NCBI GenBank assembly: GCA_047495785.1
Contig: JBLDXI010000015.1
Span: forward strand, 496,001-560,000
Source: Lepidodermella squamata
Lineage: Eukaryota > Animalia > Gastrotricha
Reading direction: 5' to 3'
DNA length: 64,000 nucleotides
Part shown: in pieces, positions 1 to 64,000 of the stretch
Numbering within the stretch: the stretch's first letter is position 1
Layout: every line of letters begins with the position of its first letter
Notes under the pieces: model-generated
The model's database searches: none
Told to the model about the DNA's origin: nothing
What the model saw: the letters and a program-made list of their open reading frames with translations, nothing else
Translations under genes and position numbers: made by a program

Positions 1-769
1 AGTGAAATTTGAGATAAAACCTGATGAATCTATCGCCTTCCGCTGGAGCATAATAAATTATTAAAATATTAAAGCCAACCACAGGGTCGTTGAAGCTTTT
101 TAAGTGCATGGTTTCAAAGATGGCAATTCTCCTGAAAGAATTTTCCTTGAGATTAATACCAATCGAGATATCCCTCTCTTAACCTTTTGCGTTATTCTAT
201 GCTGTGAATTTTTCATTTACTGGTAATGTTTACCTTTTCCCATATACATGAAAGAAAAGAGGCGAATATTTCATTATTTATAAATTCATGTTTGAAAATG
301 CAACTCCGTAAAATCAATTTTACACCGTACGAACTGAGATTTAAACGATGCCAGCGTCACCATAGCAGGAAGATTAAAAAAGCGCGCGGGCAGGCTGGGG
401 AAACTTTATTGACATATCTTGTTATCATGGAATCGATACCGCAAAGACATGGCTGGCGTTTTTCATCTACTATCAGGCATCGGGTATACGAATTACAAAA
501 GATGAAAAATCTGTAGGTTCAACATGCTGCCTAACAGTATGCTAAACGGCGTGAATTAGTTACATAACTTCACGATTTTCCATCTCCAATTTGCTCGTTT
601 ACACGATCATCCACCCTCCATCCTTCATAGCGGTTACAAGCTTGAAGATCCGATTCGTTCAAATCTTCTGTGGTACGTGACCTGTTTTTCTTTCCCCAAA
701 CCCGGACACATTCTTTTGAGAAATATTGCTGGGTAACTTTCCACGTTTTAGAGTTCTATCACTCATGCG

Positions 770-3700
770 ATGAAATCGCTCAGCCATTTAATTGTTTTCA
801 TCGGCTTTGCGCTCACTAAAGTTCGATGTGATGAATGGGTGACTCTACCTGAGTTGGCTAACAAGCTACCAAGTCAACTTGAGGCTCTCTTCGAATTGGC
901 TACGACAAAGGGCGAGTGCGCTTTGACTTGCGACAAATACGGCGAGGTTTGCAGCAGTTTTGCATTCAGTGAGAAACTGGGAGCGTGCAAGTTGTTTGAA
1001 CACCAAAATTTGACCAATCCCGTGCCAGATTTGGATAATGACGGCGAGAACGGGATGTTCACCATGTATTATCGAGTAAGTGACGTTTAAGAATTATTCC
1101 GGTTTAGAAAATTCTTCATCCTCCACCCACAGAGATCATGGTGTCCTTACGGCTGGGTCTCGGATCCCGTTTCTCGGCGATGTTACCTCATGGCTCCGCA
1201 AGCGTCCACACGCCTTCTAGCTTGGAAGGTTTGCGACGAGGCTCACATGTCGGAACTGGTAACTTTTGAGTCGGCACAACAGCGCGATGCGCTTTATCAA
1301 CTTGTGAGGGAAAACTATCCAGATGTAAACAAATGGTGGACTGGATATGCTAAATTTGACAACCGATTGTGGCCGAGACCCGTCGAAGGTGAGTTATTTT
1401 TCTGCTTCAAGAACGCAGAGTCAGTTCATTTACTATTTCTGAGGAAAAAATAGCATTTCGGGCAATTAGGTAGCATTGACTTCGAAATTTGGAGCTTCAA
1501 AGTCATTATTGGGCTAATAGCTTAGATTTGGGGATGCAAGGCTAGATTCCGGGACAGAAAATTGAATTTGAGGATGTAGATTCCAAAACTCAATTAAGTT
1601 TCGAATCTTCCGAATCTCAAACACGTTGTTTCCAATTACATACTTTCCTAATCTAGAGTTGTTTGGCTATGTCAAGATTCGTGGAGCGTGTGCAGGCTCA
1701 GATATCTTCGCTCAACCGCTGTCTGTTTCGCTGGAAGCATGCGCTGCGAAGTGTGATAAATCCCTGAAGAACAAATGCGTATCATTTACCTATAACTATC
1801 GAACTTCGGAATGTTCGCCCAAACTAAAAACTTGCCAAATATCAAGCGGTGCGCTAACGTCCGATCTTTGGACCTACGAAAAAGCTTTCAACCGACGACC
1901 ACCATCTCTTGAAGTCGGCGCACGAATCAGCGCTAATTCCTATCAACCCGTATTCAATCAGAGCCAATGGGCCTGTTATCAGCTGTGTCAAAGCCGAATC
2001 GACTGTGTGGCATATGTACATACACCAAGCGACAGCAATCGATGTTTAACTTTAAAAACCAGCTCTTTGACGAAAACTTATACTGTTCCAGACGATGCGT
2101 TTTACCTGATTAACGACATTGACAGCCCACCATGTGTTAAAGGGGTTCGATACCACGATGTCTGCATCCTGGCGACCCGCACGACTATCAACTGGCAGAA
2201 CGCCCAAGCCCAGTGCCGCCAGACGGGTGCCATCCTGTTCCGGCCCGTCGAGCATAGTCAGAAGTCTCTAGCTACTTACGCGTTCGTCACCAGAAATACA
2301 ACATTTCACGTCGATCTGACTGACGCCGATGTCGAGGGTGTTTTTCGAACTTATTACGACAAGGAAGACTTCGCTGATCCTAATTACGAAAGAATGCCTT
2401 TCCAAGCCGGGTAAATGGTTCACTTCAGCACTTATAGAAAAATGCGGCTATTTAGCTCGGTTCCTATAAAATGCTCTGATACTATGATTTTTCCTGCATA
2501 ATTACATAAATACGCAATAGTCATCATAGCCACTTAGCCAGAAATACTTAAATTTAAGCAAGGCTACGATTCATACATATTGCTGTAGCAGATTGGGGCA
2601 TCCGAGCTAAAAAGCTGCTTGTCATCAGTAAAATTTTACTTACCAATCGCGGAATATTTGTGCCTAATAGCTATACAAATGGCGGCAGTACGCTGAATTG
2701 CGCTGTTGCCGATGATCCAGGACCAGGTCAGCCTGATAACGCCTATTTAACTGATGGCAATTGCACTGCGAATCGCTATGGACTATGTGAGGCGCGTAAG
2801 TCATTCGTTGTTAATATTTTACAACGATTCACCTACTGCCCACTAAACTGTTCTCCAGCAACTTCGCAATCGTGGCCTACAAAGTGCCGCATCACCCCAG
2901 CAGGATCTGAGTACATGGGGAAGCTATCATACACATCATCCGGTTCGCCTTGTAGAAACTGGGGCTCGACCGCGTACGCACAACAGTGGCGAAATTTCCC
3001 AGAACAGCACACGGATCACTCGTACTGTCGAAATCCTGACCCTTTAGTCAACGGCGACAGTGTTTGGTGTATTCGAGATGAAGACGGCGTGGTCGAAAAA
3101 TGCGATGTCCCGATGTGTGGTATCTTTACCTCCCATCTTTCTCTTGATCTTTTTCATGCAATACTTGTAGGAGAAGCTGACTGGATCGACAATGCAGATG
3201 TATCGGCCGACTCTGCACAGTATGCGGCTATTACCTATGACCCGAATGAGGATGATGAGTACAGCTGGACGACGGAGTCGATTGCTAGCACAGCAAATGC
3301 TCTGTGTTCGATGACCCCAGATACGTGTAAGATCCCGAGCTTTATCGCCAAATGCACATTTCCGGGCCCGCCTATGTTTCGTCCGCGTGCGCACGCCTAT
3401 TGGCTGGCATGTGCGCAGGCCTGTTGCGCAATCAGTGCACGCGCGGAAATGTGCTAGCCGAATCACCTGCTATATAGCTATAAGAAATTTCCTGGTTCAA
3501 GTAATTTCACCGATGGTCCGAGTATGGTGCGAAGTAGAGAGAAGCTGGGGTGTCGCGACACCCCAGCTCCGGGACTCCAACTAGATGAAGTCGGGAAAAC
3601 CCACAGGGGGAATCCTTAGGTTTCTTCGGCTGGGTCCTAGAAAACAAGTAGAAAGCGCACTCTCACATCTCACGGATCCTACTTCGCTCACTGGTACGGG

Positions 3701-4420
3701 GCAAAGGGAATAGGAAAATTATGGAATTTTATAAAAAAAATGCTAAATTCTCGATTTAACATTTAACTTGTTAACTTTGTTCTTCCTTAACTTGAGCCTA
3801 CAAATCTATGTGCAATGGATAATTCTTCATCCGAGAATTTTAAATCACTGCAAAAGTATGAGACTGAAAGATTTCAAAAAATCCCATAAAAGTCATGGGA
3901 TTCCTTTCTTATTTCTGGAATCCCCTTACTGAAGTTCTGTATTCCTTTTGATTTTGACAGGGTGCGAATACTATTTTGACGGCAGCTGTTACAAAATCTA
4001 CCGCATGATGAAATCATACTCTGATGCAGCCGCGATTTGCGCGTCAAATGGCTGGCATCTTGTAACAATAACGTCTGATGATGAGCATCAATATCTGACT
4101 GGTATAACGGTCATTTACTTCAGTGAGTTACCAACACTTGCATTGTCCTCGTTTGATTTGTTACAATTCGTTACTCGTTTCTAGAGCGACTCACGACCCC
4201 TTATAGCGGCTACCTCATGGGACTCTCTGGAACGAAGCCAGCAAACTATACGTGGATCAATGGCGAGCCGTTTCGTTACACTCGATGGGCAGGTTCGAAG
4301 CCGAGTTTAAGCGGGGTTGTGTGTGCTTACACCGGTGTATGGGCAGTCGGCGACAACTGGGTCGATTTGCCCTGCTCAACGCTTGCTTGGTTCATCTGCG
4401 AAACAGAAATCGTTGCTTAA
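770..4420 (+). CDS. Secreted mosaic protein (SP-PAN-partial CTL-PAN-PAN-CTL-kringle-CTL), 8 exons, ~751 aa
   Basis: Phase-consistent GT-AG exons 770-1075, 1133-1388, 1657-2410, 2671-2795, 2859-3119, 3171-3326, 3961-4122, 4185-4420 (2256 nt). Hydrophobic N-terminus; PAN-like CxxxC..CxSF..C; C-type lectin motifs CPYGW..CY and W.DLPC...WFICE; kringle YMG..CRNW..SYCRNPD..WC..CDVPMC. Confidence 0.85.
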
Positions 4421-5855
4421 CAATATTATCCGATAAATTACTCAGATGTCCTTAAAGACGTGGAACGCTATAGCATATAGGCTAGAATAAATGTCATGCA
4501 ATAGATGTGTGAGCTTTTCGATGGATTTTCTGCTCCGTAAGACGCGCTACTATTTTCGGAAGTCCCGAATGATCGAAGCTACTGGTTACCACTGTGACGG
4601 GTCCATAACTCGCGGTTCCTCTGAACTTGAGTAAATTATAGCTCGAAAATGCTGAATAATGAGCTGAAAGTAGTAGCGCAATTTATATGCTTATTTTTAA
4701 TAGAAGGCCCTGGCCTTCTTTGATTGGACTTTTTATATTACTCCCACTTAACTAATGTTTCTGTTTATATTAACCTGATAGGCTTCAGAATGCTTTGGTT
4801 GATATGCTTTCTGAACATTTCTCTCTAACACGTTTTTGATGTACCACCTGGAGTGGTTAAATCTGATAATAAAATAATGAAAAAGTTTTCGGTAACTGCA
4901 TTCTAATCATTCAAAGATCCTGAGGATATGCTCTACCGCCAACTACCGTAGTACTGAATTGAGTGGTAATAGCGATAGGATTTTCTTTAGCGATAGGGAT
5001 GATTGGAAAAATTGAGAAATGAAATCTAGCATTGTAAAGCGTCAAAATTCAAACATTCAAATACAATGTTCCAGTTCATTTTAATTCGCGACGCCCCTCT
5101 CGAGTTATATAGTAGCACAGGTGCTAGTTATTTTCAGACTACGCTGTTCCAAAAGCGGATGGTTAGAAAAGGTAATTGGTAAATTGTAAATGGCGATTGT
5201 TCGTCATAGATGTTGGAATCGATTGATGGGATACCAGGATTTTAAATATGAAAATCAAATGATTTTTCCCTTGAAGGGATGGAATGTTACGCCGGGGAAA
5301 CCATTCAACAGAGAGCAAGTATTTTCCCAATTAGCGTCCCACTTCTGCTTGATTTTTGTGTTCAGTATAATTTGTTTGAGCTCGGGGCTGTATTTATTAT
5401 TTGAGTATTCGAGGCATTTAAAGCCAAGTTTTTTCCACGGTGTTGAAATAAATTCCAAATCCTAACTCCGCTTCTCAAACTATAGCGACAGGCATCAAAC
5501 AAAAACAAACCAAACTAAGATCCAATTAATATCGCATATACTAGTTTTTTCCTACCTAGTCTTATTCTCAGCATTACGGTGATGATATTTTTGCTGATTA
5601 TTTCTAGCTGCGAATTCATACAGTTCAAATGTATGAGCCTCGACGGTGATTCATCGTTGTTATCTCAATACCCTTTTGTCAGTGCGATATTATCATTCGC
5701 TTCTACGCGTAACTCGAAACAAAAGCACACAAAAGCACTTGTGGCTAGATAACCTTTTGTTTTGCACTCACAGCTTCAAGTAGCAACCGCTTGTTTTCAC
5801 AGGTCCGGATGCGAATTAATTTAGGGCAGAAATATTCAAAAATACCCAATGAGAA

Positions 5856-7268
5856 ATGGCGGAACCTAGTCATCAATCTCAGATCGAAAGCCCCAAATTT
5901 CGAATGCTAGCTGATTTCATCCTACCAGCGCTGTTCATCGCATTCGGCCTCAGCAGTTGGATAAGTGTCAACACTTTCTGGATAGAAACTCCAATTTTAG
6001 CTACAACTCAGCCTGAAGCATGGCAATTGGCTTCCTATGCAACTGTTATCATCCAGCTGGGCAACATCGGCCCACTCATCATGCTGGCGGTCAAGAACAA
6101 AATTCCATATTCGAATGTGATCTACGGCATTCTAGCTCTTCTTCTAGTAACTAACATCATCTTACCATTTGTTTACCATTTTACGTCGGACATCGGTGGT
6201 GAACCTCATAGCGTCGCTCTTTTCATCGGAATCTTCTTATTCGCGCTATGTGACTGCTCGAGTAATGTTACCTATCTACCCTATATGGCGAATTTCAACC
6301 CGAGATATATGGTCTATTTCTTCGTTGGAGAAGGCCTGAGTGGTTTGGTACCGAGCATTTTCGGAATAATTCAAGGAAGTGGTTCATACTCGTGCATCTA
6401 TCCAAACAATTCAAATGAGAGCAATGAAACAATCTACCCAACCTATTCGCCGGCAAATTTCGATTTTTCAGTCTTTCTCCATATTTCGACCGGATTTCTC
6501 ACAATTTCTCTGATTGCTTACATCGCGATAGAGCAAATTTACCGCAAACTCAAATGTGGCCTCAATAGCTCTGACATCCTCAAAGCCGACCAAGATAGGG
6601 TTGTAAAAAAGCCAGGCTATGACAGTATGTCTAGAAGCGTGAATACAAGCGTTTCAGCCCTTTCGAACCCTTCAGAATTCCAAACAGCGGAGTCGGTGAG
6701 CTCAACACCTAGCAAGCCTGAGAATTACATCGTTGAATACGCAATAAATGGCTTCATTTGCTTTGTTACAAATGGCTTTCTCCCGAGTTTGAGCTCGTAC
6801 GCAGCTATGCCTTATGGACTGATGTTTTACCGGCTAACGACTTGCCTCTCAGTGGCTGCGACTCCAATTGCCTGTTGGATATGCATGTGTCTCAAGTATG
6901 TCCGAAATTTCTTTTACCATTTATAACTCATAATCTTTTTCAGGGTGAGAAGTATCAGGGTGATATCAGCCATCGTCCTTCTTGCGACAATACCAGTGAT
7001 CTATGTGATAACGCTCGCTGCTCTGAGCCCCAAACCGCCTCTAAGTGATGAACCGATGGGCGGAGTCTTGATTATAGCTGCCTGGGTTGTCTTGACCGGC
7101 TTCTTCATGTTCTCGAGGCTTAGCATCGTTCAACGCGTCCAGGCTGGCGGCGAACGTGCCCTGTTCTGGTTTGGGCTGACCACCCAGGGCGCGTCGCTGT
7201 GCGGCGCTGTGCTTTCTTTCCTGTTGGTTGCGATTCTGAAAGTCTTCAATGACCCAATATTATGTTAA
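5856..7268 (+). CDS. SLC52A: SLC52-family riboflavin transporter, 2 exons, ~454 aa
   Basis: Exons 5856-6895 and 6944-7268 (48-nt GT-AG intron). Family motifs FGLSSWISVNTFWIETP, PEAWQLASY..QLGNIGP, DCSSNVTYLPYM, YFFVGEGLSGLVPS, LSPKPPL; many TM segments. Confidence 0.93.
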
Positions 7269-10200
7269 TTCAATCTGAAAAGCATTAGTTTGTTAGCATT
7301 TCACTAAAGTTAAAGAAAATAAATCGCGAACAATTTATCCTGAAATCTATCACCCGCCTTGCATTATTCCATTGAATTTAGTACTACATCGTACATCGCG
7401 ACCAACTACTCGTTCATGTTTTTTGTCTTTCCATATAAATGCACGTGGGTTATGATCATGTGATAATAGCGCTATTATGCCATGCCCGCTTGACTATGGC
7501 AAATATTTAGCGGGTAAACAAAGATTGTCCGCACAGAGAGCCGTTTCAAATAACCCTTAAGCCGGAATTATTGAATTGCTTTGAGGCTTCGAATATTGGC
7601 AACAGCAGCAGCATAGCTGCTACAGTAGCGCCGGGGGAACCCATTGTTCACCTTTCCGTAAATTTAAAGTTTACACGTGGATAAGATTGTTATTTATGAG
7701 TAGAAAGAAAAAAACAATAAAAAACAAAGCACGAGCTATCGATACCTATGTGGAAGAGGTCACATGTTACGTGTTACTTCATTACCAGTAGGTTGTAGTC
7801 GACAAGCAGCTTGACGAGTCGACAACTATGGCGCCGTCGCCGAGAGGAGAAGGGTCCGTATTTCGGTCCCAGGTCCAAAAATGAGACTTCGTCGACGCAC
7901 TTGATGCGTGGAAGTCAGCCCAAAACTTGAATCATCATTTCAAGCCAACAGCGGCGACGTTGTTAGAGACTTGTGCCACGCATAAAAATTTCGCCCCATT
8001 GTCATACCAAACGGAAAGTATCAGCTGCTTCCGATTTTGTTTCAGCAAACTCGTAAGCTCGCGACAAATTAAAATCACGGCAGATTTGGTTTTTATATGA
8101 GAGCACGGGAAATGCTCTGTAATAGCCGGCAATATACGGTGAAAAAGAGCAAAATTCGCCGCAACAACAGCGTTGAGATCGTAGGCAATGAAGTTGTGCG
8201 GGGCAGCTCGCAGCTCGTTCAGAAACGGTGTGCTTCAATGCTCCGGAGTCAATGATACACTTTCGTTTTTCTCCACACAGGGCCCTCTTTGACCGAATTC
8301 GTTTGCCGAGTTGAGCGAATCACAAAATGTCATTGAGTTCCAGGAGCTTTACACCAACAAAGACGAAAGATTTGATTTGAGAAATATTTGCGGCGAGAAA
8401 TACATGTCAAAAATCATCAAATCATCATTATTAGCTATTAGCTAGGTCGTCTATTAGCTGAAAATCGAGATTAATAAATAACGCTACAACAACAAATCAT
8501 CGCCAGTCATAGATCATCATGTCTTCAGGCATTTTTTACCATTTAAATACCGTTCAGCGCGTGCTTCGCACAGGCCGTAGTAGCCTAGGCTCTTATTCAA
8601 GATAGGACTATGCATCGGCGAAATTCAATTAACCCAGGCTTCTAAACGAGACAGGCTTCTAAACGAGGGGAAGCTTATATTCCGGTAACTACGGTATATA
8701 CAGTGTGTCCGCGAAATAATACGCACCTATTTTTAGACTTTTAAGACTAGTCGCAGATGTTGCTCAAGGCGTGTGACTCCTTAGGCTAGTTTTCAACTGA
8801 AACGGTTATCTCCCACGTGCCACTTTGAAAAAAGTATGGTATTTTTTATGAATGCACACACAGTGAAAATAAGAATTTAAATGACGAAATTATTTTTTTT
8901 TCCAAATTATTATCGACAGTGTTTAACAGAACTAATTTAAAAATGGAATATACAAATCAATTCCAAGTTTCATTTCCGCGATGCGTCCAGTTTTCAAATT
9001 TCCTGTCGTTGACGAAATTCGAGTTAATTTTCAAATCAAAAATAAACAAAAAAAAACGGTCATGAAGAGCGCTGAGATGAATTGAATTGAATTTTAATTG
9101 AATTTATGCTTTTTTGTGAAAAAATAGCAGCTGGAACGTGTTTTCTGCTACTGAACCCCAATTTGAATTTTTTAACCGATTCCATTATGGCTTATGCCTT
9201 GTTTAGAATAGCTTAAATTTTACTTTCACATTTCTCACATACAGCGGTGTCCACAAATTGATTTTCTTGAATTTCCTGCTCATTCTCGGCGCTGTGGTCC
9301 GAATCGTCCCACTCCGAAGAACCCGATTCCGCTGATGATTCATGATAAGACTCATCAGAACTGTCGTCTTCTTCCGGACTTTCTAGCTTGGCTCTTTTTG
9401 CTTTCATTTTGAATTAAAATTTCAAAAATGATGACTAAAATTCCCAAGTTCGTTATAACAATGGTTAATAGCACGTGTTCACGCGCGAAGGAGCCACCTG
9501 GCGGCGTTCGTTATATAGAAAGTTCGTTATAACAAATGTTATTTACATACAAAAAGGCGTAATTTTGCACGAGCCAGCCATTTTTGTTCGTTATAGCAAA
9601 AGTTCGTTATGTACCCCGTTCGTTATAACGATTCTGCACTGTAAATAGGTAAACAACGGCATTTTTTACAAGCAATATCCCTTCCGTTTCTTGAAATTCT
9701 GATTAAAATTTGTTTTTTTTATCACAACAATGGTGGCAATTTTAGATCGCGTAGATCGCAAAGATCGCAAAGATCGCACTAGCTAAAATTGTAGGGCACA
9801 CGACACAGATCATAGATAAATAAAAAAGAGAGATCTGACACGCTAGTACATTTATGTGTGCCGAAATGATTCATCAAGAGTTTTTGCTTCTTGGTCGCGT
9901 GACCTGAAAATCACTTGTCAACATCACTATAAAAAATACGGCATAATCAACGCAAGTGACAAGTGATTTCGGGTGGCTACTTCATCTCAATTTATCTCAA
10001 AACACGCCTCCTTCGATTTTCTCCGAACTAATTTTATTTTGAAGTATCAAACTCGAGCTACATCTACATTTTTTCCGAATTTGCGGCCGGCCTTCCGTTA
10101 ATTTCCGAGAATTTTTCAAATCTTCCACATTTCAGCAATCAATTTAATGGCGCTAGTTTTTTTTGGTGGCGTGAATCATAATTATTGCAGATAACGCTGT

Positions 10201-11233
10201 GATTCATCTGGCGATTTTTTGCAAAAAGCTCGAAAAAGCAATAATAACCACTGTGCGGAAACGTGCTTCTTTTAGAATTTTTCTACCAACAACTATTCCC
10301 TGGCCGGAAATTCCGATTAGACAAGCGTTGAGTTGAAGGTGAGATCTACATGCCCTATTTTTTTCAAGAAAATCGAAGGAGGCGTGCATCTGAATGGTGA
10401 AAGTTCCGCTGATGGTTTACACATATGAATCAAGAATATTATGATTGAAAACAGAATGACGGGAAATAAACGTTAAGTACATCAAAGAAAAGCTTAATTG
10501 GCAATACTTCATTTGCTTTGGACTTCCTGAGTCAGGTATCATTTATTTCAGGAATCTTTTCCAGTTGTATTTGCGTGCATTGTTTCAAATCGCAATTGAA
10601 GCACTTTAATACCGCGAAAAGAATCACCCAACCACTTTGTTAATAGGAAGCGATCCCCCTGATATTTAATGTTATCATTTTCATCGGATAATCTTACTAT
10701 GATTATATTCGATTGATTTTCCAGCGTTATTTCTGGTCAGTTTTTTTATTTATTTATTCCTTCAGAGTCGAAATGGAATGAATCAGCATCCAGTGAAGGC
10801 GAAGGGCGAGCCAAATTCAATGCTCTGCAAATTTTAGGAATACACATTGATATAGCGATTTGACAGAATTGTGACGCAGTAATTGGCTACGGTAAACTCA
10901 AATTTCGCCAGATATATTTTCGCGAAATTGCCCTCTTTTGTGCCCACAATTTGACCATGTTAACGGACATTTGCCGACACCCAGAGAAAGTCCGTTTACG
11001 TCACCATTGAAAGTCCGTTTACGTCGAAATCAAGAGCCTCGCGACATTAATTGCGGTTATTCTTTTGTTTCAACTAATAAATTGCGCAGCGAGCAAACAC
11101 AACAAGAAGGCTAAGTCACGGTCCGCTTACCAGAACAAACAGCCACGCTTAACAACGCGTGTCGTGCTTGCGCTGCCACTCCTCGTTACACCGGCTATAA
11201 AAGCATTCGCTTCTGTATCAAACGGGCATCAAA

Positions 11234-12572
11234 ATGTTGTTCGGCTTAGCAATTTTTCTAGCCTGCGGTGTGGCTCGCTCGCAAGCTGTATCGGCTACAT
11301 GTCAAGACCCGTGCAGTTCGTCGATCGATCAGCTGTCACTGACCAGTTTAACTTCAGTGACAACATGTGGAGGCACGGCGACCACAAGCGACGTTGCCAG
11401 CGCTCCAACGGTGAAATACTCAAAGGCTGACTCGGCCTCGATGTACACGCTCGTCATGGTGGATCCTGACGCGCCGACCCCTAACTGTCCGACCATGCTC
11501 TACTACAAGCACTGGATTGTCACTAATATTCCGGGCAGCACTCTCTCCGCTGGGTAAGAATTTAGAACATGGCGATTATCAGAAATTCATTTGCAGTCAG
11601 TGTGAGAAGTAGGATCATTGGGGGAACTTTCCTTGTGAGTAATATAGGAACTTTCTGGTATATTCTGACCTGCTTGTTTTTTGGGGTATTCTTGCCTGGA
11701 TTTTTCCAGCTGGGGTTGTGTTCCCCCAGTAGCCCTAGCCCCTGTACCAGAGCTTTGGATTGGATTTGATTTGATTTACCGCTTAAATCATGGACCTCCT
11801 TCAATCAATCAAAATCAATCAATGTCCCTCTTTCGAAGAACTAAATCAATCAAATCAAATCATTGACACCGATGAATCACAATAAATAACGACACATCAG
11901 GATTATTTTAACCAATCTGGGGGCTTTGAAAATTCAAAAATAGCGCGAATTTGAAACTATTTTTATACAAAAGGCAGAAAGATCTTAGTTTGGCGGCATC
12001 CGAGATTTCAAGTTCTTCGATTTCATCCGTCACCGTAATCAAAATCAATCAAGTCAAAAGGCTGTTAATTAAAAATCAATTTAAATAAATCACCGAAAAT
12101 ATCAAATAATAGAGTATAAATCAAATCAAATCAAATCGAAAGCACTGCCCTGTACTTCGCATACTGTTCGCACTAATTATGCAATATTTTCTAATAACTC
12201 TAATGCCGTTCCTATAGGAGCTCGTCCCTTGACGGATCCGGCAATGCGTGGACGGTCGTAAATTCTTACGTCGCGCCAACTCCTCCGATGGGCGTTCACC
12301 GCTACCAGTTTTTCCTGTTCAAGCAGACATCGACTCTCAGCATTACAGCGGATACAAACCGACAAAGCTTTGACTTTGTCAGCTGGGTGAAAACCTACGG
12401 ATTAACAACGCTCTCCGCCGGTTACGCTTACAAAGTAGACAGCGGTGTGACTGATACTTGCACGGCCACGTCATCTACATGCGTCAGCTTGTTTGGAAAT
12501 GCCCCGATTTCAACACCCAGTCTGGCACTTTCAAGCGTTATGTTGATTATTTCTGCGGTTGTTGCTCTGTAG
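11234..12572 (+). CDS. PEBP/RKIP-family protein with signal peptide and GPI-like hydrophobic tail, 2 exons, ~224 aa
   Basis: Exons 11234-11553 and 12218-12572 join in frame. Motifs YTLVMVDPDAP, HWIVTNIPG, YVAPTPPMGVHRYQFFLFKQ. TATAAAA at ~11196. Confidence 0.9.
11748..12147. mobile_element. hAT-type MITE in the PEBP intron
   Basis: Imperfect CAG...CTG TIRs with GATTT/AAATC subterminal repeats; 8-bp TSD CCCTGTAC at 11740-11747 and 12148-12155. Confidence 0.85.
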
Positions 12573-12895
12573 TCGGAGGCAGCCAACTGGATCTTATAAT
12601 CAAAAAGCTTATGCTGACCGAGAATGTTTACACATACATACCTAACATGAATATATTTTCTTTTGAGAAGAAAAGTTAAAATAAAAAATTCGATGCTACG
12701 CCAGCTTGAGGAAAATTCATTTCACGGCTCAAATTCTGGATCATAATAGTGATGTCTGTCTCCAGTCTCCTGGACTTTGCGAAAGTTCCTGTGAGACAGT
12801 GAAATGAAAATGAGACCTCGGCGATTAGCCTAAACGAAATTGTAAGCAGAAGAAAGGATTTAGAGACATCAATCTTTATTTTTGGTCTACTGAAC

Positions 12896-13861
12896 CTAAT
12901 TCTTGCATAAGAGGGCATATAGAACGGCGCATAATGTGACTAAGGAAGCATTTACATGAGGGCTGCTAGCTGCATTCGGAATCTTTATGCGACCTCCGCT
13001 CTTCTCATTGATCCACACCATGTATTCCGAGACTCGAGTGAAAACGTCAGGAGAGTTTGCTCTGCCACATTCACTGGGCCCGAATGAATCGGCTCCAATG
13101 ACCACCATTCGCTTGTCGATCTCTACAACAAGCGGACCGCCTGAATCGCCACGACAGGCCCCCTTCCCGCCCAGCGACGTCCCGCCAACGCAAATCATCC
13201 CATCTGTTATCGTCACGCCCGAGTAAACACCCTTGCACTGGTAGTTAGGCATAGTAGCCAAGCGAATTTGCTGAAGAAGTGCCGGAATCGGCCCGTTTGT
13301 AGATATTCTCCCCCAACCAGTGATTGTTGCTGTTTCGCTGGACAAACTGCCAATCGAAAGCCAAGGCAGACAGGCTGGCTGAATGTAGTCAACGAACGTA
13401 ATTTTAGAAGAGAGACGAAGCAAGGCAATGTCGTTGGCGTATTTCGATGGATAGTTGTGATTTTCGTGGATGATGACCTGGCTTACACTGAAGGTTTTTT
13501 GTTGGGGTTCGTCTACACTCAGATCTTGTTTACCCGCAATCACCTGCCAATTTTGCGCCATGCCCGAGTCTGTAGAACCGGAGAAGCAGTGAGCTGCGCT
13601 GAGGATGTACTCATCGCTTATGATTGTCCCGCCGCACGCGTGGCATTGCTGCATAGTTTTGCATCTTTGGTTGGTGTACTGAAGGGTGACCTGCCACGGG
13701 TACGCATTAGCTTTGGCCGTTGTCCCACCAACTATGTATGGGCTGAATGAAGCATTAAAGCTGTTCGTGAAAGTCCCGTATTTATTCACGCCACAGGAAC
13801 CAGACGGGATAGCTCCGACTGAACCAGCGATGAGGGAAATTGCGAAAATAGCCGAAATCAT
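12896..13861 (-). CDS. S1A serine protease paralogue 1, intronless, signal peptide and GPI-like tail, 321 aa
   Basis: MISAIFAISLIAGSVGA signal, Y-IVGG, SAAHC, NDIALL, GDSGGP; hydrophobic C-terminus. The ATG at 13861 is preferred over the upstream non-ATG ORF start. Confidence 0.93.
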   Translation of the reverse strand: MISAIFAISLIAGSVGAIPSGSCGVNKYGTFTNSFNASFSPYIVGGTTAKANAYPWQVTLQYTNQRCKTMQQCHACGGTIISDEYILSAAHCFSGSTDSGMAQNWQVIAGKQDLSVDEPQQKTFSVSQVIIHENHNYPSKYANDIALLRLSSKITFVDYIQPACLPWLSIGSLSSETATITGWGRISTNGPIPALLQQIRLATMPNYQCKGVYSGVTITDGMICVGGTSLGGKGACRGDSGGPLVVEIDKRMVVIGADSFGPSECGRANSPDVFTRVSEYMVWINEKSGGRIKIPNAASSPHVNASLVTLCAVLYALLCKN

Positions 13862-14607
13862 AATTTTATTATCTGAGTTTGAACTGCTGTTTTGGTCGCT
13901 TTTAAAGGTTTTTATGAATAAGTTCGAGGACAATACGCGCTTCTACTTATCGTCTTACTTATCATCTCACACCGATTCATTTATTGAAAGGGCAGCTAGC
14001 ACAGATAAGGAGTTAAGCGGAAAATTGTTTCTCTGCTGTTACCCCTGGTCAGATAAGTTTTCTGCTTATTTTTGCGACTGGGAAGTTGTGAATAAAGCAC
14101 TTGGAGGCGTGATTCATCCCAGTGAATAACTCCAACCTACTCGCGATATCATTTGGATATCACATCGCCGTGTGGGCGGTGGAACGACTTTTCCAGAATA
14201 GACACTAATGGCGTAAAATTAGTCTTTGCATCTCGGCCAAGTCAGTAGCGCGCCCAAATAGCGGCGCGTCAGTTTTTTCTGTTCATAAAACCAGAGACTT
14301 TGATACACTCTTAGCCATATCACGGGTAAAGTGTAAAGAAAAAGCACGCATCACGCAGGCGTGACGGCTAGAAACGGCATTTAGCCGTGGTTACTCGTTA
14401 CTCGTCACGCATTTTGGCTGCTAAAATTGTCGATTCTCAACTATCCGTTGCAAGGCGTCATATTTCTTGACAATCGAACGGCTTGTCTACGCGTCACGGG
14501 TAAAAGGCGCGTCACAAGCCGTTACAAGCCGTCTCTATCCGTTGCTTGAAATTTTTCCAAAATCACGCGTTACTTGCCGTCACTCATAATTTATTATTCG
14601 TTACATA

Positions 14608-14825
14608 GCGTGAGCAAGCCATTAGAAGGCGTCAGGGGCTAATATTATCCATATAGGGTACCAATCCACCTTGAAATCTGGTACCAAGACTGTTACCTGC
14701 TGACTTTAAGACATGAAAGTCGAAACTTCCAAGTCTCAGAAGTAGCTGAAACCAGATATCAAGTTTGATTGGTACCCTATATGGATAATATTAGCCCATA
14801 ACGCCTTCTAATGGCTTGCTCACGC
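14608..14825. repeat. Inverted repeat (~58-bp arms), probable MITE ends
   Basis: GCGTGAGCAAGCCATTAGAAGGCG..ATATAGGGTACCAATC (14608-14665) recurs inverted at ~14767-14825. Confidence 0.6.
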
Positions 14826-14964
14826 AGAATTGACAAGACATTTTCAGCATAATTAGAGTAATTTAGACATTCGAGAAAGAGTCATCTTAGCACAAATTTT
14901 AGCACAACAGCACAACATCAAATGTTAGACTTAACTTGTCATAATTTAGTTCACATATTATGAC

Positions 14965-15234
14965 GACGGTTCGAATCCTCATAAATTAGCATTTTTTTTG
15001 CTCCGCATTTGATTTTTCATATTTTTTTGTTAATTTTCCATTTAAATTATTCCATACTAACACCACGTATGCCAGACATTTTTTTTTCGGGAGACGTTTA
15101 TAAGTTGCTCAGCAATAAAACTCTCAGAAAAAACAAAGAAACTAATTAAAAATTATTAAAATGGATAATCCATTTTAATTTACAAGTGCAGGGGGGAGTT
15201 TTTTTCCCGCGCCCATTTTGCCCCAATTTACAGT
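14965..15234. mobile_element. 3' part of a MITE family also present at 43359-44057
   Basis: About 210 bp near-identical to 43856-44057; ends CATTTTGCCCCAATTTACAGTA, the inverse of TACCGTCATTTGGGGCAAAATG at 43357. Confidence 0.65.
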
Positions 15235-16354
15235 AGCGCCTAATCGGACGAAGTTTGCGTTGTCAAGCTTCAAGCTCGTAGTGAGTCGCCGAAGAAAACT
15301 ACATTCGAGTTGACAATAAATTGTGCAATGTCAGTTCACGATGCAAAACAAAAATACGCAGTTTCTAGGCCATCGATAATAATTTGGAATTACATAAACA
15401 TTCCTTCTTAAAAAACTCGCAAATGCAAAAAACTTCTTAAAAAACAACTTTTTTCAGAAATTTTTTGCATTGAGTTTCCTCTCTGATTAAACTGATCTCC
15501 TATGATTCCTACTCATATTATGTCATAGAAATATCGCATGAGCATGGGTACTAACACTATATTTTTGAGCGAATGCTATATTTGTATGATATAACATGAG
15601 TAGGAATCTATATTTGAGTGAAGCACGAAATATAGATCGAGTAAAACGAATGAAACGAGTGAAATCGAGGCGGAACGAGCCGGCAGGCGAGTGGAGACGA
15701 GATTTCACGAGGTGAATGAGTTCGGGAACCAACACGTGCTGTATAATTATCGCTCTATAGAGAAGGCCTTTGCGGATAGTTCATTCAAAGTCTAGCATGT
15801 CTTTCAGTTAATAACTCTTAATAACTCGGAATATCCCATCAGCAGCGTGTAGAAAAGCAACAAAAGAAAACAATATTATACGTATAATTTGCAAAACAGC
15901 TGTTTATTTACTAATTCCAAAATCTCGTCATATTACTCTTGATCGGCATGACACCTGCTGTAGGACGCCGAGGCTGCTCGTTCAGGCTGAAAAACCGCGT
16001 GACAAGAATTTCTGGGGTCTTGCACCACGTTTCTGTCCCAAAACCATCGCTTACGCATTTCTTTAGACGTCTAAAACCCCCTTGCAAATCGAATTTTATT
16101 TGGAATAAAAAATTGAATTGAATTGAATTACATTTAAAAAAAATGAAGTTGAAAACTTTTGGCTCGAAAAATTCAAACTACGCAGGCAAGCGGAACCGGT
16201 CGTAGTCGGCGTTCGTATAAATCACAGTTCCAAGTTCCAGCCTTCCAATTGGGATTGCAATAACACGGCCATTTTGTTCTATAATTAATAGTCCTCCTAA
16301 TCAGTGATCCCCCCCCCCCTGAAAGTCGCACACTGAGAGAGGGCCTTACGGAAA

Positions 16355-18528
16355 TGTGGTGTATGCGCAACAGGACAGAAGGGAAAACTCTCTAGTTTAT
16401 TGCAAGTGACCAGAATCAGAAAGTATCGCATGTACAAATATCACTTAAACCGCGTATTTATAGTCCATCGAAAGATCTAGATTAGAATCTTCCGGAATGT
16501 TGGCCTAGTGCCAGTTTGGCCGGATGCCAAAATCGGTACATTCTCGACACCTTTCCCTCCAAGAAGACATCCATCCTGCAGTTCGACTCCAGGTCTTGTA
16601 ACGACCAACATCGCCCGTTGCCTTACAAACCTCCATAGCCAACGTGCAGCTTGGTTCTTCTGAAATCGCGTCGAACCAATATCGAGCGATTCGCTTGACG
16701 AATGACTCGATTCCAAATCGCCAACTCGTCAAGAATTCACACATACCAGCACCTAGCCATGCCGTGGTAGCTTCATCATTGCCTTGATCAGACTTCAACA
16801 ACGTTCCCAGTGAACGAATCGAACTCGCTTCAACTCGCTGTGAATCTGCACCAAGCGCCTCCTCGCCTTGACCAGAGAACACCAGCGCCCCTGTTGAACG
16901 GATCGAAACCGCTTCCACCCGTTGTGAATCTGCATCAAGCTCCCTGCTAGAAGCATCCACCACTAACCTAGCATCTGCATCGGTCGCTGTAAGCACATTC
17001 CTGGATTCCCTGGACTTGATCGCCGTGACATAACTTCCGTTCCCGCTCGCCCCTGAGCCGAAAGTTCTTACCTGTCTGCAGATCCAATCCCAGTCCAAAT
17101 CCAGCTTGGGAAGCCAATTCCTTCCAACCAAGTTCTCACCTCGACCTGGCACCAGGACAGCGGTTAACAACGACGAAGACATCGAACCTGGGACTCGCAC
17201 GTCAAACGTGGACACGCCCATCGCCTTCCCGTTGCCGAAGATCGTCGTCACATCTACCTTGACATTCGCCTAGTCGAATTCCCGGTTACCGAACTCCTTG
17301 AAGTACGTTGCCTGCGACAGAACCGTAACCTCAGCTCCTGAGTCGTATAGAAATTTCACCGGCTTGCCATCCAACAGCAATGTCAAGTAGATCGGTGGCG
17401 AACCTTCCAGCCAATCCGCTTCGCCTTTAGCCAAGGTCGCGTAGATCTTGAAGTTTTCGCACGACTCGCTCGACTCCCTCGATTCACTCGATGAGCTCGA
17501 CGATCGCCACTTGACTTCCACTGCATGCGCCGCTTTCGCTGATGATCTCTTGCCCTTCTTCTTGTTCGCCTTGTCGTCTCCATCCCGTGACTCCGCCTCC
17601 GAGTCGTTCGGACAGTCCCTGGCCCAATGCCCGACTTCCTTGCACTTCCGGCAGGCCTTGCACTGCTTGGTCGAATGATCTTCACCACCGCAGTTGTCAC
17701 ACAGACGGCTACACTTGCTCGCCTTCTTCCTCCAACCGACTCCATGGACTTCCACGCCATCGCTTACACCGCCCCTGAAGACTTGAGCCGCCTTCTGAGC
17801 CAACTCCAACCTTGTTGCGAGTTCGACTGCCTGCTTGAAGGTCAACTCCTTCTCGGCCATCATGCGTTCCTGGATATACGCGTCGTCGTAACCTGCGACG
17901 AAACAATCCCGCAATCGCGCCTCATCAGGGTCCTTGGCGTCGTCCTTGAAGTTGCAGTTCTTCGCTGTCGCTTGCAGAGCCGCGCCAAACTCGACTGCCG
18001 TCTGTCCAGGCTGTCTTCTGAGTCTGTGAAGCCGTACGCGCTCTGACAATTGTGTCGGTTTCGGATCATAGAAATCCCGAAGCGCCTTGATGCAGTCGGC
18101 CAGCTTGACATCGCCACTCTTGACGTCCTTGCTTCCCAGCAAGTCGATAAGCTTCCGAAAAACATCGACCGACAACGACACGATGAACGCTGCTTTCTTG
18201 TCCTCCTCCTTCGCCAGCTGCTGGTGAGTACAATAGAACTCGAACCGCGTTTCGAAATCGGAGAATTTTTCTCGGCTTGGATCGAACCTTTCGAGCTTCA
18301 TTGCGTCGACCGCTTTGACTGCGTCGCCAATAATGGGGTGTATGCGCAACAGGACAGAAGGGAAAACTCTCTAGTTTATTGCAAGTGACCAGAATCAGAA
18401 AGTATCGCATGTACAAATATCACTTAAATCGCGTATTTATAGTCCATCGAAAGATCTAGATTAGAATCTTCCGGAATGTTGGCCTAGTGCCAGTTTGGCC
18501 GGATGCCAAAATCGGTACATTCTCGACA
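16355..18528 (-). mobile_element. Non-autonomous Ty3/Gypsy-like LTR retroelement, 2174 bp, Gag + protease only
   Basis: 195-bp LTRs at 16355-16549 and 18334-18528 (TG..CA, two mismatches seen); 5-bp TSD GGAAA at 16350-16354 and 18529-18533; PBS-like TGGCGAC just inside the 5' LTR; PPT GGAGGGAAAGG abutting the 3' LTR. Confidence 0.95.
16505..18349 (-). CDS. gag: Gag (two CCHC knuckles) plus aspartic protease, interrupted by one in-frame TAG
   Basis: CDNCGGEDHSTKQC, CRKCKEVGHWARDC, FLYDSGA; after TAG (17270-17272) the same frame continues to NLVGRNWL. No RT, RNase H or integrase motifs seen. Confidence 0.85.
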
Positions 18529-18592
18529 GGAAAGATCATTCGAAGTCTAGCATGTCTTTCAGCTCGGCTACTTTAACTCGGCTACTTCACTA

Positions 18593-19163
18593 CCGTAACG
18601 TGTGGTGATTGTGGACACGGTAACTTTGGACACTTTCGGCTTTGCAGGTGTTTAGCTTTTCAGGGTTGAACGTTTCAATCATGGGGTTTCTTGCATAAAA
18701 TTCTCCGTCTCTTCAGCTTTCGTTTGACATAAAAATTAAGACGATTGGAGCTGAAATCGAATTTCAGAAAAAGTTGCAAGCAGTTAGACTTTGGGTGCCG
18801 TTTTGGGACCCCCCTTCTATCTTTCTAATAATCGATCAGTTTTCAAGTTGGCTGATTCAAGTTGGCATGAGTTTTCGAAATCTGACCCAAGATTAAATGA
18901 AAAACCATGAAAAACAGATAATTCACAATGAAATTGCAATGAAATTGCATATGTTACTGAGTGTCCAAAACTACCCTCTAATTGTCCAAAGTTACCGGAA
19001 CACATATTAATTAGCCAAAGGTCAGGTAAAATTCTCAGTAAATTCGCAGTAAATTCAAGAATCACCGTCCTCACCTTTGGTAAAAATTTCAGACATTTAG
19101 GAGCACAGGCTGATTTTTAATGTTCGATAAACACGTTTTGTCCAAAGTTACCACTCGTTACGG
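18593..19163. mobile_element. Tc1/pogo-type MITE
   Basis: TA|CCGTAACGTGTGGT ... ACCACTCGTTACGG|TA; internal GGTAACTTTGGACA-type repeats. Confidence 0.8.
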
Positions 19164-19949
19164 TATGCTAGAGTTGCGTTTTTTATGGTGTCCGCGGGCT
19201 AATTATATCAATTAACACCAGATGACACACATAACTTGGCTTTTATGCTTTTCATGCAGTCGTTAAACTTTAAATTCAGAAAAATTGAACTACGGGTTAT
19301 TTGACAAGTTTGGATTCAAAATAAATCGCCATTTGACAGCTAAAATTGAGAATTTTCAGTAAATTTTAAAAAATTTCAAAAATCAATACTTCCCTCGATT
19401 TTGCCAACGAAATAAAAAAGGCTTTCCCACGACGTTTGGCTACAAATTGACCGTATGGCACGTCGTCATAAGTTAACGAGGGTCAGATGGCGCTATGTCG
19501 TAAATTAATTACAACCCAGTCAAAAGCCGGTGGGCCCATGGTAGGCCCATGGTAGGCCTTGTCCCTTGGGCCTAAGATGGGCCCATGTTAGGCCCGGCTG
19601 GGCCCTCGTTGGGCCCGAGTATGTCCGTTTTCCTGGACCCAAGAAGGCCCATTTTGGGCCTAAAATAGGCCCAACCCCTATCTTGGGCCCATGGTAGGGT
19701 GTCTCAATAAAAGACGGATTTTCTTGCTTAATATTTCATTTTATTGGCATAGGGCACATTTTAATGGCACATTTATAATTATAATCACAACAAAGGATGA
19801 GAAAGTATTCGGCAAGTTTATAAGTTTGAATTAAGAGTTGAATCGCTTGTGCCCGGCACATTTTAAAATTATAATCACAACAAAGGATGAGAAAGTATTC
19901 GGCAGGTTCATAAGTTCGAATTCAGAGTTGATACGTTCGAATTCACTCG

Positions 19950-21439
19950 TCATTCGTCATCGTGGTTCTCGTCATCGTGGCTCTCGTCATCGTCATCGTC
20001 AACCAGTAGAATCTTCTTCTTGCCGGCTTGGCCCGGCTTCTTTACGGTTTCATATTCCTCGTCATCGCCCCCTTTGACGTCGTCGACCTTCCCCCGCATG
20101 ATCCGCTGCATCTCCCCGACAGCCTTCTTCAGAGTTTCAGCATTTGTTAGCTTGAAGCGCTTGACCGTATGATCTGCCATGTTGAATGAACTTGAAAAAG
20201 CGTTGGTGAAAGCAACAAAATTTACCGAGGATCGCGTTGCACACCGCTTCATCGAGCTTCCACTCAGGCCTTGTTCTTTTGCCGGCCTTATCATTGCCGG
20301 GCTCGCGACCGCCAATCGTCTGCGTGATTAGTTGTTTAGGAGTGAAGTAGATGTTAAATAACCCTTTGCAATAATTCTTCGGATCTTTATGGAGAGTCGC
20401 ATATTCGCTGATGATGTTCTCAAGCTTTTGACGGTCAACGAACTTGCCAAGGAATAAGATCTGCAAGGCATTCGTATAAAATGAAGTAATAATAATAATA
20501 AAAGTACTAAATCGCTCACCTCTCCTTTACCAGGTAGTAGATGTTCATCTACGAAGGACAGCAGCTCGACAGCGAATCCTGAACACTCTCCAGGCAGGTT
20601 TTTTGCCATCTCTTTCAACAGTTTCATTCTAAAGACAAAAACACGAATTGGTGAAACTCAACTAGCAGTAATCACAAACTTCTCAGTGGCGTCGCATTCC
20701 TTCTTCTCTGCTGCTGCGCCGGGTGACAAGTTTTCGCTATTTTCAGCGCTGCTTGATGAACTCCTATGTAGAAATATGCCTAAAACATCATATAACATTT
20801 GAAAATGTGATAACTCACGGCTTAGCTCTAGATTGCGAAGGCGTTTCCTTGCTTTGCGGTGGTGTTGCTTTGCTCTGCGAAGGCGTTGCTTTGCTCTGCG
20901 AAGGCGTAGTGGCAATAGCAGTCCTTGCAAATACAACAAGATTAAACTACTCGAATGCAAAAAAACAGGAAAATCAACTAACATGTTCACAACGGGTTTC
21001 GGAGCAGAAGACGCGCTGTAGAACAGAGAAACCTGAGTGAAATGAATAGCCTGAAACCAAAATTACCTTTGATTCGAATTACTGTTCTTAGGTGCTAGTA
21101 TTTGCGGAGGCAGCTTTAGTGCACCCGTCGGCTTTTCCGGCTTATCGGGGTAAAGGGCAGCTTTTAACGAGTCACAGGCTTCTTCCCCTTCCTTCATCGA
21201 GTTTACTATAATAGAGGATATATAAGTAATACAATAAAAAACCGACAAGTTTTACCGATTCGCGTCAGCTCGCCGAGGTAGTGTTCCGATTCGTGATCGA
21301 CCCAATAAGAACTGAAAATGTCCAACTTGCTAGCCGGTATCATGTGACCATTGTCGTCCAAAATGTTCTTATTCGGGTACGTTCCGAAAGTCCGGCTCTC
21401 TTTAAAATGAAAAACAAACAGTTTTTTCGGCGGTGCCAT
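19950..21439 (-). CDS. BEN-domain protein carried by the CACTA element (about 8 exons)
   Basis: A phase-consistent path through ~50-60-nt introns runs from MAPPKKLF through (TPSQSKA)n to DPKNYCKGLFNIYFTPKQLITQTIGG..KLDEAVCNAILDHTVKRF..LKKAVGEM, which fits the BEN consensus; acidic tail. Confidence 0.7.
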
Positions 21440-21978
21440 TGCGTCTATAAAATTGAAGAAACTGGCAATGAAAGACGTAATGAGAAGGTAGACATTTCAA
21501 AGACCTAGAGTTCAGGAAAAAAATTAATCAGTGATCAGCGAATAACCAGGGCTTTGCAACATAACGAGAGAAAAGTTGAAGTTGAACATCGAAGAAACCG
21601 TTACACATAGGCTGCGAAGAATCGGAAGCCCGCGATTTTTAAACAGCGCAAATTATTGAAGTAAATTATTATTTAATATGAATTTAATAATAAAATACAA
21701 TATTAAATAAAATATTGAAATTTTCAATCTTAAATTTTAAATTTGACGACAAACGCGGCGTGCGCGAGCTGACCTGATCTTACTGTACTTCCAACCGAGG
21801 ATGCACCTGTCGTGACCAGAGGCCCGGAGGTTTCTAAAAGCTTGCTAAACCTGTGGAATATAGCAGTAGATGATATGCCCGCACCCCGTATCTCTGCATT
21901 TTTTAATTACAAATTTCCCTAAAGAATTTGTTGACTTTTTAATTGTTAGGAAAACTTGCTTTTAACTTGTTTCTGGAG

Positions 21979-24636
21979 ATGGGAAGGAAGTCTGTTCATC
22001 AGGTCATCGGAGGTAAACTTTTGACCACTCGATCTGATCGTCGTAAGAAGGATGAGAAGGCTAAAGCTGAGAAGGCTAAGTCTGAGAAGGCTGGGGCTGA
22101 GACGGCGGCTAAAAGAAGGCGTGGAGAAAATCTGGCTGAAGAAGGAGCAAGTTCGTCTAATCAGCCCATTGTCGATGTTGCCGACCCGGAGTCGACGAAT
22201 GAGCTAGAAGTTGCTGAGACAGCTGATGTTCCCATTGCCTCGTAAATCATTAATTGAAAATATTACACTATGAATTATTATGCAAGTTTTTCTCGCTAGA
22301 TCCTCAATTGTGCGCGACAATCCTTATGAAGATGTAACAGCTGCAGGCCTCATGAATTACGAAGAAGATGATGCTGGTCAAGAGTGAGCGAAACCGATTG
22401 ATCGCAAATTTTAGAGTTATAATGCATTATTTCCAGGTTCGAAGTTGGTGGTGACATTGACGGAGATGGTGATCAATACGAAGACGAAGAATTTTTCGAT
22501 GCTGAAGAGGGCGAACCTGATTGGCTTCGTAACATGCGCGATTTGCCGTTCTACTCTGGTTGCCGTGTCAGCGTCGGTGATGTCTTCATTTTGGTGCTAG
22601 CTTTTTGGGTTCGCTACAATTTACCCTGGAAGGCCTTCATCGACTTGCTCAGCATTCTCGACACTATTTCGCCGATGCGTTACTTTGCTGCAACTGTTGG
22701 TTCGATCCCGACGCTGCAGAAAAAATTGTTTCCATCCAAGCCCGAATTGAGTTACTTGAAATTTGCAACCTGCGAATGTAACACGAATGATGGCACTTGG
22801 GATCCAGCTATGGTACCAGCCTATGCCGAGTGCAAGGAATGCCAAAGTGGTGGAATCGGGGTATATATGTACCTCGAAAGTTTCGTTCGGAAAGTGGCGG
22901 CGCTCAAGAAAATTAAAAGTGACACTGAATTGCGACTACGTTGGTTCTTCGATGGCTTTACACCTTACGGCCGCAACACCTGGCTTCTTATTTGCCGATT
23001 CCCAGGCGCGTCAATCAAGTTTTTGGCGATGGCTTGGGTGGGAATTACCCATCCTCCATCATGGGTACTCCGACCATTTGTCCATGATATGACGCGGCTG
23101 TGGAATGTAGGTGTCCGTCTTGCAAACGGCGCCGTTGTGAAAGTTCGTCATGGTGTCGGTATTTTCGATTCTCCTGCCCGCGCTATGGTTTTTGAACAAA
23201 AGGGTCATGGTGGTTACTGGCCTTGTCCATTTTGCTTGATTCCCGGAGTGCGCTGTGGCTCGAAAACGGTCTATCCCAATGGCAGCTACGCGGCTAGAAC
23301 CGATGAAGGTTGGCGCCAGTCGGCCAGGACTGCCACTGAAAGCGGATTGGTTGACGATGGCATTAAAGCTTGGTCCTGCCTGCTCGATATGCCGAATCTT
23401 GATCCGACCAAGGACGCGCCGGTGGAACCTATGCACAATCTCTACCTGGGCATAGTTCGGTATATCCTTCTCTCGTTCTGGCTGAACACCGACAGCGCCT
23501 TCTATATTGCCGACTGGCGTAACATGGATCTGTTCGTAGACAGGGAAGATTCCAAGGGTCCCGCCTCCTTTTTCCTGACATTTCAAAAGAACGATGCGTG
23601 TAACGTGGGCAACTGGAATGCTCAACATTTGATGACGTTCCTGTTGTGCCACGGGCCCATCATACTGAAGGCGTTCTTGGATGTCAAAGGCCGGGCGAGA
23701 GAAGCCAAGCTTTTCGAAAGGCTCAGCAAGATTGCTTGGCTCTGCCTTCATATTGATCCCGATGTTGCTCTCATCAAGCGTGAAAGCAAGTTGTGGTGTG
23801 TTGAGTACGAAAAAATTTTCGGTCTCCAAGCAATGACGTACAACATTCATATTTTCTGCCACATCGGCGAATGTATCGAGCGCCATGGTCCGCCTTGCCT
23901 CTTCTCAGCGTTTCCTTATGAAAGTTTCGTCGGCGTGACTAATCGGTTAGTTAACATTATTTCGTAGCATTTGAAATTTCAAAATGCAAAATCATTAAGC
24001 TGGATTTTTTTTATATATTCTATTCACAGATCTTTGCAAAGTGCCTCAAATTTGGCAGTCCAAATTGCCAATCGCGCAATGGCCGTCAATTTTCTGCATA
24101 GCTTGCCATCTCGGCACGAGTCACCTCTCATGAATCACCTGCTCCACTCGGACTCCAAAGCAACCGCGACTTCTTACTCGTTCCAATTTGACGAAAACCG
24201 AGCTGTTCTATTCGGTCGTGTGACTCTTCGGGACGTACCTGCTAACCCTGCTTTTTCCGCTGATCGTGGAAGGCACTCAACGTGGTCGAAACTTTCTAAG
24301 CGAGTAGATGGCGACCTGTGGCCTGTCTATTTTGCTGACACTGTTGTACATATTCCTGGAATCGAAGGCAAAGATGACAATCATTCGTTTTTTAAAATCA
24401 ACTACTTCTGCCTGGACAAACATTCTTCGAAAATATTTGCCTCCTTGACTGAAGTCAGTGTTCGAAACCACATGAGTGCCATCAAGAAACTTCTTCATCC
24501 GGCGAGAAAATCGTTACCTGAGCTATTTCTGGATGTCTTTGATTTTTCAATTTACCGATGTTTCGAATTCAGTAGCAATGCTGATAAATTTCTAATAAAT
24601 ATTCCTAATCTAGTCGATCTCAGAGACGTTAACTAA
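21979..24636 (+). CDS. EnSpm/CACTA transposase, 4 exons, ~820 aa
   Basis: Exons 21979-22241, 22300-22383, 22437-23945, 24030-24636 (2463 nt, open). Motifs FFDG, FDSPAR, HGGYWPCPFC, EPMHNLYLG, YNIHIFCH..HGP..SAFPYES. Confidence 0.9.
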
Positions 24637-25038
24637 GTTTCTCTTTCAATGTTTGCCAAACGTCAGATTCCCTCTCTGAGAATAGAAATCGTTGGAATTT
24701 TGTGATTTCATTCCGATGAAAATGTATCTTTTCTATAACGTTTGTGCGATTCATGCTGTATTTAGTCCAGAAAAAAGATGAAAGCTTTCGACTGCTAAAA
24801 ATATCCGCGAAAAACACTTCAGTCATTATTAATACTTGCTCATGTCCGCCTTAATATTTTTGCAATTAAGTTGTATGTGCAAATTGGTAGCTATTTGCCT
24901 CATTGAAGATTGATAAGTAACTCTGAGCTGATTTTAATATCAGCTTTTTTCGCCAAAAATGAATGAAAACGGCCGATTGAAAATAATCTCGTATCCCATG
25001 CTCAAATTGCAGACCTTTTCATTTTTAGTGTTTTGAAA

Positions 25039-26580
25039 ATGGCTGCAAAAAGTAGTTTGGATCTGCTTAAACGTGATAGTTTGGACTTGATTGGTTTGGA
25101 CGTTTCTTCTTACGGGAAAAATCGCGAAATCATGCATCACATCTGGTATGAGAAAAATTGATTATTTTAAATTTTTAAATTTTCGATTTTGTTTAGCTTA
25201 GAAACCAGCCATAAATTGATCGCCGATTGGAACTGCAACAAACAGCGAATTAAACAGCGAAAATCAGACGTACAGATGCTGAAGTTGCTGAATTTTCCCC
25301 TTGAAGCGGTGAGTATTTGCTTCGTAGAAATTGTTCAAAAATATTGATATGAATTTCGCGAGAATAAGAGGCCTATTATTTTTTTTGATGTTTTGAGGAA
25401 TATTCAGAAGTTCAAGATTAGAAATATTGAATAGGCCTCTTGAATACGAAACAGATCTAACTAAACAGAAATTATTAGAGAGGGAATCAGGGAATCATCA
25501 GTACAAGCTTTAATTCGAAAAATTCCTTTACTACCCATTGTAGAAGGTGGGAATTTTGCCGAAAGGTAAGGGAAAGGGGTATAGGCTCGAAGCAGGGACG
25601 AACAAATTAATACTACAGAAATTGTAGAAGAAATACGTCGAGCTGCTCTCTGGTTCATTGCTATTATTAGCAGCTCGTTGCGATCACTACCAACTTCCTC
25701 AGTTTTTTCTACGTGAAATGGATCTTTTTGAGTTGAGATATATCATGGCCACTAGAAGTAAAATCATCGTAAACAGCTTTACCTTGGCGTTTAAACAACG
25801 ACGTGTGAAGCGATGGCAGTTCGTGTTCATGGTTAAGGAAGGTTTTATTCTCCCGTGAGGGATTGGCAAAGAGTTTCGCGAGCAATTTGTTTATTTTTGG
25901 ATTCGGCTACAATTTCGCTGGATGATTGTTGATCTCGATATGATGTGTGGCTAGTCATAACGCCCGTTTCTCCTAGCTTAATCTATCGGTTTTGCTCAGT
26001 AGTTATTCCTCAAATTAGCCAGATCGGGCCTGACCTTTCTTCTCAGTGATACAAAGAGCTAATCAAGAAGATTTCAAGAAAGCACCTGGGTCGAGCCACG
26101 GGTCTTTAACTACAAAAGCCTGTAAATAGCCGGGGCCAGCGCGAGTTGATTTTAAGTTTACGAATTCAGGTGATAACATTTGCCGAAAAATTATAAATGG
26201 CGCCTCTCAGGTGAAGTGAAGCACCAGTGCGTGCAGTGCGTACACTCAATCATTTTCATGAAAAAACAAACAGAAAAGAAGAGAATACAGTCAAAATACG
26301 ATAAGTGATAAAACAATTCAGCTTCCGGAGACTTTTGGCTGCTAAATTATAGGCCAGGTGGAAAAAGTCGAGCTTAGGGAGAAATAACCGGAAGATGCAT
26401 CTGATCATCCTCGCTTACAGGCAAATGCCGACGGTCGGCCAAGCCCTTTCGCCATTCGCTGACTAATATGTTCGTGCAGCCCTCGATCCGATATTGCTTC
26501 GAACGAACGTTTTTGAAATACGTAGACCCAGCAGCTTTCATTTCGGGCTACCGAGATAAAACTAGACAGGACATTGGTGG
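25039..26580 (+). CDS. Possible further spliced gene inside the CACTA element, unknown product
   Basis: Exons 25039-25145 and 25197-25308 join in phase (MAAKSSLDLL..LLNFPLEA); an exon-like stretch at ~26421-26576; the middle is not resolved. Confidence 0.35.
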
Positions 26581-26884
26581 TACTATTCTTGCCTTAGTTC
26601 GATTTTATTATCATGACCTCTAATTTCGCGCAAGGGTTCCTTACTCGTGATAATGGCTTCGTTAAAAATACCTTTTTATTTCATTTTAGAGAAAATTGAG
26701 ATGAAGACTTCCACGATAACAAAAGGTTGACTTGATCAATAGTAAGTTTTCCAGCAAATACGGCTGCAAAATAATCGTGCACTATTGTACCCAGAATTCA
26801 GGCGGCGTGCTGACCACGATGGAAACTGGTTCAGTTTTGTTGCATTTTTTATAGAATTTTAACGGCATTCAAAACTGAACACAA

Positions 26885-27639
26885 ATGTCATCAGTCAACC
26901 AGTTTTCCGACGAACCGGAGGTAAGCAATTATAGATATTTGTGTATTCCTTACTCTTCAAGATCCAGGTCAAAAAGCTGCGAAAATCGCCGCCATCACCA
27001 GCATCGGAGCCCTGCCTCACAATAACGCAAAATGCCAGCCGAGAAAACACGAAAGGCCATCACTCAGCTATAGAACGTGAGGTACATCCACCTTAAATAG
27101 TTTGAAAATTGGATAATCTTCATAATCACCGATTTTAGGAAAATCAGAAACCGAAGATGCGTCTCCCCGAAACTCTAACGGCCGCCCCGAAAAACATTTT
27201 TCGCCGGCCGCCGATTCCGCTAACCGATGAACAAATTGCAATTGTTGAGCGAATTGTCGATGAGGTGAGTAATAAAATGAATTGATTAATTTTTTCCAGG
27301 TTTTATCTTTTTTTCCAGGCTGAGGATCGAATCGCCCATCAGATTGAGTACCACCTGGATGATGCTACATCAACGATCGACAGCGCTGCAGAAAATTGCG
27401 TCGACACCTTGCTGGACCAGAACAACTGGCCATTGTTTCGAGATTGTATCATCGCCGAGGTAAAGGGCGATCTCATTACTGCGGTTGCTGCTGAGTTGAA
27501 AGAGGAGGTCCTGCACCAGCTACAGACTCATATTATCCCTAACCTGAGAGAAGATATCTACGAGGAGCTGAAAAGCAACATTCGACAATGGCTGCAGCAG
27601 CTCATCGACGGCCGCCAAACGCGTCGTTATATGCATTAA
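26885..27639 (+). CDS. Four-exon, ~198-aa helical protein of unknown function inside the CACTA element
   Basis: Exons 26885-26920, 26968-27081, 27139-27264, 27319-27639; all phase-0 GT-AG introns of 47-57 nt; open frame. Confidence 0.7.
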
Positions 27640-29003
27640 ACTGACTTCAATATTTTTTTTTAGAGTCTCGGTGCCATCGTAAATGTGCAGCCTTAAAATT
27701 TCGATTTTTTGATAAAGACGTCGAATGCGTGATTTTGCGTAATTTGGTGCTTATTATTTGATTGTTTTCGATTAATTATATACCAATCCTTATATATACC
27801 AATCTTTCTTTTATGCTCAACTGAGATTTGATGTTCATTACTTGTAAACAAAATAAGTGGCGGCTTTGAAACTGTCTCCTGTTCTGTTGCTATGTTATCC
27901 AATTTTTCATTCGCGATAATTTCTCAAATATGATAATCTCTCAAGCCATATAACAAGTCTGTAGAGTTGTTTTTTCATCGAAAATCTATGGCTATGAAAT
28001 GGGAGAAAAAATAAAGTGCCAAGTTATTTACAATGCGTTTGCCTGTTGTTTTTATTCTTTACGACGTTCGCCAAATTCGGTTCATTGAATTTATAATTCC
28101 ATGTTGAAAAGCATAAGTTTGAAATCGATTTGTATTGTACTATCCAGAATCGCGGCGTATCTCGTATCATGGCCCTACTACTCTACCTCAGCTAATGGCG
28201 CAGTTTGTGTCAGACGATGCGAATTTTTCGATTCGAATTCGAAGCCGCGAATGACGATTATTATGAATATCCCAGCCGCTAGCAGAAAGCCATCAACATT
28301 TGCTGCTGATTTCAGGTATCGTTTCCATTTAAACCTAAAATAGACACTAGAATTTTAGAGGGCATAGTATGACTGGCTCTTGTATGAGAAAAGAACGAAG
28401 AACCCACCTTAATCGCTCAGTCGACTGTAAAATGGAGATATGCGCTTCCTTTCCATTTCGAAACGAATTTTCCGCGCTCAACTTGGGCCTATCAAGGGCC
28501 TAAGACCTAGCTTGGGCCTACCATGGGCCCAACAAACCTTGGGCCTATCATGGGCCTAAGAAACCTTGGGCCTACCATGGGCCTAATAAATAGCTTTGGG
28601 CCTACCAAGGGCCCAGTGATTATCAGCCCTGGGCCTACCATGGGCCCAAAGGCCTACGCTGGGCCCAAGGACTTTTGACTGGGAACCATGTCTCGATTTG
28701 TCAAGGCTTTATCTAATCAAGTCGGCGGGTGATTTGTCTTAGCTGCCCGCCTCTCGAGCTCGGACAGCTCCAGCCTAATTACTTGATTGTTAGTTCTGTG
28801 TTGCGGAGGTGCCCGAAAAATTGATTACAGGGTTGAACAATAGCTTCTCGGACACCATAAAAAACGCAACTTAGCTAAATCAATTGGAACCGTTAATTGG
28901 AATCCCAGCAGCTCAGAGAACAGCAACATGTAACACATGTGTTAATTTGTAACACAGCTGTTTATTTTCTTATTCAACTTTAATCTTGTCATAATACTGT
29001 TGT

Positions 29004-29957
29004 TCAGATGACATGAAACACATGAAATGCAGCAGCAAAGGCTAGAACTGAGACAGATCCACTATAGCTCCCAGCTGTGTTTTTCGGTGTAGCCTTCGAA
29101 TTAATCCAGTCCAAATACTCGGACACTCTCGTATAGACATCAGGCCTGTTTGCTTTGCCGCATGGTCGGGGTCCGAAGGAATCTGCTCCGACCACAACCA
29201 TTCGCTCATCGATCTCAACGACCATCGGCCCGCCAGAATCGCCGGCGCAAGCTCCCTTCCCCCCAGTTGACAACCCACCGGCGCAAATCATTCCTTGCCT
29301 TATGGTCACGCCTGAACTTGCCATAAGAGCAGCACAGTCCGAATTTGTGAGAACTGGCAGGCTAACTTGCTGAAGGAGAGCTGGGGTCGGGCCGTTCGTG
29401 TAGGTACTCCCCCAACCAGTGATCACCGCAGTCTCATCGACCAGACTGCCGATTGATGGCCACGGCAAACAAGCTGGTTGGACGTAGTCGTTGAAGGTGA
29501 TTTTCGACGAAAGCTTCATCACAGCAATATCGTTGTCGAATTCCGTTGGCGACTCATAACGTTCGTGAACGAATATATCACTGGCGAGGTATTCACCCTG
29601 CCCTGGCTCGATCACGCTCAGGTCCTGCTTGCCAACTATTACCTTCCAGTATTTAGGATTGCTCATTGAGCTGGAATCGGCGAAGCAGTGAGCTGCACTC
29701 AGGATCAAATCATCGCTGATGATTGTCCCGCCACACGTGTGACAATCCTGCATAGTGCTGCATTGTTGGTTGGGATTCTTGTATTGCAGCGAGACCTGCC
29801 ACGGATACGCGTTAGCCTTGGCCGTAGAACCTCCGACGATGTATGACACTTCTTTAGAAGAATTGTAGTTGCCGTATTTGTTCAAGCCACAAGAACCTTG
29901 TGGAATAGCTCGGACTGAGCTAGCGATGAGAAAAATTGCGAAAAATACTGGAGACAT
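29004..29957 (-). CDS. S1A serine protease paralogue 2, intronless, GPI-like tail, 317 aa
   Basis: MSPVFFAIFLIASSVRA signal, Y-IVGG, SAAHC, NDIAVM, GDSGGP, hydrophobic C-terminus. Confidence 0.93.
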   Translation of the reverse strand: MSPVFFAIFLIASSVRAIPQGSCGLNKYGNYNSSKEVSYIVGGSTAKANAYPWQVSLQYKNPNQQCSTMQDCHTCGGTIISDDLILSAAHCFADSSSMSNPKYWKVIVGKQDLSVIEPGQGEYLASDIFVHERYESPTEFDNDIAVMKLSSKITFNDYVQPACLPWPSIGSLVDETAVITGWGSTYTNGPTPALLQQVSLPVLTNSDCAALMASSGVTIRQGMICAGGLSTGGKGACAGDSGGPMVVEIDERMVVVGADSFGPRPCGKANRPDVYTRVSEYLDWINSKATPKNTAGSYSGSVSVLAFAAAFHVFHVI

Positions 29958-30240
29958 TATGTGAATACTTGAAATTGATCTTCGGTCGCCATCGTTTTTA
30001 TACATCTTGCTATCTTAAGTCCATTCATTAAGCACATCCGGATGAATAGGCCTTATCTAAGTGTGAGAGCTGCCGTCAGCGATATCAAAATGACCTGCTA
30101 TTTGTAAAACTGATAAAGCATTTCTGAATGCCGGCAATACTCATTTTAGTTGCCATTTCGCCAATTCGTGGTATTTTTCCTCGGGCCTACAACTCGCCTG
30201 AATTTTTTAAGCTACAGCAAATTGTTGTGTGATAAGCGGA

Positions 30241-30796
30241 TGGGAAGTACCAGGTCAGCAAAATCATTTTTTAAGATCGCGAATGACAACCATTTATAAA
30301 AATCATATTTTGTTTCTTATATCGCTAACCATTTGAAATTTCGGATTTTTTTTAATCCCCGCGGAATAACGCTGAGGAAGCTTGCCAGCAGCTCGTCCGA
30401 TCATATGCTGAGGTTTTAGCCGCTCAGAAAATCGTGAAACTGCAGTTATCACGTCCGTCTGCATGAGTGGGGTTATTCTTCGCGTCACGAATGAAGCCGT
30501 GAAAACTGTTACTGCCTGAGTTTCTGAGCGGCTAAACCCCCAGGATATGATCTGACGAGTCGACGGCAAGCTTCCTCGGCGTTATTCCGCGGGGATTTAA
30601 AAAATCCGAAATTTCAAATGGTTAGCGATTTACCTAAGAAACAAACTATGATTTTTTTAGCTCCTCCCGAGTTATTCCGTGGTGAATTTAACAAAATGCG
30701 ACATTCAGAGAGGCTCGCGATGTCGGAGCCGAAATCTTGTTTTTTTTTAAATGGTTGTCATCTTAAAAAATGAGTTGGCTGACCTGGTACTTCCCA
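30241..30796. mobile_element. Foldback/palindromic MITE
   Basis: Outer IR TGGGAAGTACCAGGTCAGC and a long inner IR (~30300-30440 vs ~30520-30655). Confidence 0.75.
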
Positions 30797-31289
30797 CACA
30801 CTGATTGCACAATGTTGAACTTTGGCTCAAAAAAATCAGGCAAGAGTCATGTTTCTAACGGAAGCTAGCTCGAGGGAAAATTCTACGAATTGGCGAAATG
30901 GCGAGCAAACAACTTTAACCAAAATGTATGGGACACACTGTAGAAACAAATATGGTCTAATGCATTTGATGCACAGAAAAAACTGCGTTCAACTTTTTTC
31001 CAGAGTTCAGTCACGCGACTGATTTTTGCAACCTATGACACTGCCGCTGTAATACAGTGACAATCGAAAGTCGAAAGATCCGCACCATGAGGCAACACTA
31101 GTTAAACTTTTTCACAAGTGCGAGGCTGTTTATCTCCGCCTGCAAAACGTCGCCTTTCACATTTTAGCAGTTGGAATAAGTTTCAAGGATTCAATCCTCG
31201 AGTGCGAACGCTGCTGGTAATTCCTGTCAAGCAGTTCCTCCGAGAACGTGGCCCCTTCCTCTCGGTCTAGGACGCCATTCAAGAGGTGG

Positions 31290-31640
31290 CTACTGGATGC
31301 GAAAGCCTAGTGACCATGGATCTATCAGCAATAATCGCCTCATGTATAGGTCTCATCAATGTGATGTCATGTGATCAAACTGCTATATGTCGAAAGGCGA
31401 CTATATGAGTATGAGAATGGCCAAGCCCCGGCTATGACCATCCTACAATCGATCTAAACAAACCGTGGCCCACCAAAATTACAATCCGCCGAGGCATATC
31501 ATTCGATTGGATATGTTCTTGCCTGAGTAACTTGCTGAGCTAGCCATGGTTGATATATATATCAACGTACAGCAGAAGCGATGAGATCGGGCTGATACAA
31601 ATTTTACCTCGCAATGGTTCCACCAGATATGTACGACTCT
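31290..31640 (+). pseudogene. Possible decayed Penelope-like RT fragment
   Basis: Broken frames read LVTMD, ..LAELAM and RYV in the expected order; weak. Confidence 0.25.
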
Positions 31641-32115
31641 ACTGGAGAATCGTGTTTAAAAGTTTATTATTCATTCAAGCGGCACCAACTCGCTGGGATA
31701 GCTTCCGAAGCTGAGCTGCTGTGAAAACGGCGAAAATCAAAAGTAACATATAGGGCTGTTCAATTATGATTACTATCTAATCTCCAATAATTTTTTCATT
31801 GAATGGAACTGTCGCGAAGATGAAAGAGTTTACCTATCGCCTTATCTTTCGAAGTTCTGACTGAGTGCAGATAGGCGCGAAACTACGAGAACGACCAAAG
31901 ATTTTCATAATACGGCGCAAGGCGCGAGTCGGTATCTCAGCAATCCAATAGTAGCCCATTTTTGCAATGTTGAAGTCACCCAAAAAAGTTATAAGCCCGG
32001 GTTTCAATTTGAGGCGATATTAACTCAACTGCAGTGGGAAATGGGAAAAAATCATGGGTTCCAATAAAATCGATTTATTATTTCATTTCACTCATCTCTT
32101 CAGTTTTTATAACAA

Positions 32116-33072
32116 TCAGAATAACAGAAATGCAGCAGCAACAACTAGAACCGAAACAGTAGCGCCAAAGCTCTCAGCCGAGTTTTTCGGGATGGGTATA
32201 CGACCTCCGCTTTTTTCATTGATCCAGTTGAGGTACCTGGAGACTCGCGTGTAGACATCAGGGGCGTTCGCATTGCCACATGGTCTAGGTCCAAAGGAAT
32301 CAGCGCCAACTAAAACCATTCGCTTGTTCATCTCAATGACCATCGGCCCGCCAGAATCGCCAGCGCAAGCTCCTTCCCCGCCAGTTGGCAGCCCACCAAG
32401 GCAAATCATCCCATCCGTTATGGTCACGCCTGAGTAAATTCCACTGCAATCAGAATTTTTCATTGTCGTCAGGCTGACTTGCTGAAGAAGGCCTGGGGTC
32501 GGACCGTTTGTGTAAGTACTCCCCCAGCCAGTGATAGTCGCAGTTTCTTTCGCCAGACTACCGATCGATTGCCACGGCAAACAAGCGGGTTGGACGTAGT
32601 CATTGAAGGTGATCTTTGAAGATAGCTTCATCAAAGCTATGTCGTTGGCGTATTGCGTTGGCACAGCGTAACTGCCGTGAACGACGATATTGCTTGCAAA
32701 GTAGAAATCCTGCTCCGGCTCATTAGTATTCAGGTCTTGCTTTCCGACGATTACCTGCCAGTTTCTTGGATCTCTCATCGCGGAGGAGCTAGCGAAGCAG
32801 TGAGCTGCGCTCAGGATGTACTCATCGCTGATGATCGTCCCACCGCACGTGTGGCATTGCTGCATGGTTTTGCATCCTTGGTTAGTGTACTGTAGTGAGA
32901 CCTGCCATGGGTATGCATTAGCTTTGGCCGTTGTCCCACCAACTATGTATGGGCCGATTGAAGTATTGAAGCTGTTTTTAAAAGTGCCATATTTATTCAC
33001 ACCACAGGAACCTGACGGGATAGCTCCGACTGAACCAGTGATGAGACAAATTGCGAAAATTACCCAAAACAT
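32116..33072 (-). CDS. S1A serine protease paralogue 3, intronless, GPI-like tail, 318 aa
   Basis: Signal peptide, Y-IVGG, intact H/D/S triad, tail NSAESFGATVSVLVVAAAFLLF. Confidence 0.94.
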   Translation of the reverse strand: MFWVIFAICLITGSVGAIPSGSCGVNKYGTFKNSFNTSIGPYIVGGTTAKANAYPWQVSLQYTNQGCKTMQQCHTCGGTIISDEYILSAAHCFASSSAMRDPRNWQVIVGKQDLNTNEPEQDFYFASNIVVHGSYAVPTQYANDIALMKLSSKITFNDYVQPACLPWQSIGSLAKETATITGWGSTYTNGPTPGLLQQVSLTTMKNSDCSGIYSGVTITDGMICLGGLPTGGEGACAGDSGGPMVIEMNKRMVLVGADSFGPRPCGNANAPDVYTRVSRYLNWINEKSGGRIPIPKNSAESFGATVSVLVVAAAFLLF

Positions 33073-34967
33073 GTTTTGTTCTTATGAGCACGAATTCATC
33101 GTCTCCACCGTCTTTAAGACTCCTCATCACTCATCACGACGTTTTTCATTTCTTGGAAACACTATTTAACGTAGATATAAACGTGCTTTCCTTCTTCCCA
33201 CCCTTCCCAATCCTTCATGTGCTAAATTAACTTAATACACTTAATTAGTTAGACATTCCGTGTAATTATGGGAAGATAGTGGGAGAGGACGTTAGCCACA
33301 TCAATTGCAATTGCGTTGATTATATCACAATTGATCCACTTCCTGGAAGTTTCAGTTCAAGCTACTGATATAAAATTCTAATCACCCCGCACCATTTCCG
33401 GTTTTAGGGAAACGTTAAGAATCATAGTTTAAGCAGATAAGAGCATGGCCGTTAGTCGCCGTTTCGACCATTTTATTTGTTATTTTCAGCACTCCATGAC
33501 AAGGGTAACGTATTAATAACCTATAATTTCAGCAACGAAATAGGGGGAAATGAGTAATGTACATTTGGCATTGCGACATTTCTCGACATTTATCCAGCAG
33601 CTGCATCGTTCACCTTGGTCGAGCAGCGCACAAGTCGGCGTAAATACCGGCGCTGTAGGAACCAAACTCATTTATTCTGGCCAGTAAACTGCGCATTTAT
33701 CTCTTTCGAGCTCAAAGGAACGCTGATAACAATCTGAGAATGCCTGAGATGCTTTATAAGGGTAGACTGTAAGGGCTTCGTCCTTCGTCAGAGCAACCTA
33801 CATGGCATTTGAGCTGATTTTCAAATAACTAAAATTAGGTGATTACGGAAAGGTTGAGAACATCCAGCTCTAATTTGGTGATTGGTGAGAGAGAATGAAG
33901 AATTTCGTTGTTCTTTGAGCGTAAGATATGCAGTTTCCCGAGGATGGGGCGCTATTTTTCCTCCCCCCATCTTAAGACGTCATCCTTAGACCAGGCGGCT
34001 TCATTGAAGATACCTGAAAACTGATAATGGGCGAGAGCTTACGCCGACCTCCAACCCACTGCAGTCAGCAGTCAAACATGAGTAGCTCCCATCCTGGAAG
34101 AAAGAACATTTTGAGGAGAATGACAGGGATTTATCCAGAACGCAATATTTTTAGCGTTTAAATACACCGGGTCAATAATGTCCTACGATCCGATACCAAC
34201 ATCTATCGGTTCGGTAATCAGGATTTATCCAGCTTTTTGTTCGAAGGAATGTGGTTGCAAAATTGAGGTGTTTTGGAGGTAAACAAATTTTGCGATCGCT
34301 CTCGAATAATCAGCTTCGACCCTATTCAACCATTAGGTATTTTATGAAGAAAATTGCGCGATAAATACAATTCTGCGCGTTTTATGGCTTTTCATTCGAT
34401 TTCATTCATTAGTGCGCGCGCTCAACAGGCCTCATCACATTCACACGCTAAATCTGAATGTGCAAAGGTCGATTCTACTCAATTTTATAAACTGCGGTAA
34501 GTTCTCTTAAGGCTGCATGCCGCCCCTACGAGATCAGTCATTAATCACACTAACTATACTAGCACTGGCTCTAACGTTTATGGGATGACCCTACCCATCG
34601 ATTTGAGGGGATGGGTAGGGGATGCGTAGGGGTTGGCTGGGTAAATCGCTGCCCGATCTCTGAGAGATGCAATGTACTTCGACGATTTATCTAGTTACTC
34701 GGCCCTTCATCAAGAGACAGAATCGTCGAATGTGATCCCTAGGGTGCCCTAGAAAACTTCTCCTAAGGTGGATTGCGGCTTCACCTGATGTTTATAAGAC
34801 AACCGAATCTCTCTCCATTGTGTGGGTATTTACGTCGGTATGAAAACCACATTGAATAGATTAAGATTAAACCACAAAGCGGAAAAGGTCGGACGCGGTT
34901 AACGGTGTCAAGTGTCAAGTAAAGGTTACGCGCGTATATTACGTATTACGCCGGTCCAACTCTAAAT

Positions 34968-35643
34968 CGTCGTCGGTGCGGCCAAAAGTATTATATCCAA
35001 GAGAATTAATTTTGAGATAAATCGAAAAAAACAGATTTATTTTCGAAATTTTCAGTAAAATATGTCACCGAGTCGAGTGAGGGGGTAATTCATCACGGCG
35101 GATCGAATGGCGCCAACCATGTTTACCGGTGATGCATCCTTTTTGCGCTATCGAGACATGCGTTGGATATAATACTGTTTCGTACTTTTTTTGTTTTTTT
35201 TTGTTATGGTGTTATTACATAGAGTGGTTCGATTCCTCGTTCGTGCATCCATTTTTTGACGATTTTTCTTTTTAAGCGAGGGCAAAGAGGATTATTTTTT
35301 GTTTGGCATCAACATAGCACTGCTGTGGTTCGATTCCTCATGCATGCATCTACTTTTTCGCGATTTTTACATCGCCATTTTGCTCGTGATTGAGTGATTT
35401 TTTGCTGGATATAATACTTTTGGTGCCCTTTCGAACTCATGCCATGGAGATAATACTGTTGATTCTGCCGACAAAGTGACCTAGTAAAAAAGGCACGAAA
35501 GTGGATATAATACTTTTGATCCCTGGCGAATTTTGAGGTGCGGTTTTAAGAATAATAACGGGTGTTAGATTCTGAGCCCGAAACTGTAAAAATCTCATTT
35601 TCGATTTTTTATGGATATAATACTTTTGGCCGCACCGACGACG
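34968..35643. mobile_element. MITE with 32-bp TIRs and 4-bp AAAT TSD (Sola1-like)
   Basis: CGTCGTCGGTGCGGCCAAAAGTATTATATCCA and its inverse at 35612-35643; AAAT on both flanks fits the Sola1 AWWT target; internal GGATATAATACT repeats. Confidence 0.75.
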
Positions 35644-35937
35644 AAATATCAAAAAGCAAAATGCATACTCTATAGCGTGCAACATCATCACCTTACCATA
35701 TTCAATTCTGAGAAATTAGCGGTTCTAAGCACTAGGTATAAAAGAATTGTGATTATTGCGAGTTATTGCGAGACTTTAGAAAACTTGCTGAGCCTAGCTG
35801 GTGATCGCCAAACGCGCCTCGGTCAGTCTGAACAGGTTGAAATTCAACAGAAGTACTTTTTATACATATAGCATTCTACCATTTTCATTCATCTGCCAGT
35901 ACAGAGATCTTTGAATATTTACACATCTCGTGAGAGT

Positions 35938-38900
35938 ACGCCTGAGTGAATCCGCCTTAAAAATGTGGATGAAATCTAGCGAAAAATCGAATTTTAAAAC
36001 CCTTGCGGTCGAAGCTGAGGAGGGTTATACAATAAGGCGTTATAAAAAAAAGATGAAATAAGCTGAAAATGGATAAATAAATAAATAAATTTTTAAATAA
36101 TCAAAGTAAAATTTAGGGAAGGCGAAGCACCTGGCATTGATTTTCGACCAAACGCCGATTTTTCCCTAGTTCTACCGTAGAAATTGCCGTAGTTATTCCG
36201 TAGCGCTACCCTGAGCAGCAAGTGCACGTTTTTTGCGAAATACTGCGAAGTTCCAGTGGAAATTGCAGGAAACTGCCTGAAAACGCCGTTTACTGTCATT
36301 TTTCACATTTTTTCAAAACTTACTGCAGTTTTTGGAAAAAACTGGAAGTTAAAGCAGGAATCCGCAGTCATTTCGCGAAATTGACACAGTTTTTTCATGA
36401 AACTTGGGAAATTCGCGGCATTTTATTTGCGACCCGAAGTTAACTTCCATGTGAAATATTTCTTCGTCGCGTAGTTGAAAAACGTTCGATTTTTATTTAT
36501 TTTCACTGCGAAGTGAGAAGTATAGTGAACGAAAGTGAACGAAATTCGATGGCTCGACGTCTAGTTTTCATTGCGGAATTTCCCTGGTTCGAAAAACTGC
36601 CTTCTACCTTTCGGGATCAAACTGTTTTTATTTATCATAAAATGTCTCGTTTCCCCCGATTTTTCCTAATTTTTCCTAATTATTTACCTGGATCCTGAAC
36701 ATAACCGAATTTTTATCGTTTTCGGCCTGAACCGCTTAAAATATAAGAATGACAGCAAAATTCGATAATTTGGATTTTTCTTAAAAGCCAAATTTTAAAT
36801 GACTGAAAATTGTCGTTCTAAATAAAAGCTGAAATAGGGCAAAATCATTGTTATTATGGCGCTCGATTGTTGTGCACACAAGCCTCGGGGTGTTGCGTAA
36901 TCACGACATGCTTCAAAAATGTGGCTTTTTGCTTCATTCCAATCATCTTATTTTTGTTTTAAATTTCAAAACATTCTTATGTCCTATTTAGTAAGAATTT
37001 TTCGTCCGGCCTCAATTTCGCATTTTGAGCTTCATCAATCCCCGCCGCCTTGCTACCAGGTGTGTCGACCATGCAATTTGAACAAGTCAGATAATTATCG
37101 AATTTTCAAGGTAATTTTGATATTAATTCGATTTTCTTTAATTTACCCGCAATTTTCAAAGGTTTGTCCCGCGAATCGATTTAGCCGTCGAACCAGTCTT
37201 AACGAGACGGTCAACAATTCGTAACGGTAATATCGATGAACAATTAACAAGGTATTTTCGTGTTTAATTAATTTCAATTATTAATTTCAATCAATTTCTA
37301 TAGTTTCGTCTGACCTGCTCCAGTGGCGGTTTCTGCATCAGTCTCAGCCGTTGTTCGATCATGGCGTCTCCTGAAACACTATCAACTTGACAATTTTTCA
37401 ATTTTTTTATTGATCAGTTTTGATGAATAAAATGATACTTGCATCGACGGAAGGGTAAAACTGTCTTTTTTAAAGCAGGGAGTGAAAGCCGCATTGTTAA
37501 TAGTGAATGTGAAGTACAAATGGCCCCAAGTGAAAGTTCTATTAGCGATGAGCAAGTGACAGCGCAGTAGAAACCATCTCTCACCAGAAAAACTCTCACC
37601 GCGGAAAACCACTCGGAAAAACTGTCCAGCTCGGCAAAAAACTAGACTTTTGACAAAATACTGTCCACAGACAAACTCTCGCTAATTTGCATATTTAGTT
37701 TTTTTGATTGAGGCAGTTAAAAGGCCCGAAATTGTCGCTCAGGGTAATTTCTACTGTAGAAGCTGCAAATACGGTTAAAAATATCAGAAAAAAAATGCAG
37801 TGAGGGGGCGCAGTGAATCGAACCACCAATACTGACTTATATATTAAATCAACCATGCCCCCCAATCAATTATGCCACCCACTACTTCACAAAGTAAAAT
37901 GCGTTTAACGGGCTGATCTCCTTGACGATATATGAAATACCTATTAGAATCAAGGTAAGCATCGGAAAATGGCAGGATGTAAGGTGAAAAGATTAGAGCC
38001 CGACACTGTTATGACACTGTATAGCGGTTGTGACGCGTCAAAAACGCCAATTTGGCACAACGGCTTAAAAATTACTGTATTTTCAGGGGTGTTTTGCCAG
38101 TTTTGCCAGTTTTGCCAATTTTCCATGCCAGGGAATGTTTCCTTCGGGTTCTAACCATGACAGTTGAATGGAGCGCCCTCAGTTTCACAACCCTGAGAGA
38201 TTTCAAGCCCCCTGTCGCCACTGTTTAGCGGCTGTGACGCGTGAAAAACGCCAAAACAGCGCTCCCCGACTTATCCGTGAAATTTTACCGCAAACTGCCC
38301 CTACCACAGTGTAGTTTTCGACGTTCATTCCCGACGAGACAGTGACGTCTTCAATTGAAAATAGTTTGACAACTTTATTCTCAAAGGTATCTGGCACATA
38401 TTTTGTTCAAGTTATCTTACCGTAGTACTCGCCATAGTTTTTCCGTAGTTTTACCGTAGTGCTACGGAAAAACTACGGTAGAAATCGTATATAGTCATCC
38501 CAATTTTAATCCCCTCATTTGAGCAGAAATTGCGCCTCATAATAATGAACAAAATTCAAATATCAACCGTGAACATTTCGTACAAGTCGAATAATGTTTT
38601 GGCAATCGTTCTCTTCGATTGTAGCTTGCTTGATAGAAGCATTGTAACTCTCTAGCTTCGTTCGGCCGAATCGGCATCAGTCTCAACACAGCGGTGACTC
38701 GAAAAGCATCGGTATTTACTTCGTCAATTTCTCTCTAAAAACAGCCTTTTTCCCGCAATTTTACCGCGAACGCAGCGCGATCAGTGTGGCTGTATCGAAT
38801 TCAGCCAGCCCACTACATAAGCTACGCACCTGGTGGTTTTCTTGTTGTGCTCGTCTCTTGCCTTCTTGGGGAAGCATTGAGCTCAGGCTCAACCTCAATT

Positions 38901-39276
38901 TTCGTTGGATCCAATTTGGTACATACTCTGATCTGATGACAGGTGAGCTATTACTTTCTATCATTTCTCCGACTGATTATTCATTAAAATAATTGGGAAA
39001 TGGGCCTTAAATCATCGACTTGTGTACCTGTTGAATTTGAGACATGTTCTCTGCTGTCGTCATATTTGCCCCGGACATGCCCCACGCTTCACCTTCCCTA
39101 AATTTTACTTTGATTATTTAAAAATTTATTTATTTATTTATCCATTTTCAGCTTATTTCATCTTTTTTTTATAACGCCTTATTGTATAACCCTCCTCAGC
39201 TTCGACCGCAAGGGTTTTAAAATTCGATTTTTCGCTAGATTTCATCCACATTTTTAAGGCGGATTCACTCAGGCGT
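35938..39276. mobile_element. 3.3-kb non-autonomous element with ~191-bp near-perfect TIRs
   Basis: 35938-36128 is the reverse complement of 39086-39276; no transposase and no clear TSD found. Confidence 0.75.
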
Positions 39277-40349
39277 GAAGTAGAGCCCTCGAGCCTGTTC
39301 TCCTGGATTATTCCGATTTTGTCGAAATTCATAAACTGTTTTTGAAAAATTCACAAAAATGAAAACTGATTCTATCGTGATTTTCTGGGAAAAAATAACG
39401 TGAAAATATGGTTTGAAGATACCATGCCACGATTTAAAGATACCAGCTCAAAATGCAAAGCAGCATTTAATTTGGTGGTTCTAATTTTTTCCTTTACATT
39501 CTTTACGCTCATTTTCAAGTCGATTCTCTATTCTCGTCAACATGTCTTCGCACCTCTTATTTTATTTTATTATTATGGCATTTTATTGTTTTTTTTATAA
39601 ATAACGCTTGATCAAGGCATGAGGATTTCAAGGGATTCAAGGCCGGCGTTTGACTCGAGGAGAGGCTGGCTCACAATTCGCCTTAAATTTCGAAAAATTT
39701 GGAAATTTGTGGCATTGGACTCGACATGCCTCGGCCTGCTGCACCATTTGTGGCCTGGTTTAACGCATGTTTAACGCAATTTTCGACAGTCGATATTTTA
39801 GCCCATGATATCTCTCACACTTGAGTTGTGTGTTATCATCTTCCTTAAATTTACTTGAATTATTCAACGAAGTTTCGGCTATTTTCAGCATTTATTTCCC
39901 TCTGAGACGCATCATTTTATGCCCCTGAATAGCGTCGATCACCTGGATTTCTATTCAAATTTCCGCTCAATTTGGCTCATAGGTATTTTCATTCGGTAGA
40001 TTCATTCTGGCGTGACGTGGGGGCTTCGAGTTTTGAATAATTTAAAAACCGTGACGGAGTTGCTGTTGCAAGTCGAATTCTTTTGTCACTGAGACGTCGC
40101 CACTGATAACGTCGCCGAAGTTTCAAGTTCGGTCTCCGAAGTTAGTTTGTGGACGCGCCATTAGGCTCAATCGTGTGAGCTGCATATTTCTCAGGTCCAA
40201 ATATTCAGCAATGATAGGCTAACGCTGATGAGCAGGCTACAAAGTACGTCACCCGCAAAAGCCTTTTCAGATGAGTGCATTATGATCAACTTCATCACTT
40301 AATTCATGTTATCTACTCTTTGTGACGCGGTAACTTTCTGCCGGTAGAA

Positions 40350-40426
40350 TGACGTCAGTCAAGCAGTTGTTCAGCTGTCGACAAAAGCTGTCGTGTTTGA
40401 CGTCATCGAAAAAGACGTTTATATAA
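40350..40426 (+). promoter_or_regulatory. Promoter of lectin paralogue A: two CRE palindromes plus TATA
   Basis: TGACGTCA at 40350 and 40398; TATATAA at 40420. Confidence 0.55.
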
Positions 40427-40529
40427 TATCGCGATCGCCCGAATTTCTCACTAATTTTCGCTATTAATTCTACTGAGTTTCATTTCTTTGTACACATCTC
40501 GTGAGAGTAGCAGGGGTAGGTCCAGTCCA

Positions 40530-42714
40530 CCGTGCTGTTGTTACGTGAGTATCCACTGTTCTGAACCCACAAGCCCTAATATTGTGTTTTTTAAGAGCTT
40601 GCCGTGTTCGAATCGTTGGTTAGTTGTCAAGGTATGCAAACCTGATGATTTCCTGTAATATTTCTAATGTCTCATATTTATCTTAAGATAAAGCTTTCGT
40701 ACCAGAGAAGGGTACTGATCTCACCCACGCCGAGGCATCGGAAGCTTGCAAGAAGGCAGGTGCAAAGCTGATCACGCCTAAAGATCAATCGGATTTCAAA
40801 GCGCTCAGGTCCATCATGGCGGACAAGAAACTGACCACGAGTCCTGTTTGGATTGGCAGCAACCCACCGGCTTACCTCTGGGGAAACTACAAGCCAGTTG
40901 ACGACTCCCTATGGAACACGAGGAAGGAAGCTGGCGATGGGGATTGTAAGCGGCTTAGATATACTTCCGATATCATGCATATTTTGTGTCTTGCCCAGGT
41001 GTTGAGCTCTACACGGATATCGCATACGACGCTAAATCGTATAGTGGAGCCGGTCTGGTGACTGCTGACTGCACTAAAAATTACAAATACATCATGTGCC
41101 AGGACACAAAATCGGTACAGTTGGAGGCAAAATGATTTAATTTTGAAAGACAAATCGTTCTGTTTCAGTTCATCATGCAAGCCTTCGAGTTTAACGGCGA
41201 TCAAATGGATGCGAGAAAATTCTGCGAGCAAGAAGGAATGAAATTACCCATCCTGACGGATCGCAGTCAGTTTGAAGCCGCCAATGGCATTCTGCAAGAA
41301 GCTGTTAATAAATTGTCCACTGAAAAGTTTGTTCCTGTTTGGGCATTCAGGCTAATTGGCGCGGAATTTGACCCTGCTGCCAAAGGAATTTCTCCAGCTC
41401 GTAAGTTCTCAAGCTATTCTATTTAGAAAATAACTATAACTGTTCCGTTTAGATGTTCAATACAACTATGAAACAAATGCTGCTACACCTAAACCGGCTA
41501 CCGAGAAGGGAACAGCTATCTGTGAACGATTTACCGGTAAGGATGACTATTGAATTGCTTGTTCATCATATCAGTTTTCATATCTCGCATTTGGGTTATC
41601 GTCGAAAATTTCTGCGACTTAACTAGTATTTATCAAGTTTATGTTTTCCAGCCACGTGCACACCGACTTGCGAGAACGGGGGATCCTGTATCGGTACCAA
41701 CGTTTGCTCCTGCCCAGATGGCTTTGCCGGTCCCACCTGCAAAATTCGTGAGCAACCATTTCGCTGTGGCAGTTTATTTTACTTATCAAAGTTTTCGTGC
41801 AGCCAAGTATTTCAAGGTGAAAATGGCAGCTGATCACAAAACCCCATTTGGCGTATGCGAAGCTGCCGGTGGAGTTATGGCTTCAATTCGCACGCCAGGT
41901 GAAGCTGAGAAAGCTAAAGCCGTTGCTGGCAAGGACCCCGTTTACATTGGCTTGGGGGCGGTTTATTCATACACTGGTTCCCAAGAAAGCCCTATCACAA
42001 AGCGAATCCCAATGCGACCTGGTCCGATTGGGTGGAAAGAAAATGAGCCTAGTAGTACTGGCGGTGGCATACGTAAGGCATTCAGATTCCAGATAATCAT
42101 CAGTTAAATATATAATTATCAGGAGTTCGAATCGACTACGGGGGCTTTTCTCTCTTTCCTGAAGTCAATGGAATCAATGGTGGAATGCTATGCGCAAACG
42201 CAGACGTAAGCTTGTTAGTTAACGCTTAAATGGGGTCTAAAATATTTCATTGTGCTTGTAGAACGGGAAAAGCCTCAGTATCTACCCATCATCTAGCTAT
42301 GGTCAGACAAAGTATGAAATGATGAAGAAAGTGTGTGCTGCTTATGGTCAGTTCCCTGTGGGGCTCGACAAACTCACAGATTATTACCTCAAGCTTGAGA
42401 GTAGCTTAAAGAATAATCCCGGCATTAATTACACAGTGAGTGCTATTCGCACTGACAATCGCCTATTCAGCCATGTCACTGGTGAGAGAATTGAGAATTT
42501 CCCTATTCCGTGGGCTAAAGATGCTGACCGCTATTACGAGTTTTACCAGGGAAATGCCTGTAAGTTATTTGATCGAACACTGCACTGCACTTTTTTTAAC
42601 TCGATTATCTTTTCAGGCGTTGTCTTGCGACCGGATGGATTCATTCAAGACGCTTCTTGCGACTACTGGCCTGGCGAAAGGTCTACACTATGCAGCGTTA
42701 AGCCTGAATTGTGA
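40530..42714 (+). CDS. Divergent C-type-lectin-like/EGF protein, paralogue A; start codon apparently lost (possible pseudogene)
   Basis: Exon series homologous to paralogue B from 48944 on (EACKKAG.., WIGS, ICQDTK, one EGF exon, TLCSVKPEL). The ATG/signal-start region is replaced by unrelated sequence with in-frame stops. Confidence 0.7.
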
Positions 42715-43358
42715 ACGGCTATTTGCTCTAATGATGGTGAGAGCTGAGAGTATAGAGCATTGAATGACAAAATAAATCAGGCTGAATGACAAAATGAATG
42801 ACAAAATAAATGAGCCAGCCGTTAAAGTGTAACCTTTTAAATGGCTTCAAGCTTCAACTCTTTAGGATCGACGATTTAAAGAATGAGAGGAACAATGTCA
42901 GGAGCTTGAGGAAGGGTCGTAGCGAGGCAATGTATTCTGAGTCTGCTTTCTATTGTTTGATCAATAACTGGTTTCGAAGGGTCTTTTCGAATGCAAATAT
43001 TACATTCTGTTTTCCATCCGCCGTATGAATCAAGTTTGCGGCAATTCGGACAGATTAACAGGCGAAGGTTCTCGATGCTGAAAGTTGCTTCATCGGCGAG
43101 GCCACGTCGGCGATAAGCGATAATCATATCTTTAGTCGTGATCCCTAAACTGATTGCTTTTAGTTTGCTGATGATTGTGAGAACACCGATATGCTCATCG
43201 ACCCTTCAAACTCGCCAAACTCGCCCCGGTGAATCTGAACGGGTTGAAATTTGACTTGAGTATGGCTATCATTTACAGCATTCTACCATTATCACTCATC
43301 TGCCAGTACAGGGCTCTTTGAATACCCCCTCCCAACGTTGTTTTGTTTGCAATAGTAC

Positions 43359-44161
43359 CGTCATTTGGGGCAAAATGAACCTTTGGGGCTAATTGGCCAA
43401 AAATTAAGGTTTTTACCATTTTATCGATAGCTCAAAAACTACAGGGTAAAACTTTACAAAAATTTACGGGGACGATTATCAACAAGCCTCCTGCAAATTT
43501 TCAGCCACGTATGTCCCGAAATGAGGTCACAGCATGTTGTTGCACAGAGGTGAGTTTAGGGAGGTAAAAATGGCCCCTCTAAATTGAATTACCTGGAGCC
43601 AATCACGAGGTTTGATGTTCAGATGAATTTGTTTCCTTCGACCGTCGTAGATGACAGCAAAAAAAACCGCGACCCCAGGCGATGCACAGGTATGGCTAGG
43701 TGATTGTGGCCAAATTGCCACATGGGAAACTCAATGATGGGGGCTAATTGGCCACCATTATCCTTATAATGGGTTTTTAATATTTAGTGATTGTGAGGGT
43801 TGAATGGTCGAGTGGTTGTGATGCGTCCATCAGAACTTGAGTGATCTGATGAGCGACGGTTCGAATCCTCATAAAGTGGCATTTTTTTGCTCCGCATTTG
43901 ATTTTTTTAATTTTGTTGTTAATTTTCCATTTTAATTATTCCACTAACACCACGTATGCCGGACATTTTTTTGTTCGGGAGACGTTTAAAAGTCGCTCAG
44001 CAATAAAACTCTCAGAAAAAACGGAGAAACAAATTAAAAATTATTAAAATGGACAATTAAAACAAACAAAAATTAAAAAAATCAAATGCGGAGCAAAAAA
44101 ATGCCACTTTATGAGGATTCGAACCGTCGCTCATCAGATCACTCAAGTTCTGATGGACGCA
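43359..44161. mobile_element. MITE 5' part with tRNA-like segment and inverted partial duplication
   Basis: TA|CCGTCATTTGGGGCAAAATG end; A-box-like TGGTCGAGTGG (43805) and B-box GGTTCGAATCC (43858); ~43821-43908 recurs inverted at ~44075-44161. Confidence 0.6.
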
Positions 44162-44899
44162 TTTCGATTCTATTGACAGGATATCGGTTTAAGCTTGATC
44201 AAATCTGTCGAAATGATATGAATATGATGCAGAATGGAGTGAAACAGTGGATTTCCGGTGTTGCATAGTCTTATGCATTGAATGCACTCTTTGATATGAA
44301 CGATTAACAGCATGCAGCATTATTCACTATTCTTTAATTATGAAGCATCAATAATCCACATCAGCTTCGTATCATTTATCGCATCGCAGAGAGCGAAGTA
44401 GGACAGCAGAACTGGTTGGGATAAGGAAAATTAGCTTAGGGGTCCCCGTTTGGTCTTTGACGAAGCGGACCGATTGAACTGGTAGGAATGATCCCTGCCA
44501 TCCCGAGCTGTACTTGGCTCTCTGGCGAATCGGAATTGTTATGTTTTTTTTTATTTTGCTATTATTTGAGATTGCGGATAAGACGGGAATTTATCTCGTT
44601 GCCTGATGAGTAACAGCCTGAATGTGATTGATTGAAAATAACCCGATCTCTTCTGTTCATTTCGAATCATCTAAAATGTTTTGCAATTCACATACATAGC
44701 TGAATTCCATGCTGCTGAGCTTATCCATGTACGCTGCATATTTTCAAGGTCCCAATTTACAGCAATGATGGGCTAGCACTGATGAGTAGGCTATTAACTA
44801 CGTCACCAGTATGAGCTTTGAGCTTTGCTCAGATGAGTGCATTATGATCAACTTTCATATAATTCATCTACTCCTAGCCGTAGCTTTCTGCCGGTAGAA

Positions 44900-44975
44900 T
44901 GACGTCAGTCAAGCAGTTGTTCAGCTGTCGACAAATTATTCGTGTTTGACGTCATCGAAAAAGCCGTTTATTTAA
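44900..44975 (+). promoter_or_regulatory. Promoter of lectin paralogue B: two CRE palindromes plus TATA-like box
   Basis: TGACGTCA at 44900 and 44947; TATTTAA at 44969; ATG at 45060. Confidence 0.55.
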
Positions 44976-45059
44976 TATCGCGATCGCCCGAATTTCTCAC
45001 TAATTTTCGCTATTAATTCTACTGAGTTTCATTTCGTTGTTTTATCCATTCGAGGCTAA

Positions 45060-48000
45060 ATGCTAGTCAAAGCTCTGGCCGCGCTGTTGTTACGTAAGTT
45101 TATACTGCTCGGTTTCCCAATGCCCAAATGTCTTGTATTTTTCTCAAGAGCTTGCATTGTTCGAACTTCTCACTGATGGTCACCTCTTGAAGCCTCATGA
45201 GGAGTATCATCATCCTCGTCATCATCATCATCATCACCATGATAAATGGGATAACGCTATCGATCGCAAGCATTCGCGCATCAGATATTACGATGCTGAC
45301 TACTCCAACGCGACCACTGTACTGCCGAAAAAGGTGAAACCTTCAAAGAAGCCCTCGAAGACTAAGAAGCCTAACGTTGGAGGTCATACAAAACCGAAAA
45401 ATGGAACCACGGAGAAACAAAAGCCGGTTACTAACACTCTGCCAAAAGGCGGAAACAAACCGAAGCCGGTAGCTCCTGCACCCTCGAAGAAACCGAATAC
45501 GGCTACCCCTGCGGCGAAAGGCGGAGACAAACTGAAGCCGGTAGCTCCTGCACCCTCGAAGAAACCGAATACGGCTACCCCTGCGGCGAAAGGCGGAGAC
45601 AAACCGAAGCCGGTAGCTCCTGCACCCTCGAAGAAACCGAATACGGCTACCCCTGCGGCGAAAGGCGGAGACAAACCGAAGCCGGTAGCTCCTGCACCCT
45701 CGAAGAAACCGAATACGGCTACCCCTGCGGCGAAAGGCGGAGACAAACCGAAGCCGGTAGCTCCTGCACCCTCGAAGAAACCGAATACGGCTACCCCTGC
45801 GGCGAAAGGCGGAGACAAACCGAAGCCGGTAGCTCCTGCACCCTCGAAGAAACCGAATACGGCTACCCCTGCGGCGAAAGGCGGAGACAAACCGAAGCCG
45901 GTAGCTCCTGCACCCTCGAAGAAACCGAATACGGCTACCCCTGCGGCGAAAGGCGGAGACAAACTGAAGCCGGTAGCTCCTGCACCCTCGAAGAAACTGA
46001 ATACGACTACCCCTGCGACGAAACCGAATACGGCAAATACTACTCAGCCGGACAGTGGGGTGACCGCCAAGCCGGTATTTCCTGCAACGCCAAATGGACG
46101 TAAGTAGCTCAGTTTCACTTTGAATGTCTATAAATCGAACCGTTTATCTGCTTCATTATGCAACCACTTAAACTTCCTTTCAAATTCAATCGATCGCTAC
46201 CAGGACTCTGGCATGAAACATTCAGTCATGCGATACATTTTTTGCAACAATAATTTTAGTAGTCGACCAAGATTTATATGTATTTTACCGCCGTTGCCAT
46301 TGGAAACCATGCAACTGGTGGGGCAAGGTCATTTTAGTGTTTATTCATATAGTATAATTGCACGATCAAAATATTTCATGCTGGAGTCAGGGTAACGATC
46401 GATTGACCAATCAGCGTGCGCGGTAACGTTCAAACATTAGTGGTTCCTCAAAGATATTCTAAATTAAGCCTTCAAGTACGAGATTCGTTTCGCACAAAAA
46501 CATTTCCTTTCTGGTCCGAAATTGCTAATCAAATTGCTAACAAACGCTCATTTGACTGTTTTCCATTCACAGCGGTATGCAAAACACCTTGCGCGAACGG
46601 TGGAACCTGCTCTGCTGGCAACACGTGCAAGTGCGCCACTGGCTGGACTGGATCTACCTGCGAGAAGTGTAAGATCCTATTCTCATAACATCACTAGTCC
46701 TGCATTATATTGTGATATTTCAGCTGAGTGCTCGAAACCATGTGAAAATGGCGGGACTTGCAACGGACCAGATAGCTGCAAATGCAATGATTTGTATTCT
46801 GGACCCACCTGTTCTCAAGGTAAACATAGAAGATCTGATCTGAATCTAATAACACTCCCAGTGAGATTAAAGTGATCTGGCATCATGGCAGAGATTGCGC
46901 ATTTTTCGCACCATTGAGTGCAAAAAAAGAGTCCGCAGGTGCAGAGGATTTTTTACATCTCATCTGAGATTTTGAAACATCCGAAATTGCGGCTTTTTTA
47001 AATCAAACGCTCATTTGACTGTTTTCCATTCACAGTGGTATGCAAAACACCTTGCACGAACGGTGGAACTTGCGCCGCTGGCAACGCTGGCAACACTTGC
47101 AAGTGCACGGCTGGCTGGACTGGACCTACCTGCGAGAAGTGTAAGATGATATTTCCATAAAATAAAAAAATTGTATTGATTGTCATACATACAATGACTT
47201 TCGCCTTTTACTTTTCCCATTCCAATTTTATCGTTCATATATTCACATGATATTAATTTTTCAGCTGAGTGCTCGAAACCATGTGAAAATGGCGGGACTT
47301 GCAACGGACCAGATAGCTGCAAATGCAACGATTTGTTCTCTGGACCCACCTGTTCTCAAGGTAAACATAGAAGATCTGATCTGAATCTAATTACACTCCC
47401 ATGGAGATTTAAAGAGCATTTCTCCGTGGCAGAGCGCTAAGTTAGGTGGGGAATGAGGGGTGTCTTACCTCATAGTTTGGCATGACGAGGTGGAAAACAC
47501 AAGAAAGAGCACAGGGGGCCCCTCTGGTCATAAAATGTGAGCCCATTAAAAAACCTTAGTTCGAGGATCCTAATTGGCGCACTGTTTTCATGGCTCACCA
47601 GGACCTTTCCTGTATTTTGAGAACAAGCAAGGTCAGCAAGTTCAGAAGATATCTAGAATCCCGCATCCCGCCATATAGAAATTAATGATTCGAAGTAATT
47701 CATTTACATAGAGTCAATCGACTCCATAGAGTCAGTTTTTCTCTATGAAACCCGACTCAGGTTTTCAGACACGCTTACATTGCGTGACTACTTAGAAGTC
47801 CGATCCAATGCGCACGCTGATTGGTCAATCGATCGTTGCTATGACGCCCGGATGAAACATGTTGGTTGTGCGATCCATGCAACTTGTTGCAACAAGTGTT
47901 TTTTGCCGCAGTAGTTTGACACGATTATTATGGGGTTTACGCTCGTGGTCAATGGACACCGTGTAGAGGGCGTGGCAAGGTCATTTTTACATAAATATAA

Positions 48001-50922
48001 CATAATTTATTAGTGGATCTCACGAAGGAAATGTTTCATCCCGGAGTCATGGCAACGATCAATTGACCAATCAAGTTTTTCAAATCAAGTTGTTCATGTG
48101 TTTGTTTTGCATTTGTAGCGGTATGCAAAACACCTTGCGCGAACGGTGGAACATGTGCCGCTGGAAACGCTGGCAACACGTGCAAGTGCGCTGCTGGTTG
48201 GACTGGACCTACCTGCGAAAAGTGTAAGATCTTTTCCAACATAATTAGTCCTGCATTATAATGTGCCATTTTTAGCTGCGTGTTCGAAACCATGCGAAAA
48301 TGGCGGGACGTGCAACGGACCAGATAGCTGCAAATGCAATGATTTGTTTTCTGGATCCACTTGTTCTCAAGGTATATTGTCCATCCGAAATAACTGATCA
48401 GACAGTTGTAACCATTCCATGGAGATATAAGTAATCTGGTGTCGCCGCTTAGAATCAGAGTCGCTTAGTCGCCGCTTAAAAATGTACCTTTCTTGCACCA
48501 TTCACCATTGTCTTTGAAACACTCCGCAGGTGCAAAAGATTACTTAAATCCCCCTGCAGATTGTCAAATATCAGAAATTGCGGCTTTTTGAAATCAAATT
48601 GCATACAACCGCTCATTTGATTGTTGTGCATTTACAGCGGTTTGCAAAACGCCATGCGCGAACGGTGGAACTTGCGCCGCTGGCAACGCTGGCAACGCGT
48701 GCAAGTGCGCTGCTGGCTGGACTGGACCTACCTGCGAGAAGTGTAAGATCTTTTCCAACATAATTGGCCCTGCATTATATTGTGCTATTTCTAGCTGAGT
48801 GTTCGAAATTATGCGAAAATGGCGGCACATGCGAAGGACCTGATAGCTGCAAATGCAATTCATTTTTCTCCGGGCCGACCTGTTCTCTAGGTACTTTATC
48901 CCGATTTTATTATTTGTTGAGTCTAATACACTTGTTATTTCAGAAAAATTATTCCTGCCAGAGCAGGGTCTCGATGTCAATTTCGAAGAGGCTTCGCAAC
49001 TTTGCAAGAAGGCCAACGCAAGGCTGTTCACGCCTAAAGATGAGTCGCAAATCGCTGATTTCCGGTCTTATCTAAAGGGGACTAAACTACCTTCACGTCC
49101 AATTTGGATCCGTGTGGCATCGTCGGCTTACGCTTGGGGCAACAACAAGCCCGTTGACAACTCGCTGTGGCACATGAAAAAAGAGGCTGGCGATGCTGAA
49201 TGTAAGTTGTTCGGTCTTAACAGAACAGTTGAAAAAAGTAGTGTTGAAATTTCCCTGATGAAGGCGTTGAACTCTTCACTGACATGCCTCGCAGTGGTAA
49301 ATCGATAAAAGGAGCAGGCCTGGTGACTGTTGACTGTGCTAAAACTTACAAAGCTATTATTTGCCAGGACACAAAATCGGTATAGTTTTAATCATTTCCG
49401 CCGTTTTCTCACGCAAATTTGCCATTGTTTCAGTTTCTCATGCAAGCATTCGAGTTTAACGGCGATCGAGCAGGTGCGATCAAATTGTGCGAGCGAGAGG
49501 GAATGCGACTGCCCATCCTCAGTGATCCCGGTCAGTTCGAAGCAGCTAATGGCATTCTCCAGCAGGCGCTTTCTGCGTTCGCCGATCAGAGGTTTGTTCC
49601 TGTCTGGGCGAGCAGGTTGTCTGGGGCAAATCTTGATCCTGCTAGCAAGGGAATTTCTCCAGGCCGTTAGTCTTCCCAAAATTAAAGATTATTATTACTG
49701 GGTACTGCATTCAGATGTTCAATACACCTACAAATCGAATACAATGTCGCCTAAGCCGGCTACTGACAGGGGATCGGCGGTTTGCGAACGATTCACAGGT
49801 GAGTTATCTGTGCAACATTACACTGGACTTGAACTTAGAAATGTTAAGCCACATGCATGCCCGCTTGCGAGAATGGCGGAACATGCACTGATACGAACGT
49901 CTGTGCCTGCGCTGATGGTTTTGTTGGACCAACCTGCAGCAAATGTGAGCTATTAATTTGGTGTTTGATGAATTTACTATCTGTTTATTCGTGCAGCCAA
50001 ATACTTCAAGGTGCCGACCGTTGGCCCCGCGCCATATGGACCATATAGTCCATATGGCGCTTGCGAAGCTGCCGGCGGTGTTTTGGCTTCCATTCGCACG
50101 CCAGGTGAAGCCGAGCAAGCGAAAGCTGTTGCTGGCAATCCGTTCTATGGAGTCTACATCGGCTTGGGTGCTGATTTTATATTCTCTGGAGCCGGTATCC
50201 CTAGTATTGATAAGCGAATCCCCATGCGACCGGGTCCCATTGGATGGAAAACAAGCAGCAATACAGCAATTCAGGGGCACTGTAAGGCCCTAGTTTTAAC
50301 AAAAAATAATTGAATCAAAATCATTTTATCAGGTTTACGAATTGAGAAAGAAGGGTATTCCCCTGCTCCTTGCAATGGTATGGGCCAGTATGGTCTATGC
50401 GGCAATTATAAGGCAATATTTCTGAATCCCTGTATCGCTAAAAAAAATCTTTTTTTTTGTATTTTCATGTACCCTTAGACGGGAGAATTCTCCCATATCG
50501 TATACAACAATCAAGATGGACAGTATTCAACGTTTATTGACTTGTGCAGACAAAGCAATCGTGATTTGACTCCTTGGTCGGTCGACAAGCTCGCTGATTT
50601 CGCAAAGGTTGAGAAAATGTTTACATCAACTATGACAGCCTTCGCCGTAGGGGGTATGCGCAATAGCCAGTATGAGTTTAGACATGCCACTGGAGAGAAA
50701 ATGGAAGATTTCCCTATCCCATGGGCCAAAAGCGCCCAGTATTTATGGCAAAATGGATGTAAGTTATTCGATTCTGATTCGACTCTCAGTTCCATGAAAT
50801 ATGATTCTTTCATGTTAGGCGTTCTCCTGCGGTCTGATGGATTCATTGAAGACTCATTGTGCTACCGGACTGGTGTAGAGGAGAATAGACCGGCAGCCCT
50901 ATGCAGCGTGAAGCCTGAATGA
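45060..50922 (+). CDS. Secreted mosaic protein, paralogue B: SP, His tract, Lys/Pro/Ala repeat, 8 EGF, divergent CTL-like domains with one more EGF (~19 exons)
   Basis: Exons 45060-45093 and 45149-46099; eight phase-1 EGF exons (46573-46668, 46724-46819, 47036-47140, 47265-47360, 48119-48223, 48276-48371, 48638-48742, 48795-48890); then 48944 onward to the stop at 50922. Confidence 0.85.
45445..46020 (+). repeat. Coding minisatellite, 8 x 72 bp (KGGDKPKPVAPAPSKKPNTATPAA)
   Basis: Units start at 45445, 45517 ... 45949; internal units are essentially identical. Confidence 0.97.
46200..46422. repeat. Intronic copy of the Tc1-associated palindromic unit
   Basis: Shares GGCAAGGTCATTTT and ACGATCGATTGACCAATCAGCGTGCGC with 51404-51677; core is in the opposite orientation. 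Confidence 0.65.
47776..48072. repeat. Intronic copy of the Tc1-associated palindromic unit
   Basis: Reverse complement of ~51410-51710. Confidence 0.75.
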
Positions 50923-51403
50923 TTGTGACGAGTGATTTGCTCGAAGGATGATGAGTTGAGAGTTGAGAGTATTGATTGCTAAAATAAATGAGCAAACGGT
51001 TGAATGTTAACCAAGTTTTAAGTATCTTTAAATACCTCTTTTGTAACCTATCTTCTATCTTGAATATCTTGAATTTCGCTTGTCACGTTAAGGCAGTTAA
51101 GCGATACGTTTTTGGCTTGAATTTTTCTTTACCGTGACATCTGAGCTGATTTTCGGGCATTCTGCTGATCTTCGGGAGCTGATTCGAAAATATATGTCGT
51201 GGACGCTTGTGAAATTTATAGGTATGTGTCATATTCATTAAAACCAGGCGCCCGTCGAAATTACTGGTGGCGCCGGGCGTCAGCAGTGATATGTGGTAAC
51301 ATTCGTTTCCAGCCTAGGCGCTGAGCGAAGTCAGACGAAATTGTATTTATTCTCAACTAATTTCAGCTACATTGTGGAACCGCTGGTAAGTTGAACTTCG
51401 GCG

Positions 51404-52640
51404 CGCACGCTGATTGGTCAATTTATCGTTGCTAGTGACTCCGGAATGAAACAATTTAGTCGTGCGATCCACTAATAAATTATTTTCTATTTATGCAAAA
51501 AATGACCTTGCCACACCCTCTGCACGGTTTCCATTGACCACGAGCGTAAACTCCATATTAATGGTGGTAAATTGCTGCGGCAAAAAACACTTGTTGAAAA
51601 AGATCTTATGGATCGCACGACCAACATGTTTCATCCGGGAGTCATAGCAACGATCGATTGACCAATCAGCGTGCGCATTGGATTGGACTTTTAAGTGGTC
51701 ACACAATGTATAATCGTTTAATAAAGCTATCTCATTCGCAAAAAAATAATTGGCATTCACGGCCTGCCGAAGAATGCGGCGTCTGTTAAGGACATCATCG
51801 TAGATAATCGGTTGTCCAGCAGCACATGCAGGCATAAGGTGCAGACCCTGATTATCACAAGGTTGAACTAGAGCCGGCGTGACAATCTCCCGAAGATTGC
51901 GTTCAACGATTTCGTGCAGAAAATTTCGACAGATCGGCGCCATAGCCTCCGCAACCTCCAGAGCAGTTGAAAAAGCTCCACGCGCCTGGCAGCAATTTTG
52001 CGTTTCATACCGGCTTTAACCGCTGAAAACACATTTGCGATTGGGTTTAAGAACGGAGAGTACGGAGGAAGAAATCGGATGACGTGCCCTGGTAGCAAAT
52101 GACCAACTGCTCCATTGTGAGATCGACAGTTGCTGCATCGTTAACAACGAGTCTCTCATAAGCCTAGAAATTCCATTTTTCTTGATCTATTTAAGCTCTT
52201 ACTTCAGACTTTTTTACCTCGCGCATGAAATCGCGGTACATCCCTATTTTCATTCCTTCATCACACAAGCGGTAATGGACTAATCCTTCCTGGCGCAAAA
52301 TTACCATTGAAACTGACACGTTCCGCCCAGGATGAGGTGCCGGGTTTTGCACGACAGCGCGTTGACCTCGACGAGCTCGCCCGCAGGATCTTCGCGTCCA
52401 TAAGCACACACCGAATTCGTCCTGGTATAAGTACCGATTGTTGACGCGGAAAGCGCTAAACCAATTTGCGTATGCAATTCGGTTTAAAATGACGTCAGGC
52501 CGGTTTCTGTCAACTGGGCAGCTATAAATCTTTTTCACGGTGTAGCCGATGAATTCAAGGTGTCTATGCATCGTTGTTATGGACACATTAACGTTACTCG
52601 ACCTGCAGCATAGCTTGGATTTGCTCAAAAGCGTAAGCTT
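51404..52640 (-). mobile_element. Decayed Tc1/mariner (IS630-Tc1) transposon
   Basis: Frameshifted pieces SITTMHRHL..GYTVKK, YQDEFG, RFLPPYSPFLNPIANVFSAVK; 3' ~270-bp unit bounded by ~50-bp inverted repeats. Confidence 0.85.
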
Positions 52641-53043
52641 GCTGTTATCATTCAGCCTGTCTCAGAGGTGGAAACAGGTCGGGTAGACCGGCCGGTAAGT
52701 CTCCCGGTTGCCGATTGGGTCAGGTCGCCGGTTGGGTATGGGTCGACTAAATTCCAGCCAGCTGACCGGTAAATTAGAATTTTCTGATCGACCTGATCGA
52801 TCGCGAAAAGTTCTGGGCTGCATTCGAGGAATTAGGTGTCGATGCGAATCTGATGCAAGCCATCAAAATTCAACATAAATTCAACATATAAATTCAACAA
52901 TCCGTTAGGATTAACAATAAGCTCTCGGACTTTTTCGTGGTAAGGAGGGGCTTAAAGATGGCAGGGCTTCTAACATTTTGTTGAGTTCTAGCTTCTAGCT
53001 AGTCAATTAGAGCCATCTTTGAAATACAAGACCGAACATTATA

Positions 53044-53599
53044 CTCCCGTTTTGCAGGTCAAAGGTCACACGTGCACACGTGATCAAAACGTGTGATCAA
53101 AACACTAAACTTTTAGGTTGTTGCTAGTGTGGTAGTTTCGTCATTTCGTCATTTTGTCACCATGAAAAAAAAATTAAAAAAAATGTTGTGAGCTGGAGTC
53201 GAACTATCAACCTCTGGTTTCCTGAGCTATAGCTTGAACCACTAAACCACACAGGAGACACATGGAGTCAGTCTTAGAATCAATTGATATAGGTCACAGT
53301 TAAAGCATACTTCAACAAGATAGATGCACACGATTTTAAAACAACTTGCTTGCTTAGTGGTTCCAGCACTAGCACTCGAAACCAGAGGTTGATAGTTCGA
53401 CTCCAGCTCATATCATTTTTTTAGTTTTTTTTTTAGTTTTTCGGTCTTTTGGAAGTATTTCAAAGTGACGAATTGACGAAATGACGAAATGACGAAAACA
53501 CCACCAACTTAACAACAAGCAACAACTTACAAGTTTAGTGTTTTGATCACACGTTTTGATCACGTGAGCACGTGTGACCTTTGACCTGCAAAACAGGAG
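53044..53599. mobile_element. Palindromic MITE flanked by TA with two inverted tRNA-like segments
   Basis: Arms CTCCCGTTTTGCAGGTCAAAGGTCACACGTG.. and inverse; TAGTGG..GTTCGACTCCAGC at ~53352-53408 and inverted at ~53190-53250. Confidence 0.8.
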
Positions 53600-54514
53600 T
53601 ATAATGAATGTCTGTCTTGTTTTGCGCGCAGTAATATGGAACTCTATAGTCAGATGTCAATAACCAGCAGTCGCGTGATTACTAAGCTGCCTCAGTCTGT
53701 AAGTAAAATGGAGAGTCTTGAGCACCACCAGCATCTCTATATTTTCGACTTTACGATCTTCATGTGGTCATTCGCGTCTTTGCAGTTACGAGCAGCACAT
53801 AGCCATCTATCTTCACATTCTGCATTGTCCGGCAGTGACTCCTTCATCATCGTTATCTGCCGTCGTAAAGAAGCCTTCGAACCAAGTTCGAGCAACCACC
53901 GCGTGATAAAACGCGGAGCAATAATACATGAGAGCAATAACATTCCTTGATTGGGCTGATGTGCTCAATTCGACGACTGCAAGATGATAGAAGCGCTGCA
54001 TGGAGCATTCCAGTAATGATTATTAATAATATCTATCATTATATTGGCAATATTGGCAATACATGAATGAACGGAGACCAAATTTGCTATCCTCAGCCAA
54101 CTCATTGCTCATTACTTATGAATACGTGCTCTACTTATTCCGTCACCGTGTTGCCATAGTACGACCCGGTGCAACATTTGCCTCTCCGCCGCGGCATTTC
54201 CACAGCCAAACAGGCCCGATCCCCAGGATAAACCCAAGAAGCATTGCGAATGCTAGGTCTTGGTATGACGTAGCATGCGAAATTTCTTTCTCGCAAAAGG
54301 AGTGTAAGATATTATCTCACATTCCATGCACATTGGACAGCCTGCATGTCTGACATGTCTGGAAAAGCCGATGAGATGCGTCTTCTAATTCCTTGCTAAT
54401 ATTCATTTCTATAAAAAAGCATAAGGGGAAGTAGATACTAGCGTTACCCTACGAGCTTTTTCTTTTCTCTTTCGACTCCACCGGCTCACCCTCAAGATTT
54501 TGATGTCTTAGAAA

Positions 54515-55089
54515 TCATCTTGCCAGCCAAGTCATATCATAAATGACTTGCTGGGTTTGCTCCTCTACTGCACGCGGGCAGCAGCGACAACAACGTCGTA
54601 ATCGCCTGAAGTTGCACAAGTAAATTAATAAACAGGCGAGTACTAGTCCTGCAGCTAAAAGTCCCACCATAGACCAAAAATATACCATACAAATTAGGCT
54701 GTGACACCCCGGGAACTTGGTAAACCCTCCAGCCTCAGCATCAGTCGCGTTGCTTCCAATAGAAGAATTCCCGTTCACCGTGGATTCCAATGTAAAAAAT
54801 CGATCGCCACCAAAGCCACTTGCATTTTTCATTGTCCCGTCGGTCGTCAATAGGGCCAACAGCGTTAAAAAAGTGGTGACATTAGTAGGTACATGTACTT
54901 TGCTGAACGTTGGGGAGGTCGATAGCCCACTACCATGCCAAGGGGACGAGAGGCTTACTGCTGAGGCAAACGGCAAGGTGGTGGTAGTCGTTTTAGAGTG
55001 GTTGTGGTGGTTATGGTGGTTATGATGGTTGAGGTGGTTGTTAGTGTGGTAATGCACGCAAACAGCTTACAAGCTAAGCGGAGGCTCAT
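54515..55089 (-). CDS. Small Thr/Ser-rich single-pass membrane protein, probably frameshifted
   Basis: ATG at 55089 gives MSLRLACKLFACITTLTTTSTIITT.. and needs one frameshift near 54995 to join KTTTTTLP... N-glycosylation sequons, a clear TM (MVGLLAAGLVLACLLIYLC) and RRLRRCCRCC follow. Confidence 0.45.
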
Positions 55090-55949
55090 CGTTAATAAAG
55101 TTGATTAAATGTCTATAGCCGTGAACTGGAACACGAACAATGAACTGGAAGACGAAAACTGAAGAAGTCTGAAACATTTGCAACACATGTCTGCGTTTAG
55201 ATGAAAAAACCGTAAAATCAGACAAAAACGCCTAAGCAAACAAAACGTCAAGGGCAACTCATTGCAATATTTTATTGGGAAAAAATATTATCCATGACAA
55301 AATCATTTAAATTGTATAATTTTTGTTTGTATTTATAGAGAAAGCTGTGCAATATTTTCTAAACCACATGTTATAGCAAGGGAAGGAAGGGAAGCTCATT
55401 GTTCGTGTGCGCCATCTTTTTTGTTCAGCTTTTGAGCAAAAACCGCCAAAATCATGTGCCGAAAAATTTGGCAATTTTCACCCTTGGTTTGTTGGGTAAT
55501 CTCGTACACCTAAATTACCTGTGGCTTGACCGACTCCAGTTCACCTATACAGGTGATTATCATGGCGTTAGGCTATTTTTCCTAAATTCGACCTTGACAC
55601 ATAATAATTCCAAATTTTTCGCAAGTAAAAAAAGCACTGGCGATCAGATTTTGTACTCTGCTCCCGATGACGTCACGCATTGTTTTGAGCAGAAAATTTT
55701 CGAATTTACGTTGAAAATCGAAAAATAATTATTTTTTCAAATTTTAATAGCCTAACGCCTTCTACTCGCCGAGCCGATTCCGATGCCTTTTTCAGCGTCA
55801 AAGAAAAGTGAATAGGTGATGAGTTTACCCCAAAAAACCTTTTGCATGTAAGTATGCAGGGGCTGTTGTTAAATTTGGGGTTTTCCCAAAAAAAAAAGGA
55901 ATACACTTTTTTTAAAAATGTCCAGAACTAGGCGTGGGATAAGGACCAT

Positions 55950-57430
55950 AGTTCTTTAATCCATTTTCGTGTTTCGCTTCCTTCCCTTGTGTTATAGTTG
56001 CCGCGAAATGCAAACAGTTGATGTTTCGAAGATTTTGCTTGTCTGCACTTCTGAGCATTTTGTAAAATTCTGACAGAAACTGGTTCGATAGGCGGTGGAG
56101 TCCCTGAGAAGCGATGACTTCGTCAAATTTCCTGCGAAGCTTTGAGCAGCGCGTCGAAATCAATTTCGCCGCTGAATGTCGTGCCGCGATATTTGATCTT
56201 TTCGCCTTGTCGACGTGTTTTCATCGATGAGCAGGGGTTCGGTTGTGAGCTTGCCATCCTCGACAATGTTGACTATCGACTTGCTGGGGTTGACCTCTGA
56301 AGGTGGGTTCACAGACTCGGCGACAGGGCGACACTGTCGCGCGCGACATCGCGACTGTCGCGCACTTGTCGCGCTGAAACAGCCGAGCGACTCACATAGA
56401 TAGTCACGGTTGAGACACGCTGTCGCGCGACAAACCCATTGTGCAAAATTGTAATAGAAGCAGCCTTATTTTATTCCTCCCCGTCGTAGTACTTAATTTC
56501 TTCATTAGGTACCGTAAACTATAGTATGAAGACCGCACTCGAGTAATCGCCGCACTTACCAGCGATTAGCAGTCACCCTCAATGAGACACATGGGGTGAC
56601 TCGAGTAGGCGGATTATCCGCATTTCTTAGCGGATATGTAAACTCATTGCGCTACCTGCAAATCTTGATTACAGTAAAAACCGCCCTCTGGCGCACCTGT
56701 TACACCTGTCTACTCGTGAATAAACTGTCATTAAAGAAAATAAAGACCGCACTCGAATAATCGCCGCACCTAAATATTCGCCGCATTTTTTACCCCGTTC
56801 TGAAAAATCAGGAAAATTAATCGCCGCGGCCCCTATACTTTGATCACACACCTTGTCGCCTTGTCGCGTCGCGAGGTCGAAAATCCCCTATTTTCGAGCC
56901 AGTTGCTGCGACAAGCGACAACATCCATTGTTTTCGACGTCGCCAGCTGTTACGCAACGCTATTGTTAGAGCGCGCGACAGATCGCCCAGTCTGTGAACA
57001 CCCTCGCGATATGTCGCCAGCGACACTGATGCGACACGCGCGACTCACGCGACACCGTCGAGTCTGTGAACACCCTCGCGATAATCGCGCGCGACATTCT
57101 AGTTGTCGCGTCGCCACCCTGTCGTGTCGCCCTGTCGCCGAGTCTGTGAACCCACCTTAAGCCGATAGAATCGAATAAGGCACGTGACTTTCTAACGAGA
57201 AGCGCAGCTGATTCCCGCTAGTTTCCGATAGGAGTCGTATCGTTACGTATCGTATCGTATCGTTACGAAAACCAACCACTGAGATGCTGGCAAGACCTGG
57301 CGCTAGCTTGAAGCCGTACTTTTCAGCGATGTCTGGCTCGGCAAGTTATCGGTGAATGAAGTCGATTGCTAGATTGAACAGGGCTGGCGACAGCGGGGAG
57401 CCTTGAAACACTCCTCTCTTCAGCTCCAGG
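55950..57430 (-). pseudogene. Non-LTR retrotransposon RT relic, split by a MITE
   Basis: LKRGVFQGSPLSPALFNLAIDF (~57360-57430), FDSIGL|EVNPSKS across the MITE, then IKYRG; stops and frameshifts present. Confidence 0.8.
56301..57157. mobile_element. PIF/Harbinger-like MITE with nested pogo-like fragments
   Basis: 33-bp TIR AGGTGGGTTCACAGACTCGGCGACAGGGCGACA; flanks TGA/TAA (TAA target, one copy mutated); removing it restores the RT frame. Confidence 0.8.
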
Positions 57431-57891
57431 ACTTGGGTTTTTAGAACTCGCAGGCCTTAGTAGCATTTCCTTTCGTTGGAGAAACATTCATGTTCCGGAG
57501 TTTCGAAGGCAGTGGGGCGAACTTTACCTCCTCGATCGGATATGAGTGAAGCTTTTATGCAGATTGATGGCACCCTCGAGCGATTTTAAAATTTTGCCTT
57601 TGTGACTTTCAGCAACGGTGGTTCCCTAACGGTGAAGAATTAGCCATGAAATTTAGTGAGCTTACTCATTTATGTTCGGAATGTTGATGGTTGGAAGTTG
57701 AAAGGTGAGCCCGGGGCCCGGGCAACCTCATGATTAGGGAGCAGCAAGTGTTCGAAAGTAGTCGACAGTTTTTATTAATATTTAGGTAACCTTACCTTAT
57801 ATTGAATAAAATGTTATACTAGTTATTTGTCTACTAATTTTATTGCAATACAAATAAATGGAATTGCGGGACCATAACAGCAATGCAACAA

Positions 57892-60800
57892 TCATTTGAA
57901 ATATGGCAAGCCCATGTAACTCTCGATGCCGCACCTATTTACACCCTTTCGGATCTTGAAGTAGCCCTTAATGCCCCAAGAATCGCCCCACGAATTTCGC
58001 CCGATCCAATAGTCCAACTTCGACGTAGGATCTGTGCCGTATCCAAGAATAACAATGGCATGATTAGTGGAAGTCGCACAGTTAGGTGGATCGAGAATGC
58101 CGTCTTTGTAAACATCAAATTGCGCTTCTGCGTTGATGGTGCCGTAGATCGGACCATACTTCAGAGCATCCATCATTTTTTGTACCATCTGCTCCTGAGG
58201 AAGCTCATCATAATTAGTAAGTGATGTAGCTCCTTTCAGCCTCAGGTATCCATTAACTGTCATGGCAACACCAGTAGTAAAAGTACACGATCCCTTGTCG
58301 CTCATAGTATATTTGTAGTCATCGGCTTTGGCGAAAGCTTTCACTTTGGTGAAATATTTGAAAGTCGAAACATCGGTCCCGCCATCGCAGCCACTGTTAC
58401 CGCCACTCCCTTTAGAACAATCGACGATCTGTTGCTCGGACATAGATATCGGAGAAGCTGTGTTTTTGATAGCCCAGCGAGCTTCGAGGACAGCAGATGT
58501 AGCGAATGAATAGCACGATCCGCATTGCTGTTGGTTCTTTATTGGGGCCATGTAACCTGCAATAAGTAACACACATTATCGACTTCAAAGTGACGCCAAA
58601 AGTGCGCCAAACCCTAAAATCTAGCAGCTCGATACTTAGGCTCAAATTTGTCTACGGAAATTTGTCTTCGATGGCTACCGGATCAGAAGTAGGAGTAGGG
58701 CAGTCCTAATTTTTGTCACGTATAACTCTTAATCTAGGCGCACGTTAGAAACCTTAGGTTTAGAAGACCCTTGATTATAGGCCTAGGAAGGCAGAGAAAA
58801 CCCAGGCCTAGAGACAAGGAACCTATAACTAGCCCAGGCGTACAGAATTTTGACTGGGCGATGTTTAGGTAAGTGATGAAAGTAAGCTAAATTGAGCCGG
58901 TGCTGTATAATTCGATCGTTGTCGAGTGTTTTTTCGTGGGGGTTTGAGACGATATAAAAACATCAGAAAAAGTTATCCTGAAAAACCGGCTCAATTAAGC
59001 CTTCTTTCATCACTTACCTAAACATCGCACAGTCAAAAGTCTGTAGACGCCTAGAGCCTTTTCTAGACCTAGGGCCTAACTTAATCAAACCCTCACAACG
59101 TATTACGGCGCTTAATACGGCATGTCGATGTATTTTTTCGCAACAACGAAATTTCGTTGTATTTCAGATACAACGAAACTGGCGAGAGGTAAGGGTTTTT
59201 TGTCGCCGAGGAAGAATGAAGACAATCTTGTAGCGAGTTGGTTGTTAAATAAAAAGCGCGAGAGCGCGCGGTCATTAGATAATTATTGTAACTAATCTGA
59301 AGCAATTGGTTGCAATAATAGCGGTATCAATAGCGCGCCCGATAACACATTTTATGCCGATAACACATTATCGGTATCAATAATTTAGGAAGCTTTAGAC
59401 AATTTTTGAAAAATTCGGAAAATTTTAAGGATGTTCAGAAAAAATACAGGTACACAGAAACGGATCGAAATGAGAAATGAGAAACTTATGATTTTATCGA
59501 TCAATTTCAAGCTCTTCTTGTGCGGCCTTGCGCCTTAAAATCGTGACTTGTAGTAGTTGTAGTCATTCTATCGTGCGCGCGAGAAAGAGCAGGACTAGCG
59601 CTGTGAGCGGCGGACAGCCGGCCAGTTTGGTTACGAATGGGGGAATACTGCTTCTGTTTCTAGCCTAAAAGCGCGCTTTAAGATTTTATTTTGGCGAAAT
59701 TGAGGCTGATATAAGCTGCGACGCCCTGCCGCCCTTCGAGGAATGATTCCTCCCTCCAAGGTAGCGCCGCTTACTGTCGCTTGCCAAGTCCTGCCACGGT
59801 GTGCTGTTGACTGCTGCATTTCGGCATGGTTTCTTGCGCGTAATAGGAATGGCGAATTTCAGTTACGACTACAGTGTCAAATAGCGATAATTCTTTTCGA
59901 ATTGATTTCTATTGACGCAAATTCATATCGACATGACGTATCAAACGCGGTAATACGTTATTAATTGCTTATTCAGATTGTGGTTTCTGGCTTTGAAATG
60001 AATGCTTTTGCTTGTTAAGAGAGTCAATTTCCACGATATCGCAAATATCGCTCCATTCTTCACTTTGTGCGTATATGCGTATTGCTGGCCTCATAAAAAT
60101 AATAGCAACAGCAACGTGAATATGGTGAATATTCGCAACATTCAAGCACAGCAAGAAAAACAACACAAACAAGGAAGTACTGGGCATATAATTCTGAAAC
60201 GCACTGTATTATTATCATCGGAAAGAAGAAGGAAACCATTTCCCAATCTTCCATTTCCCATTCAGCTGGAAAGCTGGAAAGAGGATGGAGTATTCTCAGC
60301 TTACCCTTTGTTCGCCAATCGATGACAGCTCCAGCCATCGGCACAGCATCATCTGCTGATACAGTCTGCGTAGGCGCATTACTGAACTCCGTGAGTGACG
60401 TCGGGAAGGATTTTAATGACCGTGTTGTATACAGATCACGCTGCATAGACGTTGTATCATAGTTATTTCCAGCCACATCCATGCATCGCTTGCGATCGGC
60501 TCCGACGTCCCTTCCATCTTCTTGCTCAACAACGCAAACTGTACATTTCGAGCCTACGCAAACCAGGGGCGGTTCAAAAAAGACAATCTCTCGCCTGCGT
60601 CTTCGGCGACCGCTAGCAACGTCTGTCGTAGTCGCAGGCTTCAAGCCGAGCAAGTTCTTCTTGCGCCAGGCGTCAGTTTTCGCACTGTATTGGTTGATGC
60701 CGAACTTGACGTTTTTATTCGCTGGATCTGCTGTCAGCTGGTCGATTTCATCCAAATCTTTCAACAACTCAGTCTCGCCTTCTTCATCTTCATCCTCAGT

Positions 60801-62369
60801 GTCAATCTCGTCGTCTTTATACAACTTTTTAAAGGCTGCCCAGCGAGGATCGTCGTAAGCTGGCTGTTGAGCTAAATGGAGCGAGAAATCTAGGTTTTTG
60901 GATCACAGCTGAAAAAACTCACGCTGGGCTAAAATTAAGAAAGACGCAATTTTGTTCAGTTCAAGTAATTTTTTCAAGCTTACCGCAATTAGAGCCGGAG
61001 TAGGCAGCTGTGCATTTGCAAGTGTTTTTACCAATGCAAGTTCCGCCGTTTTGACAGTAATCCGTTGAACATCCAACTGAAATAAAACCGATAATATGAT
61101 AAGGTATGATACTCGAACTTCAAAGATCTCAAAAAAGTAAATATTGACCACAAAGTGAAATCCTAAAACGTAACAGAAAGACGATCATCCCGAGGTACCG
61201 GGATATCGTCTGCCAGAATTTCCCATGTTGAATTACATGCATTCCAACCCAAATCTGACGTCAAATTCTATTTATTCCAGTAATGTCTTTTTGTCACTGA
61301 GGCTTATCACGAAACTGTGATGGCTATAAAGATTATGAACAACCTTAGTAAAAAGAGAGGATGTATGTGAAAGATTCAAAGTTCAAATTCTGAAATTGTG
61401 CAATTTGTTTATGCAATTTTATGCAATTTTATTGCAAACCGCAAGCATATCCAAACAACACCGAACAAAAATTCATATCAAAAAATTCAAAACATAAACA
61501 TGCATTTTGTTTCAAGTAGTAAGCTAAGTGTTGATCCGCGCGCTGATTGGTCAATCTATTGTTGCTATGACCCCGGGATGAAACATTTCTGTCGTGCGAT
61601 CCACTAATAAATTATTTTATATTCATGTAAAAAATGACCTTGCCACGCCTTCTGCACGGTGTCCATTGACCACGAGCGTAAACACCATAATAATCGTAGC
61701 AATCTGCTGCGGCAAAAACACTTGTTGCAAAAAGTTGCATGGATCCACGACCATAATGTTTCATCCGGAACGATCGATTAACCAATCAGCGCGCGCCCAG
61801 AAATACTACTAGTTATCTCAAGCACAATGTCAAAGATAGATGCCTGTCTGGGATTTTAAATTAGTGTGGAATGGCAGAATCGAGAAAAAAAGAATAGGGC
61901 CACATTATTCCATTGTATAAGGGTTATACATTATCCTTACTCCATGTAACGTGTAACGTCCTCAACTTACATGTACTGCAATCTGTCCCATACCAACCAG
62001 CAGCGCAGTCGCAAATGTTTGGCCCAGCACAAGTGCCACCATTCTTGCAGGTAACCGTTGTGCAGAGAGCTATGGCAATGGCACGGACTTTGAACATGCC
62101 ACCATGAATGCAGCAGAGACGTTGACTTACAAATGTCGCAATTTGCACCACTCCAGGCGCTTGAACAGCTGCAAATGTTTGCGCCGACACAAGTTTGCCG
62201 GCTGTTACAATTCGAGCAAGTATCTAACCATTTTAGAAAAGAAGGGTCAATTAATAATGACAAATATTCGTCTCTTACATTTATTGCAAGTTGTTCCCGA
62301 GTAGCCACTAGGGCAGATGCAAGTACCAGAACTGTAGGTTCCGCCGTTAAGGCAGACGATAGACTGGGC
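57892..62369 (-). CDS. Cathepsin-L-like (C1A) cysteine protease with at least 4 N-terminal EGF domains; 5' end unresolved
   Basis: Exons 62369-62279, 62223-62131, 62069-61971, 61076-60984 (EGF), 60871-60305 (I29-like prodomain WAAFKKLY..FGINQYS..IDWRTK), 58556-57892 (NQQQCGSCYSF, NHAI, RNSWG); all joins are phase 1 and in frame. Confidence 0.85.
58843..59043. mobile_element. 201-bp Tc1/mariner-type MITE in the cathepsin intron
   Basis: TA|CAGAATTTTGACTG..GTTTAGGTAAGTGATGAAAG and inverse ending CTG|TA. Confidence 0.8.
61538..61796. repeat. Intronic copy of the Tc1-associated palindromic unit
   Basis: Colinear with 51404-51677 (GCGCTGATTGGTCAAT..AAAAATGACCTTGCCAC..ACCAATCAGCGCGCGC). Confidence 0.8.
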
Positions 62370-63799
62370 CTTTAAATCGTCCCGTATAAATTATAAATGC
62401 AGAACTATTAGATTGCAATTAATTCGACCTATCTATGTATGGTCGCTATCGAATTAATGGTATAGCTACCCAAGCTGGTCTCGACCTTTTTATCTTGAGC
62501 ATAATTTGTTTTTCTTCTTGTCGAATAGCTCAATTTCCACGTCTATTAAGTAGAGATCTATGCAATAAAGGTAACTTGGATACCCCGCAAACACTTTTGT
62601 CAAATACTCTTTCCTAATTTGGAAATGTATGCTTCGCAAAGAACAAAATTGGACTGCTTCTTTTGAAAGCAACGCCACCCGATGAAGGCCATTACGCATT
62701 ATAGTTGACATTACATTGGGTGAATTGTTAAATACGTACCGCTGGGTTTCTGACCTGTTGATTCGAGGTGCAGGCGTGGATCAGACCAGCTGTAACCAGA
62801 ACTGATCATCGGTAGAATAAATTTTAGAAATTGTATAAAGACGTCTCAAAACATTTACCGAGAAGTAAAGGTAGGATTACAAGCATATTAGCTATAAATT
62901 TTGCAGAAATGCAGTTTGATGTGAACCGCGAAATTACTCTCGCGATTGTGAATGGTTAGCCGTTGAAGTTTTCGCACTCAAATGCAAATGCCATTGTTTA
63001 GCCGCCCACGGCCAGAAAGCATTTGCGCCCGCGAACTTGAGCCATTTAATAGAGGAATACCGCGTTCTAAGTATTATTAGGTGTGAATATCAGTGCCAAA
63101 TAAGAGACCTAGGACCTAGGAGTTTCGTTGGGGTTTTAAAACTGTATTAAGAAATACTGGGTCATTTGAACGTGCCGCATTGAAAAGGCCTTTGCCGTTT
63201 TTTTGCGTCACACAATTGGGAGAGGGGCGTGAGCTCATATCAATCTACTAAACAATTACTCGAATTAAGAAGAATTACCTAGCTTTTGCACACTTTTACT
63301 AATCGGTTCGCAGTTTCCACTGCAAGCAAACTACAAAAGGAACTAGGTGAAAAAACGACGACGGGTCAAAAATAATCGCGTTTATGGCAGAATTTAGAAA
63401 TTTTCTGGAAGGAAAAATCAAGAACCAAGTTTTTTCAGATGGACCAAGGCGTATTTAATATGCAAGTTTATCTCAGGAACTATCAGGCGGCGGAGAAGAT
63501 AAATAGGCATTGGGCATTGGAATGACCATAAGAATGACTGGCTACTTTTCTACGGATAAACTGCCGCATGTAATTTTAAATAAAAAATGCACCAATCGAG
63601 AAGCTAATCCACAATCCACACACTCTGTGGCATAATGAGAGTCACGTAAACTGTAGTTTACATTTATTGCAGCCAGATCTGGAGTTCGATTGAACTTGAC
63701 GCTATTATAACGTTATTCTGTTTGTCTGGATTCATTTCAAATTCAATTTCATGTACATCATCTCCGCGTTCCCTGCCGGCCTCATTCATCCACGCTGCT

Positions 63800-64000
63800 T
63801 TACTGTATATCTACTAATTTTCGGTGACCATTAATTTTCGTGTGTGGCCGACCACATGTTAGGCATCGTTCGTCTCCGGAGCAATTCCGCGCCATATGGC
63901 CGTATCGCTGGCATCGGAAGCATTGCATCACATCTGGAGGTTTCACAACAAACCCTCGGAATCGCAGCAGAAATGGTTTCGCAGTCAGGCCGTTCTTTAC
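63800..64000 (-). mobile_element. LINE ORF1 (Gag-like zinc knuckle) fragment running off the window edge
   Basis: Manual translation VMQCFRCQRYGHMARNCSGDERCLTCGRPH, typical of I/Jockey/R1-type ORF1; not in the ORF track. Confidence 0.8.

Follow-up and report, generated by a model that had tools for sequence, protein, structure and literature searches.

A Predicted Gene Joining Four EGF Repeats to a Cathepsin-L-like Zymogen with a Degenerate Propeptide

Introduction

Papain-family cathepsins are textbook examples of simple lysosomal zymogens, activating themselves in acid. The window analyzed here (i.e., the whole 64-kb stretch of DNA) harbors, on its minus strand, exons for four EGF repeats followed by exons for a protease of this family, which raises the question of whether the two sets of exons belong to the same gene and, if so, what kind of enzyme this gene would encode. 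In our reading, they probably represent one intact, lineage-specific gene with eight predicted exons (62886-57892, minus strand), whose product would be a secreted, multidomain papain-family zymogen of 565 residues. The domain order is as follows: signal peptide, four EGF repeats, degenerate I29 propeptide, RRRRRR run, four-cysteine module with a Ser/Thr-rich linker, and cathepsin-L-like catalytic domain. All the features described below lie on the minus strand, and their coordinates are those of the window. The search on Rfam did not retrieve any match within the 64-kb window, and a riboflavin-transporter ORF of the window shares only 33–35% identity with vertebrate proteins.

Results

Exon Structure and Signal Peptide

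The original prediction that four phase-1 EGF exons can be spliced in frame onto a papain-family zymogen was borne out: the EGF exons (62369-60984), an exon of 189 aa (60871-60305), and the protease exon 58556-57892 can be joined in this order. With canonical GT..AG introns and matching phases, the whole set of exons gives a single open frame of 565 codons.

The same prediction placed the start of the gene at position 62369; this proved incorrect, since two further exons (62886-62859 and 62801-62740) are located upstream and carry an ATG and a signal peptide. Exon 1 (62859-62886) comprises the ATG and codons 1–9 of the signal peptide (MLVILPLLL), is open in the spliced translation, and ends with a phase-1 GTAAAT donor; the following GT..AG intron is 57 nt long, a size like that of the other short introns of this gene. 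According to the spliced translation, exon 2 (62740-62801) completes the signal peptide (VLVTAGLIHA), continues with a short linker that has a cysteine at position 20 (Cys20), and ends in phase 0. Here, the best 10-residue hydrophobic window scored 3.45, whereas the other ATG-led ORFs between EGF exon 3 and the exon encoding the propeptide (hereinafter, pro-exon) did not exceed 1.93. Moreover, the protease exons themselves have neither an ATG nor a leader, and the interval between EGF exon 3 and the pro-exon did not reveal any exon that could provide another leader. In this gene model, exons 1 and 2 would supply the ATG and a good predicted signal peptide, completing the 565-aa protein. At the other end, an AATAAA poly(A) signal (57839-57844) is located about 50 nt past the stop codon.

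EGF Repeats

Each of the four EGF exons (62369-62279, 62223-62131, 62069-61971, and 61076-60984) has a GTAAG donor, ends in phase 1, and encodes a compact repeat of the tenascin/teneurin type; three of them, taken alone, exceed the gathering thresholds of the Pfam models EGF_2 or EGF_Teneurin. The first repeat (62279-62369) is atypical, having four cysteines plus the upstream Cys20, that is, an odd number, with the C3 position missing; it scored 28.1 bits with EGF_Teneurin (cut-off 24.3) and 23.8 bits with EGF_2 (cut-off 22.1). The other three exons are phase 1-1 and encode six cysteines each. In the second repeat (62131-62223), these are arranged in the pattern C-x2-C-x5-C-x5-C-x-C-x8-C, and the EGF_2 score (19.9 bits) is just under the cut-off of 22.1; the third (61971-62069) and the fourth (60984-61076) scored 27.3 bits (cut-off 22.1) and 23.0 bits with EGF_2, respectively, and the fourth is also kept in a paralogue contig, together with the beginning of the next exon.

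The Junction between the EGF Exons and the Pro-Exon

From EGF exon 4, an in-frame phase-1 join to the pro-exon can make use only of the acceptors at 60889 or 60871, the former adding six residues compared to the latter. The strongest pyrimidine tract (TTTTTTCAG) belongs to a different acceptor, at 60908, which is out of the protease frame and was excluded from the protease mRNA on account of an in-frame TGA at 60905-60903. Splicing at this acceptor would lead to a truncated product with EGF repeats only. This, in turn, allows a reading in which the locus has two products: the EGF exons would mainly yield a small secreted EGF-only protein, by means of the 60908 acceptor or of intron retention, and the cathepsin would be either untranslated or a minor isoform. 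Besides having the best pyrimidine tract, the 60908 acceptor shows a normal spacing to a possible branch site, and a read-through of the EGF exon 4 donor meets a stop after seven codons. However, the pro-exon and the catalytic exon together form a fully open frame of 415 codons in which the functional residues are all kept, which is unexpected for an untranslated sequence, and no other start is available to the protease exons. A pyrimidine tract is also lacking at several proven-looking acceptors of the same gene.

The paralogues argue in the same direction. The paralogue contigs come from the only public run in which this DNA is found, and are DNA contigs; in one of them, about 91% identical, EGF exon 4 sits about 100 nt upstream of the pro-exon, which implies that the linkage between the two is conserved across gene copies. 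Furthermore, the similarity with this contig sets in at 60877, shortly before the 60871 acceptor, and not at 60908, so that the 60871 acceptor is the one favored by the paralogue sequence. On these grounds, we consider the two-product reading unlikely.

A further possibility is that the locus represents a recently disabled or silent copy, i.e., an unexpressed member of a tandem family, whose introns are filling with mobile elements and whose junction region is altered compared to that of functional paralogues. Indeed, high-copy foldback or TIR elements are found in two introns, the last intron is shorter by 1.7 kb in one DNA contig, and the stretch between EGF exon 4 and the pro-exon differs from that of the paralogue. 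Nevertheless, transposons within introns are harmless per se, the 565 codons contain no stop, frameshift, or loss of catalytic residues, and every splice site is canonical. A silent copy thus appears quite improbable, and the reading of a single intact gene is adopted in what follows.

A Degenerate I29 Propeptide

The pro-exon (60305-60871, phase 1-1, open, about 190 codons) encodes, in this order, an I29-like propeptide, the polybasic site, the four-cysteine module, and the Ser/Thr-rich linker, and ends with IDWRTK. The I29-like remnant spans positions 60633-60851 and was recognized through hhalign, a weak hmmsearch match, and the neighbors in the ESM Atlas. The alignment with hhalign to a profile of 60 procathepsin-L propeptides was colinear (residues 8–80 to columns 33–102), with a score of 28 and a P of 1.6e-4, whereas 30 shuffled sequences all scored 13.1 or less. 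Probing the pro-exon with the procathepsin-L profile in hmmsearch gave a weak colinear match, and Inhibitor_I29 is the annotation found in the nearest clusters of the ESM Atlas (score 0.90). Since about 75 residues align colinearly with cathepsin-L propeptides and the shuffled sequences score far lower, the first part of the pro-exon is, as judged from this alignment, a degenerate I29.

The motifs of the propeptide had been foreseen correctly. The W..FK..Y motif is represented by WAAFKKLY (60842-60819), and the GNFD-like GINQYS, contained in FGINQYS (60704-60684), stands in the place of GxNxFxD, with the G and the N kept and the F and the D not. The ERFNIN motif is absent: in its place, an acidic amphipathic helix (DDEIDTEDEDEEGETE, 60815-60768) is found, and the aligned stretch (EDEDEEGETELLKDLDEIDQL) is acidic, as predicted, with only the hydrophobic helix positions surviving the alignment to the propeptides. 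This replacement explains why the search on Pfam did not assign any family to the pro-exon even at E-values up to 1, leaving Inhibitor_I29 (PF08246) unmatched.

No relatives of the pro-exon were retrieved by a word search (proteins of 107–340 aa), by an exhaustive phmmer search of 1.84 billion representative proteins, or from the PDB and the JGI metagenome contigs. As the collections searched do not include the source genome, these blank results also reflect the thin sampling of the lineage. For the complete pro-exon, AlphaFold gave a model with a pLDDT of 39, too low to be of use.

Polybasic Site, Four-Cysteine Module, and Linker

The propeptide is followed by the motif GRRRRRR and then E; its RRRRRR run (60591-60608) fits, at the sequence level, the R-X-K/R-R consensus of convertases. 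The position of this consensus between the prodomain and the mature part, together with the predicted signal peptide, makes it a candidate proprotein-convertase site. The original prediction of an RRRRRR site and an insert of about 90 residues with four cysteines before IDWR matches what is present: exactly 89 residues containing four cysteines separate RRRRRR from IDWR (60323-60312).

The cysteines form a C-x5-C-x2-C-x18-C module (60483-60560), for which no relatives were found in Pfam, the exhaustive protein search, the PDB, or the metagenome contigs. A structure prediction of the insert had been suggested: the AlphaFold single-sequence model of the region 60450-60590 (47 aa, including the cysteine module) gave a small beta-sheet with a pLDDT of 67.6, but the Foldseek search of the PDB and the structure search of the Atlas retrieved only generic beta-meander matches, none of which was meaningful. 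From here to the mature N-terminus extends a cysteine-free linker (60324-60467), rich in Ser and Thr, whose pLDDT stayed below 50 when the entire exon was modeled.

Among the paralogue contigs with at least 90% identity, the propeptide and the 3' catalytic parts are covered about threefold and the four-cysteine module is barely covered.

Catalytic Domain

The catalytic exon (57892-58556) encodes a complete Peptidase_C1 domain (Pfam PF00112) and the stop codon, with an E-value of 1e-55 and 189.7 bits against a cut-off of 20.7. The Q/C/H/N residues are intact, as expected from the first reading of the sequence: Q19 (58531-58533), C25 (58513-58515), H159 (58060-58062), and N175 (57994-57996). The alignment to procathepsin L sequences revealed that W177 and the six cysteines of the three papain disulfides are kept as well, and W26 is replaced by Y. 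According to the domain score, the catalytic residues, and the disulfides, the protein belongs to peptidase family C1A.

Within this family, the catalytic exon scored 241.8 bits with the procathepsin-L profile, and its top PDB matches were dionain-1, cathepsin H, and cathepsin L (1e-36 to 1e-33), with cathepsins V, K, and S also retrieved; cathepsin B was absent from the 60 best PDB matches. The closest database proteins are ordinary cathepsins, with at most about 42% identity (length window 121–385 aa). Rotifer proteins of 385 aa were considered as possible long relatives and rejected, as they have no EGF repeat, polybasic site, or insert. The scan of metagenome contigs with the catalytic exon retrieved distant loci only, and no EGF-plus-C1 cluster was found among its Atlas neighbors. 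The EGF-cathepsin family seems to be confined to one poorly sampled lineage.

Discussion

How Might the Enzyme Be Activated?

EGF repeats are extracellular modules, and the finding of a signal peptide completes the architecture, so that it is most naturally read as that of a protease of the secretory pathway or the extracellular space. The idea of an unusual extracellular protease stands as far as the architecture is concerned; as for convertase cleavage, secretion, and activity, we infer them from the sequence.

According to the mechanism that we propose, the protein would enter the secretory pathway as a latent enzyme, its latency being held by the I29-like helices and by the following LLGLKP segment, which aligns with the stretch of procathepsin L that blocks the active-site cleft. 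A furin-type convertase would then cut after RRRRRR, in place of the acid-triggered auto-activation of lysosomal cathepsins, and would yield an EGF4-propeptide fragment of about 25 kDa and a fragment of about 35 kDa with the four-cysteine module N-terminal to the catalytic domain. Since such a cleavage would remove the EGF repeats together with the propeptide, their role in the active enzyme is uncertain; unless the two fragments stay associated, the repeats would serve the zymogen rather than the mature enzyme, either by targeting or anchoring it to the matrix or the cell surface or by allowing oligomerization via the odd Cys20.

In principle, the protein might also be an ordinary lysosomal or digestive cathepsin L, whose N-terminal extension is simply removed, with the polybasic run and the insert having no regulatory role and activation occurring by autocatalysis at low pH. 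The standard cathepsin-L-type fold of the catalytic domain is compatible with this, as are the retained I29-like helices and cleft-blocking segment. However, the opening of the propeptide in acid is attributed to salt bridges of the ERFNIN helix, and an acidic helix stands here in the place of the latter. Moreover, a sequence scan of the whole predicted protein revealed no N-glycosylation sequon, which closes the mannose-6-phosphate route to lysosomes, and EGF repeats are extracellular modules. We therefore regard an ordinary cathepsin L as very unlikely and retain the convertase-dependent mechanism outlined above.

A broader and more tentative reading, which we consider unlikely, is that of a family of extracellular cysteine proteases that is specific to the lineage, expands in tandem, and has come to be activated by convertases instead of acid. 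In such a family, the EGF-propeptide would act as a latency/anchoring fragment, with a logic comparable to that of the latency-associated peptide, and the four-cysteine module would be a rapidly diversifying exosite at the mature N-terminus, setting the target of each paralogue. The poor coverage of this module in the paralogue contigs is a weak pointer in this direction. The possible targets of such an exosite, equally tentative, might lie, for example, in defense, feeding, or matrix remodeling.

If the proposed reading is true, a cathepsin-L-type enzyme would have become secreted, carrying EGF modules of the matrix type, losing the pH-sensing ERFNIN helix, and gaining a convertase motif. This would offer a natural system to see how an I29 propeptide is re-engineered and how specificity is affected when the mature enzyme starts with a small, variable module.

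Comparison with Known Systems

The protein shares with procathepsin L and the other ERFNIN-type C1A zymogens the Q19/C25/H159/N175 residues and the three papain disulfides; the location of the propeptide is also that seen in procathepsin L, W..FK..Y is present along with a partial counterpart of GxNxFxD, and the mature N-terminus follows DWR. Unlike procathepsin L, which consists of a signal peptide, I29, and Peptidase_C1, it has four EGF repeats ahead of the propeptide, an acidic helix instead of ERFNIN (with I29 escaping Pfam), and a polybasic site and an 89-aa insert before the mature domain; it also has no N-glycosylation site, and it is only about 40% identical to any cathepsin of the databases.

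Cathepsin C has an exclusion domain and cathepsin F a cystatin-like domain, each ahead of the propeptide. The protein resembles them as a C1A enzyme with an extra N-terminal domain, and the PDB search with the catalytic exon also retrieved cathepsin C. The extra domains of cathepsins C and F are not EGF repeats, and these lysosomal enzymes are not known to be activated at a polybasic site.

The search of the literature did not retrieve any description of an EGF-cathepsin-L protein, in agreement with the view that this architecture is not that of a described family; the combination of EGF with a papain fold as such is already known, and the only case met in this search is that of TINAG/TINAGL1. 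According to the part of PMC5361709 that cites Wex et al. 2001, these are secreted, matrix-associated animal proteins joining EGF-like domains to a papain-fold domain. In TINAG proteins, this domain is of the cathepsin B type, has no proteolytic activity, and lacks an I29 propeptide, whereas the domain described here is cathepsin-L/H-like by its best PDB matches, has the catalytic Cys25, and is preceded by an I29 remnant. An identity with TINAG/TINAGL1 was thus rejected, on the basis of Cys25 and of the lack of cathepsin B among the 60 best PDB matches. The shell cathepsin of Laqueus (PMC4536745) and the C1 expansion of Saprolegnia (PMC3681718) have an ordinary architecture.

In its layout, the protein resembles extracellular proteases of other classes that bear EGF modules and are activated by convertases, such as meprins and BMP1/tolloid astacins, ADAMs, and the coagulation factors VII, IX, and X. 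Their common design consists of a signal peptide, a prodomain that is released at a polybasic site, and EGF modules that bind the matrix, the cell surface, or partners (for astacins, reviewed in PMC9848320). The proposed reading would imply that cysteine cathepsins have been rebuilt to this modular plan under convertase control, seen elsewhere in astacins, ADAMs, and clotting proteases. These are metallo- or serine proteases, in which the EGF modules mostly stay with the catalytic chain, whereas the protein described here is a cysteine protease whose EGF repeats lie, together with the propeptide, before the putative cut.

Structure of the Gene

The gene under study (minus strand, 62886-57892, eight exons) most likely represents a real gene, whose product is a cathepsin-L-like zymogen, secreted and composed of several domains, from a lineage-specific family. 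It was assembled exon by exon from the minus-strand reading of the window. Four exons (62369-62279, 62223-62131, 62069-61971, and 61076-60984; EGF1 to EGF4 in gene order) each encode one compact EGF repeat and end in phase 1 at a GTAAG donor; probed singly against Pfam, three of them scored above the gathering threshold (EGF_2 and/or EGF_Teneurin) and one slightly below it. They are followed by the pro-exon, which ends at 60305 and encodes WAAFKKLY, an acidic run (DDEIDTEDEDEEGETE), FGINQYS, RRRRRR, an insert, and IDWR, and by the last, catalytic exon (58556-57892), harboring a complete Peptidase_C1 domain. This agrees with the original prediction, according to which the four EGF exons splice in frame, in phase 1, onto a papain-family zymogen. 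The gene start had to be moved from 62369, since two exons lie upstream: the first (62886-62859) provides the ATG and MLVILPLLL up to a phase-1 donor and, after a 57-nt intron, the second (62801-62740) completes a classical signal peptide (MLVILPLLLVLVTAGLIHA) and joins the EGF1 exon in phase 0. The reading frame is open over 565 codons (571 if the acceptor at 60889 is used), and an AATAAA is located about 50 nt downstream of the stop codon.

Concerning the start of the pro-exon, the acceptor at 60908 has the best pyrimidine tract; it was ruled out for the protease mRNA because of a TGA (60905-60903) in the protease frame. The acceptors at 60889 and 60871 each yield an in-frame phase-1 join. 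We prefer 60871 on the basis of a paralogous contig, a gene copy about 91% identical from the one public DNA run holding this DNA, whose similarity extends from 60750 to 60877, thus including the final six bases of the intron ahead of that acceptor, and resumes from 60975, 9 nt inside the intron past the EGF4 donor; in between, 104 unrelated letters in the contig face 97 in the gene under study.

That run, the only public one available, consists of DNA contigs passing straight through the introns. From the sequence, it appears fairly probable that EGF and protease exons form a single fused gene: the exon phases match, 565 out of 565 codons are intact, the layout EGF4-intron-pro-exon is kept in the paralogous contig, and the protease needs upstream exons to supply a start and a leader. 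Within the protease exons themselves there is neither an ATG nor a leader, and the interval between EGF3 and the pro-exon holds no hydrophobic exon combining an ATG start with a donor. The main rival explanation is that the strong acceptor at 60908 is used out of frame, giving an EGF-only product; it is also possible that the gene is a silent copy.

The Pro-Exon

The pro-exon (60871-60305, 189 aa) did not match any Pfam family, even at E up to 1. No relatives were retrieved by a word search of proteins, by an exhaustive HMMER search of 1.84 billion representative proteins, from the PDB, or from the JGI metagenome contigs; since this genome is itself absent from the collections searched, these results show no more than that recognizable relatives are missing from the organisms sampled. 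A weak but colinear match was obtained with a profile built from 60 full-length procathepsin L sequences; with hhalign, residues 8-80 aligned to propeptide columns 33-102 alone with a score of 28 (P 1.6e-4), the maximum of 30 control shuffles being 13.1. The nearest ESM Atlas clusters carry Inhibitor_I29. The first part of the pro-exon is accordingly recognizable as a propeptide remnant, and the elements formerly read in it (W..FK..Y, the acidic stretch, and GINQYS) are all present. In the alignment, the ERFNIN helix retains its hydrophobic positions (L, L, I, L), while its polar face is now acidic. LLGLKP and RRRRRR are aligned to what we take to be, in the human procathepsin L sequence, the cleft-blocking stretch and the basic stretch that follows it, respectively.

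The predicted insert of about 90 residues between RRRRRR and IDWR turned out to be 89 residues long with four cysteines, and is composed of a 4-Cys unit and a Ser/Thr-rich, cysteine-free linker. The structure prediction that had been proposed for it returned, for the 4-Cys unit, a small beta-sheet of moderate confidence (pLDDT 67.6), for which a search of structural neighbors gave no meaningful one. In the DNA run, the part that codes for the propeptide (60586-60927) and the 3' end of the catalytic exon are each covered at a summed contig depth of about 3x single-copy, and the 4-Cys module (60415-60585) at one barely above single-copy. This profile, contig depth being a weak measure, fits paralogs that diverge most in the 4-Cys module.

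The Catalytic Domain

The catalytic exon matches Peptidase_C1 with an E of 1e-55 (Pfam). Gln19, Cys25, His159, and Asn175, the catalytic set expected to be intact, are in place, together with Trp177 and six disulfide cysteines; position 26 is a Tyr in place of Trp. Identity to database proteins peaks at about 42%, the best matches being unnamed JGI proteins, insect procathepsin L, and rotifer proteins, and in the PDB about equal scores were obtained for dionain-1 and cathepsins H, L, V, K, S, and C, with cathepsin B absent among the best 60 matches. This identity ceiling and the even spread of PDB matches argue for placing the domain on a deep branch, specific to its lineage, within the cathepsin-L-like group; as far as its sequence indicates, it is no named cathepsin's ortholog. 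The whole protein lacks N-glycosylation sequons, which counts against mannose-6-phosphate sorting to lysosomes.

Intron Elements and Neighboring Genes

The EGF3-EGF4 intron measures 894 nt, versus the 55-61 nt usual in this gene, because it embeds a foldback, MITE-like element (61537-61795; inverted arms of 27 and 21 nt) whose contig depth of about 14,000-15,000, against about 42 for single copy, marks a very high-copy repeat. In one DNA contig, 58592 is followed immediately by 60293 within the last intron, implying an allele or a paralog that lacks these 1,700 nt and whose intron would measure about 48 nt. Located in the missing stretch (58593-60292) are a hairpin with 61-nt arms (58841-59045) and, at 59097-59959, an element delimited by inverted repeats of 44 nt.

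Gag-like frames of retroelements, containing CCHC zinc knuckles, occur on the minus strand at 16505-18349 and 63800-64000, the latter (frame 63800-63997) directly upstream of the EGF-cathepsin gene. Three intronless trypsin-family paralogs (minus strand; 12896-13933, 29004-30005, and 32116-33072; Pfam Trypsin, 1e-59 to 1e-62) each start with a signal-peptide-like stretch and end in a hydrophobic tail. On the plus strand, open frames at 1626-3457 encode PAN/apple domains followed by a Kringle domain, probably as a single secreted multidomain gene. A second gene rich in EGF exons (plus strand, 41550-49308; EGF exons 41660-48889) includes a C-type lectin domain (48853-49308) and an exon (45133-46107) with about eight tandem proline/lysine-rich repeats of 23-24 aa, the unit resembling PKPVAPAPSKKPNTATPAAKGGDK. 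A riboflavin-transporter ORF (plus strand, 5856-6926; PF06237) is 33-35% identical to its best matches (Xenopus and a pipefish); this ceiling, together with that of the cathepsin domain, shows how distant the source organism is from all entries of the protein collections.

Proposed Activation Mechanism

At the sequence level, the components are a secretory leader, extracellular-type modules, an inhibitory propeptide that is kept, though altered, a motif of the convertase type, and an intact catalytic center. The zymogen would be secreted, and a furin-type convertase would cut it after RRRRRR, this cut taking the place of acid-driven auto-activation. It would separate a fragment of about 25 kDa, with the four EGF repeats and the propeptide, from one of about 35 kDa (computed masses), the latter comprising, in order, the 4-Cys module, the linker, and the catalytic domain. 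Since the putative cut would leave the EGF repeats with the propeptide, their likeliest role would be the targeting or anchoring of the latent form. The EGF region has 23 cysteines, an odd number leaving Cys20 without a partner; for this reason, oligomerization is another possibility.

Relation to Known Systems

An ordinary procathepsin L has the propeptide-catalytic core in common with this protein but none of its additions. N-terminal additions to C1A zymogens do occur, as in cathepsins C and F. No description of an EGF-cathepsin-L combination was found in the literature searched. The idea of an unusual extracellular protease holds, by sequence, for the architecture and the signal peptide; the pairing of EGF and C1A in itself has a precedent in TINAG/TINAGL1, where EGF-like domains are joined to a papain fold (PMC5361709, citing Wex et al. 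2001). According to that source, TINAG/TINAGL1 are cathepsin-B-like, inactive, and without an I29 domain, and the gene under study shares neither of the first two, defining features. The same modular, convertase-controlled logic is found, in other catalytic classes, in astacins, ADAMs, and clotting factors (PMC9848320).
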